Origin: a virus
Lineage: Duplodnaviria; Caudoviricetes
Strand: one strand, 5' to 3'
Virus record (IMG/VR): IMGVR_UViG_3300033121_001033
Span: 8,462 to 72,461 of that record
Length of the DNA stretch: 64,000 bases
Shown here one piece after another: positions 1 through 64,000 of the stretch. The notes below the pieces were generated by a model. The model was given only the letters and a program-made list of their open reading frames with translations. It made no database searches and was not told where the DNA came from. Made by a program: the position numbers and the translations under genes. Numbering within the stretch: position 1 is the stretch's first letter; every line of letters begins with the position of its first letter.

Positions 1-915
1 ACCTGTTGCATCTCCACCGATGATTTGTACTATTCCGGCTTGTCCAAAAGCCCCTGCACGGGAGTTACCGCCAATAATATTGATATTTCCGCCAGACTGT
101 GAGTCGCTTGTTCCACCTAAGCCACCTTGTAAGGTAATGGCTCCCGCTGTTCCGGCATTAGCTGTACTGCCAGGTGTTAAATTAATATTACCAGCAGAAC
201 GATTAGCACCGACACCATTACCTGTAACAAGGTTAATAGCTCCGATAGCCCCGTTTGATGCAGCACCTGTGGTTATATTAATAGCACCACTTGATCCAGA
301 GCCAGACCCACCAGCGCCTGATGTTAATGATAACGTTCCGCCATTAAGAGAGGTTCCAGCGGCGCCGCTAGTAATTGATAATGCTGCTCCTGCTGCTGCA
401 CCTGTTGAGGCACCGCAAGAAACAGTTACTGCACCACCGGCTCTATTAGTTCCAACGCCGGCGGCGGATTGAATAACTATAGCACCTCCGACTCCATCGA
501 CAGGAACACCACCTAATAATTGTGCGGGTCCGCCATTTCCGGATGTGCCTCCGCCTGCACCGCCTAATACAGAAGATGTAGTCCCATTACTTGTAGTTGT
601 TGCTGCTGAACCACCGCCTAATACTGCTGTTTGTCCGACATCACCTTTAACAGCGGTCCCTGATAATAAAATATCATTCGCGCCGGTTGTATTTCCAACA
701 GCGAGCGTTGCAGATAATGATGCCGCAGCTGATGAACTTATTGCCGCCCAACCTGTATTAAGAGTTGAAGCTGTTTCTTTTATATAGAAACTTGTACCAA
801 CACCGCCATCATCTCTTTGATATATGGATCCTTTACCGGCGTATATTACACCTTCTGGTGAACCCGAACCGCCTCTAATTATGGAAGCGCCTAAATAAAT
901 AAATTGTTCAGCCAT
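1..915 (-). CDS. Gly/Ala/Ser/Thr-rich tail fibre-like virion protein (partial, runs off window start; absent from ORF track)
   Basis: ATG at 915 with GAGG SD; open frame to position 1. Begins MAEQFIYLGASIIRGGSGSPEGVIYAGKGSIYQRDDGGVGTSFYIKETASTLNTGW, a motif typical of phage fibre proteins, followed by Gly-rich repeats. Confidence 0.75.
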   Translation of the reverse strand, partial: MAEQFIYLGASIIRGGSGSPEGVIYAGKGSIYQRDDGGVGTSFYIKETASTLNTGWAAISSSAAASLSATLAVGNTTGANDILLSGTAVKGDVGQTAVLGGGSAATTTSNGTTSSVLGGAGGGTSGNGGPAQLLGGVPVDGVGGAIVIQSAAGVGTNRAGGAVTVSCGASTGAAAGAALSITSGAAGTSLNGGTLSLTSGAGGSGSGSSGAINITTGAASNGAIGAINLVTGNGVGANRSAGNINLTPGSTANAGTAGAITLQGGLGGTSDSQSGGNINIIGGNSRAGAFGQAGIVQIIGGDATG

Positions 916-930
916 AATAAACCTCAGTAA

Positions 931-975
931 AATAAAATAAGCATACTAATATTATATCAGTATGCTTATTTTATT
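931..975. repeat. Perfect 17-bp inverted repeat (terminator/regulatory hairpin)
   Basis: AATAAAATAAGCATACT-11nt-AGTATGCTTATTTTATT; the loop reads GATATAATATT on the minus strand. Confidence 0.8.
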
Positions 976-996
976 AAAGATTTATGTTTTAATTTA

Positions 997-1194
997 TTAC
1001 ATTACGACGACTTTACCAGCACTTGGACCTTCTGTTTCTACTGTTAAGCCTGATTTAGCAACATCGGCAACAATAGTTAAATGAAGTTTTCCATCGCTAT
1101 TTAAAACAACAGCAAATTTTTCGCCGCTTGAGTAAAACTCAACACCTTCGGCTGTTTTAACAACTGTAACTTCGTGATCTGTAGTAAATGCCAT
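997..1194 (-). CDS. Small hypothetical (virion-module) protein, 65 aa
   Basis: Start reassigned to MAFTTDHEV at 1194, which has an AGGAG SD. Confidence 0.65.
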   Translation of the reverse strand: MAFTTDHEVTVVKTAEGVEFYSSGEKFAVVLNSDGKLHLTIVADVAKSGLTVETEGPSAGKVVVM

Positions 1195-1283
1195 ATTCAA
1201 TACTCCTTTTAAAAAATTAAGAATTTTATTAATAGTACCTATGATTCTATTATACATTACAATTATTATATTTGTAGTTTATT

Positions 1284-2387
1284 TTAAGAAGGTTCTACAA
1301 TTAACCATGCAACAGTGGAAGTATCCGTTCCAGAACTTGATGTTATAGTAAAACTCGTACCAACGCTTCTAGCCGAAATTCCTACCCATCCTGGAGTGCC
1401 ACCGACCGATTGAGGTGTAATATATATTCGAGAATTTGCTGTTACAACTGTTGTATTAACAGTGACTGTTCCACCAACTAAAGTTGCAATCCCACCCCAA
1501 TGATTTGAACCTTCTTTGATCGAAAGCATTGATCCATATATTGATCTCCAAACTTTAGAAGATGCTCCAAGATGATTACTGTCGTCAGTGACTGGTTGTA
1601 CGAATCCGTTTGTAAAATCTACTTGCGCACCAGATGAACTAATTCTTAAAACAGACGTTGAAGCGAATGCACCACCAGAATCTGCACCAATTGTTATTAT
1701 TGGATGTGATACATCAATGTCTAATCCAAATCGGAGATTAGATCCGTTCGCAGAATAAACTCTAAACCTAGTTTCTCTGTTACTATCATCCCCGCTTCCA
1801 GTCATATTTGATGTAATTTCCCAAGAACGAGTTCCTTGTCGATAGTATCTTAACTCAGGAGTGGCGGCTGTGCTGTCCGAACAAAAATATATTCCACCAT
1901 CTGAGGGTAGATTTAAGAAGCCATTTCCAATCTTAAGGTAATGCCCAGCCGAGTTAAAAAGAATTTGATCAGGGGCCGTTAAATATAAACTCTGCCCGGC
2001 AGCTGCACTAATTTCAAAAGGAACAGCTGCTGTTCCAGTCAGTAATCCAGACGGTTTAAGTTCTAACATTTTAGAACCTAGGTTGGTTTTAACTATGAAT
2101 GATCCATCTGTTCCAGAACCATCTGCTAGTCCTATCCAATTAGTAATGCTACCTCCATCACCATTTGATGCTGCGAGCGCAGATGATGAAACAAAGTTTA
2201 TATTATACCCATTATCTATATTTGGATCACTTGCAGAAATACCAATATCATTGTTTGTTGATAATAGTACTAATTGATCACCGTCGGCTCCGGTAATTGT
2301 TGATCCAGATGCGAAGGTAATATTGGTAGCAGCAGCAGGATTAAATCCTCCGCCTCCTCCAGCTATTCCACTTCCTACTCCGCTCAT
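1284..2387 (-). CDS. Tail fibre/spike-like protein
   Basis: Beta-rich G/S/T composition; PVTDDSNHLGASSKVWRSIY fibre motif; C-terminal GIATLVGGTVTVNTT...TSFTITSSSGTDTSTVAWLIVEP module common in phage fibres. Confidence 0.65.
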   Translation of the reverse strand: MSGVGSGIAGGGGGFNPAAATNITFASGSTITGADGDQLVLLSTNNDIGISASDPNIDNGYNINFVSSSALAASNGDGGSITNWIGLADGSGTDGSFIVKTNLGSKMLELKPSGLLTGTAAVPFEISAAAGQSLYLTAPDQILFNSAGHYLKIGNGFLNLPSDGGIYFCSDSTAATPELRYYRQGTRSWEITSNMTGSGDDSNRETRFRVYSANGSNLRFGLDIDVSHPIITIGADSGGAFASTSVLRISSSGAQVDFTNGFVQPVTDDSNHLGASSKVWRSIYGSMLSIKEGSNHWGGIATLVGGTVTVNTTVVTANSRIYITPQSVGGTPGWVGISARSVGTSFTITSSSGTDTSTVAWLIVEPS

Positions 2388-2526
2388 TCAGTATAACTCC
2401 CTATAAAAATAACTAGATACCACTATACGAAAAATCTAAATCATGTAGAATGGTTTATTAAATATTGTCTATTTTTTCACATTTTATATTTTTTGTCATT
2501 TGTATAAATCCTTATAAAATATATTC

Positions 2527-2835
2527 TTACCATGCGAATACACGAAAAGCCTCTCCGCCCGCTGCCGATCTAAGATATATTTTCCGTGCCCTGCGGAAGT
2601 CAAATGTAATTATATTTCCTGCGAGAGCTTTACCTGCAACAGTTGTTCCGTCAAATGAAAATTCTATATAATTTGCTAAATCATCATTAGCAATAATAAT
2701 ACCCTGTGATAAAAATGGTGTTGAATCTGTCATATCAATAAAATCTATTTGCGTACTTGCAAAAGTATTATCTACAACAGTAGACTCTACGTATAGATCA
2801 TACGAACGAACACTTGTATTTCTTGTTCCGGCCAT
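2527..2835 (-). CDS. Small beta-rich putative virion protein
   Basis: ORF with AGGAG SD inside the structural cluster. Confidence 0.55.
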   Translation of the reverse strand: MAGTRNTSVRSYDLYVESTVVDNTFASTQIDFIDMTDSTPFLSQGIIIANDDLANYIEFSFDGTTVAGKALAGNIITFDFRRARKIYLRSAAGGEAFRVFAW

Positions 2836-2844
2836 TTTAACTCC

Positions 2845-3561
2845 TTATAAACTCAATTTTCCGCGATACTTATAATCGCTCGAAGGTCCAAAAGAACTTC
2901 GGCCTATAAAACTTACACTTGATCTGTTTTGTCCAACTATAGAGTGTTGAACTGTTTCCATAAAGGTTAAGCTAACTGTTGCTACTCTTGTTCTTCCTGA
3001 TGGAAACCATGATTTATAGGTGATTTGACAGCTTTTAAGATAGACTAAAATGCTGTCACTACCTTTTCTTCTACCTAATCTTGAATTAGGAAATACTAAA
3101 TTTAATCTTGGTGGCGCTATCGCTCGACCACTTGTTTTATCATAATCTACTGATTGATAGCTTTGCAAGTTATTAATTGCTGCATCAACATCAACTGTAT
3201 ATCTTGCAGATGGTAATAATGCTGTTCCTAATCCTGCGCCAGTTGTTGCGCCTGTTGCATCACTAAATGTTCCGCTAAAAGGATCATCTACTTCGGCAGT
3301 AAATATTGCATCAAATGATAGAGTTCTGCCGGCACCATTAATGAATTGAACAACAGGGTGTGATCCACCGGGAATTGTTTTTTCTGCCCAATTAGTATCA
3401 CTATTGTCGGTTAACTGACTAGGCCAGTATTGAAATACGAATATATCATCTAACAAATCTGCATCAGCAGCAGTATTTAATCTTAATCCAGAAGGGACTA
3501 ATTCTGGAAATAAATACGCGACTTGCGGTGTTGTTGATATTATTGCATCAGTTAATGCCAT
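2845..3561 (-). CDS. Contractile-tail tube initiator / CIS-tube (GpU-like) protein
   Basis: FQYWPSQLTDNSDTNWAEKTIPGGSHPVVQFINGAGRTLSFDAIF matches the FQ(F/Y)NP...W.E..IPG...P..Q(F/Y)..G..R.LSF pattern of CIS tube/GpU proteins. Confidence 0.7.
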   Translation of the reverse strand: MALTDAIISTTPQVAYLFPELVPSGLRLNTAADADLLDDIFVFQYWPSQLTDNSDTNWAEKTIPGGSHPVVQFINGAGRTLSFDAIFTAEVDDPFSGTFSDATGATTGAGLGTALLPSARYTVDVDAAINNLQSYQSVDYDKTSGRAIAPPRLNLVFPNSRLGRRKGSDSILVYLKSCQITYKSWFPSGRTRVATVSLTFMETVQHSIVGQNRSSVSFIGRSSFGPSSDYKYRGKLSL

Positions 3562-3622
3562 TATTATTCTCCAAATATTATTATACCATAGATAATATCA
3601 TTAACAATCAAAAACAAATGGA

Positions 3623-3651
3623 AACAAAAAAACCGGCACTAGGCCGGTTTA
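3623..3651 (-). terminator. Intrinsic terminator ending the leftward replication arm
   Basis: AAAACCGGC-ACTAG-GCCGGTTTT stem followed by a T-tract on the minus strand. Confidence 0.7.
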
Positions 3652-4334
3652 GTTGGTTTCTTCCATTTGAATATTTCCAATTGTTTACCAGGATCTGGTG
3701 GTTTTTCATATATATCTATAACATCTGATACGCTTACCAGTCCTTGTTGTCGAGCTTTTATAAAAGTTTTAATTTCTACTAAAGACTGTATTAATTTTTG
3801 TTTGTCTTCATCATTTAATTTTTGTAAGTCTTGCTGTCTTGGTGCAACTAGAAATCTTGTACTATCATATATCTGTTTGCGTCTATAGACTTTACCTATT
3901 TTATCTTGAAATTTACCAACCTTTTCTGTTGAACCCCGTAGAAGACCCCATAATAAAGCATTTTCTCCAGCAAGAATAACCGCTAACGGTTTGATAATAT
4001 TAAACTGTTGTTTAAAAAATGGAAAACATTTTCCGGGAGTGTTATCTTCTGGAAAATAATTCTTTTGTCCTCCATAACATTTCATTATATTAGTGAAGTA
4101 AACCTTTTCTGGGTCAATCTCAGCGTGTTGTAAGAGTTTGTCAAAAGCTTTACCGGAATTTCCAGTAAAGGCTTCATTGTTTTTATGGTCTGAATTAGAA
4201 GGATTTTCACCTAAAACAATAAGAGGAGACGCAGGGTCTCCTCGTGATATTGTTGGTTGTTCTCTTTCTTTAAAGAAAGGACACGCTTGACATAACTTTA
4301 TATCAGTATAAAGTTGTTGTAGTTCTTTAGACAA
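3639..4334 (-). CDS. Family-4 uracil-DNA glycosylase-like protein (Fe-S type), motif B divergent
   Basis: CQACP, GENPS (motif A), AFTGNSG, TNIMKC and downstream Cys; the HP motif is replaced by AP. Confidence 0.8.
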   Translation of the reverse strand: MSKELQQLYTDIKLCQACPFFKEREQPTISRGDPASPLIVLGENPSNSDHKNNEAFTGNSGKAFDKLLQHAEIDPEKVYFTNIMKCYGGQKNYFPEDNTPGKCFPFFKQQFNIIKPLAVILAGENALLWGLLRGSTEKVGKFQDKIGKVYRRKQIYDSTRFLVAPRQQDLQKLNDEDKQKLIQSLVEIKTFIKARQQGLVSVSDVIDIYEKPPDPGKQLEIFKWKKPTKPA

Positions 4335-4641
4335 GTTTCTCTACCACTACAGATTTAACTGAGAAAGTTTCACTGGTATTAAGAAGGACTAACTCTTTAT
4401 TTAAGAAACGTTCTTTCATTTTTGGATCTGTCTCACAGAGTTTCTTAATATGGTCTTTTACTGTTTTAAGTGATGCATTCTTTTGGGATCTCTCATTAAA
4501 ACCCTCTGGCCAATCAATTGGAATAAAAGATTTAAGTGATTCTCCTGATGGCGAGCCCTTTGTGTGTTCAACGAATGCTAGTTGTTTAGTTGTAAAAGTC
4601 ATTTTACGTTGTTTTTTAATACTGGTTTTTGATTCACTCAT
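4327..4641 (-). CDS. Hypothetical protein
   Basis: ORF in tightly packed operon. Confidence 0.6.
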   Translation of the reverse strand: MSESKTSIKKQRKMTFTTKQLAFVEHTKGSPSGESLKSFIPIDWPEGFNERSQKNASLKTVKDHIKKLCETDPKMKERFLNKELVLLNTSETFSVKSVVVEKLV

Positions 4642-4644
4642 AAA

Positions 4645-5580
4645 TTACTCCTTTGTTGTTTTTGTGTTTTCAAATATTTCTGGATGGTCATCTAGTAATT
4701 TTTCTAATTTTTCAAATACTTTTTCGTCTTTGAACCAAATTAAACGACCACCACCCATTCGTTCCAATTGTTTCATATAGAAAGTCATTCTATCATGTAC
4801 TTTTGTTTCTTTTGAAATTTGTTGCGATAAAAACTCAACTAATGCACATGTTAGATTATTACCTTCTTTTGAACTACCCGTTAAATGCTCAGCAATCTCT
4901 AAAGCTGTATTGACAACTTGCATCTGTTCGGGATATAACATGAACGTTCTACGAGATGGCGATAAATTTTGTTGTTCTCGCATTGGAACAGGCAGCGCAT
5001 CGGCAGTTTTAATAGAGTCTTTCTCTTGTAACTCTTTGGCTAATCTAGCATCATGTTCTTCTTTAGTCTCGACAATTACGGAGTTTTTAAGTTTCTCTAT
5101 TTCTTTAGATCGCTTAGCCTTAGAAATTTCAGTGGTTAAATCTTTAAGTTTTAGCTCTTTGGCTTTATTAACCCATTCATCAACATTATTATTATCTAGT
5201 ACGGGTAATATCATCTGAACTCTACTGTAGCCAACACCAACTAATTTTTTATTATCTACATTGAGTTGTTTGGCAAACTTCTTCCAAATTTTTCTAAGTC
5301 CATTAGCCATTGATTCAGTAATGCCAACTTCTTGTACTACATAATCAATAAAAGTATGATAACCCCATTGTTCATATTTTTTATTATGAAATACAATGTA
5401 TAAATCTTTAGCTAATAATAAATTGTCAGTATCTAATTTTTGAGATCGATTTATAATTCTTGATCTTAATTCTTCATCAGATTCAGATTTAATCAAATCA
5501 TTGGGAAATGCTTCGTGTTCCATTATTGTTGCTAGTTCAGGCGGAACAATTTCTGGAATTATTTCTTTTTCTTCGGACAT
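4645..5580 (-). CDS. Hypothetical helical/coiled-coil protein, possibly DNA-binding
   Basis: 311-aa charged ORF in operon; no motif recognised. Confidence 0.6.
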   Translation of the reverse strand: MSEEKEIIPEIVPPELATIMEHEAFPNDLIKSESDEELRSRIINRSQKLDTDNLLLAKDLYIVFHNKKYEQWGYHTFIDYVVQEVGITESMANGLRKIWKKFAKQLNVDNKKLVGVGYSRVQMILPVLDNNNVDEWVNKAKELKLKDLTTEISKAKRSKEIEKLKNSVIVETKEEHDARLAKELQEKDSIKTADALPVPMREQQNLSPSRRTFMLYPEQMQVVNTALEIAEHLTGSSKEGNNLTCALVEFLSQQISKETKVHDRMTFYMKQLERMGGGRLIWFKDEKVFEKLEKLLDDHPEIFENTKTTKE

Positions 5581-6146
5581 TTAATACTTCCTTTATTCAT
5601 TGAACTTCTTGCTAGGTCTAAGATCCAGAATGCATCTGCTTCGTTATCATCAGTAATAGTCTTAGAGTATTTTTGAGCCTCTTTAATCATTAAGTCTTTT
5701 TTAGAGTTTCCTTTGCCTGTAGCATGTTTTTTAATTGTACCTACATCAAAAGAAAAATAAGGAATATTATTATCTTCACACCAAAGCATTAATACTCCTC
5801 GATAAGCGCCATAACTATGCGCTGGTGCCCAACCCGAATGGGCAACAACATTTTCATAGAAAACAGCTTGAGCATCTTTAAATTGATTTAAAGCCTCATA
5901 AAATCGTGAATACCGATTACCATAATTAATTGGATTCTTTTTAGTTGAGCGTATGACTAAATTAAATACTCCAGAAGTAATAACTGAATCTGCGTAATAC
6001 GCCCAACCACAACTTCCTCCGGTATCTACAGCGAGAAATTTATCAATATTCGGATATGTCGGTGCCGTCTTCTGTTTCTTCTTCTTTATCTTCTTCGATT
6101 TCTCTGCTGTCTTTTTGCCAGGATTCCAAATCATCATTTTCTTCAT
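5559..6146 (-). CDS. ruvC: RuvC-like Holliday junction resolvase (true start uncertain)
   Basis: LAVDTG, FYENV, IKKHATGKGNSKK and DDNEADA catalytic motifs. Confidence 0.85.
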   Translation of the reverse strand: MKKMMIWNPGKKTAEKSKKIKKKKQKTAPTYPNIDKFLAVDTGGSCGWAYYADSVITSGVFNLVIRSTKKNPINYGNRYSRFYEALNQFKDAQAVFYENVVAHSGWAPAHSYGAYRGVLMLWCEDNNIPYFSFDVGTIKKHATGKGNSKKDLMIKEAQKYSKTITDDNEADAFWILDLARSSMNKGSIKCPKKKK

Positions 6147-6357
6147 CTATAACATCCATAATTTTAAAATCTCTAATATCTATTTCTTTACCACACCAAG
6201 GACAATACTTAAAGGCAATAACTGGTTTACCAGAAGGTATTGTCACGTCAAACAACATGTAATCTGCTAGAATTGAATCCGATATTCCTGATTGTTCTTC
6301 GCTGATAACATCATATATAGTCACAATAACTTTTTCTTTCATCTTGCAGCAACTCAT
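6043..6357 (-). CDS. Small Cys-containing protein with acidic tail
   Basis: FKYCPWCG motif; ATGA-coupled to the upstream gene. Confidence 0.6.
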   Translation of the reverse strand: MSCCKMKEKVIVTIYDVISEEQSGISDSILADYMLFDVTIPSGKPVIAFKYCPWCGKEIDIRDFKIMDVIDEENDDLESWQKDSREIEEDKEEETEDGTDISEY

Positions 6358-7322
6358 AATGGAATTCTCTCACCTTCAATATCTTTTTTCGGAGGATCTC
6401 CGGGGGCTATTAATTTGAAACACCATTCTTTAACAGGACAATACTTTGCTGCATCATCATTTTTACTTTGACATATTCTAGAACAGCTTTCAATTTTTGA
6501 CATTGGAACTTGTTTCTTTTCATCTAAAATAGCTTGTAATTCTAATGCTACTTTTTCACAATCTAAAATACGTTGTTCTATTTTATTCCAAAAAGCTTGG
6601 TCAAATTTTACAATAAATGGTTTGATATTTAATTTACCTGGTTTTATTCCATCTGGACCAAAAGCCCATTCGCATTGAGACCCTTTATTTTGATAAACTA
6701 TTAATGTTTCTGTTGGACCCAATAATCTCATATACGCGTGCGCCTGTATAATATGTGATTCTTTTGGCGCTGTTATCGATTTAAAATCAGTCGGACTGGA
6801 TGTTTTAAATTCAAAAATTCTTCTAACGCCATTTTTATCAATTAAAATTCCATCAGTATGACCGGTATATTTTAATCTTTTATCTTCTACCGGCAATTCA
6901 CCATACAACATATTTTCTTGCCAAGGTGCGCCACATGGACAATTTAATGGCATCGTTCCCTTTGTCTCTGTTTTACAAGATGAACAGGTCCAATCGCCAT
7001 ATAATTCACCCTTTGGCCCTAAATATCTATGTTGCCACCACCAATGAAGTGCGTGACCAACATCGAAAGTAGCTTGCTGTCCGGCCTTTATAACTTCTTT
7101 TGGTGGCTTAAAAACATGATCTAACCAAATAGCTCTGGGACATACACGAAATAATTCTGAGGCATGTAATCCAGGTGTTCTAACTCGTTGGTGTTTTGTT
7201 ATATAATCGCCTTCTAACCATGAAGTAAAATCATTAAACCATACCTCCGCAGTTAAATCTTGTTTTGGAGGATTATTGTCTTCCGGTTGTAGGAGATCCG
7301 CGATACCATCAAATAAACCCAT
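6354..7322 (-). CDS. Cas4-like PD-(D/E)XK exonuclease (solo, no CRISPR)
   Basis: ASELFRVCPR, GHTDG, FEFKT, QAHAY and C-terminal C..C..C Fe-S Cys. Confidence 0.75.
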   Translation of the reverse strand: MGLFDGIADLLQPEDNNPPKQDLTAEVWFNDFTSWLEGDYITKHQRVRTPGLHASELFRVCPRAIWLDHVFKPPKEVIKAGQQATFDVGHALHWWWQHRYLGPKGELYGDWTCSSCKTETKGTMPLNCPCGAPWQENMLYGELPVEDKRLKYTGHTDGILIDKNGVRRIFEFKTSSPTDFKSITAPKESHIIQAHAYMRLLGPTETLIVYQNKGSQCEWAFGPDGIKPGKLNIKPFIVKFDQAFWNKIEQRILDCEKVALELQAILDEKKQVPMSKIESCSRICQSKNDDAAKYCPVKEWCFKLIAPGDPPKKDIEGERIPL

Positions 7323-7714
7323 TAATTACTCGCAATTTTATTTATTAAATTTTGAAATGTGTCCGAGGTCATAATAACCCAATCCTTGGGAATTGGGTCT
7401 TTTTGCCCTTCGAGTCTTAACTCGATTAATGGTGTTCTTTTTGTGGATAAAGCCTCGATAAAAATCTTCGAAAACCAATTACCTTGAAGAACCATTCCAG
7501 CACCGGATGTAGCCTTACATTCTCTAAGAAATGTAGCATCATCTACATCGCCTGGTTTTCCTTTAATATTACCACTTCCGGGGGTCCTACGACCCCCAGA
7601 TCTATTAGCAACAATTTTTTCATGTCTTTTTGAAATTTTAGTGGTAGGATCTTTTTGAAAATAATCTGGTTTTTTCTTGTTGCTTTCTTTGTTGAAATAA
7701 TCAGGACTTTGCAT
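7322..7714 (-). CDS. Hjc-like PD-(D/E)XK nuclease/resolvase
   Basis: HEKIVA..SGGRRTPGSG....GDV....LRECK pattern. Confidence 0.6.
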   Translation of the reverse strand: MQSPDYFNKESNKKKPDYFQKDPTTKISKRHEKIVANRSGGRRTPGSGNIKGKPGDVDDATFLRECKATSGAGMVLQGNWFSKIFIEALSTKRTPLIELRLEGQKDPIPKDWVIMTSDTFQNLINKIASN

Positions 7715-7976
7715 TCATCTCTCGGATTAATTTTGAGTCTACATTAAGTTGATATCCATCGGAGGTGACTATAGTTGAAACACCATCTTGTTCAGATATT
7801 AATCCGACCATCATGGCACCCCACATTATAGTGCCCTCTTTTAATTCAGCTTTAAATAATGGTATATAACCATTCATAAACATAGTTCCTTCTGCGATAC
7901 CATGTTTAGTTCTGATTCTATACATACACCAATTATCTTGATTTAATATAGAACATCTAATTAAAACTGGTTTCAT
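7701..7976 (-). CDS. Hypothetical protein
   Basis: ORF in operon. Confidence 0.55.
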   Translation of the reverse strand: MKPVLIRCSILNQDNWCMYRIRTKHGIAEGTMFMNGYIPLFKAELKEGTIMWGAMMVGLISEQDGVSTIVTSDGYQLNVDSKLIREMNAKS

Positions 7977-9226
7977 TTACTTAATCTCTCAACTATTTCA
8001 TTCCAAACTGCTTTTTGCATTTCTGGACTTGCAGCTAACGCGGCTTCTAATTTTTCTTGTGTAGGTTCTTTCAAGTCCTTCCAGACATAACCTTCTTTGG
8101 TTTTTGTAAAAAGATTATAGTTCTTTCCATACGCAAAAAGACGTTCTACGTTATCAGGATCACCGACTCTGCGACCATGCGCATTTCTTAACCAATAGTT
8201 AAATGTTCCATAGCGACCTTTAGGACACATACTACTTTCGACTACTTTGAATTCTATTTCGGCATAGTCTGGGATCGCGTCTTCATCAGGAGTAAAACCT
8301 TTAGCGCCGCCACCAGCAGCTTTGTCTGTGAATTTTCCGTTACCATCGTCTACAAGATAGTGAACAGCACGTTTTGTGAATTTAATATCCAATGACGTAG
8401 CAAATCCTTGTCCTAATCCACCAGGAACAACGTCGGGCGAACCGTAACCATCTAATTTATTACGAATTTGATTCAATAATATAATTGTTGGCTTAGCTTT
8501 ACCAGAGATTCCGCGTGCATTTAACGAAGATGTCCATTTGCGCATCGCTGAGTTAATAAGCATAGCGTTACGTCCCATAACTCCGCCATCTTCTGTAGCT
8601 TTATTAATCTCGGCAGAACTTACTACGTTAGCAATGGAGTCAAGTACTATAACACCAAATCCAGCTGATTCATCTCTAATAGCTGCGTCGATTAAGTCTA
8701 CAACTTGCTCACCGGTTGGTGGTTGTTGAATCATAAGAAGATCCGGATGTTTAAATCCATGACCTAACATCCAACTTAAGTTATCACCTGATCGACCTTC
8801 GGCATCAACCCATAATACACCGGCAGGACTTCGATTATCACAGTTACACTCTTCGCGTCTCATGCAAACAGAACAATGATTTTGCACTTCAGCAGCAGCA
8901 TTTAATGCAGTCCCTGTTTTGGCTGATTTAGGCATTCCGAATAATCTGCACATTCGTCCTTGTGCTAGTCCGCCAAATGTAGCAATATCTAATGCAACAT
9001 TACCAAATGAGATTCTAGGTACCTTAACATTAAGTTCTGATGCCACACCGATATTTCCAGCCCACTTCTTTTGTGCAGCAGCTTTAAAAGCGCCAAATCC
9101 TTTATTTTCTCCTATTTTTTGTGCCGGTTTAACATTTTTTTCAGTTGTTTCTTCAACCTTTTCTGCTACTGTATCTTCGGACATATTTTCCTCATCACCT
9201 TCAGGATTCTTCTTTGGTCTTCCCAT
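7973..9226 (-). CDS. recA: RecA/UvsX-like recombinase
   Basis: SFGNVALDIATFGGLAQGR, GMPKSAKT Walker A, WVDAEG, IVLDSIA Walker B, LLNQIR and PGG. Confidence 0.9.
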   Translation of the reverse strand: MGRPKKNPEGDEENMSEDTVAEKVEETTEKNVKPAQKIGENKGFGAFKAAAQKKWAGNIGVASELNVKVPRISFGNVALDIATFGGLAQGRMCRLFGMPKSAKTGTALNAAAEVQNHCSVCMRREECNCDNRSPAGVLWVDAEGRSGDNLSWMLGHGFKHPDLLMIQQPPTGEQVVDLIDAAIRDESAGFGVIVLDSIANVVSSAEINKATEDGGVMGRNAMLINSAMRKWTSSLNARGISGKAKPTIILLNQIRNKLDGYGSPDVVPGGLGQGFATSLDIKFTKRAVHYLVDDGNGKFTDKAAGGGAKGFTPDEDAIPDYAEIEFKVVESSMCPKGRYGTFNYWLRNAHGRRVGDPDNVERLFAYGKNYNLFTKTKEGYVWKDLKEPTQEKLEAALAASPEMQKAVWNEIVERLSK

Positions 9227-9236
9227 AATTCACCTA

Positions 9237-9605
9237 TTACTTAGTTTTGTTTTCAGTTAATACTTTTTGAGTACGTCCCGTCAATTGAGCCAACGTTTGT
9301 TTAATTTCTGGAATATGCTCTTGAATCTTCTTGAAAGCTGCATCATAAGCCAGTTTAAAAGCTGCATCCATTTCTTCAATGTAACAGGGACGAGTAACAC
9401 CAATTTCAATGCCTAGACTTTGATAATCCATACTAAGCTTTAAAGGAATGTGTACATGAACAGAAGCAGGAGTTGTTGCAAATTTATGAACTTCTAATGT
9501 TTCTTCTGTTGTATCAATTTTATCTATACCGTCTTTCAATTTAGCAGTTTTCGTAACTGTCATCTTTGTAACTGCTATTTGTGAATCTTTTGATTTTGTA
9601 GCCAT
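9237..9605 (-). CDS. Hypothetical protein heading the RecA operon
   Basis: Strong SD (AGGAG) and conserved leader upstream. Confidence 0.65.
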   Translation of the reverse strand: MATKSKDSQIAVTKMTVTKTAKLKDGIDKIDTTEETLEVHKFATTPASVHVHIPLKLSMDYQSLGIEIGVTRPCYIEEMDAAFKLAYDAAFKKIQEHIPEIKQTLAQLTGRTQKVLTENKTK

Positions 9606-9660
9606 TTTAATCTCCTATATTAGCTTTTAGCGATACGCTGTAGCCACTATGATTATAACA
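9606..9660 (-). promoter_or_regulatory. -10 box plus conserved leader hairpin (copy 1)
   Basis: TATAAT..TGGCTACAGC-GTATC-GCTAAAAGCTAA-TATAGGAG; near-identical copy before ssb. Confidence 0.6.
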
Positions 9661-9668
9661 CAATTCTA

Positions 9669-11039
9669 TTAATTTCTAGTAAACTTTTTAATCTCATGAT
9701 CTTTACTTCTATAAAAAGCTTCACGTCTTTCCCATTTTTTCTTTGAGTATTCATTATTCTCATAGAAGTCTACTAATAATAGTCTTTCTCGATTAGCATC
9801 ACCTTTATCTCTCAATCGTCCGGCTGGTTGTAAGGGATCTCCCGGAGGAGTAGCAAAGAATTCTGTATCCAAAGATGTAATATTTAAAGCGTCTCTGGCA
9901 TAAGAAAATGTTGTAAAAATTACATCTCCTGCGACAGCAGTATCTCTAGTTGCTTTTTTCTGACCGCCGACCATTAATTCTACTTTAGTTTGCGGATAAT
10001 CCTTAATTTTGGCTATTTCATTTTCAAACATTAATTTAAGTGTATCTAAGTGATTTCTTAATCTAGAGAAAACTAATATTCTGCGTTTTCCAGGTTGTCT
10101 GGCTTTTACTAGTTCCTCAACTATAATTTTATTTCTTTTACCGTCTTTGGCTAATTTCTTATCATATTTAAGTGGGTCTGGTGGATAATTTCCCCATGCA
10201 TCAGGTGTCCAACTTTTATAACTATTATATGGATAATCTATATTTGTATTAATTCCGCATACTAATAATTTTGCTGTCTTTTTTTGAACTGTATGCCCTA
10301 TTTCACCTAAATTCCATTTTATAATATTGGTTAAACCATCTTTTCTATTAATATCAGCTGTGACAGCTAATCTATATTTTGCAGGAAATTGTCTCCAAAC
10401 GGTTGACCATTTTTCACTACCAAATCTTTGTGTTTCATCATTTATTATAAAACCAAATTGATTATAAAGTTCATCTGGATATTTTCTAGACAGTAAGCTT
10501 TGAATACTCATTAGAGTAATAGGTTTATTTAATATACATTTATCTTGCTGTACTATTCCGATGTCTTCTTGTTTAATACCAAGAGCTTTCTCTGCTTCTT
10601 TAATCCAGTTATCAAACATATGCCCAGCATATATAAATACACCAATAGAAGTATTAAATTTGGAAGCAATTGCATAACTTACTAATGTTTTGCCAAAGCC
10701 TGTACCTGCTATTAGTACTCCACCAAATTGCTGTTGTAAATACTGCTCCATACTTTTAACAGCGGCTGTTTGACCACGACTCTCATCCAAAGTAGCAATA
10801 AAATTAAATTTTTGTGGTATTCCTGTTACTGTAGTATCCGTATATTGTTGATTTAATTGCTTTCCAAAAGCTCTTGGCACCCATAAATATTTATCATCTT
10901 CATGATAGGAACAAACAGTAAATCCAGGATTATCTTTCCAGGCTTGGGCCTCAAGAGTTAATTGTTTTTTAATGTTTTCTTTTTGTTGTTGTGTGAGTCT
11001 ATTAAGGCTAATTCCATAATCTGCATGTAAGCAATCCAA
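9669..11039 (-). CDS. SF2 helicase (UvsW/XPB-like)
   Basis: AGTGFGKT, DETQ motif II, AVTA motif III, QPAGRL motif VI; TTG start. Confidence 0.85.
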   Translation of the reverse strand: MDCLHADYGISLNRLTQQQKENIKKQLTLEAQAWKDNPGFTVCSYHEDDKYLWVPRAFGKQLNQQYTDTTVTGIPQKFNFIATLDESRGQTAAVKSMEQYLQQQFGGVLIAGTGFGKTLVSYAIASKFNTSIGVFIYAGHMFDNWIKEAEKALGIKQEDIGIVQQDKCILNKPITLMSIQSLLSRKYPDELYNQFGFIINDETQRFGSEKWSTVWRQFPAKYRLAVTADINRKDGLTNIIKWNLGEIGHTVQKKTAKLLVCGINTNIDYPYNSYKSWTPDAWGNYPPDPLKYDKKLAKDGKRNKIIVEELVKARQPGKRRILVFSRLRNHLDTLKLMFENEIAKIKDYPQTKVELMVGGQKKATRDTAVAGDVIFTTFSYARDALNITSLDTEFFATPPGDPLQPAGRLRDKGDANRERLLLVDFYENNEYSKKKWERREAFYRSKDHEIKKFTRN

Positions 11040-11066
11040 TTTGCGCTCTCATGCAGTACAAACCTT

Positions 11067-11258
11067 TTAAGTTACCGTTATGTTGAGATCAGGTATCATA
11101 GATTTGACTGCATGTAATAGATTCGCAGCTGATACCTCTAATGTCAAGCATTGTGAGTTTTTTCCTTGAATACTCAATACAATGTTACTAGTGTCCATGT
11201 TTCTACTAAACTCTAGCGTACCACCATCACCATCAACTGTTGCTTTTAATGTATTCAT
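11067..11258 (-). CDS. Small hypothetical protein
   Basis: Start reassigned to MNTLKA at 11258, which has an AGGAG SD. Confidence 0.55.
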   Translation of the reverse strand: MNTLKATVDGDGGTLEFSRNMDTSNIVLSIQGKNSQCLTLEVSAANLLHAVKSMIPDLNITVT

Positions 11259-11850
11259 TACGCTCTCCTGTATTATGTAAACAAAGAAATATACCAATCA
11301 TAATTGTTATTATTAGACCGTAGTATGCTCCGATACCTATTAAAAAGGCACCTAATACTAAACCGCCGAAGATTAAAAATTTTCTAACATTTTTAATATT
11401 AAAATTTAATAATTCACATATAGATAATACTATCTGACCTCCATCTAACGGAAGTACAGGAATAAGATTAAAAATACACATAATAATATTAGATGTAAAT
11501 AAGATATCTAATAAATATAGAGGCCCTAAAATATACATAAATAATATAGCGATAATTGCGAGTATGATATTTACTATAGGCCCCATTATTGAAATAAATG
11601 ACATATGAAATGGGTCTATTTTAGTATGATGATTAATATGAGCTATGCCGCCAAATGGATGTAATACTATTCGTGGAACGCTGTAACCAAAGTATTTGGC
11701 AGTTAAACCGTGACCTAATTCATGTAATAAAACTGATGTATATAATATAAAAGCTGGTAATAGTGTATTACTTAATAGAAAAGAAAGTAACATTATTAAA
11801 AATAATATATCAACAACTATCTCAATATTGAATATTTTGAATATTTTCAT
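11233..11850 (-). CDS. Site-2 protease (peptidase M50, SpoIVFB-like)
   Basis: HELGH, GPIVN and NLIPVLPLDGG motifs in a multi-TM hydrophobic protein. Confidence 0.9.
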   Translation of the reverse strand: MKIFKIFNIEIVVDILFLIMLLSFLLSNTLLPAFILYTSVLLHELGHGLTAKYFGYSVPRIVLHPFGGIAHINHHTKIDPFHMSFISIMGPIVNIILAIIAILFMYILGPLYLLDILFTSNIIMCIFNLIPVLPLDGGQIVLSICELLNFNIKNVRKFLIFGGLVLGAFLIGIGAYYGLIITIMIGIFLCLHNTGERNEYIKSNS

Positions 11851-13415
11851 TTATTTCTTCCTAAGAGGGAATTGATATAATTTAAGACTACTGACAATTC
11901 TCTACCACTCATTTGACTTCTTGATTTTTTAAATTGCCTAAAAAGCAGTTTATTCGTGGTGCCTCTTGGCAAGCGTTTAATAATATCGCGGCGTCTAGAC
12001 ATCATCTCAATCATCTTTCTCTGTTCTTGCTCATCTGGAGTAGCAATAGCAACATTCATTTCTTGTAGCTGTTCTAATTGTAGTGATGTTGTATTAGTTC
12101 CCGTAGATCCTGCACCTAACGGGGTAAATTTGATTATTTGTTCGGACCTTTCGGTATTTTCTTTTGCTTCCAATTCTTTCTGTTTTTTAACTTTAATTCC
12201 TCGATCTTGTTCTTCAGAGATAGTATAAACCACTCTTTGCATTCTTGGATCGTCTGGAACAAAAATATATGCTTTTTGTTTGTTGTAAGGATAATTATTT
12301 TTAATTGCCGTATAATCTACACGAGTTACGCGAGCAAATGCTTGTTCTAACCAAGGAACGGATCTTGTATTTGTAAGACAAATTAAATGTTTACAATCTG
12401 GAACGTCTAATCCTTCATAAGCCATTCCTACTGTAACTAATACTTGACCAATTCCTTTTCGAAAATCTTTGATCGTTTCTTGTGAACTGCTATCCTCAGA
12501 AATAGCAAGAGAGGCTTTGATTTTGAATTCGTCTTTTAATTGAACAGTAATATCCTTAGCCATCTGTTGAGTGGCACAAATTATAATTGCTCTAGAAGGG
12601 TATATTTTTCTAGTCTCTATCCAATGATTAACGCCCCTTCGTAGAAGTTTATCTCTAAAGTCTGTTTTATCTAAAAATGTCTGAATAACCCTAGAGGTTT
12701 CTGAATCTGTTGCATTTGAAATATTAAGTTCATGAACACCAAACTCATCTTCAAATTTGACCCAACCGCGTTCGTAAATAAATTCAATAGGTACTACTGC
12801 TTCTTCTAATAAGGCATCAAATCGAGAATAGATAATATCTTTAACTGGAAAATAAGAATCTTCTTCTTCAATATATTCTATAAAAGGAATAAGTTTCTTA
12901 TCGTGACGTTCGATTGTTCCGGTCATTAATAATGTATGAGTAGCATTCTCGACTAATGGTTCTAATGCTTTAACCCATGCCCCGTCTGATTCGTCTTGTA
13001 GATGATGCGGCTCATCAAGAATTAATAAATATTTTGTATGCTTTGTTGAATTAATATGCAATTCCGGATTAGCAGCAACAGATTGATATGTTGTTACATA
13101 TCCTGCGCAGCCATTTGAAACATCTCTGAATAGCGGAGCAATATTATCAGCTTTACGAATTGTATAATTCATTCCTAATTCAGGAATTTTAAATCCGTCC
13201 GCTGCTTGTTGCGCTAACGAACTACGGGGGCAAACCCAAACAACACGATTAATGTGTTGTCCTTTTATAAGGGCGTGCGCGTAAATACTTGCACCGCTTG
13301 ACTTACCGGCTCCCGGAACAGAATGGGCGACTGTAGTTTTACTTACAATAGTACCATTAACAATCTGTTCTGCCCTTTTAAAGAGTTCAGATTGGTGTAA
13401 TCTAAGTTTTTTCAT
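11847..13415 (-). CDS. SF2 DExH helicase (ResIII-like), paralog B
   Basis: VPGAGKS, LDEPHH, MTGT, EGLDVP, QAFARVTR. Confidence 0.85.
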   Translation of the reverse strand: MKKLRLHQSELFKRAEQIVNGTIVSKTTVAHSVPGAGKSSGASIYAHALIKGQHINRVVWVCPRSSLAQQAADGFKIPELGMNYTIRKADNIAPLFRDVSNGCAGYVTTYQSVAANPELHINSTKHTKYLLILDEPHHLQDESDGAWVKALEPLVENATHTLLMTGTIERHDKKLIPFIEYIEEEDSYFPVKDIIYSRFDALLEEAVVPIEFIYERGWVKFEDEFGVHELNISNATDSETSRVIQTFLDKTDFRDKLLRRGVNHWIETRKIYPSRAIIICATQQMAKDITVQLKDEFKIKASLAISEDSSSQETIKDFRKGIGQVLVTVGMAYEGLDVPDCKHLICLTNTRSVPWLEQAFARVTRVDYTAIKNNYPYNKQKAYIFVPDDPRMQRVVYTISEEQDRGIKVKKQKELEAKENTERSEQIIKFTPLGAGSTGTNTTSLQLEQLQEMNVAIATPDEQEQRKMIEMMSRRRDIIKRLPRGTTNKLLFRQFKKSRSQMSGRELSVVLNYINSLLGRNK

Positions 13416-14971
13416 GATTTATTTTTAAGTAGTTCCTCTATATATAAAATAGCATCTTCTATTTCTTGTTGCGTCATTTGTTTGCCTTTTTTAAATTTTG
13501 AAACTATTAATTTTAATGTAGTTCCTTTATTTAAGCGACGCATATGATCCCTGCGACGAATGAGAATACTAAGAAGTTTTATTCTTTCTTGTTCGCCGGC
13601 ATTATAGGGTCTTGTCTCTTGTTCTTGGTCCGTTCCTAATATTGTTGTAGTTGTTCCTTCAGAATCAGCACCGATCGGTTTAAAAATCATCGGTAATGCA
13701 GGACCATTTTCCTGTGGTTTTGGCTTTTGCGCTTTTCTAGCCTTAATTCCCCTATCCTGTTCTTCTAGCATCAACGCAACTATCTTCTGCATTCTAGGAT
13801 CATCTGGAACATAGATAGAAGCTTGCTGTTCTTCGTAAGATACACCAGAATTTAATGCTTTATAATCTACTCTTGTAACACGAGCAAACGCTTGTTCTAG
13901 CCAGGGCAGCGATCGAATATTTGTCAGGCATATAAGATACTTACAGTCTGGAACATCCAGCCCTTCGTATGCCATTCCAACAGTAACTAAGACATCTCCA
14001 AACAAACGTTTACGAAATTGTTTAATAGTTTGTTGAGAGTGTTTATCATCTGATACAGCTAATGCGACATCAACACCATAATCCTTATTAATTTTTGCTG
14101 CTAATTCTCTTGCAATATCCTGACGTGAACAAATTACAATTGCTCTTGAATTATATTTTGATCTTGATGCGAGCCAATCACTAATACCACGATCTAGTAA
14201 TTTATTTCTAAAATCTGTTTTGGCGAGGAAAGTTTGAATAACTTTAGAAACTTCGTCATCTTCAGCTGTTGAAATGTCTATATTGTGCGTTCCTAATGCG
14301 TCTTCAAATTGAACCCAACCCTTTTCAAATGTAAATTTTATAGGAACTATCGCTTTTTCAGTTAAAGCATCATATCTTGTATATACGATATCTTTTACAG
14401 GATAATATGCCCCTGCATCAAAAACGTACGGAATGAATGGAATTTGTTTTTGATCATGCCGTTCAATTGTTCCGGTCATTAAAAGAGTGTGATAAGCTCC
14501 TTTAACCAAAGGTTCTATAGCCGCCGTCCACATTGCAGCAGTATTCATATTATCTTGCAAATGATGAGGTTCATCTAAGATTAGAAGATACCGTTTGTTT
14601 AATAATTCTCTGAGATGAAGATTAGGATTTGCTGCAACTCCCTGATACGTAGCTGAGTAACCAACACAACCTTCTCGATTTAAAATAAGAGGAGCTTTAT
14701 TTCCAGGTCGTGTAATAAAATAATAAGGATTGATGTCTGAATCTTGAAAACCATCCGCCGCTTGAGTAGTTAATGATGTTCTTGGACAAATCCAAACAAC
14801 AGCATCTATTAAACCGGCATCTAACAATTCTTTGGCTAAAATCATACATAGCAAAGATTTACCGCCGCCTGGAGTTACATGTGTTACAGTAAGTTTATCA
14901 GTAATAGAGCCAGAAATTATTTCTCTGGCTCTCATTAAAAGATCTTTTTGGTGCAGCCTAAGTTCTTTCAT
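13412..14971 (-). CDS. SF2 DExH helicase (ResIII-like), paralog A
   Basis: TPGGGKS, LDEPHH, MTGT, EGLDVP, QAFARVTR. Confidence 0.85.
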   Translation of the reverse strand: MKELRLHQKDLLMRAREIISGSITDKLTVTHVTPGGGKSLLCMILAKELLDAGLIDAVVWICPRTSLTTQAADGFQDSDINPYYFITRPGNKAPLILNREGCVGYSATYQGVAANPNLHLRELLNKRYLLILDEPHHLQDNMNTAAMWTAAIEPLVKGAYHTLLMTGTIERHDQKQIPFIPYVFDAGAYYPVKDIVYTRYDALTEKAIVPIKFTFEKGWVQFEDALGTHNIDISTAEDDEVSKVIQTFLAKTDFRNKLLDRGISDWLASRSKYNSRAIVICSRQDIARELAAKINKDYGVDVALAVSDDKHSQQTIKQFRKRLFGDVLVTVGMAYEGLDVPDCKYLICLTNIRSLPWLEQAFARVTRVDYKALNSGVSYEEQQASIYVPDDPRMQKIVALMLEEQDRGIKARKAQKPKPQENGPALPMIFKPIGADSEGTTTTILGTDQEQETRPYNAGEQERIKLLSILIRRRDHMRRLNKGTTLKLIVSKFKKGKQMTQQEIEDAILYIEELLKNKS

Positions 14972-15736
14972 TTATAATTTTTCGATAATTCTACTTACTA
15001 TCTCACTACGTAAGACATCTCGGTTAGATAGTCGAACAACCCCAATATCTGGTGTTCCTTCTAATCTTTCCATTACTTCTGCTAGTCCACTATCTGGAAT
15101 ATCGGTTTGTGTAACGTCACCTTCAACAACAACGATACATTTTTTACCAATACGAGTTAGGAAAAGCTTAAGATCTTTATAAGTGCAGTTTTGTGCCTCA
15201 TCTAGAATGATGAAAGCGTTATTAAAACTACGTCCACGTATATAAGCTAAAGGAACTATCTCAATGTCTAATTGAAGAAGAAGTTCTTTTAGAGGATCTG
15301 CGCTTCCATTATGACTGGACTTATTATAGTTGTAAGAAATTAGTTCACCTGCGGCATCTTTTAAGAGAGGACGTAGGAATGGATCCATTTTGTTTTCTAA
15401 TTCGCCTGGTAACGCACCTAAGTCTTGATCATCACCAGCCATAATAGTTGGACGAACTATAACAATACGGAATACTTCTCCTTTAAAGTAAGATTGTAGG
15501 GCTAAACTCATAGCGCATAAGCTTTTACCAGAACCGGGAGGACCAGATGCAATTGTAACTATATTTTCTTTAATTGCATCAAATAATTCTTCCTGACCCT
15601 GTGTTCTCGGAGCTACTGGTTTGAAAAGATCCTTTACAGTCTTTACTTTACTTTGTTGTTTTGTTGAAAAATCTTGTACCTTGTGGTGAACCTTCTTTCT
15701 AGCCAAATGATTGTCTCCTTTAATTAGCGACAACAT
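14972..15736 (-). CDS. phoH: PhoH-like ATPase (likely TTG start at 15706)
   Basis: GPPGSGKS, LGALPG, YIRGRSF, DEAQN, GDVTQTD. Confidence 0.92.
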   Translation of the reverse strand: MLSLIKGDNHLARKKVHHKVQDFSTKQQSKVKTVKDLFKPVAPRTQGQEELFDAIKENIVTIASGPPGSGKSLCAMSLALQSYFKGEVFRIVIVRPTIMAGDDQDLGALPGELENKMDPFLRPLLKDAAGELISYNYNKSSHNGSADPLKELLLQLDIEIVPLAYIRGRSFNNAFIILDEAQNCTYKDLKLFLTRIGKKCIVVVEGDVTQTDIPDSGLAEVMERLEGTPDIGVVRLSNRDVLRSEIVSRIIEKL

Positions 15737-15775
15737 TATCTTAAACTATTTAAGGTTTTTATCCAGCCTTTAATT

Positions 15776-16948
15776 TCAAAAGCCTACACGAGAGACTTTA
15801 GTGGCTGGTTTATAATCTGGATCATCTTTAATAGCATATAAATCGGCGAGTGTATATTCTGATTCTGTAAGTCTGTCTTGACTTACATTATTATGCGCCA
15901 GCCAATTATCTAGTGTATTGTCTTTTAACTTATCAAAGACCAATCTTTGTATGCAACGACCAGATCGAATAATTGCGGGATCAAAGGCATCTATAGACTC
16001 ATTGGCAGTTAATAACAACTTAAAATCACCATCTGACAATAAACCATCAGTTATATTCAATAGACGTGAAAATCCAGGATTACTACGACAGTTCATCGAA
16101 AAGAAATCAGCCGAATCTTCTAAAATTATGATTCTTTTAGATAGTTTTGTCTCAGTTGACTCAGGACTATCTGAAGTTGATAATTCTCTATTTAAAGCCC
16201 CTAGCGTGCCATTGGATAACAACAATTCTTTCATATAAGAAGGAGACGCGAATAATTTTTCAACATCAAAAATTATTTCAGGCATTATGTTTTGTTTATA
16301 ACACTCACCTAACAAGTACTTGATTGCAGTTGACTTACCAGTGCCAGGGTCTCCGGTCCAAATAATTATGTTGCCCGATCTGTTATGTATCTTATCCGGT
16401 AGATTTTTAACAGATTTAAAAATTGATTCTGAATAATTATTAATTAAATTTTTCTCTTCTAGGAAATTAAAATATTTAATAACAAATGATGGACCACTAT
16501 CTGACAAAGACCATACTGCGACAGGAAAATTAGTGATAGTTTTTGTCTGCGGTTTTTTAAGATACTTACTAAAATGATCTTTAAGCAATTTTAAAGTTGA
16601 TTTTGCAAACGCTATAGTTTTGGCATGTATTTGTGGTATTATATAATTTGTATTAAGTCCTACAAATAAATTAACTAATAGTGTTTCATTAGTATTGGTA
16701 GCGATATCATTAATAATCGCAATATTTAATTGATTATTTTCGATTTTAGAGAGTTTAATTTTAAATTCTATAGAGTCAGTAACTTTAAAACTTTCTACAA
16801 TTTTAATTATATCATCCCAGTTTTTATCTTTTAAATCAAATTCAAAACTATCTAATTCAGTATAATATAAAGCATTTTGTTCTATATACTCTTTTAATTT
16901 TGAATTAAAAATGTAAGAAGATAATGTATTTGTATCAAATGTAATCAT
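15776..16948 (-). CDS. AAA+ ATPase with N-terminal accessory domain
   Basis: GDPGTGKS, ILEDSAD, LLNITDG, RSGR. Confidence 0.85.
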   Translation of the reverse strand: MITFDTNTLSSYIFNSKLKEYIEQNALYYTELDSFEFDLKDKNWDDIIKIVESFKVTDSIEFKIKLSKIENNQLNIAIINDIATNTNETLLVNLFVGLNTNYIIPQIHAKTIAFAKSTLKLLKDHFSKYLKKPQTKTITNFPVAVWSLSDSGPSFVIKYFNFLEEKNLINNYSESIFKSVKNLPDKIHNRSGNIIIWTGDPGTGKSTAIKYLLGECYKQNIMPEIIFDVEKLFASPSYMKELLLSNGTLGALNRELSTSDSPESTETKLSKRIIILEDSADFFSMNCRSNPGFSRLLNITDGLLSDGDFKLLLTANESIDAFDPAIIRSGRCIQRLVFDKLKDNTLDNWLAHNNVSQDRLTESEYTLADLYAIKDDPDYKPATKVSRVGF

Positions 16949-17359
16949 TTAGTTACCTTTCTGTTGTTGTGCCATCTGCGCTTTCTGAATTTTCTTTAAA
17001 AGTGCTTTAATATGTTTGCGAACTACGAATTCTTTTGCGCTTGAGACCTTCTTACCTGTATCAATAGCAACATTAATATTTGTCAATTCTTCTACGTCAA
17101 CACCTTCTTTTAAACAAGAAGGGTGTATAGCAATTGGCGTTTTTGCTTTATTTAATCCCATCATTACAACTTCGCAATGTTTAAAAGCTGTACTGCAAAT
17201 ATGACATTGTGCTCCTTGTATTTGTGGCAAAGGTTGTTGTTCAGCAGATTCAACTGGTGTTGATTCAGTAATAGTTGGTTGAATAGTCGGCGCAGTTGCT
17301 GTTGATCCCACGACATCAAAATGTACTGGTTCGTGTTTTACTTCGGTATTTTCGCTCAT
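16949..17359 (-). CDS. Hypothetical Zn-finger protein
   Basis: CHIC...HPSC. Confidence 0.55.
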   Translation of the reverse strand: MSENTEVKHEPVHFDVVGSTATAPTIQPTITESTPVESAEQQPLPQIQGAQCHICSTAFKHCEVVMMGLNKAKTPIAIHPSCLKEGVDVEELTNINVAIDTGKKVSSAKEFVVRKHIKALLKKIQKAQMAQQQKGN

Positions 17360-17368
17360 AATATCCTC

Positions 17369-18145
17369 TTATTGTTTATTCAAGAAATTAACTATGTCTT
17401 CTGACCCTTTTTCTACACAATCTTTACCATGCAGCTTAGCCCTAGCATCGGTCCAAATTATATAGGTATGATTAATGTTTTTAAATTTATTTAAATGATT
17501 TTTTAATGCTTCAGCTTGCGAAACAAATACATTTGAATCTTCTTGTCCGTGTATTGTTAATATTTTAATATTATTTCTACTATATGTTATTGACGTAGCC
17601 GAATTTAAATATTCCATTGTTGGTGTTGAACCAAACATTAAATTTGTAATACGATCATAATCGGAAAAGCATAAATTTTTATTTAAGGTAATGTCATGCC
17701 AGCCAGATATATTGATACAACTATTTGTAATATACTCATTATCGGATAAACCTCTAAAAGTGCTTTGTACGGCTAATGTAGCACCAGCAGATGATCCGGC
17801 CATGATAATGCGTTTTTCATTTAAATTTTCATATGCAAATTTTTGAAATTTTAAACAATCATCAATCTGAGAAGGCCATAGATTCTTATCTATAGTAAGA
17901 CGGTAATTTGGGCTGTAAACTTTGTAGCCTAAAGGACATACAAGATTAGCAAATTCTTTTGCTTCACTCTTATCACCCATCATAAGAGCGCCACCATGAA
18001 TGTATATTATTGTTTTGCCATTCCAATTTGTTGGTTCATACTTATCATATCTATCTGAGATTTGTTCGCCGTATGATAGATTTTCTTTTAAAGAGTAAGG
18101 AGCACAACCAATCATAAAGATAATTAATATCACTAAATATTTCAT
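17369..18145 (-). CDS. Lipoprotein alpha/beta hydrolase (esterase/lipase)
   Basis: Lipobox MIGC, IHGG oxyanion motif, GSSAG nucleophile elbow, HGQED and a C-terminal His. Confidence 0.85.
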   Translation of the reverse strand: MKYLVILIIFMIGCAPYSLKENLSYGEQISDRYDKYEPTNWNGKTIIYIHGGALMMGDKSEAKEFANLVCPLGYKVYSPNYRLTIDKNLWPSQIDDCLKFQKFAYENLNEKRIIMAGSSAGATLAVQSTFRGLSDNEYITNSCINISGWHDITLNKNLCFSDYDRITNLMFGSTPTMEYLNSATSITYSRNNIKILTIHGQEDSNVFVSQAEALKNHLNKFKNINHTYIIWTDARAKLHGKDCVEKGSEDIVNFLNKQ

Positions 18146-18154
18146 ATACTTTCC

Positions 18155-18940
18155 CTATTCAACTAAATAACAATTTGTAATCATAGAACTAGCATTAAGA
18201 TGCCCTCCCCCACCATATATTTGGGCTATTTTAGAAACATCAAAATTTCCAATAGATCTTAATGAATATTTAATTCTTCCATCTGAAAGCATATTCCAGA
18301 CACAGCCAAAAGTTGCCTTCTCAGCAAGTCTGTTTCCGATTTCTGATGCAAAACAGTATGAATTAACAGCTAAACCACTGAAACCATCTAATTCAATTGG
18401 TCTCGCTAATTTGAGCGCATTCTCAATTTGTTTGTTTTTTAATTTAAGCGCCGCTGAACCTTCTATTATTAAGTCGTTAATATTCATCTGTGAAAGTTTA
18501 TTCCATTCTTCGAATGTTCTATCTCTTAAATCTATAGCCTCACAAATTTCTCTAGCATTTGGAAAATTCCATTTCCATAAATCTCTGTCTTCTACATAGT
18601 TAACTAGCCAATTTCTTTCTGTGCTAAATAAATAATCCCATGCCATTCCAGCGCCGGATTTATTCATATCAAATGTACAAAAATCTAAGCCTTCAAGATC
18701 GTTTTTGGCACTTAAATGATGGTCTAGTACTTTAATAGATCGAGCTTGTTCTTTTAACTTTAAAAGCGTTTCTTTTTTATAAGAAAAATCTAAAATATAA
18801 ACATCTTTACCCGTAACGTCTGGTGGTGGATTTCCATGTTGCACAGGAATATACTCGGCTGAATTTTTATATGCGACATTAAAAGCCCATGCTGCTGTAA
18901 AACCATCGGCGCAATCGGCATGATATAATACTGTAGTCAT
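18155..18940 (-). CDS. DHH/DHHA1 phosphoesterase
   Basis: YHADCADG, LDHH, YSLRS, GGGGH; start MTTVLYH with SD. Confidence 0.88.
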   Translation of the reverse strand: MTTVLYHADCADGFTAAWAFNVAYKNSAEYIPVQHGNPPPDVTGKDVYILDFSYKKETLLKLKEQARSIKVLDHHLSAKNDLEGLDFCTFDMNKSGAGMAWDYLFSTERNWLVNYVEDRDLWKWNFPNAREICEAIDLRDRTFEEWNKLSQMNINDLIIEGSAALKLKNKQIENALKLARPIELDGFSGLAVNSYCFASEIGNRLAEKATFGCVWNMLSDGRIKYSLRSIGNFDVSKIAQIYGGGGHLNASSMITNCYLVE

Positions 18941-19005
18941 AATTTGACTCCTTATTAACACTATGTTAGACTCTTATATAGCATCATCACTGTTGGAGAT
19001 TTTAA

Positions 19006-20919
19006 ATGTTAATGCCAAAAAACTATAAAGTAATTGATCCTCGTGGAGTAACATATGGAATAGTTACTTTCTCTTTGGATGATGTATTTCAAGCAAATCC
19101 TTTAGATCCTACTATTATCAATTTAATTGAAACATCTAGAATAATCGAGACACCTGCTGGTACATTAACAAACGCCTTAACATTTATTATCGGACCTCCT
19201 GGCCCTCCCGGACCTCCGGGAACTCCTGGCGGGCCTCCCGGACCAATTGGACCTGTAGGTTTAAGAGGTTTTACCGGACCTACAGGAGCAGCAGGCCCAA
19301 TAGGACCTCCTGGAATTGATGGATCAAATGGTATTAACGGAGCCCCTGGTTCGATTGGCGCACCCGGACCTCCTGGTCCGACCGGGCCAATTGGTCCTTC
19401 TGGCGGACCTCCTGGTCCTACAGGCCCAACAGGATTAACAGGCCCAACAGGCCCAAATGGTTCTCCTGGTCCTGCCGGACCAACTGGTCCAACAGGTCCA
19501 ACCGGACCCACAGGATTTACTGGACCTCCCGGACCTACAGGTGCAAATGGACCAACCGGTCCGACGGGTCCGACGGGATTAACTGGTGCGACTGGTCCAA
19601 CTGGAACAAGTGTTTTCGGGGGAGATGGTTCATTAGGAAACGTTGTTATAAGTTCTAATGCTTTAGTGTCTGGAGTATTTAATTATAATAACTTAACCAT
19701 AAATACAGGAGTCGTTTTAACAGTTTCTACAAGACGTGCTTTACATATTAAATGTCGTGGTAATTTTAATTTAAATGGCAAAATAAATGGATCCAATTAT
19801 CTCCCAGGTGGTGCTGGAGGTATAAATACATCTAGTGCTGGTTCTGGCGAAGACGGAATGGGTTATTTATCTGGCGCTGCTGGCGGTGCGGGTGGTGGAG
19901 GAGCACGTAATAATGGATCTGGTAGCGGTGGTGGTAGAGGCGGTAATGGTGGTCCCAGAACAGTAGGATTACCATCTCTAACCTGCGAATGTTCACTCTA
20001 TAATTCAGCAACTACTGGCGCTGGTTACCAATCGATGGCATTCTCAAGCGAATATTATGATACAGATGGAATGCACAGTGGTTCATCATCCAACGTAACT
20101 ATTCCAACATATGGTGATGGTTATTATTATATAAAGGCTTCAGGACGTGCAGTTAATCATAGGATTCGTGTAAATGGAACGGCTGTATTAACACAAGCAA
20201 GTACATCGGGCGCATTTGGTTCGCCAGATGTTTCTGTTGAGTACCGTGGTTTATTAAAAGCTGGCGATGTTGTTGATTATCAACAAGATACTCCATCTGC
20301 GACTACTAATAATGCTAAATTACTTGTAAGAAGAGAAATCCCATTAGCTTGTAGTGTTGCAGTTGGTGGTTTAGGTGGTGCTCCAAGCGGTTCTGGTACA
20401 AGTCCCGGCGCTGTAGGAACTGTTCCTGGAAGAAATTCAAATATGGACTTCATTGGAGATTTAGATAGTCCACTTGCTTGGAATACATTTGCTGCCCCTG
20501 GAGCTTCTGGCGGTGGTGGTGGTGCTGGTGGTGGAAATGGTGTAAGTCCCGGCGGTGCTGGTGGAAATGCCGGAAACGTAGTATGTATTGAAGTATTAGG
20601 AGACTTAATTATTGGAACTGATGCTGCCGCTGGAGTTACATGTAGTGGAACTGCTGGAGCAGCAGGAACTAATTATACCGGAGCAGTTATGGCATCTGGT
20701 GGTGGTGGCGGTGGTGGTGCAGGATCATTAAGAATACTATGGGCGGGTGCTGGAAGTAATGCAGGAACAACAGCCGCAGGAACAGTACACGCTAAAATAA
20801 CCTGCGCTGCTGGTGCTGGAGGCGCAGCAGGAAGTAATAGCGGTGGTGGAGATTCAGCCGCAGCAGGTACCGCCGGTGAAAGCTCAAGTTATTTCCGTGT
20901 TATTAAAATAGGTGCTTAA
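19006..20919 (+). CDS. Collagen-repeat, Gly-rich fibre protein with an inserted C1q/TNF-like domain
   Basis: About 45 G-X-Y triplets, then a Gly-rich fibre domain, with an internal YDTDGMH...TIP..G.YYI...NG...LKAGD segment. Confidence 0.8.
19192..19605 (+). repeat. Collagen G-X-Y repeat tract
   Basis: GPP/GPT/GPI triplets with two GG interruptions. Confidence 0.95.
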
Positions 20920-21134
20920 TGGCTGATTTTAATTTAGTCTGTACTTGTGGTAATAGATTATTAACAGTTACTAGATGTAATCCAAAACAATGGTTATCAA
21001 ACTTACATCATTTCGAATTTAATTGTAAATGTGGACTTAATTGGAAATTAGGATCTACATCACAATATCCTGTTATTAATGATTGTACAGAGCGTCCTGC
21101 TAGTTGGATTGGCTTAACATTGGTTGCTAAATAG
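20919..21134 (+). CDS. Small Cys-rich (Zn-ribbon) protein coupled to the collagen gene
   Basis: CTCG and CKCG; TAATG overlap with the upstream stop. Confidence 0.6.
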   Translation: MADFNLVCTCGNRLLTVTRCNPKQWLSNLHHFEFNCKCGLNWKLGSTSQYPVINDCTERPASWIGLTLVAK

Positions 21135-21564
21135 GTAATTTATTCCAATAATATTCTCTATGTGGAGATTTAATATCGATGAAACTTTCTTCTATTAAAT
21201 CTCCGTAAGTATCACCTTTAACTAACACTAATTCAAATACAGCGGCTGCTTGAATATTATTTTCAGTTGGGAAATACTGAGATAATAGTTTATACATGCA
21301 AAAATCTGTTTGATACAATAAAGGATCCATATAAAGCTTAATAGATTCAACCAGATGCAAATAAGGGGTTCTCATTTGTTCTCTATGTTTTAATTTAACC
21401 ATCATTAGTTCTGAATTGTTAAGTAATGTTCTTGCTCTTAATGCAAATCTCCAAAAAAGCCCGTCGTAGTACTCGATAATTGTTCCTAATTTAATTGATG
21501 CGCTATCATCTTTCTCTGGATCGAGTATATAATCTATATCTGCAAATAAAAACATATCACTCAT
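21127..21564 (-). CDS. Hypothetical protein
   Basis: ORF. Confidence 0.55.
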   Translation of the reverse strand: MSDMFLFADIDYILDPEKDDSASIKLGTIIEYYDGLFWRFALRARTLLNNSELMMVKLKHREQMRTPYLHLVESIKLYMDPLLYQTDFCMYKLLSQYFPTENNIQAAAVFELVLVKGDTYGDLIEESFIDIKSPHREYYWNKLPI

Positions 21565-21609
21565 ACTATGAATTTAGTAGGAGTGATATTAAATTGCTAT
21601 TAAAATATA

Positions 21610-21747
21610 TTAATAGTTATCAAGCAATAATTTTGCTGCTTGTAATGCAGATTGTGGATCTTGGTTGTAATTATTTAATATTTCAAGAAGTGCAAATTTA
21701 ACTGATTCGCGCGTATCTAATTCTTTTTTTATTTTTATAACATCCAT
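21610..21747 (-). CDS. Small hypothetical protein, 45 aa (not in ORF track)
   Basis: MDVIKIKKELDTRESVKFALLEIL...LLDNY; GAGG SD. Confidence 0.5.
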   Translation of the reverse strand: MDVIKIKKELDTRESVKFALLEILNNYNQDPQSALQAAKLLLDNY

Positions 21748-21827
21748 TTAAATCCTCATGTTATCTATTATTATTTAAAAGTTCCGACAAATTTCGTGAG
21801 TATAAAAGAATATACATTTTTTCACTA

Positions 21828-21897
21828 TAGAGATAACAAGAATCGAACTTGTTCTGTTGCCGTATGAAAGCAATTGATCGCCACGATCTATATCTCT
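21828..21897 (-). tRNA. tRNA with CAT anticodon (Met or Ile2), atypical, no encoded CCA
   Basis: AGAGATA-TA-GATC(GTGGC)GATC-AA-TTGCT(TTCATAC)GGCAA-CAGA-ACAAG(TTCGATT)CTTGT-TATCTCT-A; all four stems pair. Confidence 0.7.
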
Positions 21898-21901
21898 AAA
21901 T

Positions 21902-21929
21902 GCCGCAGAATTAACTGCGGCTAATTTTT
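21902..21929. terminator. GC hairpin between ssb and the tRNA
   Basis: GCCGCAG-AATTAA-CTGCGGC followed by TAATTTTT on the plus strand. Confidence 0.6.
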
Positions 21930-22687
21930 CAGAATGGTATATCGTTATCTGAAGCGGCTTCAGCAATTGCAGCAGTTGCAGCCGTATCTTTACGAATTTG
22001 AGCAGCTACTTGTTCTAACTCTTCAAATGACATTGGTTTTAATACCTCATCATAATTGAAAGGAGTTAAGTACTTCTCAACAGTTGTACCATAATCCGCA
22101 GCGGCTTTGCTGTAACGTTCAGCTAATTGAGCCTCTGTTAATGGATTACCATTTGGTAACCACATATCCCCAATTCGTGGAGTTTTTTGGTCAGTTCCTC
22201 TCGAAATTGACCACTCACGACCACGCCACGGAGTAAATTTTGATACTAATTTCTTCATAGCTTCTAGTTGACGAGCGTTAACTAGAAGTAAACGACGTTG
22301 ATCTTTAATCACTCGTCCTTTATTTTTACCTGAAGGAATTTCCCATTCTGAACCGTCAAGAATTGTTCCCGCTGTAAACCACTTGCCTTTTTCGCCTGTG
22401 GCATCACAAACTGGACAACCTTTCTTTGAGAATTGTGAAATACAAACTATGTTATTACTGAAACTATTGTTAATCTTAACGCCTTGGTGCATACGAACTG
22501 AAAATTCGAATGGTTTTTCGTCAAGAGTTGTTCCGGTTACTTCACTATTGAGACGAACTAAGAAAGGTGAAACTTTCTTTTGTGTCTCTCCTACCTTTTC
22601 AGATAGAACGTATTCAAGTTTCTTAAAGCGACTTCCGGTTGCATTTGGTGTTGGGGGTGGACCGCCTGATCCTCTAAATGTAGTCAT
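21929..22687 (-). CDS. ssb: Single-stranded DNA-binding protein (gp32-like, Zn-binding)
   Basis: H...C...CPVC Zn ligands; acidic C-terminal tail ending DNDIPF; next to primase and helicase. Confidence 0.75.
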   Translation of the reverse strand: MTTFRGSGGPPPTPNATGSRFKKLEYVLSEKVGETQKKVSPFLVRLNSEVTGTTLDEKPFEFSVRMHQGVKINNSFSNNIVCISQFSKKGCPVCDATGEKGKWFTAGTILDGSEWEIPSGKNKGRVIKDQRRLLLVNARQLEAMKKLVSKFTPWRGREWSISRGTDQKTPRIGDMWLPNGNPLTEAQLAERYSKAAADYGTTVEKYLTPFNYDEVLKPMSFEELEQVAAQIRKDTAATAAIAEAASDNDIPF

Positions 22688-22764
22688 TTGTTAATCTCCT
22701 TATTTAGCTTTTAGCATTATGCTGTAGCCATTGTTATACTACACGACCTCATGTAGTATGTCAA
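22688..22764 (-). promoter_or_regulatory. Sigma70-type promoter plus conserved leader hairpin (copy 2)
   Basis: TTGACA(22764-59)-17nt-TAGTAT(22741-36), then TGGCTACAGC-ATAAT-GCTAAAAGCTAA-ATAAGGAG. Confidence 0.7.
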
Positions 22765-22785
22765 TCAAAAAATATCTCACTAGCA

Positions 22786-24987
22786 TCACTGAGATAAATC
22801 ATGAGAAAATTCAACTTTTTTACCAAGAACATACTTGGCGGAATTAAATAATCTCACGATGTCTTCTGCTGGAAGATTGCCGGGATCTTTTTTAGATCCA
22901 TCTTCTAATAGATCTATAGGGCATTCTATTAATTTAATAGAAACTCTTCCTTGTAACATTCTATGTATCTTTTTTGTCATTGTTCTACCTGGACCATCAC
23001 CATCCATAAAAATATAAACATATGGTGGATTAAAAGAACAAATAGTGTCTGCGTGTTCTTTAGAAAAACCCTCGCCAAGAACAGCAACAGAGCACGCCAT
23101 TGGATACAAAGCCTGATCTGTTTTAACCACTCCTGTAGCACCCTCAACAATAACAATTGGTTTGTTTGGTTCTAATAAATGCTCGCCAAGAAGATATAAT
23201 TGCCGATTAAAATTATCGTAATTATGATGTCTTCTTTCAGCTTGATTTGTTATATCTCTGCCCTGCATTCCGACTAAATTTTTATCTTTATCTCTAATTG
23301 GAAAAACTAATCTTTTTAATTTTACATCGTGGCCCAAAGACCAACGTTCTGCTGTTTCTGGTTTTATTCCACGCTCACTAGCGTATGAAGGTAAAGGATG
23401 TTTAAAATCATCCCATCTCGATTCTGGAATTATATCCTTAGATTTAATAATTTTCTTCTTAAGAGATTTTTTCTTACTTTTATCTAACAATGATTCCAGT
23501 GTAACGGCTTCTGTTTTTTGAACAGACTCCAGTAGTTCTTTATGCTCTGTTCCGTCTAGTGCTAGTTCTAGCATTTTGGCCCATGAGCCTTTAAAACCGC
23601 ATGAACCAGAAAAACACCTAACAACACTTGGGCCATCTGGGTCGATTTTTACACTACAACCCATATTATGATCATATGGATCTTTATGTCTTAAAGGGGC
23701 CAAAGGACAATTTTTAACAACTACTGATCCCACTATATAACTTTCGTCATTTTCAACAGTCATATTATATACTAAAATGTCTTTAACTTCTTTAGTTACA
23801 ATTTCTTTAATAGGATATGTCATTTTATTAAGTATTTTTTGACCAACACATTGGTCTTGTGTATCCGCCCAACATACTTCATAACTCTCTCTATGGTGAA
23901 CTCCATTTTTATCAATTCTTTCTGCACGAGAAGTTCTTCTACACGCTATTCCAAGAGATCCAAGTAGTATAGGTAATTGAAAACTCATTGTAATTGATGT
24001 AGTACTTATAGATTCCCATTTACCGGCTTTTGTCGATTTGCTACCTGCATACCTACATCCATCTCCTGCTCGTAGTCCTTCTAAAAATGCTTTTTTAATC
24101 TCGATGGAAGATGTCATAATGAACTCTGGTATAATTTTGTTTGGTGCTTTATGACCTAGTATATATGGAAGCCATCGCGCTATAAAACTATTATAGATAT
24201 ATACTCTTTGCGTATTATGTTCGGCATCTGTACGTATCGTTGGCGTTTCATTAAATATATTTTTTATTAATTTAGTACATTTTTTAACACTCGGTTCTCC
24301 ATTTCTAAATGTAAATCCAGTGTAGCTGTATCCACTTCCTATATCTCCAGTAGAACATCCCTTAGCCGACCACAATCCTAGCAAATGAGCCAATTCTTTA
24401 GACAAATAAACCTCGGGACATGACTTTCTATGTTTTCTTAATTTTCCTGTAGACGTTCTTGTATTAAATAATAGTGGATCTATCAAAGGAACTAATATAT
24501 CTTTATTTGGAATAAAAGGTAATACGAGTCTATCTTTTATCTTTAAAGTCTTAATTTCAGACAATTCTTCTGTCGCATGAATTTTTGGAGGTACATCATT
24601 TATTTTAACTGATTCTTTACCAGAATTTGAAATTTTAATATCTTTTCGAAGTTTTATAATATCATTATTTTTATAGTTATAAACCCTGTGATTATCAGTA
24701 CTTGTAATAGAATAATTAAGTCCTTTAAAAGATGTAGTTATTAAATTTCCGGTAAACGATTTAACATGAGTAGCTTTAACTTTTTGGTAGCCGCTTTCAT
24801 GAGTAAGTACATAATCACCTATTTTTATCTTATCAATAGGAACTAATCCTTTTGATGTCATAACAGGTGTACCTTTAGGAAAACAACTTATTGATATTTG
24901 TGGACCAACCCTCTCGTTATTATCACGAACATGAGAATAACTAAGTTTAAGTTGATTACAAATTTCTACTATCCCTTCGAGATCCAT
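22786..24987 (-). CDS. dnaG: DnaG-type DNA primase with an intein in the Zn-binding domain
   Basis: Spliced extein SIS/CPLAPLRH...C...RCFSGSCG; FPIRD, GMQGR, IVEG and MDGD Toprim motifs. Confidence 0.85.
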   Translation of the reverse strand: MDLEGIVEICNQLKLSYSHVRDNNERVGPQISISCFPKGTPVMTSKGLVPIDKIKIGDYVLTHESGYQKVKATHVKSFTGNLITTSFKGLNYSITSTDNHRVYNYKNNDIIKLRKDIKISNSGKESVKINDVPPKIHATEELSEIKTLKIKDRLVLPFIPNKDILVPLIDPLLFNTRTSTGKLRKHRKSCPEVYLSKELAHLLGLWSAKGCSTGDIGSGYSYTGFTFRNGEPSVKKCTKLIKNIFNETPTIRTDAEHNTQRVYIYNSFIARWLPYILGHKAPNKIIPEFIMTSSIEIKKAFLEGLRAGDGCRYAGSKSTKAGKWESISTTSITMSFQLPILLGSLGIACRRTSRAERIDKNGVHHRESYEVCWADTQDQCVGQKILNKMTYPIKEIVTKEVKDILVYNMTVENDESYIVGSVVVKNCPLAPLRHKDPYDHNMGCSVKIDPDGPSVVRCFSGSCGFKGSWAKMLELALDGTEHKELLESVQKTEAVTLESLLDKSKKKSLKKKIIKSKDIIPESRWDDFKHPLPSYASERGIKPETAERWSLGHDVKLKRLVFPIRDKDKNLVGMQGRDITNQAERRHHNYDNFNRQLYLLGEHLLEPNKPIVIVEGATGVVKTDQALYPMACSVAVLGEGFSKEHADTICSFNPPYVYIFMDGDGPGRTMTKKIHRMLQGRVSIKLIECPIDLLEDGSKKDPGNLPAEDIVRLFNSAKYVLGKKVEFSHDLSQ
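23710..24885 (-). mobile_element. Intein (392 aa) with LAGLIDADG homing endonuclease, in primase
   Basis: Starts CFPKGTPV, ends YNMTVENDESYIVGSVVVKN/C; LLGLWSAKG and FLEGLRAGDG motifs. Confidence 0.9.
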
Positions 24988-25005
24988 TAAATATCCTTTT
25001 AAATT

Positions 25006-26328
25006 TTAGAAAGCTATTTGATTCATAGGCCCGAGATCTGGTAATTGGTCTATTGCCAATGATGGCTCTCCTGGCAAATCGTTATTACTATTTAATACTT
25101 TAATTTCAGAATAGTCTTGTGTCGACATATTAAAATTAATTAGAAGATCTATTGGTTCGAAATCACGGCCTTTCATACCACGCATAACTCTTTGCTTTTG
25201 TGCAAGAAAAGTAGTGTCAGCAAATAAACCATCCACTGTATCGGCGTAGTCACCTATTGCTTTTGCATATGCAGCAGAGTCAGCTTCACCATCTAAATCT
25301 TCTTTTCCGACTGAACCACTTAATTGTGAAGTTACTATAACAGGAACATTCTGTGAAACTGCGACATCTAATTTTATCATCTGAATATTTTCTAATGTTC
25401 TCTCCCATATAGGTTTACGAGAACTTTTACCCATTATGTAAAAACCATCAATAAGTACTAAAGAGGGTTTATATTGTGCAGTATATCTTGCTGCATCACT
25501 TGGCGTATCTACTAAATCAGAACCGATAACAATGATTTCAGATCGTTTGTCATCTTTCTTTTTCATTTCAGCGCACCAATTCATAAATTTTAATTTTTGA
25601 TCTGGCGGCAACTTACCGGATCTGAATTGTGCGAAATCTAATTTGTTATGAATTGCAAATAATCTTGAATTAATTTGCCAAGGTGGCATTTCCATCGAAA
25701 TAATTAATATTTTCTCGCCATTTTTAAAGTAATTAGACCAGGCATGATTAATCCAGGCAAGTGATCCTTGTGTCTTTCCGGTACCTCTTTTTGCTAGAAT
25801 TGCTGCTAATTCACCTTTATGTAAACCTAGAGAAGCTTTATCTCTAGAAGGCCACGGAGATGGAATTCCTAATGTTTTATCACCGGCGTTTTCTGCTTCT
25901 AAGTATCTCTTCTCAATAATTTCGATTGAGAGAGGATTATTTGTACTTTGTATTGTGCCTTTAACTTGAGCGGTATCTATAACTAATTGATCTAATTCTA
26001 ATCTAGCTTTAACAGGATCTTCAAGTTTACGAATTATTGCATCTAAACCAGTTTCTAGACTAGTTTTTAATGTTCTATTAGAAATTATCGTGGAACATGT
26101 ATCAATGTCTAATTTATCTTTTTGTTCTTTTATTTCTATTTGTGTTAATAGATCTATTTCTGATGTAGAAGGTAAACGACCTTTTGGAAGATATGTTTCA
26201 AATAGATCGTATACCTGTTTGTAATCTCCGAATAAATGCTCGGACTTAATACCTTTTTGTCTTGCATGTGAATAAGCTTCTACACCGCCTTGTAATATGG
26301 CGTGTATTAGTGCTTCATCTGGGGTCAA
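25006..26328 (-). CDS. dnaB: DnaB-like replicative helicase
   Basis: AKRGTGKT, ISMEM, LIDGFY, SQL, KGRD; TTG start. Confidence 0.88.
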   Translation of the reverse strand: MTPDEALIHAILQGGVEAYSHARQKGIKSEHLFGDYKQVYDLFETYLPKGRLPSTSEIDLLTQIEIKEQKDKLDIDTCSTIISNRTLKTSLETGLDAIIRKLEDPVKARLELDQLVIDTAQVKGTIQSTNNPLSIEIIEKRYLEAENAGDKTLGIPSPWPSRDKASLGLHKGELAAILAKRGTGKTQGSLAWINHAWSNYFKNGEKILIISMEMPPWQINSRLFAIHNKLDFAQFRSGKLPPDQKLKFMNWCAEMKKKDDKRSEIIVIGSDLVDTPSDAARYTAQYKPSLVLIDGFYIMGKSSRKPIWERTLENIQMIKLDVAVSQNVPVIVTSQLSGSVGKEDLDGEADSAAYAKAIGDYADTVDGLFADTTFLAQKQRVMRGMKGRDFEPIDLLINFNMSTQDYSEIKVLNSNNDLPGEPSLAIDQLPDLGPMNQIAF

Positions 26329-26337
26329 ATTACACCT

Positions 26338-27006
26338 TTACTTTGATTTTTTAATTTTCTTGCGTTTTTGCTTAGAATCAGGATCTTCTACGATCGGAAC
26401 AGTAGCATCGACCATTTTGAGCGGATTTGTTAGATTAGGATCTTGTTTAACTATTTTAGAAATTTTATAAATAGTTCTATTTTCTAATCTTCCCGGCATC
26501 ACTTCAAAAGTTACATTTTTTGAGTTTAGATACTTTTTAAATGTTTGCTCCGTTGGTCGTACAGAGTTACCATTCATAATCTCTTGTTGCCCATGTACAA
26601 TTTCAATGAATAATGTTGATACATTTTCGATTACTTTATCTAAAATAGTCAATGGATCCGGTATTTGTTCAAATCCTTCGGACCAAATAGCAGTATCATA
26701 TTTATTATTAATATTTAATACTTCTGTGGCAGGACTTTTAACAACAGCAAGTATTCTTGACAATCCTTTTTTGTATTGTAAGCGTGGTTCATAATAGAAA
26801 GTCTCATATAAATCTGAAACTTCATTAATTAATCCACCATAACTTGGAAATAAAATTAATACTTTACCATTTAGATTGAATTTTTTTAAATATAACGTCG
26901 GGTCATATTTTCCAGGAAGCGTGTATTTAGGTGTTTTAACAGTAAAACTTGTTTGATCTCCTGCATAAAAATCTGAGGAGTGTCTAATATCTTCTAATGT
27001 TTCCAT
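26338..27006 (-). CDS. Degenerate class I SAM methyltransferase-like protein
   Basis: Resembles the (T/L)PG..D...L..GK.VL and YD.......EQIPDPL.IL...LFIE segments of CmoB/DUF1698-like MTases; motif I altered. Confidence 0.4.
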   Translation of the reverse strand: METLEDIRHSSDFYAGDQTSFTVKTPKYTLPGKYDPTLYLKKFNLNGKVLILFPSYGGLINEVSDLYETFYYEPRLQYKKGLSRILAVVKSPATEVLNINNKYDTAIWSEGFEQIPDPLTILDKVIENVSTLFIEIVHGQQEIMNGNSVRPTEQTFKKYLNSKNVTFEVMPGRLENRTIYKISKIVKQDPNLTNPLKMVDATVPIVEDPDSKQKRKKIKKSK

Positions 27007-27007
27007 A

Positions 27008-27238
27008 TTATCCTTTTTTCTTTTTAAACTTCACTGACTGTAGTGTTGTTCTACTCTCATATATTTTATGAGGATGTAATTTTCTAAATTCTTCTTCTGT
27101 AATTTCAAAAGTCTTAAAATCGTGTTTGCAATTACTGCATTTACGACGACGCCATTTAATATTATCAATATTTTCGTCTACTGGAATAATAGTTTTTAAT
27201 ACAGAGGTTGATAAACGATCACAATTAGGACACCGCAT
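27008..27238 (-). CDS. NrdR-like Zn-ribbon protein (no ATP cone)
   Basis: MRCPNC...V..T...RRRKCSNCKHDFKTFE. Confidence 0.75.
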   Translation of the reverse strand: MRCPNCDRLSTSVLKTIIPVDENIDNIKWRRRKCSNCKHDFKTFEITEEEFRKLHPHKIYESRTTLQSVKFKKKKG

Positions 27239-27458
27239 TTCTAACCCCGCCTATTTTTCCATCCCTTGGAAGATTTATTAAAGATTTACGCTTAGGAAAA
27301 CTAAATGGATTAGGTTTCTTAGCATCATTCATTCTAATTCTTCGTGCCTTAAAGACATCTCTGACTGGAGCAACAGCCTTTTCGCGTATCCTACGCTCCA
27401 ATCTAGAGTGTAAATCGCGACGTTCAGGCTCGAATGCTTCTATAATACGATAAATAAT
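27225..27458 (-). CDS. Putative basic 77-aa ORF with a non-canonical (ATT) or later start
   Basis: Stop-free frame 27225-27482 fills the terL-nrdR gap; GGAGG lies 9 nt before the ATT at 27458. Confidence 0.35.
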   Translation of the reverse strand: MIYRIIEAFEPERRDLHSRLERRIREKAVAPVRDVFKARRIRMNDAKKPNPFSFPKRKSLINLPRDGKIGGVRNAVS

Positions 27459-30400
27459 GGTGCATCTCCTCCAGTTTGATCGTCATCAGGGAATATATAG
27501 TCACCCTTCATATTATAACCTACTTCATTAATAGGGCTAGAGTAATAATTATGATGTCCTCCTTTAATTATTGAAGTACCAGATGAAGGCTTGGCATTAA
27601 GAATTAACCAATAAACAGCGGCAGCAAGTGCGTCTGCGCTATCTTTTTTACCGGAAGGTGAATGTTCTACTTTTCCATCCGGGGTTAACTCTAGATCATA
27701 CAACTCTTTTTTAAGAACTTCATGTATTGGACATTCTAATCTATCTTCATAAATTAGTGACTTTAATGTTATATATGCATCTGGTTTTCTGACAACACTA
27801 AAATCTCGTTCTACTTTAAATCCAGCTTTAATTAGTTCTTGGGCATTAGGAGGACCGGACCATTGATCCAGGCTAACCGATTTAATCGGAATTCCGTCAT
27901 CACGTAATTTAGCAATTAATTCTCTAACTGCTCTATGATCTACTTCAGTTCCTTTACCAGCAGGTGGTACTATTTGTAATATAGCATCAACATGAATATA
28001 AGGTGCCTCTACTAAACTTTTAGCACCGTCTGTTCCACTATGTCGTATTACTTCTCCATCAGCTGCTCTATGCGCAATTACAAATCCTGTATCACACATA
28101 TTTTTACTTAAATCTAGCGCGACGTGACGATTAGCATTAGGACAACAAGTCATTATTAAATTTCCCTTTGCGTCCTTAGTTGAAATGTCATTCCATTTAA
28201 CATTTATTCTAGTACCTGTGGCCCAACTATCTCTATCGAACAAAGAAGGTTTATCTTTAAATACTCTATCAATCGCTAATCTATCTGATAAGAAAGCACT
28301 AGCAGAGTCAATTGAGACTCCTCCTATATCTCTTAAACTATTATGCACTATGACTCCATCACCTAAAGCAAAGTTATGATAGTTATCTACAGTAATATCG
28401 TAAACATCAGCTATTCCATTTGATTCAATTTTGAAAATTGAAGTTGGCTGATTAGTAACTAATCTTCTTCTGACTTTAAGTTTATCTATAGATTTAAGAT
28501 TTCTAGCCTCTTTGTATTCTCCACTTTCTAACATAAATAAATGATTTGGGGTACAATTATAAACGGCACCATTATCTAATGTTATTTTAATAATCTCGGC
28601 ATTTTTTTTAGTTAATCTAGCAGAATGGCCGTTGCCCTTTGTGAAATTTCCATTAGAATCACAAGAGTAGACAAAAAATTGATTTTTTCCCACTAGATCT
28701 TGAATATTAGAATATGAACCATCATACATTTGTATTTGCGTATCACCGGTAAAACAACCAACAGAGTCTTTTTCAAACTCGGGTAAGAACTCTTCTGGAA
28801 ATTTAATAACATTCCATCCGTCTGGTGCTTTTTCTTGATCGTTTTTAAGAATTAAAGGGCTGGATCCTTTATCGGAATATGCAATTCTATACCATTTTTG
28901 TTTTGAAAATCTAAAAGGTTTGGTATCCCATGTAGCATAATCACGTACGAATACTGAATCATCTTTTGCTTCAATTGATTCTCTTATTCTTCTTTCAGTA
29001 AAGTCATTACTATTCTTTTTAGAACTAACTAGAAATAACTTCCCACGTCCTTTAAAGGTACCTTTAATACGACGGGCCAACGAGTTATAAACCTGTTGGG
29101 CTTTATCATATCCGTCGCCAGATGCTGATTTTTCTGAGTTAACTTTTACTGATCCTAAAAAGTTTAATTCATCTCCGATTGCTGCGAAAACGTTAGTTCC
29201 CAGAAGATCTTTGTCAGAGCTAGCCGCTCCAATTACGTGAATACTTTTACCAGGGAATCTAATTTCATCTTTGGTTTCTTCATATCTTTCTTTAAAGAAA
29301 GGCGACTGCATTAACATATTTTTAAGTTTTGCAAATAATACTTTTTTGGCAGCTTCTTTAGTATGAGAAAACATTACTATTTCTACAGGTTCGCCAGCGC
29401 CTTGAGCGTTTGATCGTGAAGGGTCTGCTAAACAGTATAGTTCATATATAACTCTTAATATTCCTGCGCAGGCTGAGTACGATTTTCCGCTGCGTGTGCT
29501 GCCGCTATTTCTGCTAAATACTCCTGATCTAAGGACTTGCAACTTATTTTCCTCATAAAGTGGTATGCCAGGAGTGACGATAGCGAAGTTAGAAGTTTCA
29601 GGAACTGTTAGACAATAGACATCACCTTTACCTACTTTCTCAACTGAGACAACGTAATGATTATTATTATATTTGCTAACATCAGTCCAATGTAAATCTT
29701 GATGATCTTTCCAGGTGAGAAATTGAAGGTTTTCTGGTGTATTATTTTCTTTAAGAAAATTAACATGATGAATAATAGACGCAGATTTTTCTCTAACAGT
29801 ATTGATATGATTATGTGCAACCATTCTATGAGTAAATTCCCACCTACCTGTATTTGGTTGTTGAATCATTTCATAATCTGCAATTGAATCTCTAGATTTC
29901 TCAGATTTTCGAGTATTGAAAGGCATTAAACTATCACCTTTTTTCATATCGGAAACTCTGAGTCTTGAGCCATCACGCGCCATCATCTCATGTTTACTAT
30001 TCGCAATGAAATAGCTACCATTATCTAAAGTGACTTTATAATAATCATCTACACCTGTTGGTCTAGGAGCTACAGCTTGTGCAGGTATTATTTCTCCATC
30101 TCTCATACTGTAAACCCAGAATGGTTCTCTGTCTTTATTCCACTTCTCTGAAAGTTCTTTCAAAGTTGGGGTTGTTCCGTCCAATAAAGGAACTCTTGTG
30201 TCCGGGTGTAAACATAAAATTATCTCAGAGTAGTTATTATTAAAAATCTCAGCTAGATCTTTTTTAAACACAGGGTAAATATCTTTGGCAGTTTGTCCTA
30301 GAAAGTATTCTGAGTTTAGCCAATCCTCAATTGGGACTGGTGGACCTGTATTTGGATCCCATTGAACTGTATCTATATTTTCAAAAATTTGATTACTATT

Positions 30401-30532
30401 TGTTTTTAGTAATTCATTAAAAGCTTCTAATTCATGTGGCTTAAGATCTCTGACTAAATCGTTGAATCTTTTATGTTTTTCAATTTCATTTTTGTAACTA
30501 AACCAACGACCGTCACGCTTTTCAATAGGCAT
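27440..30532 (-). CDS. terL: Terminase large subunit with two inteins
   Basis: GSTRSGKS Walker A, IGDELNF Walker B, LFLVSS motif C; nuclease HVALDLS, VSLDQW, KDSADA. Confidence 0.88.
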   Translation of the reverse strand: MPIEKRDGRWFSYKNEIEKHKRFNDLVRDLKPHELEAFNELLKTNSNQIFENIDTVQWDPNTGPPVPIEDWLNSEYFLGQTAKDIYPVFKKDLAEIFNNNYSEIILCLHPDTRVPLLDGTTPTLKELSEKWNKDREPFWVYSMRDGEIIPAQAVAPRPTGVDDYYKVTLDNGSYFIANSKHEMMARDGSRLRVSDMKKGDSLMPFNTRKSEKSRDSIADYEMIQQPNTGRWEFTHRMVAHNHINTVREKSASIIHHVNFLKENNTPENLQFLTWKDHQDLHWTDVSKYNNNHYVVSVEKVGKGDVYCLTVPETSNFAIVTPGIPLYEENKLQVLRSGVFSRNSGSTRSGKSYSACAGILRVIYELYCLADPSRSNAQGAGEPVEIVMFSHTKEAAKKVLFAKLKNMLMQSPFFKERYEETKDEIRFPGKSIHVIGAASSDKDLLGTNVFAAIGDELNFLGSVKVNSEKSASGDGYDKAQQVYNSLARRIKGTFKGRGKLFLVSSKKNSNDFTERRIRESIEAKDDSVFVRDYATWDTKPFRFSKQKWYRIAYSDKGSSPLILKNDQEKAPDGWNVIKFPEEFLPEFEKDSVGCFTGDTQIQMYDGSYSNIQDLVGKNQFFVYSCDSNGNFTKGNGHSARLTKKNAEIIKITLDNGAVYNCTPNHLFMLESGEYKEARNLKSIDKLKVRRRLVTNQPTSIFKIESNGIADVYDITVDNYHNFALGDGVIVHNSLRDIGGVSIDSASAFLSDRLAIDRVFKDKPSLFDRDSWATGTRINVKWNDISTKDAKGNLIMTCCPNANRHVALDLSKNMCDTGFVIAHRAADGEVIRHSGTDGAKSLVEAPYIHVDAILQIVPPAGKGTEVDHRAVRELIAKLRDDGIPIKSVSLDQWSGPPNAQELIKAGFKVERDFSVVRKPDAYITLKSLIYEDRLECPIHEVLKKELYDLELTPDGKVEHSPSGKKDSADALAAAVYWLILNAKPSSGTSIIKGGHHNYYSSPINEVGYNMKGDYIFPDDDQTGGDAPLFIVL
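28340..28756 (-). mobile_element. Mini-intein (139 aa) in TerL
   Basis: CFTGDTQI...VYDITVDNYHNFALGDGVIVHN/S. Confidence 0.92.
29507..30214 (-). mobile_element. Intein (236 aa) with HNH endonuclease, immediately before TerL Walker A
   Basis: CLHPDTRV...THRMVA...IHHVNFLKENNTPENL...VYCLTVPETSNF...FSRN/S. Confidence 0.88.
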
Positions 30533-30630
30533 TTTTTCCTCAATTTAACTCATGATGCTATTGAGTTATGTACTTTTAGAGTATCAACTGCTATTAGCTC
30601 GCGCAATAGCAACGTAATAAGGAGAAATGA

Positions 30631-31677
30631 ATGAACGAGTTAAGTGATGCAGAAGAACTACTTAGAAAGGAAATAAGTAAATTAAAAGGACAGATAACAC
30701 GTCATAAAAGCGTTGAACAAATAATAAAAGCTGCTGTATTCGATGCGATGGGCGATAGAAAAAATATTGAAATACCTCAAACTCCAAGATTAGACCGAAG
30801 AGTAATGGATAGTGAAGTTGCTGTATTGCACTATTCTGATTCACAAATTGGTAAAACAACTGATTCATATAATACACAAATCGCTGCTGATCGTCTTAAC
30901 ACCTTAGTTGACAAGACTTTACAAATAACTAATGTTCGTCGTAATTCAGCTAAAATAGAAGAGATTCACCTTTATTTAGGTGGTGACATTGTTGAAGGTG
31001 ATCAAATTTTCGCAGGTCAGGCGCACGAGATTGATTCAAATGTATTCCAACAAGCTGTAACTAATGGTTCAGAGATGATTACAAGTGCTGTACTTAAGCT
31101 TCTTGAGAATTTTAGAAAAGTTAAGGTAGTTGGTGTGCCGGGAAATCATGGAAGAAATGGAAAATATGGTGGTGATTCACATGCCGATACAAATTGGGAC
31201 TCAGTTTGTTATTCTATAGTTCACAGAAATTTACTTGGTTCCACAACACATCCTCGTCGTGAATTTGCCGGGAGATTAGAATTTCCAGGAAAATTTGATT
31301 GGTTCTATATTGATCGAATTTATAATTGGGGTAATTTGATTGTTCACGGAGATCAAATAACTGGAGGAGGCGGTGGCTTTCCACTAGCCTCGATTAGAAA
31401 TCGGGCACTAGGCTGGATTGATAGCATGACAAGCCCCTGGGATTACTTATACTTAGGTCACTTTCATACTTATACAAGTTTTATGTTAAATCACAGATTC
31501 GTATTAGCTAATGGAACTACAGAAAGTGGAAATGATTTCGCTAAAAAGAATCTTGGAGCTACTGGTTGGCCGGTTCAACGCCTTGCTTTCTATAATGAGA
31601 AACACGGATTAATCTCAGATAATCCAGTCTACTTAGAGAATCGAACCTCAAATATGGATCGCGCTAAACAGTTTTAA
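30631..31677 (+). CDS. Calcineurin-like metallophosphoesterase
   Basis: SDSQIG, GGDIVEG, GNHG, VHGD, GHFH. Confidence 0.88.
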   Translation: MNELSDAEELLRKEISKLKGQITRHKSVEQIIKAAVFDAMGDRKNIEIPQTPRLDRRVMDSEVAVLHYSDSQIGKTTDSYNTQIAADRLNTLVDKTLQITNVRRNSAKIEEIHLYLGGDIVEGDQIFAGQAHEIDSNVFQQAVTNGSEMITSAVLKLLENFRKVKVVGVPGNHGRNGKYGGDSHADTNWDSVCYSIVHRNLLGSTTHPRREFAGRLEFPGKFDWFYIDRIYNWGNLIVHGDQITGGGGGFPLASIRNRALGWIDSMTSPWDYLYLGHFHTYTSFMLNHRFVLANGTTESGNDFAKKNLGATGWPVQRLAFYNEKHGLISDNPVYLENRTSNMDRAKQF

Positions 31678-32098
31678 TCTTGAGTCGATGTTGTAATTTA
31701 TTAATATAAGCTAGTAACAAACCAAGCTCGGCAGCACATCTATTTGGTTCTATATAGAGTGCGCCGGGCTTTTTTGTTTCTACTAACTTTTTATCAACCT
31801 CTAAAAGACCCCACTCATCTGGAAGTTCTTCTATAGGAATAATTCCTTTAGGTGCTAAATAATACCTAATTTGACCCATTCCGGCGTCTAGAGAACGGAA
31901 CCATTTATCTTTATCTTTTCTAAAATCTTGCCGCGACGCTTTGCATTCAATAAGTATAGATGTTCTGGCGCCTTTAAATCCGATTATATCAGGAATTTCT
32001 GTAGAAATAGAAGCGCCACGTTCACTAATTATAACGTGGCACTTTTGAACTTTTTTCAAATAACTTTTACCGATTTTTATTAGGTCTTTATGAGTCAT
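31664..32098 (-). CDS. MmcB-like PD-(D/E)XK nuclease
   Basis: EIPDIIG...IECKASRQDF..D..K...RYYLAP.G.I...ELP..WGLL. Confidence 0.7.
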   Translation of the reverse strand: MTHKDLIKIGKSYLKKVQKCHVIISERGASISTEIPDIIGFKGARTSILIECKASRQDFRKDKDKWFRSLDAGMGQIRYYLAPKGIIPIEELPDEWGLLEVDKKLVETKKPGALYIEPNRCAAELGLLLAYINKLQHRLKIKTV

Positions 32099-32324
32099 CC
32101 CTTTGTATATTTCTGACCTTGAGTCTTTCTAATGTGGCTAATAAGTTAGGATTAGTTGTATTAGAAAGTTTCTTAATTATATTCTCTCTTAATTTGCCAG
32201 ATCGGCCATTTCTTTCTGCATTGTTAAGATTCTCTTCTGCAATTTTAAATTCACCGCAGCGCCAGAATCCTTCGCTGTTATATATCCAACCGCACTCTTC
32301 TAATATTATTCGGATGCTATTCAT
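32088..32324 (-). CDS. Hypothetical protein
   Basis: ORF. Confidence 0.5.
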   Translation of the reverse strand: MNSIRIILEECGWIYNSEGFWRCGEFKIAEENLNNAERNGRSGKLRENIIKKLSNTTNPNLLATLERLKVRNIQRDDS

Positions 32325-32461
32325 TTTTTATCACGATTTATTTTTTTGGAGGCTTTAATATCTTTCTCAAGAGCCTTTGCTGAGTTAGTACATGCTTTGG
32401 CTGTTGAAACACATTTTTTATGAGCGGCATTGAGTGCGTTTTGTAATTCTTCTTGACTCAT
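32321..32461 (-). CDS. Small hypothetical protein, 46 aa (not in track)
   Basis: MSQEELQNALNAAHKKC...; GGAGG SD; ATGA overlap with the next gene. Confidence 0.55.
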   Translation of the reverse strand: MSQEELQNALNAAHKKCVSTAKACTNSAKALEKDIKASKKINRDKK

Positions 32462-32469
32462 AAGACCTC

Positions 32470-32751
32470 CTATTTATTGATGTCTTTACGTACTGCTTCT
32501 AAAGCTTTAGTCGATTCGCTAAGAGCTTCAGTTACACTTTCAACTAATTTAAGTTCACCTTTGTATACTTCTTCTAATTTTGCTCTAAAATCCTCTTCGA
32601 TCTGACGTAATTTTTCATCGCATCGTTTATCATCTTCTCTGTGTTGATCGATGACTTTTAAATGATGTTTTGCAAAGAGATATAATATAATTAATGACAA
32701 GGCCGGAATTCCACCGTGTAATACTAGTTGTAATAATTCAACTGATGGCAT
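32470..32751 (-). CDS. Single-TM plus coiled-coil membrane protein (holin-like)
   Basis: Start MPSVELL with GGAGG SD; N-terminal hydrophobic helix followed by a charged coil. Confidence 0.45.
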   Translation of the reverse strand: MPSVELLQLVLHGGIPALSLIILYLFAKHHLKVIDQHREDDKRCDEKLRQIEEDFRAKLEEVYKGELKLVESVTEALSESTKALEAVRKDINK

Positions 32752-32821
32752 GTATTCCTCCTTTAGTTCTATGTTATCATAGAAACCAAAGGAGGACAAG
32801 TAAAATAAGGTTATATTAGAA

Positions 32822-33265
32822 TTATCTGTTATCACCGTCACCGTGTAAAACGTTTCTAACTTGTCTTGATTTTAACTTTTCTACATTACTTTGAGCAACC
32901 TCCTCAAGTGTTAATCCTAGTGATCTGGCTTGCTGAGCAACGTACCAGAGAATATCTGCACATTCTGCCTTTAGCGCATCTTTTAATTCTTGATTTGGTT
33001 CTGGGAGAACATCACAAGGAATCTGGGCCTTTCTAACTTGTTTCTTTAGTACTTCTGCTTGTCTTCCTAAAGTCTCAATTTCAGTTGCTAACGTGTGATA
33101 TTTAGCTGCAATCTCACCTGTAAGATGATCTTTAGCAAAGGAGAATACCTTTGCTAAAAATTCTGAAGCTTCTCCTACTCCGCCAAGTGAGGTATAAACT
33201 AGTCCTGCGTGTTTTGGATATAATGCAACAGAATCTGTAAAATCTTGATATTCGTTTAAATTCAT
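32822..33265 (-). CDS. mazG: MazG-like NTP pyrophosphohydrolase
   Basis: MNLNEYQ, LGGVGEASE, ECADILWY, NVEKLKSRQ..NVLHGDGDNR. Confidence 0.88.
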   Translation of the reverse strand: MNLNEYQDFTDSVALYPKHAGLVYTSLGGVGEASEFLAKVFSFAKDHLTGEIAAKYHTLATEIETLGRQAEVLKKQVRKAQIPCDVLPEPNQELKDALKAECADILWYVAQQARSLGLTLEEVAQSNVEKLKSRQVRNVLHGDGDNR

Positions 33266-33492
33266 TCTGACTCTTCCTGTTCTTCCTGTTCTTCCTTTTT
33301 AATTGGGTTTGTTATACCCTTAAGTTCAATATTATATTCTTTAGCGGCAGCAATAATATTATCTATTGATTCTAATTTAAACTCTTCGGTAAGTCCGGGA
33401 TCATTAAAAACTTTATATATTAAATTAATAAGACCTTCACTAGACCAGAGTTCTTTACTTGTTCTGTCCGCCATTTTGTAAGGTTTTGCCAT
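33262..33492 (-). CDS. Hypothetical protein
   Basis: ORF. Confidence 0.5.
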   Translation of the reverse strand: MAKPYKMADRTSKELWSSEGLINLIYKVFNDPGLTEEFKLESIDNIIAAAKEYNIELKGITNPIKKEEQEEQEESE

Positions 33493-33994
33493 TTATTCTC
33501 CTGCGTTTAGTCCATTCATCATACTTTATACGATCAGAACGGGAAGCATGGTCAATAAAAAGCACACCTTTTAGATGATCAATCTCGTGCAAAAGTATTC
33601 TGGCAAAAATTCCTTCAAAAGTATCATGAAAGTGTCTTCCAGTTTCATCCTGCCATTTTAATTCTAAATTAGACTGACGTTTGATATCTAAAAATAATCC
33701 TGGTGCTGATATACAACCCTCAGATTCTTTAATTTTATTTCCATACTGTTTTACTATAATAGGATTAATAAAAAATACAGGTTTAACTTCTTCCAGAAGT
33801 TTATTGACTATGATTGCTAATGCATTAACATGCCAACCAGCCTGTGGAGCAGCTATTGCAACTCCATCATTTTTAGCAAGATTTGCCAATTCATTGAGTT
33901 TATTTAGTAACTCAACACTATTAAACTCTGTGGTTTGAATATCAATGTTTGGATTTCTAAGTGTGTTAGGTTCGTCAAATAGTTGAATTTTCAT
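33455..33994 (-). CDS. def: Peptide deformylase
   Basis: GVAIAAPQ, EGCIS, HEIDHL. Confidence 0.92.
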   Translation of the reverse strand: MKIQLFDEPNTLRNPNIDIQTTEFNSVELLNKLNELANLAKNDGVAIAAPQAGWHVNALAIIVNKLLEEVKPVFFINPIIVKQYGNKIKESEGCISAPGLFLDIKRQSNLELKWQDETGRHFHDTFEGIFARILLHEIDHLKGVLFIDHASRSDRIKYDEWTKRRRINGKTLQNGGQNK

Positions 33995-34547
33995 AACTAA
34001 TAAGCTCATTATAAAATAAATACTTTGTATTCGTTGTGTCTAATAAATGAAATTTAGCTGCCGCTATTTCTTCAGGTGTAATATCAAAATTAACACCCGG
34101 CCAACCATCATCATCAAATTCGGGATCGTAACTAAATAGTTCTTTAGATTCAAGTCTTAGAAGAACATGATCTGCGTGTTTTATAATCTTCTTATCTTCT
34201 TCAAATAAGATAGGAATATTAAATCGTTCAAAAATAACATCTTCTAATTTATTTTCCAATTCTTTAAATCCACTAAGTTGTGGTTTAACAGGGCTTGGAA
34301 CATCTGGTAAATAAGCTTCGGCAGCGTCATGCAAAAGAGCAGGTAAATATAGATCTGGTGCTACTAACCGAACAACAGAAGCAACCCGTAAAGAATGATG
34401 TGCTACACTGTAAAAAGTATTACAGTGACCCTGCCATCTTACTTTAAGACTTAAAGCATGGGCAATATCTATAGGATCTATGTCTTCAATTGTTGCATTA
34501 AATACGTCAATCTTTTTTCCCGAAAAAGTTCTAATATAACTACTCAT
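33975..34547 (-). CDS. HD-domain 5'-deoxynucleotidase (YfdR-like)
   Basis: DIAHALS...RWQGH..FYSVAHHS, LLHDAAEAY. Confidence 0.85.
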   Translation of the reverse strand: MSSYIRTFSGKKIDVFNATIEDIDPIDIAHALSLKVRWQGHCNTFYSVAHHSLRVASVVRLVAPDLYLPALLHDAAEAYLPDVPSPVKPQLSGFKELENKLEDVIFERFNIPILFEEDKKIIKHADHVLLRLESKELFSYDPEFDDDGWPGVNFDITPEEIAAAKFHLLDTTNTKYLFYNELISYENSTI

Positions 34548-34821
34548 TGTTCACATCATCTTCATCTTTGTCATCGTTTTGATTTGACAGATTATCAATC
34601 AATTTTTGTTCGTGATCTTCCAATCGAAGAACTCTTTCTGGTTTAATTCTATAGTAACTTCCATCTTTCAACTGAACTATTAAATACTGCGACCACATGC
34701 CACTTTTATGTTCGTTTGTATTGAACAGCAGAGAAATTTTTGTATCTTCTAACTCTGGAACATTTTTGATATAGAATTGTAATGATTGAATTAGGTGTCC
34801 GATAAATGTCTGTTTAGTCAC
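34540..34821 (-). CDS. Hypothetical protein
   Basis: ORF. Confidence 0.5.
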   Translation of the reverse strand: MTKQTFIGHLIQSLQFYIKNVPELEDTKISLLFNTNEHKSGMWSQYLIVQLKDGSYYRIKPERVLRLEDHEQKLIDNLSNQNDDKDEDDVNNE

Positions 34822-35284
34822 TTAAAGTTAATGACTCCTTCATAAATTTTATTAAGTCTTCTACCGTGTCACATTCGCCTTTTTGAGGGGCAAACTTTCT
34901 ACTGTTGAAAGACCACCTAATCGAACCTGTGGTTGCGTGTGTTAGCATCCCATTTTTAATAGATGACTTTTTATTATAATTTATTAGTATGATTGAAAAA
35001 ATATCTCCAGTTTCTAATGTAAAATATAATTGTATGGTACCATTTAAATTATAGCCGATTGTCGGTGCTGGAAGATAACTTAATTCTTTTTTTATTAAAT
35101 TTTTAACGTTTTCTGCCTCGATAATACCAGTAACTAACTGTTTAATGTCTCCTGGTAAAGATGCAAGTCTAACATATTTTTCTAAATTATCCGTATCTTT
35201 AAAAGATACTAAGAGGTCGTTAGGTGCATCTAGTCTTTTAGAGACTAAACAGTCAACATTTAGAGATTCTATTTCAGTTGTCAT
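34814..35284 (-). CDS. Hypothetical protein
   Basis: ORF. Confidence 0.55.
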   Translation of the reverse strand: MTTEIESLNVDCLVSKRLDAPNDLLVSFKDTDNLEKYVRLASLPGDIKQLVTGIIEAENVKNLIKKELSYLPAPTIGYNLNGTIQLYFTLETGDIFSIILINYNKKSSIKNGMLTHATTGSIRWSFNSRKFAPQKGECDTVEDLIKFMKESLTLSD

Positions 35285-35444
35285 AATTATCTTCTAGTTC
35301 GTCTGCATCACAAAAATCACAATTCCAGCAATTTCTTGGATACTTAAGTTTCTTTTTTGGTAATTTTCCATATAAATCTAATGCGCACTCACGACAGATT
35401 GGATCTCCATCATGTTTAGTATCTGTATAACACTTCTTATTCAT
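35274..35444 (-). CDS. Small Cys-rich protein, 56 aa (not in track)
   Basis: MNKKC...CREC...CWNCDFC; GGAG SD. Confidence 0.5.
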   Translation of the reverse strand: MNKKCYTDTKHDGDPICRECALDLYGKLPKKKLKYPRNCWNCDFCDADELEDNYDN

Positions 35445-35452
35445 TATTACTC

Positions 35453-36253
35453 CTATGGAATAAAAGGACTATTAGTAAATCTTTCGATATCATAGGATAT
35501 TTTTAATCCTGTGCCAGTCCAAAAATCTGCAAATTTGTGTCTAAAATTATTAAACGGTTGACCAGCATTTTTAAGTGTACAACTCGATAGATTTTGGTGT
35601 TCTCGTAGCAAGGGAATTATAGTCGAATAAAAAGAAGTATTACCCGAAGACTCGCAAGGAGTAGTAGCGAAACCATCCGGGGCATTAGTTATAATAGTTC
35701 CTTTAAATTCTTTAGGTATCACAGCTAAAGCAGATCCTGCTTGGCAACATCCTATTAGTACACAAGTTTCGTTAGTGTTTAATAGTGATATTAATTCAAG
35801 TACTTCTTTATATTTAATCTTAGTGCCAGAAAGGCAGGTACTATTATTAAATAGGTATCTAAAAGGAATGAATGCTTTTGATTCTCCTTCCCCGATAAAG
35901 CATATTAGTAATCTATTAATTTTTGGTTTATGCGATATTTGCGTTAATGTTTTAATTAATTCATCATTAGATGAAACTTGAAAAATATTATAATTATTTA
36001 GACATTCTTTAATATCCTCCACATCTTTGTCTAAATATTGATCAACAATATATGTATCTTCTGGAGGATATGTAACATCTGAATAAGCGTATGATTTATT
36101 ATCTAATCCCTTAAATGTAATTGTTTTAACAATAATAAGAACGTCTTCAGAATTATAATTCTGAGAGTCTATGTAATGAAATGTTTGAAATTTCATTTCT
36201 TCATTAATGGCGCAACCTGTTAATAACATTAATAATAGAATTATTTTATACAT
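35453..36253 (-). CDS. Lipoprotein with a caspase/legumain-like (clan CD) fold, catalytic His apparently replaced
   Basis: Lipobox LLTGC; LLICFIGEG (cf. GHG) and VLIGCCQAGS (cf. D/E-x-C-x-S-G). Confidence 0.45.
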   Translation of the reverse strand: MYKIILLLMLLTGCAINEEMKFQTFHYIDSQNYNSEDVLIIVKTITFKGLDNKSYAYSDVTYPPEDTYIVDQYLDKDVEDIKECLNNYNIFQVSSNDELIKTLTQISHKPKINRLLICFIGEGESKAFIPFRYLFNNSTCLSGTKIKYKEVLELISLLNTNETCVLIGCCQAGSALAVIPKEFKGTIITNAPDGFATTPCESSGNTSFYSTIIPLLREHQNLSSCTLKNAGQPFNNFRHKFADFWTGTGLKISYDIERFTNSPFIP

Positions 36254-36350
36254 TTAACAAATTCCTTTAATTTTAGTACAGAAAATATAACTGAAGAGTA
36301 TTCAAAATTAATTCTTTATATTAACTATTTACCATATTTGATATATTTGA

Positions 36351-36677
36351 TTATGCACCGCTCGATATAAGATCTATAATTATTTTTTCAATAGTATTAA
36401 ATAAATTAGGATCAGAAAATGATAATTTTGTACTAATTTTATTTGTATATTCTATATTTTTTGTATAAATAGTTACATAATTAGATTCTATAGAATAAAA
36501 ATCAAATTCAATTGCGCGATCATTATAATTGAACCCCGATATTTTATTTTTATGAATAAAATAGAAAAAAGGAGTCGTATCAGTGGGTCCACGGAAAAAC
36601 TCGTGGAATGAATAATTATCATCAAAATACTTTTTACAAATATCTTTACATTTATTAATAACTATGTCTCTAAGCAT
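36351..36677 (-). CDS. DP-motif family small protein
   Basis: C-terminal SFSDPNLFNTIEKII. Confidence 0.6.
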   Translation of the reverse strand: MLRDIVINKCKDICKKYFDDNYSFHEFFRGPTDTTPFFYFIHKNKISGFNYNDRAIEFDFYSIESNYVTIYTKNIEYTNKISTKLSFSDPNLFNTIEKIIIDLISSGA

Positions 36678-36915
36678 TTAAACACTTTTTAATATGATTT
36701 TCCATTATTTCAAAAAAATTAGGATCTGATAAACAAACTTTTACAAGACATCTATGATTATCATATAATATAACTAAATCCTTTTCGGTATTAAAATCCA
36801 TTTCTAACAGAGAATTATATTCGTATATAAATTCTCCATGCTCATAGAACCTGATATTTTGTTTATATTTACTAACAATAAATTTAAACTTATCAAAAAC
36901 CAAACGTCGGATCAT
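36670..36915 (-). CDS. DP-motif family small protein
   Basis: CLSDPNFFEIMENHI. Confidence 0.6.
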   Translation of the reverse strand: MIRRLVFDKFKFIVSKYKQNIRFYEHGEFIYEYNSLLEMDFNTEKDLVILYDNHRCLVKVCLSDPNFFEIMENHIKKCLNA

Positions 36916-38210
36916 TCAAAATCCTTTAAATCATAAACATTGCATTCCGTTGGAATACAACTTCTATAAGATGTTGATAAAAACCAATGCCATCTTTCTG
37001 GATATTGAGGTTTAACATAATCACCATAACCATCGGTTATTAAATAACAACATTCTGGATATGGTATATCTTGTTTTTTGATTTCATCTTGAATATATCT
37101 TTCAATACAACTAAAAGATGTTCCCCCACCATAATATACGTTATTCTCTTTAAATGTTGTTGGTATAACACGAGTATCAAAATAAAATAGCTTAATATCA
37201 AATCTTCTAGGATCCAATGTTCTGGATGCTTTAAAGAATCTTTGTGCTAAGTGAGCACATGAGCCAGAACAATCTTGAAAGAACCAAACAGTAATTCTAT
37301 TTTTTTCTACATGATCTGATTCTTCTTCGGAAGGAAGCAATAGATTGCTCGAGAGCATTGTGTAACGTCGATTCTTTTTAACCCATTGGTCTACCAATAC
37401 ATCATCTGATAAATATTTTTTACTCCATTTTTTTATAACTGTTTCCCATTTCTTTTTATACTTAACCTTGACTTTCATTTGGACCCAACTACCAAAACTT
37501 CCAGTTCCGGGCTTTAAATCATGTGTTGTTTTATTTAAAAAATCTTGTTTATCTTCATTTGTTAAAAAGTCATTTAAATCTTGTAAGGGCTTATCAAAAT
37601 CTTTTGGATCCCCGAGCTTATCATTTTTATCAGAACTATTTTCACCAGAGCTATCATCCTCACCAGAACTTCCTTTAGAAATCGAATCTATTTTTTCTGA
37701 CTCTATTCCTATTCCAGAATGCGAATCCAACGGCTCTTGTATTTTTTGCGGGGGATTATTATTTAATAGGTTGTAATAATATTCAAATGATTCATTGTCG
37801 GGAACGTTTCTATTTGGAAAAATAGTATCAACCCAGCAAATTTTGTCATTATCTTTTAGTGCTTGCCTGTTAAATCCAAACCCATTGACCAGTAGGTGAT
37901 TAACACATATATCCATAGCGATGTTTGCTAATTGTTGATTCTCACAATTAATACCTCGCTGTCCGTGTCTTAGGACAATATGTAGACATTCGTGCGAGAT
38001 TACAAATAATCGTTCGTAATGAGATAATGAATCCCAAAACTTCGGATTAAATTTAAATTCTAAATATTCGCCTTCTTTATTGAAGTAAACAGCTGCTGTA
38101 GGAATAGATTCTGTGAATACTGGTTTTCCCATTCCCCATAGTTTATAAAATATAACATGATACTGTTCTAGATCATATGATATTTTAAGCCAGTCATCAT
38201 TTTCAATCAT
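36912..38210 (-). CDS. Metallopeptidase (HExxH) plus vWA domain protein (DUF2201-like)
   Basis: SHECLH; MIDAS motifs QDCSGS, GGGTSF, ITDG. Confidence 0.85.
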   Translation of the reverse strand: MIENDDWLKISYDLEQYHVIFYKLWGMGKPVFTESIPTAAVYFNKEGEYLEFKFNPKFWDSLSHYERLFVISHECLHIVLRHGQRGINCENQQLANIAMDICVNHLLVNGFGFNRQALKDNDKICWVDTIFPNRNVPDNESFEYYYNLLNNNPPQKIQEPLDSHSGIGIESEKIDSISKGSSGEDDSSGENSSDKNDKLGDPKDFDKPLQDLNDFLTNEDKQDFLNKTTHDLKPGTGSFGSWVQMKVKVKYKKKWETVIKKWSKKYLSDDVLVDQWVKKNRRYTMLSSNLLLPSEEESDHVEKNRITVWFFQDCSGSCAHLAQRFFKASRTLDPRRFDIKLFYFDTRVIPTTFKENNVYYGGGTSFSCIERYIQDEIKKQDIPYPECCYLITDGYGDYVKPQYPERWHWFLSTSYRSCIPTECNVYDLKDFE

Positions 38211-39628
38211 GTTGTTATCTTTGGATATACTGGTTGTTGATCTAATGCAGACATTATCGAATTAAATCCGAGACCAGGAGCGGGGTTTGATACTAGTGCT
38301 TTATCCCATAATTTAACTAAGTCAATGAAGCCATATGATTGTAAACATTGTTTTGTCTCAACATATGGATTAATAATGGCGCACACTTTTTTAAGATTTT
38401 CTATAACTAATCTAGCATGATATACTGAAAGTGTTCTCTTGCCAGCACATGCATTATTTATTGCGTGTAAATAATTATGAGCCATAGAAATATCTATTTC
38501 TTTCATTGGTATCTCTAGTATTTCTGAGAACGCCTGGTTTTTCTCGTTCGCTGATTTGAGGTATGATCCTTTAATTCTTAATACTGCTGTTTGCCAATCA
38601 GTTGGAGATGAAACCTTTGGTTTCTTTTTATTTAAAACTGTATGAATCTTCTTACAAAGTCCTCTATTAGCATTAGTCTTTAACACACTATTAATAGTAT
38701 TTGAGAACTTTGGTTCGATACTCATATCATCTGTAATTACATCTAGAACACGATTATCATCTAATAGTGTTGTAAGCTTTTCATTAGTTAATAATGGTAA
38801 AAAGAATCTTAAACGATTTTTATCGTCTAAAATATATTTCATGGCATAATTATAATCATTTTCATTAATTAATAATTTATAGGCCGCTTCTTTATCACGC
38901 CGATTAAAAATATCTTCAACTTGTTTATCATAAGGACCAACCTTAATTAGAGCAATTAAAGCTGAAACATTGGCTGAACTCGGGATAACGTCACGAACAT
39001 CACCACCTTTAGTAAGAATATCCAAAGCGTATTCTGCTCTGCGGGGAGAAACTTTAAGTTTTTCAGCTTGAGGTAAAGCTTTCCACCATTCTGCCAAACC
39101 AGCAACAAGTTGTTTGTCATATTTGGATTTGAAATACGATACATCTAATACGTAAGGGAAATCTACATGCACTTGAAATCTATCTCGACTAGCCTCATCG
39201 AGAGCCTCAACATTATAATCGTGTTCTTTGCTATCAGAGGGATTAATAGCGGCCCAGATCATTCTGAGATTATTGAACTTTCTCCCGTTAATTGTTTTGA
39301 ATTGAATTAATTCCATTAGAGCATTAAGTGTCTTTGGTTTTGCTCTATTCAATTCGTCAATAAAGATAGCTTCGATCTTATCTTCAGCTAAATCTCGTGG
39401 CATGATAAAATCAAGATAAGTTTTACCTTCTGCATCAGTTTTAGCAGTTGGAACACCAACTAAATCAGTAAATGGGTCCAATGTTGGTGCGCTAAAATAC
39501 TTATAATTTATATTATTACGTTTAAATGTTTCTAAAACTGTAGCCGTTTTACCACAACCAGCTAATCCAGTAAATAGTACATTATAATTATGTTTAACCC
39601 AGAAATCTAATTTCTCTTGTTTTATCAT
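38207..39628 (-). CDS. MoxR-like AAA+ ATPase
   Basis: GLAGCGKT, IDELNRA, AAINP, DRF. Confidence 0.85.
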   Translation of the reverse strand: MIKQEKLDFWVKHNYNVLFTGLAGCGKTATVLETFKRNNINYKYFSAPTLDPFTDLVGVPTAKTDAEGKTYLDFIMPRDLAEDKIEAIFIDELNRAKPKTLNALMELIQFKTINGRKFNNLRMIWAAINPSDSKEHDYNVEALDEASRDRFQVHVDFPYVLDVSYFKSKYDKQLVAGLAEWWKALPQAEKLKVSPRRAEYALDILTKGGDVRDVIPSSANVSALIALIKVGPYDKQVEDIFNRRDKEAAYKLLINENDYNYAMKYILDDKNRLRFFLPLLTNEKLTTLLDDNRVLDVITDDMSIEPKFSNTINSVLKTNANRGLCKKIHTVLNKKKPKVSSPTDWQTAVLRIKGSYLKSANEKNQAFSEILEIPMKEIDISMAHNYLHAINNACAGKRTLSVYHARLVIENLKKVCAIINPYVETKQCLQSYGFIDLVKLWDKALVSNPAPGLGFNSIMSALDQQPVYPKITT

Positions 39629-40419
39629 GCATTCCTTTCAATTCGTGATTTTAAATTTGAATATAGTGTGTTTGGATCGTTTCTAGATAGTCCGGATTGT
39701 TGTCCATCATTTAACTCTATAACAATCCATTCTCCATCTTTTGTCTCTGCGATGTCAATTACATAAAAATTAACATAGTGTTGGACAATATCTGCGACTT
39801 TTTGGGCAAGTTGTAATCCCTTAGCATCAAGAGGAGGATCGAACTCAGAATTATCCCAATAATACCCATGCGATAAAAGTGTATTCTTATAGAAAAATAA
39901 ACGGTGCTCATTTGCAATAGGCATTCTATTAATTGGATCTTCGGCAAATGTTCTCAATTCTATAAATTCTCTATAAATAATACTCTGTTGCCCCACATAA
40001 CAATCTTTCGCAATATTAGAAGCAACTCTTGATGCCTCTATTCGATTTGCAGCATACATATTTTTATAAAAGCTATTTTTAAGTGAGTTTGTTGCACCTT
40101 TAACTACAAAAGGTCCTTTATGATTACAACTTGGGAATTCGTATTCACGCCAAGATCTGGGAGTAAATTGTTTGATTTCATCGTAGTAATCAAAATTAGC
40201 TATCCAATTATGTTGTGTGTTAGAATTTATTAGTTTTGATCCTAAGTTTAATAAATCTAATTCTAATTCTCTATTATCCGGCAATGCTGCGTATCTACAT
40301 ATAACAGTTGAACCTTCTGGAATTTCAGTCCGTAATTTATAGGTATTAAAATATTTACTCGCTACCTCAATCTCTTCTTTATTAAAACTATTTCTTTTAT
40401 ATAGAATATTATATGTCAT
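39625..40419 (-). CDS. ATP-grasp protein (R2K/DUF4343-like)
   Basis: FVVKG, EHRLFF, FYVIDIA...WIVIELNDGQQSG. Confidence 0.8.
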   Translation of the reverse strand: MTYNILYKRNSFNKEEIEVASKYFNTYKLRTEIPEGSTVICRYAALPDNRELELDLLNLGSKLINSNTQHNWIANFDYYDEIKQFTPRSWREYEFPSCNHKGPFVVKGATNSLKNSFYKNMYAANRIEASRVASNIAKDCYVGQQSIIYREFIELRTFAEDPINRMPIANEHRLFFYKNTLLSHGYYWDNSEFDPPLDAKGLQLAQKVADIVQHYVNFYVIDIAETKDGEWIVIELNDGQQSGLSRNDPNTLYSNLKSRIERNA

Positions 40420-40556
40420 TTTTGCCTCTTAAACTCTGGTTGTTTTGCATGATAAAAATTATACGGAACAGTATCACCGGATGGAATTTGTATTAGTGGT
40501 TTTCTATTAAACACAGAAATCGGAGTATTATTTTTAACTTTTGTTTGTTTTGGCAT
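40416..40556 (-). CDS. Small basic peptide, 46 aa (not in track)
   Basis: MPKQTKVKNN...; AGGAG SD; ATGA overlap with the ATP-grasp gene. Confidence 0.5.
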   Translation of the reverse strand: MPKQTKVKNNTPISVFNRKPLIQIPSGDTVPYNFYHAKQPEFKRQK

Positions 40557-40698
40557 AATTATCTCCTACTTAGAGTTTAACCTGGCAGGAAACAATATCA
40601 AGTCATGACAAACTGACATACTTAGCATCAAACGGCTTTATAGATGTAACACTTTAAACACTAAGGGGTTACAAACAATTTTAGAAAATATTTTCAAT

Positions 40699-40714
40699 TG
40701 GCATACTTTTTGCT
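40699..40714 (+). promoter_or_regulatory. Sigma54 (RpoN) -24/-12 promoter upstream of hsp20
   Basis: TGGCATACTTTTTGCT matches TGGCAC-N5-TTGCW with exact GG-N10-GC spacing. Confidence 0.7.
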
Positions 40715-40759
40715 ATATAGGGGGTATCAAGACAATGATGTCTTGAAAAGGAGATTAAA

Positions 40760-41107
40760 ATGTTTGCTATAAATAGAATACACGACAATTTTTTTAATGA
40801 TGTTTTCGATGTCAGTCCTAAAGTAAAAAATAACTATTGGTTTGATGAAACAAAAGATTCTTACGTATTAACAGTAGAACTACCAGGTTATAAAAAAGAG
40901 AATCTTGATGTAACGGTTGATAATGGAAAATTAACAATTTGTGCTAAACGGGAGTCAACAAAAGTAAAAGCTAGTTACAAACAATGTTATAGTTTACCAA
41001 AAGATGCGGATCTATTGAAAGTAACAGCTGATTTAAAAGATGGATTATTAACTGTAACAATAGATAAAAATGAGGAGCAAAAGCCAAGACAAATAGAAGT
41101 AAAATAA
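40760..41107 (+). CDS. Small heat-shock protein (Hsp20/alpha-crystallin)
   Basis: ELPGYKKENLDV, LTI, LP, ADLKDGLLTVTI. Confidence 0.92.
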   Translation: MFAINRIHDNFFNDVFDVSPKVKNNYWFDETKDSYVLTVELPGYKKENLDVTVDNGKLTICAKRESTKVKASYKQCYSLPKDADLLKVTADLKDGLLTVTIDKNEEQKPRQIEVK

Positions 41108-41112
41108 TGAAG

Positions 41113-41141
41113 AAGGCCAGTGTGATAACTGGCCTTTTTTT
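41113..41141 (+). terminator. Intrinsic terminator after hsp20
   Basis: AAGGCCAGT-GTGATA-ACTGGCCTT followed by a T-tract. Confidence 0.85.
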
Positions 41142-41143
41142 GT

Positions 41144-41461
41144 TTATCTATATTTTTTGTTATAGTTTTGTTCTCTATTTTTAATCCTTTCAAGTTCTTT
41201 CTCACCTTCAATTTTATTTATTTTACCATATCGTCCTAATGCTTTATTTTTCGCCATTCTCTTTGTTTCATAGAAATTTTCATCTTTATGTTGTTGACAT
41301 AGATAACAATTCTTTTCAGAGCACCTTGCGAGATGATCGTTACCCACTTTAGCAACTAAATCTTCTAATTTATAGCCGAGTTCTTCGCCGTGGCATTCGA
41401 AGCAAAAAGAATGAACCTGCTTTGGATTAACACCACAGCAGGAACACATGTATTTATTCAT
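41144..41461 (-). CDS. Zn-finger hypothetical protein
   Basis: CSCC..CFEC..H..C...CYLC. Confidence 0.55.
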   Translation of the reverse strand: MNKYMCSCCGVNPKQVHSFCFECHGEELGYKLEDLVAKVGNDHLARCSEKNCYLCQQHKDENFYETKRMAKNKALGRYGKINKIEGEKELERIKNREQNYNKKYR

Positions 41462-41504
41462 ATTTATTGTCCTTGTTTAGAGTGACAATCTTATTATATC
41501 TTAA

Positions 41505-41762
41505 TTAATTTAACTTTTCTTGTAAATAATTAACTGTTTCTTGGAGATCAATTAATTTTTTAAATAAAAATTCTTCTCTACATTTATCACAAACCATTAA
41601 AGGTATATGGTTGTATTTATTATATTCTATTACTATTGGTATTTTTCTATATTCTACTAAATCTAATTCACAGCTTTTAATACAGCGATCATTAGATTTT
41701 ATATAATCAGTATCAGCGCATAATATTCTGTTTTCATTACTATCTACATACATTGAATGCAT
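41505..41762 (-). CDS. Hypothetical protein
   Basis: ORF. Confidence 0.5.
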   Translation of the reverse strand: MHSMYVDSNENRILCADTDYIKSNDRCIKSCELDLVEYRKIPIVIEYNKYNHIPLMVCDKCREEFLFKKLIDLQETVNYLQEKLN

Positions 41763-41763
41763 A

Positions 41764-42060
41764 TTAAAATGTTACTCCTAAAGTATTTTTTGCGTATGTG
41801 AATCCTTTATTCTTAAAAGTAAAAGTTAATTTTCTAATTCTTTTTGATGAGACTTTGATATTTTTAGTCTCACGCCAATTAGCTATCACCATTCTATAGC
41901 GCCTAACATTATTTCTTAAACGATCTCGTAATGCAATTATATTAGGAACATCCGGAATGGTTATATTTTGTTGTATTGCTTTTGATAACAATTTACATGT
42001 TTTAACAGCATCACATTTTTTTAGATATGCCTCATGGAATCTTTTATCGACTGAAAACAC
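41764..42060 (-). CDS. Hypothetical basic protein
   Basis: ORF. Confidence 0.5.
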   Translation of the reverse strand: MFSVDKRFHEAYLKKCDAVKTCKLLSKAIQQNITIPDVPNIIALRDRLRNNVRRYRMVIANWRETKNIKVSSKRIRKLTFTFKNKGFTYAKNTLGVTF

Positions 42061-42358
42061 TATTTATAGTCTCTTTTAATTTTAATTCAGATGGAACACC
42101 AGAAAATTTGTGGAGTATCTTATTATCTCGCTGGAAAACTAGAGTTGGTACTGATTCTATCTCATAGAGTTCGGCAATTTCCGGACTAGCATCTATGTCG
42201 ATAGATAAGAATGTTTTACTCTCAGTAAAATTTGCTACTTTATCATATATTGGTGTTAGTTTGACACAAGGATTACACCAACTAGCCCCAAATTTTATTA
42301 CTACATCTCCAACTAATTCTTGTTTGAGTTCTTTGACTGTTACTGGTTTTTTAATCAT
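42044..42358 (-). CDS. trx: Thioredoxin
   Basis: FGASWCNPC, IESVPT. Confidence 0.92.
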   Translation of the reverse strand: MIKKPVTVKELKQELVGDVVIKFGASWCNPCVKLTPIYDKVANFTESKTFLSIDIDASPEIAELYEIESVPTLVFQRDNKILHKFSGVPSELKLKETINSVFSR

Positions 42359-42732
42359 TATAATCCTTTCCCTAGTTTACAATCCTTACACTGAGTAGAT
42401 CTTCCAGATTTTAAAGCATATCCTGGAATAACACTTTCAACACCACACTTACATCTGCATAAATATGAACGTTTTTTAGCATCAACAAGTTCTTGTTCTC
42501 TTATAATCTCCCATCTACCAAATAATGTTCCTGGTTTGAATAATTCGGCAGAAACTCCTAATCTAGAGGCACCTGCGCACGCGCGACACTGAGTTGATCT
42601 TCCATATCTAAGATTGTTTAATTCAACTTCAGATATTTTTCCGCATTCACATACTACATTATAATAGTGTTTATTTCCTTCTATTTTACCTTCTGATAAA
42701 ACTTTCCATTTACCATATTTACTACCGATCAT
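42358..42732 (-). CDS. Stand-alone protein made of two Cys4 modules of the type found in phage HNH/AP2 homing nucleases
   Basis: G.K(Y/F)G.W.(V/I)...C.CG....L..GRSTQC..C twice; no nuclease motif. Confidence 0.7.
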   Translation of the reverse strand: MIGSKYGKWKVLSEGKIEGNKHYYNVVCECGKISEVELNNLRYGRSTQCRACAGASRLGVSAELFKPGTLFGRWEIIREQELVDAKKRSYLCRCKCGVESVIPGYALKSGRSTQCKDCKLGKGL

Positions 42733-42791
42733 ATTTAATTAACTCCTTGATGCTAGTATATACGCAGCATTGAGAATAGCTAGGAGAAAAT

Positions 42792-43112
42792 ATGCTTATA
42801 CCACATGAATATTTACAAACTGTGTTTTTAAGGACGTTCAATAGATTAAATCTTAAATTTCCTGATCTTAAAATTAGATATGGAGAGACGCATAATTGCC
42901 CCTCTATAGATATTAGTTACAAGGAGTTATATATTAATATCTATTTTAAACAGGATAAAAGCGAATTTTTAATTGATAGCACAATTTATAACGGTATAAT
43001 AAGAACAATAAACCCCTTTAAATATGTTAAGTTATTATTAGCTGATCCAGAAGTCGACAAATCAATAGTTAAAGCGTGTGAAAGTATTATAAATGAATAT
43101 AGCGGGAATTGA
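42792..43112 (+). CDS. DP-motif family small protein
   Basis: LLADPEVDKSIV. Confidence 0.6.
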   Translation: MLIPHEYLQTVFLRTFNRLNLKFPDLKIRYGETHNCPSIDISYKELYINIYFKQDKSEFLIDSTIYNGIIRTINPFKYVKLLLADPEVDKSIVKACESIINEYSGN

Positions 43113-43683
43113 TGAGGCTGGTCGTGGTTGTATTATCGGACCAATGGTAATGTGTTGTGTTAATATAGATGAAAAAGAGCAAGATGCATGGAAATTACTT
43201 GGTATTAAAGATAGCAAACAACTTACAGTTCCAAAAAGAGAAAAACTTTATGAAAAACTTATAAATAATGTTAATTATGAATTACAAATATATACTGCTA
43301 ACGAAGTAGATGAAGCAGTATTAAGTAGTACAACCAATTTAAATTGGCTGGAAGCAGATGGAACAATTAGATTACTTAAAGGTATAGATGCCAAATGTTA
43401 TATTGATTGCCCCTCGACAAATACTAATAGCTATAAACAGTATCTTAAAAAAGAACTTACACAGGATTTAATTGTAGAACACAAAGCTGATGTTAATTAT
43501 ACTGTTGTTGGAATGGCAAGCGTTATTGCTAAAGTTACAAGAGACAATATTATTCACAAAATTAAAAAAGAAGTAGGATTCGATTTCGGATCTGGATATT
43601 TAAATGGAACGGCGATTTATGAATTTCTTAAAAATTATAAAAGCAAACATATTAGAAAAAGTTGGAATTATAAAATGAAATGA
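43093..43683 (+). CDS. rnhB: Ribonuclease HII
   Basis: GIDEAGRG, DSK, IDCP, HKAD, ASVIAKVTRD, GSGY. Confidence 0.93.
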   Translation: MNIAGIDEAGRGCIIGPMVMCCVNIDEKEQDAWKLLGIKDSKQLTVPKREKLYEKLINNVNYELQIYTANEVDEAVLSSTTNLNWLEADGTIRLLKGIDAKCYIDCPSTNTNSYKQYLKKELTQDLIVEHKADVNYTVVGMASVIAKVTRDNIIHKIKKEVGFDFGSGYLNGTAIYEFLKNYKSKHIRKSWNYKMK

Positions 43684-43931
43684 AAGCTCTAGTACTAGAA
43701 ACAATTTTAGATCAATTAGATTTAGATAGAAACCGACTATCAGTGATATTGACATATACTAACTCTGTCTATTACTATGGATATCTATTAATTACCTTAT
43801 TACATGATTATATTTATATAGGCTTAGACTATAAAGGTTACTGTTTATCGGATCCAAACTTAATTAAATTAATTATTCCTAAATTAAAAGCTTTACAACT
43901 TGATATTGAAAGAACTAAGCGATATAATTAG
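43680..43931 (+). CDS. DP-motif family small protein
   Basis: CLSDPNLIKLII. Confidence 0.55.
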   Translation: MKALVLETILDQLDLDRNRLSVILTYTNSVYYYGYLLITLLHDYIYIGLDYKGYCLSDPNLIKLIIPKLKALQLDIERTKRYN

Positions 43932-43946
43932 AAAAAGGAGATTTTT

Positions 43947-44633
43947 ATGTCATATTTTAAAATATTAAAAGAGTCCTTATTGGCTAATAAAGATTTTAAT
44001 TCGATTGTTGAAGATACAGGGACAAATAAATCTCCTTCTTCAAGAGATGTTGCTGATGAAATTCTAAAACGATTAGATTCTGCTGAAACAGAACATGATA
44101 GGATTCTAAAAAAAGCTGAAGTTCATAAAGTTCATAATAAAGAAATAGAACAATTAGAAAAAAATTTAAAACGAATTCGCGATATGAAAAATGAACTTAA
44201 ATTAGCTGCTGTTCATGCAGGACAACAAGGAAAAGTTAAATTTCCAGCTGTAAGACACGGTCTTTTTGATAAAGGCTTTAAATCAAAAGACAAACATGCT
44301 CAATTAAAAGCTGTCCGCGAAACAGGAAAAGGACTACCTGGTTATAAAGAAAATAAACGTAAAAAACTCGGTAATGTTGAAAAGAAAGTTGAAAAAGTTT
44401 TAGCGGAGCCAAAAGGTAAATTAATGGGCGGAAAGCCAGGTATTGATAAAGTTATTCCTGTTACCAGAGTAAAACTACACAATCTTAATGCTCTTGGTAA
44501 AACCGCAGATTCTCACATTAAAAAAGTCGCCAAAGAAAATGCAAAAAATAAAGAATTGTTAGATCCTAAAGAACCCGATTTTCTCAAGAGTCTAGGCGCT
44601 GGTATTCATAGAATGGGCACAAGACCTGTTTGA
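43947..44633 (+). CDS. Lys-rich basic protein, possible internal head protein
   Basis: Own AGGAG SD; N-terminus MSYFKILKES; very basic. Confidence 0.5.
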   Translation: MSYFKILKESLLANKDFNSIVEDTGTNKSPSSRDVADEILKRLDSAETEHDRILKKAEVHKVHNKEIEQLEKNLKRIRDMKNELKLAAVHAGQQGKVKFPAVRHGLFDKGFKSKDKHAQLKAVRETGKGLPGYKENKRKKLGNVEKKVEKVLAEPKGKLMGGKPGIDKVIPVTRVKLHNLNALGKTADSHIKKVAKENAKNKELLDPKEPDFLKSLGAGIHRMGTRPV

Positions 44634-44935
44634 TTTACGAAACAATAGCTAAATATCTTTCAGAACAAATTGGAAGAGAAATAATATTTCATTCAAGATT
44701 TCATCCAGATTTTGTCGAGTTCTGTGTTGTAAGTAATACACTTAAACAAAAGAATGAAATATTATTATTTAGTGTTCTTGTAAACGAACGTAGTCAGTTA
44801 TCTTCATTCCATGATGAAAATTTTAGAATATCCAATCCAAATTTTTTGAAAGTTGCATTAGAACGAACAAAATTAAGAATAGCAGAGATTATAAAAAGAC
44901 AAGATTTTTACGGTGCGTATTACAAACAACTTTGA
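44630..44935 (+). CDS. DP-motif family small protein
   Basis: MIYETIAKYL...RISNPNFLKVAL. Confidence 0.6.
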   Translation: MIYETIAKYLSEQIGREIIFHSRFHPDFVEFCVVSNTLKQKNEILLFSVLVNERSQLSSFHDENFRISNPNFLKVALERTKLRIAEIIKRQDFYGAYYKQL

Positions 44936-44985
44936 TGATAACTAGAAATACACCTACTTAATTAAGACTGGTAGGTGTACTTTGT

Positions 44986-45240
44986 TTGATAGAAAGTGTA
45001 ATTCTTGATTTTTTTAGAAAACTAAAATGTACTGTTAGACGTACTACATTATCGAAACATTATTATCTCGCTTGTAATTCTGTCTATATAATTCATTTAA
45101 GTGGACAACACAGTTGGTTTGTTCTGTTTTATAGCACGTATTTTACCGTGTATACTTATACATTTGAGTATAATGATCCAGAATTTTTAACTAAACTAGA
45201 ACAAGCTATTATTAATTATAGGTTAGTAAATGAAATATAG
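44986..45240 (+). CDS. DP-motif family small protein
   Basis: EYNDPEFLTKLEQAI. Confidence 0.6.
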   Translation: MIESVILDFFRKLKCTVRRTTLSKHYYLACNSVYIIHLSGQHSWFVLFYSTYFTVYTYTFEYNDPEFLTKLEQAIINYRLVNEI

Positions 45241-45553
45241 TGAAATAATTGTCAATGACATAATCAACAATACAATACCTGATGCTATGGTTGGCTATCA
45301 CTATAAGGTTGATAGCTCCTATTATAAAGTAGATGAATTTATAGAAATAAAAATTATCTATGGAGAATCACCAGAAGATCTAAAATTTAATTATTGTATG
45401 TTTATACCAAATACTAGTCCATTCGATTTTTATACGGCATATAATAATGTTACAGTTATTGATTATAATGATCCGGCATCAATACCTAAACTCAGATGTT
45501 TGATTTTAGAATCCATTAAACAATATCTTAAAGAAAAGAAAAGGAAAGTCTAA
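45230..45553 (+). CDS. DP-motif family small protein
   Basis: DYNDPASIPKLRCLI. Confidence 0.55.
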   Translation: MKYSEIIVNDIINNTIPDAMVGYHYKVDSSYYKVDEFIEIKIIYGESPEDLKFNYCMFIPNTSPFDFYTAYNNVTVIDYNDPASIPKLRCLILESIKQYLKEKKRKV

Positions 45554-47734
45554 ATGACAAAAAATAAAGAAGTATCTGATTATACAGAAAAAGATATGGT
45601 TCACAAAGAAGGTGTTGACGCAGTTAGGCAAAATATTGCTATGTATGCTGGCGACACATCTTATAACGGATTTCACCACCTCGGAAGCGAGGTCATTGAC
45701 AACAGCCTGGATGAATGTTTAGCTGGTTATGCGAATAAAATTGACGTTATAATTCATCAAGATGGTTCGTGTACAATAACTGATAATGGTCGTGGTATTC
45801 CGGCAGAAAAACATCCCGATCATCCTGTCTCAACTCTAGAAGTTTCAACAAGCTATTTACATTCTAGTGGAAAGTATACAAAAAACGCATACAAAAAATT
45901 CAGCTCTGGTTTACATGGAATTGGATTAAAACTTGCCAATTTTTGTAGCAATTGGATGGAAATAACAGTACAAAGAGAAGGAAAGAAATACTTCCTTAAA
46001 TACGTAGAAGGTGTTGTAACAGAACCAGTTAAAGTAATTGGTGATAGTAAATTACATGGAACATCAATTAAATTTAAGCCATCTACAAAACTTTTTAGGG
46101 ACGTTGAAAAATTAGACAGACAATGGTTCCTAAAAAGATTACGAGACCTATCATTTTTAAATCCTGGAATAACAATTGTATTTAAAGATGAACGTGATAA
46201 ACCACATGAAGAAACATTTTTCCAACAAAATGGCATCAGTGATTATGTAACTTCACTATGCGGAACTAATTCAACACTTTTGAAAGAGAATTTCAAATTA
46301 GCAATAGTTGAACCTGACGGCATCTTAAAAGAAGACAATACTCAAGAAGATATGAAAGTTGATATAGCTTTCAATTATGTTGAAATGGAAAATGATATTA
46401 TCTTGTCTTTTACCAATAACATTTTTAATAAAGATGGTGGAACACATACTCAGGCATTTCAAACAGCAATAACAAACTGCTTTAATAGTTATTTAAAGAA
46501 AACACCAGATATAATTTCTAAGAAAGACCAAAAAGAACTAGGGGATAAGTCCCTCAGAGGTGAAGACTATAAGCAAGGATTAATTGCAATTATAAGTCTT
46601 AAATTAAGCAGACCACAGTTCGCTGGTCAAACAAAAGATAGATTGACAAATCCAGAAACTCTCGGTGCTGTTAGATCTGCTATTAGTAAACATTTAAATA
46701 AATGGATCGAAGAAAATCCGGGGCTAGCTAAGAAAATAGTTGAAAAGGCTGTTCTAAATTTTAGAGCGTATACAGCTTCTAAAAAAGCTATTGAAAGCAT
46801 TAAGAAGGATAGCAAATCACTTATCGGTAACAATCATAAACTAAAAGATTGCACAGACGACGATCCAGATAATATAGAATTATTTCTAGTAGAAGGAGAT
46901 TCAGCCGCTGGAACCGCAATTAACGGTCGCGATCCAAAAACACAAGCTGTCTTAGCCCTTGGTGGTAAAATTTTAAATACATGGAAAGCCACGACTTCAA
47001 AAATGTTAGAACACGAAGAAGTTGGTTCTATCATAAGGAGTCTAGGCACAGGAATATTAGATAACTTTGATGTTGATAAATGTAAATATGGAAAAATCAT
47101 TCTAATGTGTGACGCTGACGTTGATGGATTACATATTAGAACTCTGCTATTAACGTTTTTGTTTCAACGAATGAGAAAACTTATTGAAAACGGTAAAGTT
47201 TTCATAGCACAATCACCATTATTTAAATTACAACGAACAGACAAATTTATTAAATGTCAGATTTGTGAAAATAAAAAGGCACTTGTTGAAAATTGCGGCG
47301 CCTGCTCTGGAAATGGTAAAGCACAAGATTACATTCTTACCAATGAAGATTTTGATGACAAATTAATTGAAATTGGTGCTGATGGAATGGATATACAAGA
47401 TGCAAGTGGCAAGACAATTAAATACACTAAAGGACTTACTGGAAAAGGAAAGATTAGTCTTAATGGAAAATCAACAGCAATAGATTTTAGTAAATTACCT
47501 CCAATATTAATGCAGATTGGACAAAAACGTGTAGAAGTTACACGATTCAAAGGATTAGGCGAGCTAGATGCTAGCCAATTGTATTGGACAAGTATGCATC
47601 CAGAGAAGCGTAGATTGTTACAGATTAATATTAAAGATATTAATAACACTACACAATTGTTAGAAACATTAATGGGTAATGATTCCAATAAACGAAAGAC
47701 TTTTATCTCAGAAAAACTACATAAGGATCAATAA
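45554..47734 (+). CDS. gyrB: DNA gyrase/type IIA topoisomerase subunit B
   Basis: EVIDNSLDE, DNGRGIP, GLHGIG, EGDSA, DADVDG, RFKGLGE. Confidence 0.95.
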   Translation: MTKNKEVSDYTEKDMVHKEGVDAVRQNIAMYAGDTSYNGFHHLGSEVIDNSLDECLAGYANKIDVIIHQDGSCTITDNGRGIPAEKHPDHPVSTLEVSTSYLHSSGKYTKNAYKKFSSGLHGIGLKLANFCSNWMEITVQREGKKYFLKYVEGVVTEPVKVIGDSKLHGTSIKFKPSTKLFRDVEKLDRQWFLKRLRDLSFLNPGITIVFKDERDKPHEETFFQQNGISDYVTSLCGTNSTLLKENFKLAIVEPDGILKEDNTQEDMKVDIAFNYVEMENDIILSFTNNIFNKDGGTHTQAFQTAITNCFNSYLKKTPDIISKKDQKELGDKSLRGEDYKQGLIAIISLKLSRPQFAGQTKDRLTNPETLGAVRSAISKHLNKWIEENPGLAKKIVEKAVLNFRAYTASKKAIESIKKDSKSLIGNNHKLKDCTDDDPDNIELFLVEGDSAAGTAINGRDPKTQAVLALGGKILNTWKATTSKMLEHEEVGSIIRSLGTGILDNFDVDKCKYGKIILMCDADVDGLHIRTLLLTFLFQRMRKLIENGKVFIAQSPLFKLQRTDKFIKCQICENKKALVENCGACSGNGKAQDYILTNEDFDDKLIEIGADGMDIQDASGKTIKYTKGLTGKGKISLNGKSTAIDFSKLPPILMQIGQKRVEVTRFKGLGELDASQLYWTSMHPEKRRLLQINIKDINNTTQLLETLMGNDSNKRKTFISEKLHKDQ

Positions 47735-50161
47735 ATGGAATATATAGATATTAATGATGAATTATCAAATAGTTATTTAGATTATTCATTAAATGTGTTA
47801 ACAGATAGAGCCATCCCTGATATTAGGGATGGATTAAAACCTTCTCATAGAAGATTATTAATCTCTATGAATGACTTAAATCTTTATCCCAATAAAAAGT
47901 CAGTTAAGTCCGCCACAATAGTTGGACAATGTCTGGCATTTTACCATCCGCACTCTGACGCATCAGCATATGGTACGATGGTTAGAATGGCACAACCTTT
48001 CTCTCTTCGGTATCCCCTAATAAAAGGACAGGGAAATTTTGGTAACGTTGGCGGAAGTCCAGCTGCTGCAATGCGTTATACAGAAGCCAGAATGAGCAAT
48101 GCCTGTGAAGATCTTCTGGATGATTTACAAGTAGATGGAAAATGGACAGTTAAAGTTGCTAAAAACTTTGACGGATCACGCGATGAACCAACAGTGTTAC
48201 CAAGTAAATTTCCCAATTTATTAGCTAATGGTTCTGAAGGTATTGCTGTTGGATGGGCGACATCAATTCTACCACACAATATTAAAGAATTAAGCGCCGC
48301 TTTAGTTGAGATGGTTAAAGATCCTAATATTACAGATGATAATTTACTTAAATTAATTACAGGTCCTGATTTTCCAACTGGTGGTATTATTCACGGAAGG
48401 GATGGAATCAAAAAACTATTTACAACAGGTAGTGGGACTTTAGTTGTTACTGGAAGAACAGTTATTGACCAATCGGGTAAAAATTCAACAATAACAGTTA
48501 AAGACCTTCCATATGGTGTTACAACCAACAGTTTCCTAGAAAAAGCTGATCAAGCCTTTAGAGATGGAAAACTTACTGGTGTTTCACACCTTAAAGATGC
48601 ATCTTCTGAACGAGCAGGTGACCCTGTAAATGTAATTTTTTATCTCAAAAAGGGCGAAGATCCTAATACTGTATTGAATCAGTTATATGAAAATACACAA
48701 CTTAAAACTACAGTTAGCGGTAATATGATTGCCCTTATAGACGGACCTGGTGGACAAAGAATTCCGTCTAAGTGTCCATTGCCAATGCGTAGATTAATGT
48801 CTGATTGGATTGCTTTTAGAAAATCAGTTGTAAAACAAAAATCACAAATTCAATTAGAAACTACGAAAAAAGATATTGAAAAATTAGAAGCCTTACATAA
48901 AGCAGTTGATCCTCTTAAAATAGATGCAGTAATAAAAATAATAAAAGAGGGTGATGACGAGGCAGATGTAATTAGTAAATTAACTAAACTTTTAGAGATT
49001 AATGAAATACAGGCTAAATATATCCTTGACATAACGTTACGTAAACTAATGAAATTAGAACGAGATACGTTAGCTAAAAATCTTGAAAGTAAAAAAGCTA
49101 CAGCTAAACGACTTGAAGCGATTATTAATGATCCAAAAGAAGTAGATGCAATAATAATAAATGAACTTCAAGCAATTTCCAAGAAATATGGTGACGAGCG
49201 TAAAACCGAAATTCGTGGAGCACTAAAAGAGGTTGATCCTTTAGACACCATTAAACAAGAAGATGTTGTAGTTACACTTACACAATCTGGTTATGTCAAA
49301 CGTACTCTATTGAGTGATTATCGTCAAACCGGACGTGGAACTAAAGGTGTTATCTCAAATGTCCCAGATGAAGATACGGTTACCAAAGTATTAACTACTA
49401 CAACGCATGATGATTTATTAATCTTTACGAATGGTGGTAATGTTCATAGTATTAAAGTACATCAGATTCCAGAAAGCTCAAGAACAGCAAAAGGCCGATC
49501 TTTAGTTAATCTAGTTGAATTAGGAACTGAAAAAGTTGTCAATGTACTACCTGTTTCTAATTATGATGGTGCATTATTATTCGGAACCCGTAATGGTCTA
49601 ATTAAGAAGACTATGTTGTCAGAATATACCGATATTAATAGACGAGGCATTACGGCTATAAAATTGAATCCAGAGGATGCATTGGTTGCTGTTTGTCAAG
49701 AAACAGGTGATCAGATATTATTTGTAACACAAAATGGAAATGCAGTTAGAATTCCGACAGATCAAGTAAGTTCACAAGGGCGAGCTACGTTAGGTAAACG
49801 TGGAATCAAACTGAAAGATAATGATATGATTTGTGCAATGCATAGTATTACAAAAGATGACACACGTTTCTTGTCTACAGTGTCACGCGCCGGATGTGGT
49901 AAACTAACTCCTCTTTCAGAGTATCCAGAACATAATTGTGCAACAAGCGGTGTTCTTACCTCACTGGTAACTGATGATTCTTCAAAACTTGCTACGGCAC
50001 TAGTTGTTACAAAAGATGACAGTTTATTAATTACTACAAACTATGGAAAAATAGTTCGCATAGAAACAAAGGATATTCGAGTGTCTGATCGAAGAACTAA
50101 AGGTGTTAAGTTAATGAATCTAGATGAGAATCACTCAGTAAGTAATGCAACAGTAGTATGA
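47735..50161 (+). CDS. gyrA: DNA gyrase subunit A with beta-pinwheel CTD
   Basis: RDGLKP, YHPHSD, AAMRYTE (catalytic Tyr), GyrA-box-like RQTGRGTKG, six CTD blades. Confidence 0.95.
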   Translation: MEYIDINDELSNSYLDYSLNVLTDRAIPDIRDGLKPSHRRLLISMNDLNLYPNKKSVKSATIVGQCLAFYHPHSDASAYGTMVRMAQPFSLRYPLIKGQGNFGNVGGSPAAAMRYTEARMSNACEDLLDDLQVDGKWTVKVAKNFDGSRDEPTVLPSKFPNLLANGSEGIAVGWATSILPHNIKELSAALVEMVKDPNITDDNLLKLITGPDFPTGGIIHGRDGIKKLFTTGSGTLVVTGRTVIDQSGKNSTITVKDLPYGVTTNSFLEKADQAFRDGKLTGVSHLKDASSERAGDPVNVIFYLKKGEDPNTVLNQLYENTQLKTTVSGNMIALIDGPGGQRIPSKCPLPMRRLMSDWIAFRKSVVKQKSQIQLETTKKDIEKLEALHKAVDPLKIDAVIKIIKEGDDEADVISKLTKLLEINEIQAKYILDITLRKLMKLERDTLAKNLESKKATAKRLEAIINDPKEVDAIIINELQAISKKYGDERKTEIRGALKEVDPLDTIKQEDVVVTLTQSGYVKRTLLSDYRQTGRGTKGVISNVPDEDTVTKVLTTTTHDDLLIFTNGGNVHSIKVHQIPESSRTAKGRSLVNLVELGTEKVVNVLPVSNYDGALLFGTRNGLIKKTMLSEYTDINRRGITAIKLNPEDALVAVCQETGDQILFVTQNGNAVRIPTDQVSSQGRATLGKRGIKLKDNDMICAMHSITKDDTRFLSTVSRAGCGKLTPLSEYPEHNCATSGVLTSLVTDDSSKLATALVVTKDDSLLITTNYGKIVRIETKDIRVSDRRTKGVKLMNLDENHSVSNATVV

Positions 50162-50424
50162 ATCGTGAAAGCTTAATTAGAAGCATCCTAGATGAATTAA
50201 TATCTAGGATGCCTTTTTTAGAGTATGTATATTACGGCGCTCTCTTTTTGATACATAGGGATCATCCAAATTTAATAATTATAGGAGAGAGCTATAATAA
50301 AAATTATCTATTATACTTTTACTATAAAGATGACAATAATTATGATGCTGTCAGTATAAACAATCCTGAATTCTTTGAAAAAGTTGAAAAAGAGATTCGC
50401 GATATTTGTAAAATGTTTGAGTAG
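50158..50424 (+). CDS. DP-motif family small protein
   Basis: SINNPEFFEKVEKEI. Confidence 0.6.
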   Translation: MNRESLIRSILDELISRMPFLEYVYYGALFLIHRDHPNLIIIGESYNKNYLLYFYYKDDNNYDAVSINNPEFFEKVEKEIRDICKMFE

Positions 50425-50469
50425 CTTCCATTTATATATGTAGTCGTTATAATATAATGGGGTGTAATT

Positions 50470-51177
50470 ATGGATGTTAATATGTTTCAGGAACTTCCTG
50501 ATAATAAACAAAAAGAAGTTAGACAAAAATTAAATAGAGCTATTGTACGATTATCCAAACCCGGATCTCAAAGTAATACCCAACTTCTTTGGAAACTATC
50601 TGATAAAATCCACTCAAAACCAAAGATTAATGATGATAATATTGTTATTAAAAAACTATTAAATAAATACGAAAAATCCAATAAACATGATAAAGTTCGT
50701 GGACTGTTGAGTAGGAACCCAGAGCTTAGAAATTATAAACCGTTCGAATTAAAACAAAATGGCGATGGGAGTTGGGCATTAAACGATAAATACGCTGTTA
50801 TGCCTAATAATGATGATACTTATCATATAACTAAAGATGGAAAGAAAATAGGAAGTTCTCATGCTATTAGCACATATGGTAAAAAAATATCTAATATGTT
50901 TCCCCCAAGTGAAGTTACTGGAAAAAATCTAGCTCCCAATATTTACAAAATACTTAATTATTTGCATAAAGGTATAGAAAGCGATCAAAGTGTAACACTC
51001 CGTCCTGCCGTTAGACTTTGGGACAAATTAGTCCAGCAAGGACTGGCTGATAAAATGACTGATAAGAGCGGGAATCCAATTTTAAATAGTAGTGGAGATC
51101 AACGTTATAAAATGTTTCATCATAATACCAAACCTTTAATCGATAAACTTAAAAACATTCAATCTAAACAACAATGA
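50470..51177 (+). CDS. GNAT-like paralog 1
   Basis: GKNLAPNIYKILNYLHKGIESD...LWDKL...QRYKMF. Confidence 0.55.
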   Translation: MDVNMFQELPDNKQKEVRQKLNRAIVRLSKPGSQSNTQLLWKLSDKIHSKPKINDDNIVIKKLLNKYEKSNKHDKVRGLLSRNPELRNYKPFELKQNGDGSWALNDKYAVMPNNDDTYHITKDGKKIGSSHAISTYGKKISNMFPPSEVTGKNLAPNIYKILNYLHKGIESDQSVTLRPAVRLWDKLVQQGLADKMTDKSGNPILNSSGDQRYKMFHHNTKPLIDKLKNIQSKQQ

Positions 51178-51220
51178 TGCTAAAACATAGCTAACCTCAT
51201 GATTTGTATGAGGTTCGACT

Positions 51221-51670
51221 ATGTATAGAGAAAATATAATTTTAAATGAAATTGCAGACAAATTACAATCTGAGTACCCTGATTTAAATATTATCTCCAC
51301 CCATGACACTATTTATATTTGTATTGATATAGTTACTTATCATAGAATGATTCTCATACAAAATCGATTAGACAATGTTGATCTATCAGATCCAGATCTT
51401 TTTAAAAAACTTTCTGATATTGTTAACACTATTAAAGAACAATTTATTTATAATAAAATTCTCGAAGAAATATATAATAAATATATCACAATCCTACCAG
51501 AACTTACTCTTACAAAAAATAAATTATATCTAGAACGAGACAACACAAATTTTACAGAAGACGTTGTTACTGTATACGCCTGGCAGAAAACCATTCAAAT
51601 CAGCAGTCAATTTTCAGGTCTGGCTAGATTTATTAAAAATCCCTCAAATTACGGAATTGTTATCGTATGA
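51221..51670 (+). CDS. DP-motif family protein (internally duplicated domain)
   Basis: DLSDPDLFKKL followed by a second IYNKILEEIYNKY start. Confidence 0.6.
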   Translation: MYRENIILNEIADKLQSEYPDLNIISTHDTIYICIDIVTYHRMILIQNRLDNVDLSDPDLFKKLSDIVNTIKEQFIYNKILEEIYNKYITILPELTLTKNKLYLERDNTNFTEDVVTVYAWQKTIQISSQFSGLARFIKNPSNYGIVIV

Positions 51671-51954
51671 GTCTTATTTTAGAAGTAGTTAAACGAGAGG
51701 CCAGGAAACAAAAATATTATTATAGAACCTGCAATGATGCGGTTCTGCTTTCAAGATTTAAGCCGCCTTGGTATATAGGTGACATATTTGCTGAATTTAA
51801 TACCGTAGATCAGACCTTTTACCTATACAATAAATCATATCCTTTATTTAATAAACATACTAGTGCCATATTATCCATTTCGGATCCCGAATGTTTTAAA
51901 AAACTTAAACAACATAGCAAAAGATTTAGGAAAAGTAAATCATGCTGGGATTAG
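51667..51954 (+). CDS. DP-motif family small protein
   Basis: SISDPECFKKL. Confidence 0.6.
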   Translation: MSLILEVVKREARKQKYYYRTCNDAVLLSRFKPPWYIGDIFAEFNTVDQTFYLYNKSYPLFNKHTSAILSISDPECFKKLKQHSKRFRKSKSCWD

Positions 51955-52223
51955 AAATATTAAAATATTTAGGTAAAAAATTTAATTTTAATAGTTCGGT
52001 AAATTATTATTACAAATCATTTAGCCTATTATATTATAATCATAGTTTTAATGAGTTGTCTTTATTAACAATAGGTGACACTCCCACTATTAATATAAAT
52101 AGTCCAACTTTTCTCACAGATCTTGAGAATTATATTATCTACCTCAAAAATTTTATTGATCAGTATCCATCAATTTATTACTCTTTAAAAGATGAGAAAA
52201 TTTCATCCATTGTACTATGTTAA
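51942..52223 (+). CDS. DP-motif family small protein
   Basis: NINSPTFLTDLENYI. Confidence 0.55.
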   Translation: MLGLEILKYLGKKFNFNSSVNYYYKSFSLLYYNHSFNELSLLTIGDTPTININSPTFLTDLENYIIYLKNFIDQYPSIYYSLKDEKISSIVLC

Positions 52224-52492
52224 TAAATACAGTTTTCGAATACTTTAAACAACGATATCCCGAATTTTCACTAGAGACACGATTCGGTAGACATGAATTA
52301 TATCATCCAAACGATAAAAGTCGTTTTGTTTTAATATATTCTTCTTCTCATAATAATAAACCTATCATATATTATCGATCGTCTAATCATCCATACAATT
52401 ATAAATATTTAACTTTTAATAATCCTGAAATGATAACAATTATTAACAATACTATAATGGATTTTTTAAATGATACTAAAAACTTTATTTGA
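52217..52492 (+). CDS. DP-motif family small protein
   Basis: TFNNPEMITIINNTI. Confidence 0.6.
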   Translation: MLINTVFEYFKQRYPEFSLETRFGRHELYHPNDKSRFVLIYSSSHNNKPIIYYRSSNHPYNYKYLTFNNPEMITIINNTIMDFLNDTKNFI

Positions 52493-52688
52493 ATATTTAG
52501 CTCAAAAATATAAACTTAAGTTAGTTCACATACCTAATTATATTTATTTGTCAAACAATAATATTATTCTAGATAGTTTTGGTGATGCTGTTTATTGCGA
52601 TGCTAATTATGGTTTAGTATCTATTTCTGATCCAGAATGTCTACCTAAAATAGAAGAATATTTAAATAGAAAAGTATATGGTATCTAA
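52470..52688 (+). CDS. DP-motif family small protein
   Basis: SISDPECLPKIEEYL. Confidence 0.6.
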   Translation: MILKTLFEYLAQKYKLKLVHIPNYIYLSNNNIILDSFGDAVYCDANYGLVSISDPECLPKIEEYLNRKVYGI

Positions 52689-52923
52689 AGAAATTACCGA
52701 TTATTTGAATAAAAAATTTCCTGTTTTGAAAAATATATTTGATTGTGAGTTACATAGCTCGGTATTTGGAATTTCAATATTTATTTATGACAATGAAATA
52801 GCATATTATTCGAGAAGTTCAAATAGAGTATTATTTAATTTAGCTGACCCAGAAAGTCTCAAGCAGATAGAACTAAATATTTATAGAGATTTAGGGAATA
52901 GTGGTAATAAAACAATTATATAA
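52678..52923 (+). CDS. DP-motif family small protein
   Basis: NLADPESLKQIELNI. Confidence 0.6.
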   Translation: MVSKEITDYLNKKFPVLKNIFDCELHSSVFGISIFIYDNEIAYYSRSSNRVLFNLADPESLKQIELNIYRDLGNSGNKTII

Positions 52924-52963
52924 AGTAAATTAATATTGTATACTCTATTAGGAGACAATATTT

Positions 52964-53788
52964 ATGATACGAAATCTATTACATACTATAACTAACGTAC
53001 CCGATACTGTATTAGAGTCTGAAAACGATTTAGAAGGGCTGCCCGCCTCAGAATTAGAGAAATTGTATCATAAATTAAAAAATACAAGTAGTAACATCTC
53101 TTATAAAGACTATGATACTCCTAAAGCAGTTCTATCTCGTAATTATTTAGGCAAACTTAACCAAGCTTTACAAAAGTATTACAATCCAAACGATAACAAA
53201 CCAAAAAGTTCAAATAGTATCGAGAGAGAATTATATTACAAATACAGAAACAGTCCGAATGAAAAGAAACAAGGACGCTCTGGAAAAATAGCAAGAACAA
53301 AACCAGAAATTCTCAAAGGCAGTTATGATATTCCGCCTGCTGGCATTAAATCTCACGGCGCTTATAAACTATCAGATAGATATAAATTATTTAAAAGAAA
53401 TGCAGATCAACGACAAGCTTATCAAGTAGTTAAACATGGTAAAACTTATGGAAATGCAACTGTTAAAAATAAAGGTTCTTATCAAACACCGGAAATTGGC
53501 GGAATGTATTTATACGGAGCAAAAGGCCAAAATTTAGCGCCCGCAATTTACAGAACATTAAATAATATCCATAAAGGTATTAGTAGTGACTCAAGCTCAA
53601 CATCTAAAGATGCACAAGCTGTTTGGAAAAGATTAGTGCGTCATCATTTAGCCGAGCCCATGCGATGGCGTGATGATAGGCCAGCAAAGAACTACAATGG
53701 TGATCAGAGATATAAAATGTTCTATAACAACATAGCTAAAAATGTAAATAAACTTAGAAAATTAAATAATGAAAATAACAAACATTGA
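52964..53788 (+). CDS. GNAT-like paralog 2
   Basis: GAKGQNLAPAIYRTLNNIHKGISSD...AQAVWKRL...QRYKMF. Confidence 0.55.
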   Translation: MIRNLLHTITNVPDTVLESENDLEGLPASELEKLYHKLKNTSSNISYKDYDTPKAVLSRNYLGKLNQALQKYYNPNDNKPKSSNSIERELYYKYRNSPNEKKQGRSGKIARTKPEILKGSYDIPPAGIKSHGAYKLSDRYKLFKRNADQRQAYQVVKHGKTYGNATVKNKGSYQTPEIGGMYLYGAKGQNLAPAIYRTLNNIHKGISSDSSSTSKDAQAVWKRLVRHHLAEPMRWRDDRPAKNYNGDQRYKMFYNNIAKNVNKLRKLNNENNKH

Positions 53789-54221
53789 TATTTATAACGA
53801 CATAATAAAATTTGTACACGAAAAAATTCCGTTTACAATATTTCACAGCTATAAAACAGCATACCATGATTATTTACATTATGAAATTCGATACAAGAAT
53901 GAAGTTTTACTTTCAGTAAGATATGAATCATTATATTTAATAGAATTTGTTAAAACATTTCCTCGTGGAGAAAGCGAAAGCAAAATAAAACAATCTATTT
54001 CAAATAATTTAAATGATCCAGAATTCTTAAATGTATTAATTAATTATCTCATGCGTATAATAAATTTAATTGACATTAAAGAACATCTAAAAGAATTTTA
54101 TATCGTCGATGAGAAGATTTATACTTCTAATGATGTTGTAGTTTCTAAAGAGTTGCATGATATGATACTTCCATATATTGGCTTTTTTGATTTAGAAGAA
54201 ATTTTTGATGAGAGTGCTTAA
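53769..54221 (+). CDS. DP-motif family protein
   Basis: NLNDPEFLNVLINYL. Confidence 0.6.
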   Translation: MKITNIDIYNDIIKFVHEKIPFTIFHSYKTAYHDYLHYEIRYKNEVLLSVRYESLYLIEFVKTFPRGESESKIKQSISNNLNDPEFLNVLINYLMRIINLIDIKEHLKEFYIVDEKIYTSNDVVVSKELHDMILPYIGFFDLEEIFDESA

Positions 54222-54222
54222 T

Positions 54223-54433
54223 ATGATTCATCAGTATCTTGTTGAATATATAAAATCCAAAAATATGCATTTATGGATTGGAATGGTACGAGATTGGGAA
54301 AATAGAAATATGGTTTGGTGATGATTTTATTTGTTTAGATAATGAAATCGTAGAGTTTAGTGACCCTCATTTAATTTCCAAAATTGATAATAAAATTTTG
54401 GAGTACAAAAACGCAGCATTACAAAGTCTATAA
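54223..54433 (+). pseudogene. Frameshifted DP-motif paralog of the 58088 gene
   Basis: MIHQYLVEYIKSK frame stops at 54319-21; the +1 frame carries FGDDFICLDNEIVEFSDPHLISKIDNKI. Confidence 0.6.
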
Positions 54434-54461
54434 TATATAACAAGAATATAGGAGTACGGTA

Positions 54462-54794
54462 TTGAAAACTGATATCATCCCATCTAATAATATGATATAT
54501 GAAGCAATATTAAATTATCTTGTAGATAAAATTCCAAATACATATATCGGAAAATATCCAGAGGCTGGTCCAGCTTTCGGTAATATGTTAATTGCTAAGG
54601 GAATTAATAAATTAGATGAACATTTGTTTTGGCATCATATACCAAGTAATGCTTTTTATGTAAGAAGACAATTTAATCGAGGAGCTTATGAAAAGCCAAT
54701 TACACCTGTTGATTTAGCTGACCCTGAATTCTTATATAAGATAGAAATGCAAATAAAGGAATTTTTAACACAATGTTATACGAAGTTATCTTAA
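54462..54794 (+). CDS. DP-motif family small protein
   Basis: MIYEAILNYLVDKIP...DLADPEFLYKIEMQI. Confidence 0.65.
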   Translation: MKTDIIPSNNMIYEAILNYLVDKIPNTYIGKYPEAGPAFGNMLIAKGINKLDEHLFWHHIPSNAFYVRRQFNRGAYEKPITPVDLADPEFLYKIEMQIKEFLTQCYTKLS

Positions 54795-55036
54795 AATATT
54801 TAGAAGATAAAATCCCCCATACTCAAATATCTGAAATGGATACTACAAGAACTGGACTGATCTTAAAATCAGAACCAGAGCTATTTCTTTTTTGGGAATA
54901 CAATGAAACATACTATATTAGAGAAAACACGGGTTTAAATTTTTCAAAAGTAAATCTCTCAGATCCTAATATTCTAAATTATATAGAAACTAAACTTAAA
55001 AATTATATTAATATGAGAACTAAATATGAATGCTAA
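54773..55036 (+). CDS. DP-motif family small protein
   Basis: MLYEVILKYLEDKIP...NLSDPNILNYIETKL. Confidence 0.65.
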   Translation: MLYEVILKYLEDKIPHTQISEMDTTRTGLILKSEPELFLFWEYNETYYIRENTGLNFSKVNLSDPNILNYIETKLKNYINMRTKYEC

Positions 55037-55289
55037 CTATATTCCTAAACAAATTCTTATAGAATTAAATAATAAATTTCCCACCACACAATTAAAATTA
55101 ATTGATTCTCCAGAGCATCTGTACGAATATTTATTATCATACGATGGTATAAAGTTATATTATACTCGAAACGGAGAACTCAGATCTGGATTAATGACAA
55201 TAGATTTGGCCGATCCTAATATAATACAGAACATAGAAAATGATATTAAGGAAACCATAAAACTGTTCTCACTAAAAGGGATTACATAA
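55026..55289 (+). CDS. DP-motif family small protein
   Basis: DLADPNIIQNIENDI. Confidence 0.65.
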   Translation: MNANYIPKQILIELNNKFPTTQLKLIDSPEHLYEYLLSYDGIKLYYTRNGELRSGLMTIDLADPNIIQNIENDIKETIKLFSLKGIT

Positions 55290-55621
55290 TGAATTACAAT
55301 GAGATATTAAATCAGATTGTAATAGAACTTCATAATAAATTTCCAGGTACTGAGTTAGAAACGGGTGTTACAGATTATAAACAATTGAACTGTGTTAGAT
55401 TGCGATACAAAGCATTACTAATTATTACTACATGGAACTCTCGTCTTACATTAAAGATTGTTGAAAGCGAAAATAATAATAAACCAATGTCTTTGTCAGA
55501 TCCTAATTTTATGAACGAACTAATGTCTAAAGTACAGCGCACGATTAATAACATAGATGCTGGAAATCGCAGCAATTTTTGTTTCAAGGATTTTTTAAAT
55601 AATGAGTTTATCTATGAGTAA
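55289..55621 (+). CDS. DP-motif family small protein
   Basis: SLSDPNFMNELMSKV. Confidence 0.65.
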   Translation: MNYNEILNQIVIELHNKFPGTELETGVTDYKQLNCVRLRYKALLIITTWNSRLTLKIVESENNNKPMSLSDPNFMNELMSKVQRTINNIDAGNRSNFCFKDFLNNEFIYE

Positions 55622-55681
55622 TTCTGTTTTCTATAAAATTTAAAAATATACCAATGAATTACAATAAATTTTAAATAAATT

Positions 55682-55987
55682 ATGATATATGAAACATTAT
55701 TACAATACTTTAAACAAAGAATACCAGACACAAGAATAGGCGAACTTGATGGCTTTATTTTAAGAGATTATTTATATCATAAAATATATGATTGTTTTTT
55801 AATTTATAATATTAATGGGACATCACGTTTCAGTTGTATTATTGATAACAGACTGGCGCATAAAGAAATAAATTTTTCAGATCCAAACATTTTAACAATC
55901 ATAGAAAAAGAACTTCATGAAGTAATAGATTTTCATAAACTAATAGTAGATAGTAATATTCAAGATAACAGTAGGCATTTATTATGA
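55682..55987 (+). CDS. DP-motif family small protein
   Basis: MIYETLLQYFKQRIP...NFSDPNILTIIEKEL. Confidence 0.65.
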   Translation: MIYETLLQYFKQRIPDTRIGELDGFILRDYLYHKIYDCFLIYNINGTSRFSCIIDNRLAHKEINFSDPNILTIIEKELHEVIDFHKLIVDSNIQDNSRHLL

Positions 55988-56274
55988 TTATACAATATAT
56001 AATAGAGAAGATTGTTTATCCAAAATTTAAAAATAAAACTGTATTAGGAAATCATCTAATGACTTATAGAGAAGAGATGCAAAAATGTTTACGTTTAAAA
56101 GATCATAATAGTCCTCCAATATTATGGGAGTTAGATAATAAATTAGCAATTATTACAGGGGCTTTTAGATACGAGGCCATAGATATAGCTGATCCAGAGT
56201 TAATACCTAACTTAGAGAAAAGAATACAGTATACAATAGATAATATTAATACTATATTGAATAATTACGATTAA
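55984..56274 (+). CDS. DP-motif family small protein
   Basis: DIADPELIPNLEKRI. Confidence 0.65.
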   Translation: MIIQYIIEKIVYPKFKNKTVLGNHLMTYREEMQKCLRLKDHNSPPILWELDNKLAIITGAFRYEAIDIADPELIPNLEKRIQYTIDNINTILNNYD

Positions 56275-56287
56275 GGTTAATCAAAAC

Positions 56288-56542
56288 ATGATACCATATG
56301 AAATAATAAAGTACTTACATAATAAATATCCTAATACAAAGATAGTAGAAAGAGAATTCTGGAATCATAATGAACACGAACTTAGACATTATTCATCTCC
56401 CATGGATGGTGTACTATTATTAATTACGTGGCTGGGTGAATTAAGAAGACTCACGATATTAGGCATTGAACCATATGACTTAGCAAATCCTAATATACTA
56501 CAAGAGATAGAACAAGACATACAAAGTAAAATTGGTAGTTAA
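56288..56542 (+). CDS. DP-motif family small protein
   Basis: DLANPNILQEIEQDI. Confidence 0.65.
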   Translation: MIPYEIIKYLHNKYPNTKIVEREFWNHNEHELRHYSSPMDGVLLLITWLGELRRLTILGIEPYDLANPNILQEIEQDIQSKIGS

Positions 56543-56603
56543 GATTTTTACTATTAAATAGTATACGCAGCATTACAAAAGTAGCATATAAAGGAAATTA
56601 AAA

Positions 56604-56933
56604 ATGGACTTAATAGTTAAAGTATTAGAAGATCATGGAAAGAAAAATAATTATCACGTAGTCCCGACCTTTTTTTCGAATTATTTTCTATTACGAATAC
56701 TAAGTAAAAAACAATTTGAAACATTAGAAAATAATATGTATACGACATATGAGTTTACTACGATAGGTAGTTATTACAATGGAGAGAACGTAGCTCTTAA
56801 TAAATCTAAACAGGAAATTATATCTTTAAATGATCCTGAGCTTTTAACTAAAATAGCAAAGTGCGCCAAATATAAAGTCAATAGATTCAAAAAGAAAATC
56901 AAAACCCTTAAAGAAACGTTAAATAAAATATGA
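56604..56933 (+). CDS. DP-motif family small protein
   Basis: SLNDPELLTKIAKC. Confidence 0.6.
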   Translation: MDLIVKVLEDHGKKNNYHVVPTFFSNYFLLRILSKKQFETLENNMYTTYEFTTIGSYYNGENVALNKSKQEIISLNDPELLTKIAKCAKYKVNRFKKKIKTLKETLNKI

Positions 56934-57205
56934 TTTACAAAGCCATACTAGATTATTTTCTTAATAAAATACCAAATTCGTATATTGGAACAGTTACTAC
57001 TATTCCAAAATTCGATATTATGTTAGTTATTAAAACAAATTTTACAGTACAACATCTACTTTGGCGTTATATTCCAGATAACTCAATATATGTAAGAACA
57101 TCATTAAACGGCGATGGTGTTAAAGTAGATCCAAGTAATCCAAATTTTCTTCAAGATGTAGAACAACATATAATAGAATTTATAAAAAGAACAGATTCTC
57201 TATAA
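56930..57205 (+). CDS. DP-motif family small protein
   Basis: MIYKAILDYFLNKIP...DPSNPNFLQDVEQHI. Confidence 0.65.
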   Translation: MIYKAILDYFLNKIPNSYIGTVTTIPKFDIMLVIKTNFTVQHLLWRYIPDNSIYVRTSLNGDGVKVDPSNPNFLQDVEQHIIEFIKRTDSL

Positions 57206-57260
57206 TTTTATTCCTCTTTTATTTTATAAAAGTTAATGTAAAATAAAACTGAGGTGCTAG

Positions 57261-58061
57261 ATGAAACAATCAATGTTACATGAAGTTCGTGATGTATTAA
57301 ATATATTTAATGGATTACATCCTGATAAGTTAGATGATATTGATCGCAAAATTTCAGCAGCTTACAATAAATTAGATACAAAAGGTAAACCAAACAGAGC
57401 AGGATATAATTATCTATCCAAAATTGCGAATCAGGTTTACGCAGCAAAGAGTAGTCATTTATTTGAAAGACCAAAGATCAATAAAATTAGGGAACTACTC
57501 AATAAATTTAAAGAGAGTACGGGCAGGAAAAATTCAAAAGTCGGTGCTATTCTTAGAAGTTATCCAGAATTAGGAAAACCACAAAAACCATTTGAGTTCA
57601 AAAAAGATGACAAAGGTTCATATCATATTGATGATGAGCATAAATTAGTTAGAACTCCTATGAATGATGATCATTATCAGCCTTACGTAAAAACGTATCA
57701 AATACATAAACATGATAAACAAATACCAGGTAGTGAAATCACTGTTGATCATAAAGGTACTCCTTATGTATCAGGAATGTTTCCAAATATAACAGGCAAG
57801 AACTTGGCGCCAAATATTTATCAAGTTTTAAATAGATTACATAACGGTATTACTAGTGATGAACATACGACATTAGAACCGGCGCAAAAACTTTGGAAAC
57901 GTTTGTATAAGATGGGTTTAGCCGAACCAATGGTAGATAAAAAAGGCGTACCGGTTTTAAATACAGATGGAAGACAAAGATATAAAATGTTCTATAATAA
58001 TATAACTAAGAATACTGATAGGTTAAAAAGTCTTATTAATAATAGATTTGATAGACGTTAA
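57261..58061 (+). CDS. GNAT-like paralog 3
   Basis: GKNLAPNIYQVLNRLHNGITSD...AQKLWKRL...QRYKMF. Confidence 0.55.
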   Translation: MKQSMLHEVRDVLNIFNGLHPDKLDDIDRKISAAYNKLDTKGKPNRAGYNYLSKIANQVYAAKSSHLFERPKINKIRELLNKFKESTGRKNSKVGAILRSYPELGKPQKPFEFKKDDKGSYHIDDEHKLVRTPMNDDHYQPYVKTYQIHKHDKQIPGSEITVDHKGTPYVSGMFPNITGKNLAPNIYQVLNRLHNGITSDEHTTLEPAQKLWKRLYKMGLAEPMVDKKGVPVLNTDGRQRYKMFYNNITKNTDRLKSLINNRFDRR

Positions 58062-58087
58062 ATCCTAATATGACATTGGAATACTAA

Positions 58088-58303
58088 ATGATAGAGAAAG
58101 CAATAAAAGATTACATAGAATTAAAAGGTTTTAAACAAGTAGGAAATCTTTATGTAACTATTTATCAATTCAATGAATTATTTTTATACTTTGGAATAGG
58201 ATTTATTCTATTAAAAAACGAGATTATATCTTTTTCAGATCCTGATCTAATTTCTAAGATAGATGAGTATGTAAAAACTTCACATTACTACTCAGCATTG
58301 TAA
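58088..58303 (+). CDS. DP-motif family small protein
   Basis: SFSDPDLISKIDEYV. Confidence 0.6.
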   Translation: MIEKAIKDYIELKGFKQVGNLYVTIYQFNELFLYFGIGFILLKNEIISFSDPDLISKIDEYVKTSHYYSAL

Positions 58304-58440
58304 AAGTAGTGTATGTACCAAATCTAATGCGCAGATATGTAAAACTTTTATTTTCATCTTCACAGGAAAAACCTTTTATTAGTTACGCAGCATTACAAAA
58401 TTGCATACATATTTGTTTTATTTACTCAGCATTGCAAATC
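58289..58440 (+). repeat. Cluster of TAC(G/T)CAGCATT(A/G)(C/T)AAA repeats
   Basis: Copies at 58289, 58384 and 58423 (degenerate copy near 58328); also at 42761, 54410 and 56564. Confidence 0.75.
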
Positions 58441-58470
58441 TTTTTAAATAATCTCCATAGGGAAAACCTC

Positions 58471-58575
58471 CAGCGAATGTAATGCCAATCTTACACTTCG
58501 CTGTGAACGCATCGTGTTTGTAATACGGGCTTTACAATGAAACGAAAGGGGGTGTCCCCCTTACGATGAAACGAA
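58471..58575. repeat. Hairpins and direct repeat at the composition junction
   Basis: CAGCGAATGTAA..TTACACTTCGCTG hairpin; TTAC(A/G)ATGAAACGAA at 58532 and 58561 flanking AAGGGGG-TGT-CCCCCTT. Confidence 0.7.
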
Positions 58576-58727
58576 TGGCGCTGTTTGATGTTATTTCGCC
58601 TATGTATTGTTTTATTGTTAGCTGTTACTAGTCCCTTAAGGTCCTTCATTCGATGATAACTCGATAAGGATTTTTACTAAACAGGGACAAGTTTATCCTA
58701 ACCTCTAGCCAGGAAAGGGTTTACGAA

Positions 58728-58874
58728 ATGCCCCTCTATCAGATTGTTCGGTTTCGCTTCAAGGCCGGACGCCGTGTTATCAAGAAGGGCCTAACGCTGG
58801 CGCAGGCTCAGGCGCATTGCGATAATCCGAAGACCAAGGGCAATGACTGGTTCGATGGATATGAGGAGATGTAA
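58728..58874 (+). CDS. Small early-type phage protein, 48 aa (not in track)
   Basis: MPLYQIVRFRFKAGRRVIKKGLTLAQAQAHCDNPKTKGNDWFDGYEEM. Confidence 0.6.
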   Translation: MPLYQIVRFRFKAGRRVIKKGLTLAQAQAHCDNPKTKGNDWFDGYEEM

Positions 58875-59003
58875 CGCTTAAGTCGCATGATGCCTTGGGG
58901 TTAGGTGGAAAAAGCCCCGCAATTGGGCGGTAGATGTAGGTTCAACCCCTATCGGAAGCTTAGATGTATGGCATAGGTTCTTCTAACTTTAGGAGAATGA
59001 ATA

Positions 59004-59339
59004 ATGCAGAACGTGCTCAAACTGTTCGGTGATGTCAAGCCGATGGTTGTTTGCCAAACGGCGGATTCGTTGTTCTCGATTATCACCAAGCTCGCCAATC
59101 TCGATGTCGAGTTTGACGAGACCTCGTTTTACACTCTTCGTTTCACGTATACCGGAGATGACAACGTTCCGGATGAAGTCCAGGCTACGGTGAATGACCT
59201 GGAACCCCTTCGCCCCTTCCTGTCTCACGTTGCTTACGGTTTGCTGGAAAAGCACGCCGAAATCCTTCGGGATTGCTACGGAGAAGCAATCGAGGAAGAC
59301 AATCGACTGGAAGATCTCAAGAGAAAGGCCCGGAAGTAA
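59004..59339 (+). CDS. Hypothetical protein
   Basis: AGGAG SD; acidic. Confidence 0.6.
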   Translation: MQNVLKLFGDVKPMVVCQTADSLFSIITKLANLDVEFDETSFYTLRFTYTGDDNVPDEVQATVNDLEPLRPFLSHVAYGLLEKHAEILRDCYGEAIEEDNRLEDLKRKARK

Positions 59340-59531
59340 ATGAAGCTCTGGAAGGTTTCGGCCTTTTGCCTTGGGACTCAACTCGAAGCAATCGTTTGCG
59401 CCGAATCCAGTGTGACGGCGCTGGAAATCATTACGAAGTCTGACTCGATGTATCGAGACAATGCGGAAGTCAAGGAAATCATTCCGCAGAATGGTTCAAT
59501 TCTGATTGAGTCGAGTCGGGATCTCTGGTAA
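59340..59531 (+). CDS. Hypothetical protein
   Basis: Coupled to the upstream gene and followed by a terminator. Confidence 0.55.
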   Translation: MKLWKVSAFCLGTQLEAIVCAESSVTALEIITKSDSMYRDNAEVKEIIPQNGSILIESSRDLW

Positions 59532-59536
59532 ATCCT

Positions 59537-59637
59537 AAAGCCTGGACCCGAAAGGGTTTGGGCTTTTGCCGTTTGGCCGAGTAATAATCCTAGCGGGCTA
59601 ATGCCAGGTCGTTCTACCATGATGATTTGATGATAAT
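59537..59637 (+). promoter_or_regulatory. Hairpin + TAGCGGGC + TTGATGATA unit 1
   Basis: GAAA-loop hairpin 59537-59567, motif at 59591, TTGATGATAAT at 59627. Confidence 0.65.
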
Positions 59638-59674
59638 GTTTAGTATTTTTGTATTATTGAAAGAGAGCACTATA

Positions 59675-59929
59675 ATGGAAAAGCCCTTTATGGTTGTTTA
59701 CGTTTGGGAAAACTCCGGAAACTGGATTCTTCTCTCCTCTTTCAAAACCTTGGCCGAAGCTTCGGAAAACCGTAGGGTATCCGGCGACCTTGTTTACGAT
59801 GCCCGAACGATGGAGATCGTGAAAGATCAGACTTGGCTTTTCGATTGGGAGAAGAAAGATTCTGAATGCTATGTCAAAAGGATGTTGGAAACTCCTGTCA
59901 AGCTTGGTTCGCTACTCTATGTGAACTAG
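59675..59929 (+). CDS. Hypothetical protein
   Basis: Start reassigned to MEKPF. Confidence 0.55.
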   Translation: MEKPFMVVYVWENSGNWILLSSFKTLAEASENRRVSGDLVYDARTMEIVKDQTWLFDWEKKDSECYVKRMLETPVKLGSLLYVN

Positions 59930-60000
59930 ATCCCTTCGGGGATTATTTTATATTAGCGGGCCTGTATTGTGTTGTATAAGTGTTAATAGTTTGATGATAT
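59930..60000 (+). promoter_or_regulatory. Unit 2
   Basis: TTCG hairpin 59930-43, TAGCGGGC at 59954, TTGATGATAT at 59991. Confidence 0.65.
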
Positions 60001-60035
60001 AGGTTTGGTAATCACCGAATAATAGGAGCATTACC

Positions 60036-60221
60036 ATGATTGACTACCAGTTTCTCGCCGGTCTAAACGCGGAAACGGCTAAGCTTTATGGTTTCTGCGA
60101 TGGGCCTTTTTCTCCCCGCCACCTTCCGGTCGTCACGCCTGTTAATGTGGCGATGTGTGTTAAGTGTGATGGCGGCAATGTTATTGCCGATGATCTCTGC
60201 CTGGATTGCCTTCAGTCTTAA
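60036..60221 (+). CDS. Small Zn-finger protein
   Basis: CVKC...CLDC; AGGAG SD. Confidence 0.55.
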   Translation: MIDYQFLAGLNAETAKLYGFCDGPFSPRHLPVVTPVNVAMCVKCDGGNVIADDLCLDCLQS

Positions 60222-60224
60222 GGT

Positions 60225-60303
60225 AAAGCCTTCGGGCTTTTAAGATGTCTTAGCGGCCTATAGGTTTCCTATTATGCTGTATCACGTTGAAAAGTGATGC
60301 TAT
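60225..60303 (+). promoter_or_regulatory. Unit 3
   Basis: TTCG hairpin 60225-40, TAGCGGCC at 60251, GTGATGCTAT at 60294. Confidence 0.6.
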
Positions 60304-60338
60304 CTCCTCTTAATCTTTAACTGACAGGAGAATAGAAG

Positions 60339-60521
60339 ATGCGCCAGGTGAGCGGAACGAAGTTTCTTTCGCGAGTGGCAAAGGATAAGAGCCATGTCGC
60401 CAATCGTCTTTCTCAGACTTGGAATGCGCTGAACAAGCGATACGAAAAGGGTGGCGATGTTTCGCGTGGAAATGATCGTTACGATCGCCGTTCATTTCTC
60501 TTCCAGTTGATGGATATGTAA
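60339..60521 (+). CDS. Small basic hypothetical protein
   Basis: AGGAG SD. Confidence 0.5.
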   Translation: MRQVSGTKFLSRVAKDKSHVANRLSQTWNALNKRYEKGGDVSRGNDRYDRRSFLFQLMDM

Positions 60522-60596
60522 GCCCGAAAGGGCTTTATAGTTAGTATTAGCGGCCTCACTCCATTATTGTACAACGCAATGCGTCATTGATGATAG
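60520..60596 (+). promoter_or_regulatory. Unit 4
   Basis: GAAA hairpin 60520-36, TAGCGGCC at 60548, TTGATGATAG at 60587. Confidence 0.65.
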
Positions 60597-60620
60597 TTGT
60601 ATGTAGTGAGACATTTTCTT

Positions 60621-60770
60621 ATGAAACTCTTCTCAAGCTTTAAGATGTTTATCTGGGACTACCGAGAAACTCTCGGAGGAGAGCTTAGTTGCGGAGCGCC
60701 AGACACAATCTCAACTAAGGTTTCTGCGTTCTGGTACGCATTTCGCCGTTTTGTTCGTGGCTACGCCTAA
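60621..60770 (+). CDS. Small hypothetical protein, 49 aa (not in track)
   Basis: MKLFSSFKMFIWDYRE...; TAATG coupling to the next gene. Confidence 0.45.
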   Translation: MKLFSSFKMFIWDYRETLGGELSCGAPDTISTKVSAFWYAFRRFVRGYA

Positions 60771-60976
60771 TGCGAAAGTTTGAGTATCTTCGTAGAAGTA
60801 TTGGCATTGAGCAGGATGGATTGCTCGATAGGTGCGGAAGGGAAGGATGGGAGCTTGTTTCAGTTATCCAGCCTCATGATGTAAACGCGCTTTGTACGAT
60901 GCTTTACGTGTTCAAACGTGAAATCTCAGATGAGAAGATTTCGGATCGAGCCGATCGTATTCGCGACGGACGATAA
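60770..60976 (+). CDS. DUF4177-like small protein
   Basis: FEY....LDRCGREGWELVSV...YVFKR. Confidence 0.65.
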   Translation: MRKFEYLRRSIGIEQDGLLDRCGREGWELVSVIQPHDVNALCTMLYVFKREISDEKISDRADRIRDGR

Positions 60977-60989
60977 CTCATAAACTCAA

Positions 60990-61077
60990 AGGAGAAAATG
61001 ACCTAGGTCATTTTTTCTCCTATAGATACCTTAGCGGGCCTGCATTAACGTTGTGTAGTTCAGGCGTTTGATGCTAT
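60990..61077 (+). promoter_or_regulatory. Unit 5
   Basis: Hairpin 60990-61021, TAGCGGGC at 61032, TTGATGCTAT at 61068. Confidence 0.65.
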
Positions 61078-61116
61078 TAATCTCCTTTGTTCCTTTATTC
61101 GTAAGGAGAATCGAAT

Positions 61117-61446
61117 ATGTTCTCTGTTTGCCTTTGGGGTTCTCACCCGGACGCCGGAAATGATGATTTCTGGTCGAGCGTGAGTTTTCCGACGCTCGAT
61201 GCTGCGCTGGCTTCTGTCGAGCATCCGGATCGTTTCCAGTTTCCGCTCCATTGTCCGTCGAATATCGTCGCATTCTTCCAGGTTGTTACGGAAGATGCTA
61301 ACGAAAACATCTGCGAAATCCACAAGGTTGTTGCGAATCCTGGTTTCAAGCCTGACCAGGATGATGATTCTTGGCATCGTGAAATGCAGATGGAAGCTGG
61401 AATGCTTCACGGCTGCGACGGCTATAACGAATACGAGGGATGCTAA
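61117..61446 (+). CDS. Acidic hypothetical protein
   Basis: AAGGAG SD. Confidence 0.6.
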   Translation: MFSVCLWGSHPDAGNDDFWSSVSFPTLDAALASVEHPDRFQFPLHCPSNIVAFFQVVTEDANENICEIHKVVANPGFKPDQDDDSWHREMQMEAGMLHGCDGYNEYEGC

Positions 61447-61629
61447 ATGCTTAAGGCCGTTGAAGTTAACACGACTTACGGTAGTTCCGAGACTTATGGG
61501 CCTTTTGATGAAGTCAAGGCTCGTGAGTTTCTTGATGATATCCGTCAGAAGCTTGGTCGGATGCATAAGTCGAGTTATATTATCGACATTCTTCTGCCGG
61601 ATACATTCTCGTGTCCTGACCCTGATTGA
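61447..61629 (+). CDS. Hypothetical protein
   Basis: Adjacent to the upstream stop. Confidence 0.5.
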   Translation: MLKAVEVNTTYGSSETYGPFDEVKAREFLDDIRQKLGRMHKSSYIIDILLPDTFSCPDPD

Positions 61630-61672
61630 TGCTAAATCCTTTCCAAACATAAACATCCGAAAGGAAAATACA

Positions 61673-61867
61673 ATGGAGCAAACCGAAATCTCGGCAGCAA
61701 AGAATGCTGTAGCTTTCGTTTTCTCTCGACTGGAAAGCCTGGAACACGAGAACAAGCGCCAGCATATTCATATTCTCGCGCTTCGTGAAAAGATCCAAGC
61801 TCTTACGGGAAAGCCTTGGTTTAACTCTTTCGATGCTCTGACGCTGCAAAAGATCGCTCCTCGGTAA
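61673..61867 (+). CDS. Small coiled-coil hypothetical protein
   Basis: Start MEQTEIS with AAGGA SD (C-terminal part of track ORF 61199). Confidence 0.55.
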   Translation: MEQTEISAAKNAVAFVFSRLESLEHENKRQHIHILALREKIQALTGKPWFNSFDALTLQKIAPR

Positions 61868-61874
61868 AAGGATG

Positions 61875-62005
61875 AAAAGCTCTTTAATGAGCTTTTAAAC
61901 CATCATAGCGGGCTTCTGTGTAGGTAATGGTGATTAGGAATGATGTTATCTTAAAAGCCCGATTAGAGGGTTTTACGCCTATGTTCTGAAAGTGAGTTGA
62001 TGTTG
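61875..62005 (+). promoter_or_regulatory. Unit 6 (extended; repeated at 62912-63056)
   Basis: Hairpin 61875-96, TAGCGGGC at 61906, ATGATGTTAT at 61940, GATTAGA-loop hairpin, second TTGATG. Confidence 0.65.
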
Positions 62006-62068
62006 AAATCGTAGGAACGGACGATGCTAATAATCTTACTAGACTAATAATCACAGGAGGAGTGAACT

Positions 62069-62260
62069 ATGCGCGTCATGGTTTATTGCACCTACAAGTC
62101 CGGTCAACCGGGCAAGATTCTCGCGACGGTCAAAGACATCGCGCATCTCTACAATACGCTCGCTGGCATGGACGTTGCAAGTGTCCAGTCAGTCGAGAGT
62201 TACGTCGGAATGGAACAACCTTCCTGGTCTTCGATTGCCAGGCAGCAAAGCCGATGCTAA
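62069..62260 (+). CDS. Hypothetical protein
   Basis: GGAGG SD. Confidence 0.55.
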   Translation: MRVMVYCTYKSGQPGKILATVKDIAHLYNTLAGMDVASVQSVESYVGMEQPSWSSIARQQSRC

Positions 62261-62293
62261 TCGGTTAACCAAACAATAACTCGGGAGGATTCA

Positions 62294-62578
62294 ATGATCT
62301 ACGCAATCATTGACGCTGCCGACATTCTGGAAATCGCTGGGAAGTTTCCGTGTGACATCGCTTTCGAGTTTCCCGAGACTCGCGTGTTCCAGCAGTTTTG
62401 TTGCAAAGAGCCGCACCGATTCAAGATTGAGACCATTGCGGTCTCCATTGATGCTACGGAAGCTGAGGTCGATAAACTTTACTTGACGATTCAAGGTAAG
62501 GATGCACCGATCTTTACGGAAAAGCCGGAAGATTGGATGAAACATTACCAGGCTGATATCTACACCGAGATGTGCTAA
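62294..62578 (+). CDS. Hypothetical protein
   Basis: GGAGG SD. Confidence 0.6.
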   Translation: MIYAIIDAADILEIAGKFPCDIAFEFPETRVFQQFCCKEPHRFKIETIAVSIDATEAEVDKLYLTIQGKDAPIFTEKPEDWMKHYQADIYTEMC

Positions 62579-62632
62579 CTCGGTGTAGATGCTAACATAA
62601 ACCCGAAACAATACATTGAAAGGAAAAGTGAA

Positions 62633-62896
62633 ATGAACAACACGTTCACGATTCTCCCTTCTGGTGTTTGGGGCGTCCGGGTTGTTGGCACGCCACAGGT
62701 TGGCGAAAACGTCGAGATTTTCAAGCGTTCCGGGGCTCGTAAGACGGTTCGCATTTCGCGAGTGCTCGCGACTACCGCTGGCGAGTCGGTTTGTGAAATC
62801 GAAGGAACGAGCAAGGTCCGAAACGCTCGTGGACTCCGCAGGATTTCGGTTTACCGTAGCCGTTGTGAAGATGCTCCGTGCTGCGGCTGTTGCTAG
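62633..62896 (+). CDS. Small protein with C-terminal CEDAPCCGCC Cys cluster
   Basis: AAGGA SD; Cys-rich terminus. Confidence 0.6.
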   Translation: MNNTFTILPSGVWGVRVVGTPQVGENVEIFKRSGARKTVRISRVLATTAGESVCEIEGTSKVRNARGLRRISVYRSRCEDAPCCGCC

Positions 62897-62911
62897 TCGC
62901 ATTAAACCCAA

Positions 62912-63161
62912 GGGAGAGAACGACTTCGGTCGTTTTCTTCCTAATAGGCATCTTAGCGGGCCTATCATGAGGGTAATGTGGTCGTATAGGTTGATGTTAT
63001 GTTTAAAGCTCGATTAGAGGCTTTTACGACCGCATTCTGAAATAGACTTGATGCTAAGGCTTAAGAATAACCCCAAGTAAGTCTTTGCCCTTCGGGGCTT
63101 TGGCTATCTTAGCGGGCTTGTTGTGCGCTATAAAAAGAAACTATCATTAGGTTGATGCTAA
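62912..63161 (+). promoter_or_regulatory. Units 7 and 8 in tandem with no intervening gene
   Basis: TTCG hairpins near 62918 and 63087; TAGCGGGC at 62954 and 63110; TTGATG(T/C)TA at 62991, 63048 and 63152. Confidence 0.65.
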
Positions 63162-63199
63162 TCCAATAAGAATAAAACAGTCTTGAAAGGTAAAGTAAA

Positions 63200-63730
63200 A
63201 TGGAAAAGCCCCAAGATACTTTTACCGTCGAAGATATTTCCTCAATGTTTGGTGTTACGCATTTCAACGATTTCATGGATGATGCTTTCACGGATGTTTT
63301 CTGCGAAGCTCGCCAGGCTGCTTTGCGAGATAATCCCAATCTCCATGAGGATGATGCGGACGATGCTGGCATAAATGCTGAAAGTGATGCTAGAATCGAG
63401 TCTTACAATAAATGGGAGCGAGCCTTCCTTTCCGCCGTCGATTCTTTGATGAAGGATCATGGTCTCGTCTTTCATCGCCTTAAGAGTAAGGGTAATCGTC
63501 GGAAGTTTAAGGTTAAGCCCATTAAGTCATGGGCTGATGCCTTGGAGAAGATCCGAGAGACGATTAACGGAATGGGTCCATTTTACTTCGGTAGCATTAA
63601 GGAAGTTTGCGATTCGATTCCGTGCTCTGTTCGTCAAGGTGTTTTGCACCATATCGGCTGGATTGCCGATGCCCCCAAGGTTTACGGGTCGTCCAGTGTC
63701 GAGTATATGATGCGGCATTGGGATCGATGA
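63200..63730 (+). CDS. Hypothetical protein with acidic N-terminal half
   Basis: 176-aa ORF downstream of unit 8. Confidence 0.6.
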   Translation: MEKPQDTFTVEDISSMFGVTHFNDFMDDAFTDVFCEARQAALRDNPNLHEDDADDAGINAESDARIESYNKWERAFLSAVDSLMKDHGLVFHRLKSKGNRRKFKVKPIKSWADALEKIRETINGMGPFYFGSIKEVCDSIPCSVRQGVLHHIGWIADAPKVYGSSSVEYMMRHWDR

Positions 63731-63769
63731 TAATCTAAACTCCAAAGATTAAATCAGGGAGATAATAAA

Positions 63770-64000
63770 ATGCAGTTTCGCGCGCCCGCCGGTAAGATGA
63801 AGGCTAAGAAGGCTCGTGTTATCGAGGGCCGGAAGATTCGACGCGAGACGGGTTTGCCTCTCCCGATTGCGATGGGAATCGCGAAGCTTAAGATTCGCGG
63901 GCTTTACTGGGAAGCTAAAGAAAAGTTTCCCGGCATTGTTGTCGAACGGATTTTTTGCGAGTGCTGCGGAACTGAAATGCAGGTTATTGGACCGAAGGGT
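63770..64000 (+). CDS. Basic hypothetical protein (partial, runs off window end)
   Basis: MQFRAPAGKMKAKKARV...CECCG; GGGAG SD. Confidence 0.55.
   Translation, partial: MQFRAPAGKMKAKKARVIEGRKIRRETGLPLPIAMGIAKLKIRGLYWEAKEKFPGIVVERIFCECCGTEMQVIGPKG

Follow-up and report, generated by a model that had tools for sequence, protein, structure and literature searches.

The locus considered here raises the question of what kind of protein a giant phage has multiplied some two dozen times, how old the copies are and what they might do. Giant phages carry hundreds of genes without an assigned role, and part of this content is accounted for by single small-protein families that have undergone large expansions. 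The window (the whole stretch of 64,000 nucleotides that was analysed) comes from a 72.5-kb IMG/VR viral contig with phage replication genes (DnaB, primase, UvsX and exonucleases). CheckV rates this contig 18% complete; at 72.5 kb, such a rating would imply a full genome of ~400 kb, and a jumbo phage is the probable source. A second contig from the same phage (L002) carries other genes. Within the window, one family of small proteins (71-150 aa) is encoded by 25 intact genes and one frameshifted gene. Two of them lie on the minus strand at 36351-36915 and 24 at 42792-58303, as the initial annotation had counted and placed them. The genes are threaded among rnhB, gyrB, gyrA and three orphan paralogs of ~250 aa that are unrelated to them.

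Membership was judged from the leave-one-out HMM E-value of each gene, together with the motif and the position in the array. The strict form of the motif, [DN]P[END][FLIMC][LIFM], was scanned in every ORF of 40 aa or more across the six frames. It occurs 22 times, against 1.8 +/- 1.4 occurrences in residue shuffles (maximum 7), and 21 of the 22 matches fall within family genes; the other, at 32088-32327, belongs to a non-member (HMM E = 8). The helix-cap ending described earlier is present in nearly all members, except that three carry variants (N-S-P-T, D-P-A and D-P-H); the D-P proline is invariant across 25 of 25 members. Several members have D-L-A-D-P, D-I-A-D-P or D-L-S-D-P at this site. 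The shared N-terminus is equally real, with the consensus M-I-x-x-x-I-x-x-x-L-x-x-K-x-P. Disjoint subgroups of the family align with each other over 81-83 columns at a probability of 96-97% (E 3e-10 and 1e-9), which bears out a single homologous family with a conserved frame. The reported richness in Tyr (7.7% versus 3.4%) and Ile (11.8% versus 7.2%) is found relative to the large proteins of the window, and Trp makes up 0.5% of family residues.

The two minus-strand members are 36670-36915 (81 aa, LSDPNFF, E 2.9e-6) and 36351-36677 (108 aa, FSDPNLF, E 0.01), the latter having its neighbour 36670-36915 as best BLASTP partner. The other members, rnhB, the gyrase genes and the three larger paralogs lie on the plus strand. 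The block opens, just downstream of a TGATGCTA motif at 42748, with 42792-43112 (106 aa, LADPEVD, E 3.9e-3), which overlaps the start of rnhB by 20 nt. The RNase HII gene itself (43093-43683; PF01351, E 3e-40) is flanked on both sides by family members, its stop being overlapped as ATGA by 43680-43931 (83 aa, E 1.1e-3). Three members then precede the gyrase genes: 44630-44935 (101 aa, TTG start, ISNPNFL, E 1.3e-4), 44986-45240 (84 aa, TTG start, YNDPEFL, E 3.9e-6) and 45230-45553 (107 aa, YNDPASI). The last, which abuts gyrB, is a marginal member with an E-value of only 0.21, included for its array position and D-P motif. Across gyrB (45554-47734) and gyrA (47735-50161), both flanked by members, the domains DNA_gyraseB, Toprim, DNA_topoisoIV and DNA_gyraseA_C were identified. 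The gyrA stop is again overlapped as ATGA, by 50158-50424 (88 aa, E 1.1e-8).

Downstream of gyrase, the first of the larger paralogs (50470-51177, 235 aa) is followed by 51221-51670 (149 aa, E 1.3e-6), 51667-51954 (95 aa, E 1.1e-5), 51942-52223 (93 aa, variant motif INSPTFL, E 2.7e-4), 52217-52492 (91 aa, E 2.6e-7), 52470-52688 (72 aa, E 1.6e-8) and 52678-52923 (81 aa, E 2.2e-7). The second larger paralog (52964-53788, 274 aa) precedes a further run. This run begins with 53769-54221 (150 aa, E 7.2e-5), in which a domain of residues 1 to ~105 is followed by an unmatched 45-aa tail, the HMM spanning residues 5-120. After the frameshifted gene come 54492-54794 (100 aa from the ATG, MIYEAILNYL, E 2.1e-11), 54773-55036 (87 aa, E 9.4e-13), 55026-55289 (87 aa, E 2.5e-12), 55289-55621 (110 aa, E 7.8e-11), 55682-55987 (101 aa, E 8e-11), 55984-56274 (96 aa, ATGA overlap, E 5.6e-7), 56288-56542 (84 aa, E 1.5e-10), 56604-56933 (109 aa, E 6.7e-7) and 56930-57205 (91 aa, ATGA overlap, E 5.8e-13). 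The third larger paralog (57261-58061, 266 aa) precedes the shortest member, 58088-58303 (71 aa, E 8e-5), which closes the array. The arrays had been called ATGA-coupled; starts do overlap the preceding stop at 15 junctions, of which five are ATGA and one TTGA.

The frameshifted gene at 54223-54433 is real, as first proposed. Its three-frame reading places the N-terminal helix MIHQYLVEYIKSK from 54223 and the remainder in the frame of 54278 (EFSDPHLISKID), and its C-terminal piece is recovered at E 3.4e-5 though absent from the HMM. The shift may reflect a pseudogene, an assembly error or a programmed event. The internal duplication described in 51221-51670 is weakly supported: residues 1-75 form a full domain, and the second is partial, covering HMM positions 3-56 (i-E 0.032) and truncated before the C-terminal helix. 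One broken copy, one truncated second domain and the low GC of the array (26-31%) are what would be expected of decaying, non-functional duplicates or of a motif that is a DNA-level signal. Such an origin is nevertheless highly improbable. Despite 60-80% divergence, 25 of 26 frames remain intact; a confident fold is obtained from the family alignment, and diverged homologs with the same motif are present in other metagenomes. Codons for conserved residues also vary synonymously (CCT 12, CCA 12, CCG 1 and CCC 1 for the invariant Pro; both TCN and AGT for Ser), so the motif reflects selection on the protein rather than a DNA signal.

The fold was predicted with AlphaFold2 for a single member, 54773-55036 (pLDDT 92.1, pTM 0.79). 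The model comprises a helix (H2-13), five strands and a final helix (H67-86), and thus gives alpha-beta(5)-alpha, for this one member, where an alpha-beta(n)-alpha fold had been guessed. The D-P motif lies two residues ahead of the last helix, in agreement with its reading as a helix cap. The frataxin-like fold is defined by an alpha-beta5-alpha order with the terminal helices in one layer and an antiparallel sheet in the other (PMC9424270). The model has this architecture, with both terminal helices on one layer and the antiparallel sheet opposite. The predicted fold is therefore, at the level of architecture, the known frataxin-like fold and not a new one. Each protein would form a single sandwich, in which a five-stranded antiparallel sheet is covered on one face by the amphipathic N- and C-terminal helices, lying next to each other.

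Conservation across the family follows this predicted structure. The conserved positions are the hydrophobic helix faces together with K13, P15, D64, P65 and E72; as fold determinants, they correspond to hydrophobics at i/i+3/i+4 spacing along the two helices, a K-x-P that ends helix 1 and the (S/A/N)-(D/N)-P-(E/N) motif that N-caps the last helix. A variable region, placed in the middle of the protein by the initial annotation, does exist. It is mainly the beta1-beta2 hairpin and the loops (36-60% gap columns), however, and the central strands align well. The family alignment contains no conserved polar residues of the active-site or ligand type, and no conserved polar cluster occurs on the sheet; binding is therefore their most likely mode of action.

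Known families with this fold include frataxin/CyaY (PF01491), YdhG/DUF1801 (PF08818), YjbR (PF04237), Nqo15, FxnL-toxin and FxnL-Imm/Imm54, the last two being described in PMC9424270. No member matched any of them at E <= 1 (hmmscan, 25 members), and the three Pfam models gave nothing at E <= 10 when the six frames of the contig were searched. The same search returned PF04237 in nine of 14 control genomes, PF08818 in six and PF01491 in four. In frataxin, helix 1 and strand 1 bear an acidic ridge that binds iron, and the sheet has a conserved tryptophan and conserved residues for contact with IscS/IscU. In contrast to frataxin/CyaY, the phage family lacks the acidic helix-1 ridge (consensus I-x-x-x-I-L-x-Y-L-x-x-K, with no conserved acidic positions) and the conserved sheet tryptophan. 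It differs from the frataxin-like families also in having its own D-P helix-cap signature and 26 copies in one phage.

Bacterial conflict systems also use the frataxin-like architecture, in their toxin, immunity and DNA-sensor domains. The small proteins could be YjbR-like or MotA-C-terminal-domain-like DNA binders, serving as phage transcription factors or sensors of modified DNA. We regard this as improbable. Isoelectric points range from 4.2 to 9.6 and mostly lie between 5 and 7, which is neither nucleic-acid-like nor DNA-mimic-like for the class. Only 51667-51954 (pI 9.6) and 56604-56933 (pI 9.5) are strongly basic among the mostly neutral to acidic members. No basic position is conserved in the family alignment besides K13, at the end of helix 1, and PF04237 is absent from the contig under conditions that detect it in most control genomes.

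A further possibility is that the paralogs together build a single homo- or hetero-oligomer, for instance a scaffold involved in phage replication or compartment formation. Throughout the family, the central strands are hydrophobic on both faces (columns 37-41 at 70-78%), and 48-78% of residues at their outward-pointing positions are hydrophobic. This pattern would suit a common oligomerisation surface no less than a variable surface for binding. The overlapping stop and start codons suggest co-expression, and members adjoin gyrase and RNase HII. However, sequence, length (71-150 aa) and charge vary widely, which would be unusual for subunits of a single assembly, and we give this arrangement only a slim chance.

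The reading that we prefer, at about an even chance, is a lineage-specific expansion, in a jumbo phage, of old, non-enzymatic binding modules with a frataxin-like fold. The family would then represent previously unclassified small cytoplasmic proteins, expanded in one uncultured jumbo phage. The copies differ in the beta1-beta2 hairpin, in the loops and over the surface, and each would have its own partner. The genes are packed into operons with RNase HII, gyrase B and A and the ~250-aa orphans, and the proteins are presumably made alongside replication genes. Their partners may be host or defence proteins, as the initial annotation suggested. A more specific form, in which the phage holds a repertoire of frataxin-like-fold inhibitors, each copy directed against a different host defence effector or toxin as a viral counterpart of bacterial immunity-gene arrays, is conceivable but doubtful.

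The divergence of the copies indicates their age. The closest pair, 54492-54794 and 56930-57205, is 42% identical, most pairs share 20-30% identity, and the similarity of neighbouring genes does not exceed that of random pairs (p = 0.23). Both the identities and this neighbour comparison exclude recent tandem duplication. Together with the 25 of 26 genes that are intact, they indicate that the expansion is old and has been stably kept. These results do not demonstrate ongoing birth-and-death evolution or an arms race, as proposed at first; the lack of recent duplicates and the single broken copy argue against a fast arms race.

The three larger genes interleaved with the small ones form a different orphan family (alignment A2, 38-44% identity). 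Comparison excluded 43947-44633 as a further larger paralog, and kinship between the large (~250 aa) and small families was likewise ruled out, as the two are unrelated. The larger proteins match nothing in Pfam or PHROG, lack relatives on viral contigs and have homologs nowhere beyond this phage, and the AlphaFold2 model of the third (pLDDT 46) is unusable. Their initial label as GNAT-like has no Pfam support; the hint comes only from language-model neighbours, in which phage GNAT clusters account for 4 of 30 (score 0.91), and is a lead. The three precede runs of small genes. The small proteins could be immunity- or antitoxin-like neutralisers, each blocking a toxic effector, either one of these ~250-aa proteins or a host abortive-infection toxin, much as immunity-gene arrays go with polymorphic toxins; we consider this unlikely. 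A toxin domain could be assigned to none of the three, and no Imm family, including FxnL-Imm/Imm54, is among the Pfam matches of any member at E <= 1.

Database searches agree with the earlier view that the family has no named domain. Pfam, PHROGs and PADLOC, searched with all 25 members, gave only chance-level matches to single members, none of them recurrent. The family profile matched, among PDB sequences, only a 25-residue stretch of dynein heavy chain and noise, and Foldseek returned nothing at E <= 0.001 for the one model against PDB and BFVD. With no Pfam, PHROG, PADLOC or PDB sequence-family match, neither a convergent motif on unrelated folds nor a well-characterised family was encountered. 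A full HMM search of 1.84 billion representative proteins gave 33 matches. Window proteins account for 21 of these and small metagenomic proteins for 11, including one that shares 96% identity with a window member; the remaining match, a 2177-aa repeat protein, matches only in the helix-cap stretch and was judged convergent. Word-indexed searches of 5.8 billion proteins recovered window proteins only with query A1 and, with query A4, one new protein (P0036) besides window or query sequences. Metagenomic homologs are rare (~13 among the 1.84 billion representatives). The near-identical homolog P0021 differs from 44630-44935 by four substitutions. Related-locus searches of viral and metagenome contigs did not locate the external homologs; locus L003 was set aside, having a 14-residue match only and no family member in its record.

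Comparable arrays are known from other phages. Phages G and 121Q carry tandem arrays of >30 similar genes (Hua et al., 2017; PMC5646251), and the genome of phage G also holds a zinc-ribbon family expanded to ~35 copies (Iyer et al., 2021; PMC7824862). Because jumbo-phage tandem arrays have already been published, the array leaves current understanding of the phenomenon unchanged. It nonetheless provides a well-defined case, with 26 diverged copies, a confident fold model and fold-keeping residues that can be separated from the variable surface, and hence a practical set for probing the role of such expansions. Like the arrays of phages G and 121Q, it consists of dozens of small paralogs with unassigned function that follow one another head to tail within the very large genome of a phage; 26 paralogs cluster inside 22 kb, the genome size being an estimate. 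It differs from them in protein family and fold. Its copies, at 20-42% identity, are far more diverged than the 'very similar genes' of PMC5646251, and they do not form a pure block, since replication enzymes and members of a second orphan family lie between them.

The small paralogs of 71-150 aa described in the initial annotation, two at 36351-36915 (minus strand) and 24 at 42792-58303 (plus strand), are seen in the ORF translations and behave as a single protein family. Across all six-frame ORFs 40 aa or longer there are 22 occurrences of the strict motif [DN]P[END][FLIMC][LIFM], versus 1.8 +/- 1.4 in residue shuffles, and 21 of them fall within the proposed family genes. A whole-contig HMM scan identified 25 members that are intact and one that is split, with none elsewhere; the ORF at 32088-32327 bears the motif, yet fails the scan and was rejected. 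Leave-one-out HMMs recovered 24 of 25 members at E <= 0.01, the product of 45230-45553 being marginal (E 0.21). The likeness spans the whole protein and not the motif alone, since an alignment of two disjoint subgroups from the window spans 81 columns (96.7% probability) and one of external homologs with divergent window members spans 83 columns (96.4% probability). Constraint acts at the protein level, as indicated by the mixed codons of the invariant proline (CCT 12, CCA 12, CCG 1, CCC 1) and of the motif serines (both TCN and AGT).

According to structure prediction, the family is built on a known fold, the frataxin-like fold, defined as alpha-beta5-alpha with both helices in one layer (PMC9424270). 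Given an alignment of 25 paralogs, AlphaFold2 modelled the 87-aa product of 54773-55036 with a pLDDT of 92.1 and a pTM of 0.79, placing a helix at residues 2-13, then five strands, then a helix at 67-86. For this protein the single-sequence Atlas model reached only 0.53, so the fold information is carried by the paralogs. Foldseek searches with the family model against PDB and BFVD gave no significant match, and by sequence the small family belongs to no family in Pfam, PHROGs, PADLOC or PDB. PF04237, PF08818 and PF01491 were searched on the contig at E <= 10 without a match; the same models match in control genomes.

Conserved hydrophobic positions line helix 1 (2, 6, 10 and 14) and helix 2 (67, 68, 71, 75 and 79), and K13 and P15 are conserved at the end of helix 1. 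Also conserved are E72 and D64-P65-(E/N)66; the latter lies two residues ahead of helix 2 in the model, a placement that agrees with the helix N-cap role first proposed for the D-P motif. Alignment gaps peak in columns 20-35, the beta1-beta2 hairpin (36-60% gapped), and the central strands align well across the family, with both faces hydrophobic. The members are rich in Tyr, Ile, Asn and Phe, partly because GC in the array is low (26-31%).

These features suggest that the family is a set of non-enzymatic binding modules produced alongside the replication genes, each copy probably having its own partner. The sheet has no conserved polar cluster, a point against catalysis. A possible role as DNA-binding regulators is suggested by likeness to YjbR and MotA C-terminal domains; however, the members have pI values from 4.2 to 9.6, mostly 5-7, which speaks against a DNA-mimic or nucleic-acid-binding role shared by all of them. 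The hydrophobic outer face of the sheet would also suit subunits of one assembly, and an immunity-like role would have a precedent for the frataxin-like fold in PMC9424270.

The expansion is old and stably kept. The closest pair is 42% identical, the majority of pairs share 20-30% identity, and adjacent members resemble each other no more than random pairs do (p = 0.23). Rapid, ongoing birth-and-death evolution is therefore a poor fit, although the sequences may still change at a high rate. The family profile matched 33 of 1.84 billion representative proteins. Twenty-one of these are the window's own, and 11 are small metagenomic proteins carrying the same signature, of which ten are diverged singletons and the eleventh, P0021, shares 96% identity with a window member. 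Three diverged metagenomic relatives (P0024, P0025 and P0031) are each listed on a 1125-bp ENA contig, probably the same one. The external homologs P0020, P0028 and P0035 belong to contigs of 35, 40.8 and 12.5 kb, and P0021 and P0037 to near-identical strain contigs of 17.2 and 16.8 kb. A word-indexed search found one more metagenomic relative, P0036, and locus searches for external homologs gave no match. In P0029, a metagenomic repeat protein of 2177 aa, the profile match is confined to the helix-cap stretch, which occurs four times (T-D-P-E-F-L-K-E-V-D-K-A-V-E-R-E); this helix-start motif is probably convergent.

Two members depart from the common architecture. The frameshifted copy at 54223-54433 has a typical N-terminal helix (MIHQYLVEYIKSK) read from 54223 and its remainder in the frame of 54278; the C-terminal piece scores E 3.4e-5 against an HMM built without it. 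This copy may be a pseudogene, an assembly error or a programmed shift. As to the internal duplication reported at 51221, a second domain is detected in the 149-aa product of 51221-51670, but it is weak (i-E 0.032) and lacks the last helix.

Stop and start codons overlap at 15 junctions of the array (five ATGA, one TTGA), and about nine gaps of 40-60 nt each set sub-operons apart. The octamer TGATGHTA occurs 40 times in the window, against 11 expected by shuffling. It lies nearly always on the coding strand of local genes, and many copies closely precede operon heads, which makes it a candidate promoter element of the phage. Its sites include 42748, which precedes the first plus-strand member, 44933, 51175, 30553 and many in 59628-63385; the members starting at 44986 and 51221 likewise have it upstream. 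Shine-Dalgarno-like 4-mers precede only 8 of the 26 family gene starts, versus a 9% background; possible reasons are translational coupling or a host that makes little use of Shine-Dalgarno pairing.

Three larger paralogs of 235-274 aa (50470-51177, 52964-53788 and 57261-58061) are spaced through the array and are unrelated to the small family. They are 38-44% identical to one another, with strong conservation in a block near the C-terminus (G-K-N-L-A-P-x-I-Y ... G-D-Q-R-Y-K-M-F). Their AlphaFold2 model was unusable, and no homologs were found outside this phage. The GNAT-like label once given to them survives only as a lead, in that 4 of 30 language-model neighbours are phage GNAT clusters, whereas searches of Pfam and PHROG returned no match.

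The source IMG/VR virus record is 72,461 bp long, of which the window is bases 8462-72461; it lacks end repeats and has a CheckV completeness of 18%. Provided that this estimate is correct, the whole genome would be about 400 kb, that of a jumbo phage. Elsewhere in the window lie a phage replication module (DnaB-like helicase, primase with an intein, UvsX-like recombinase and exonucleases) and genes for RNase HII, gyrase B and A, thioredoxin and Hsp20. The closest cultivated phages are distant (RecA-like <=30% and GyrB <=43% identity). Tandem arrays are known from jumbo phages, with more than 30 similar genes in each of phages G and 121Q (PMC5646251) and a zinc-ribbon family expanded to ~35 copies in phage G (PMC7824862). 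Like these, the array in the window would be a lineage-specific expansion in a jumbo phage. As such arrays and the fold are already known, the finding is a new family inside a known phenomenon.

A second viral contig of 26.8 kb (L002, IMGVR_UViG_3300033066_000388) carries a DnaB-like helicase 100% identical to that of the window, indicating the same phage assembled from another sample; this fragment has no small-family members. Directly downstream of the two minus-strand members, 36912-40419 (minus strand) holds genes for a putative metallopeptidase (DUF2201_N), a MoxR-like AAA ATPase and an ATP-grasp protein of the R2K clade. Two minus-strand genes, that of the primase (22786-24987) and one encoding 1030 aa (27440-30532), contain Hint/intein domains along with homing-endonuclease or HNH parts, so that at least two genes on the contig bear inteins. 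A sharp compositional boundary lies at 58300-64000, where GC, 26-31% within the array, rises abruptly to 41-47% as soon as the array ends; the set of genes and the regulatory repeats shift together with it.
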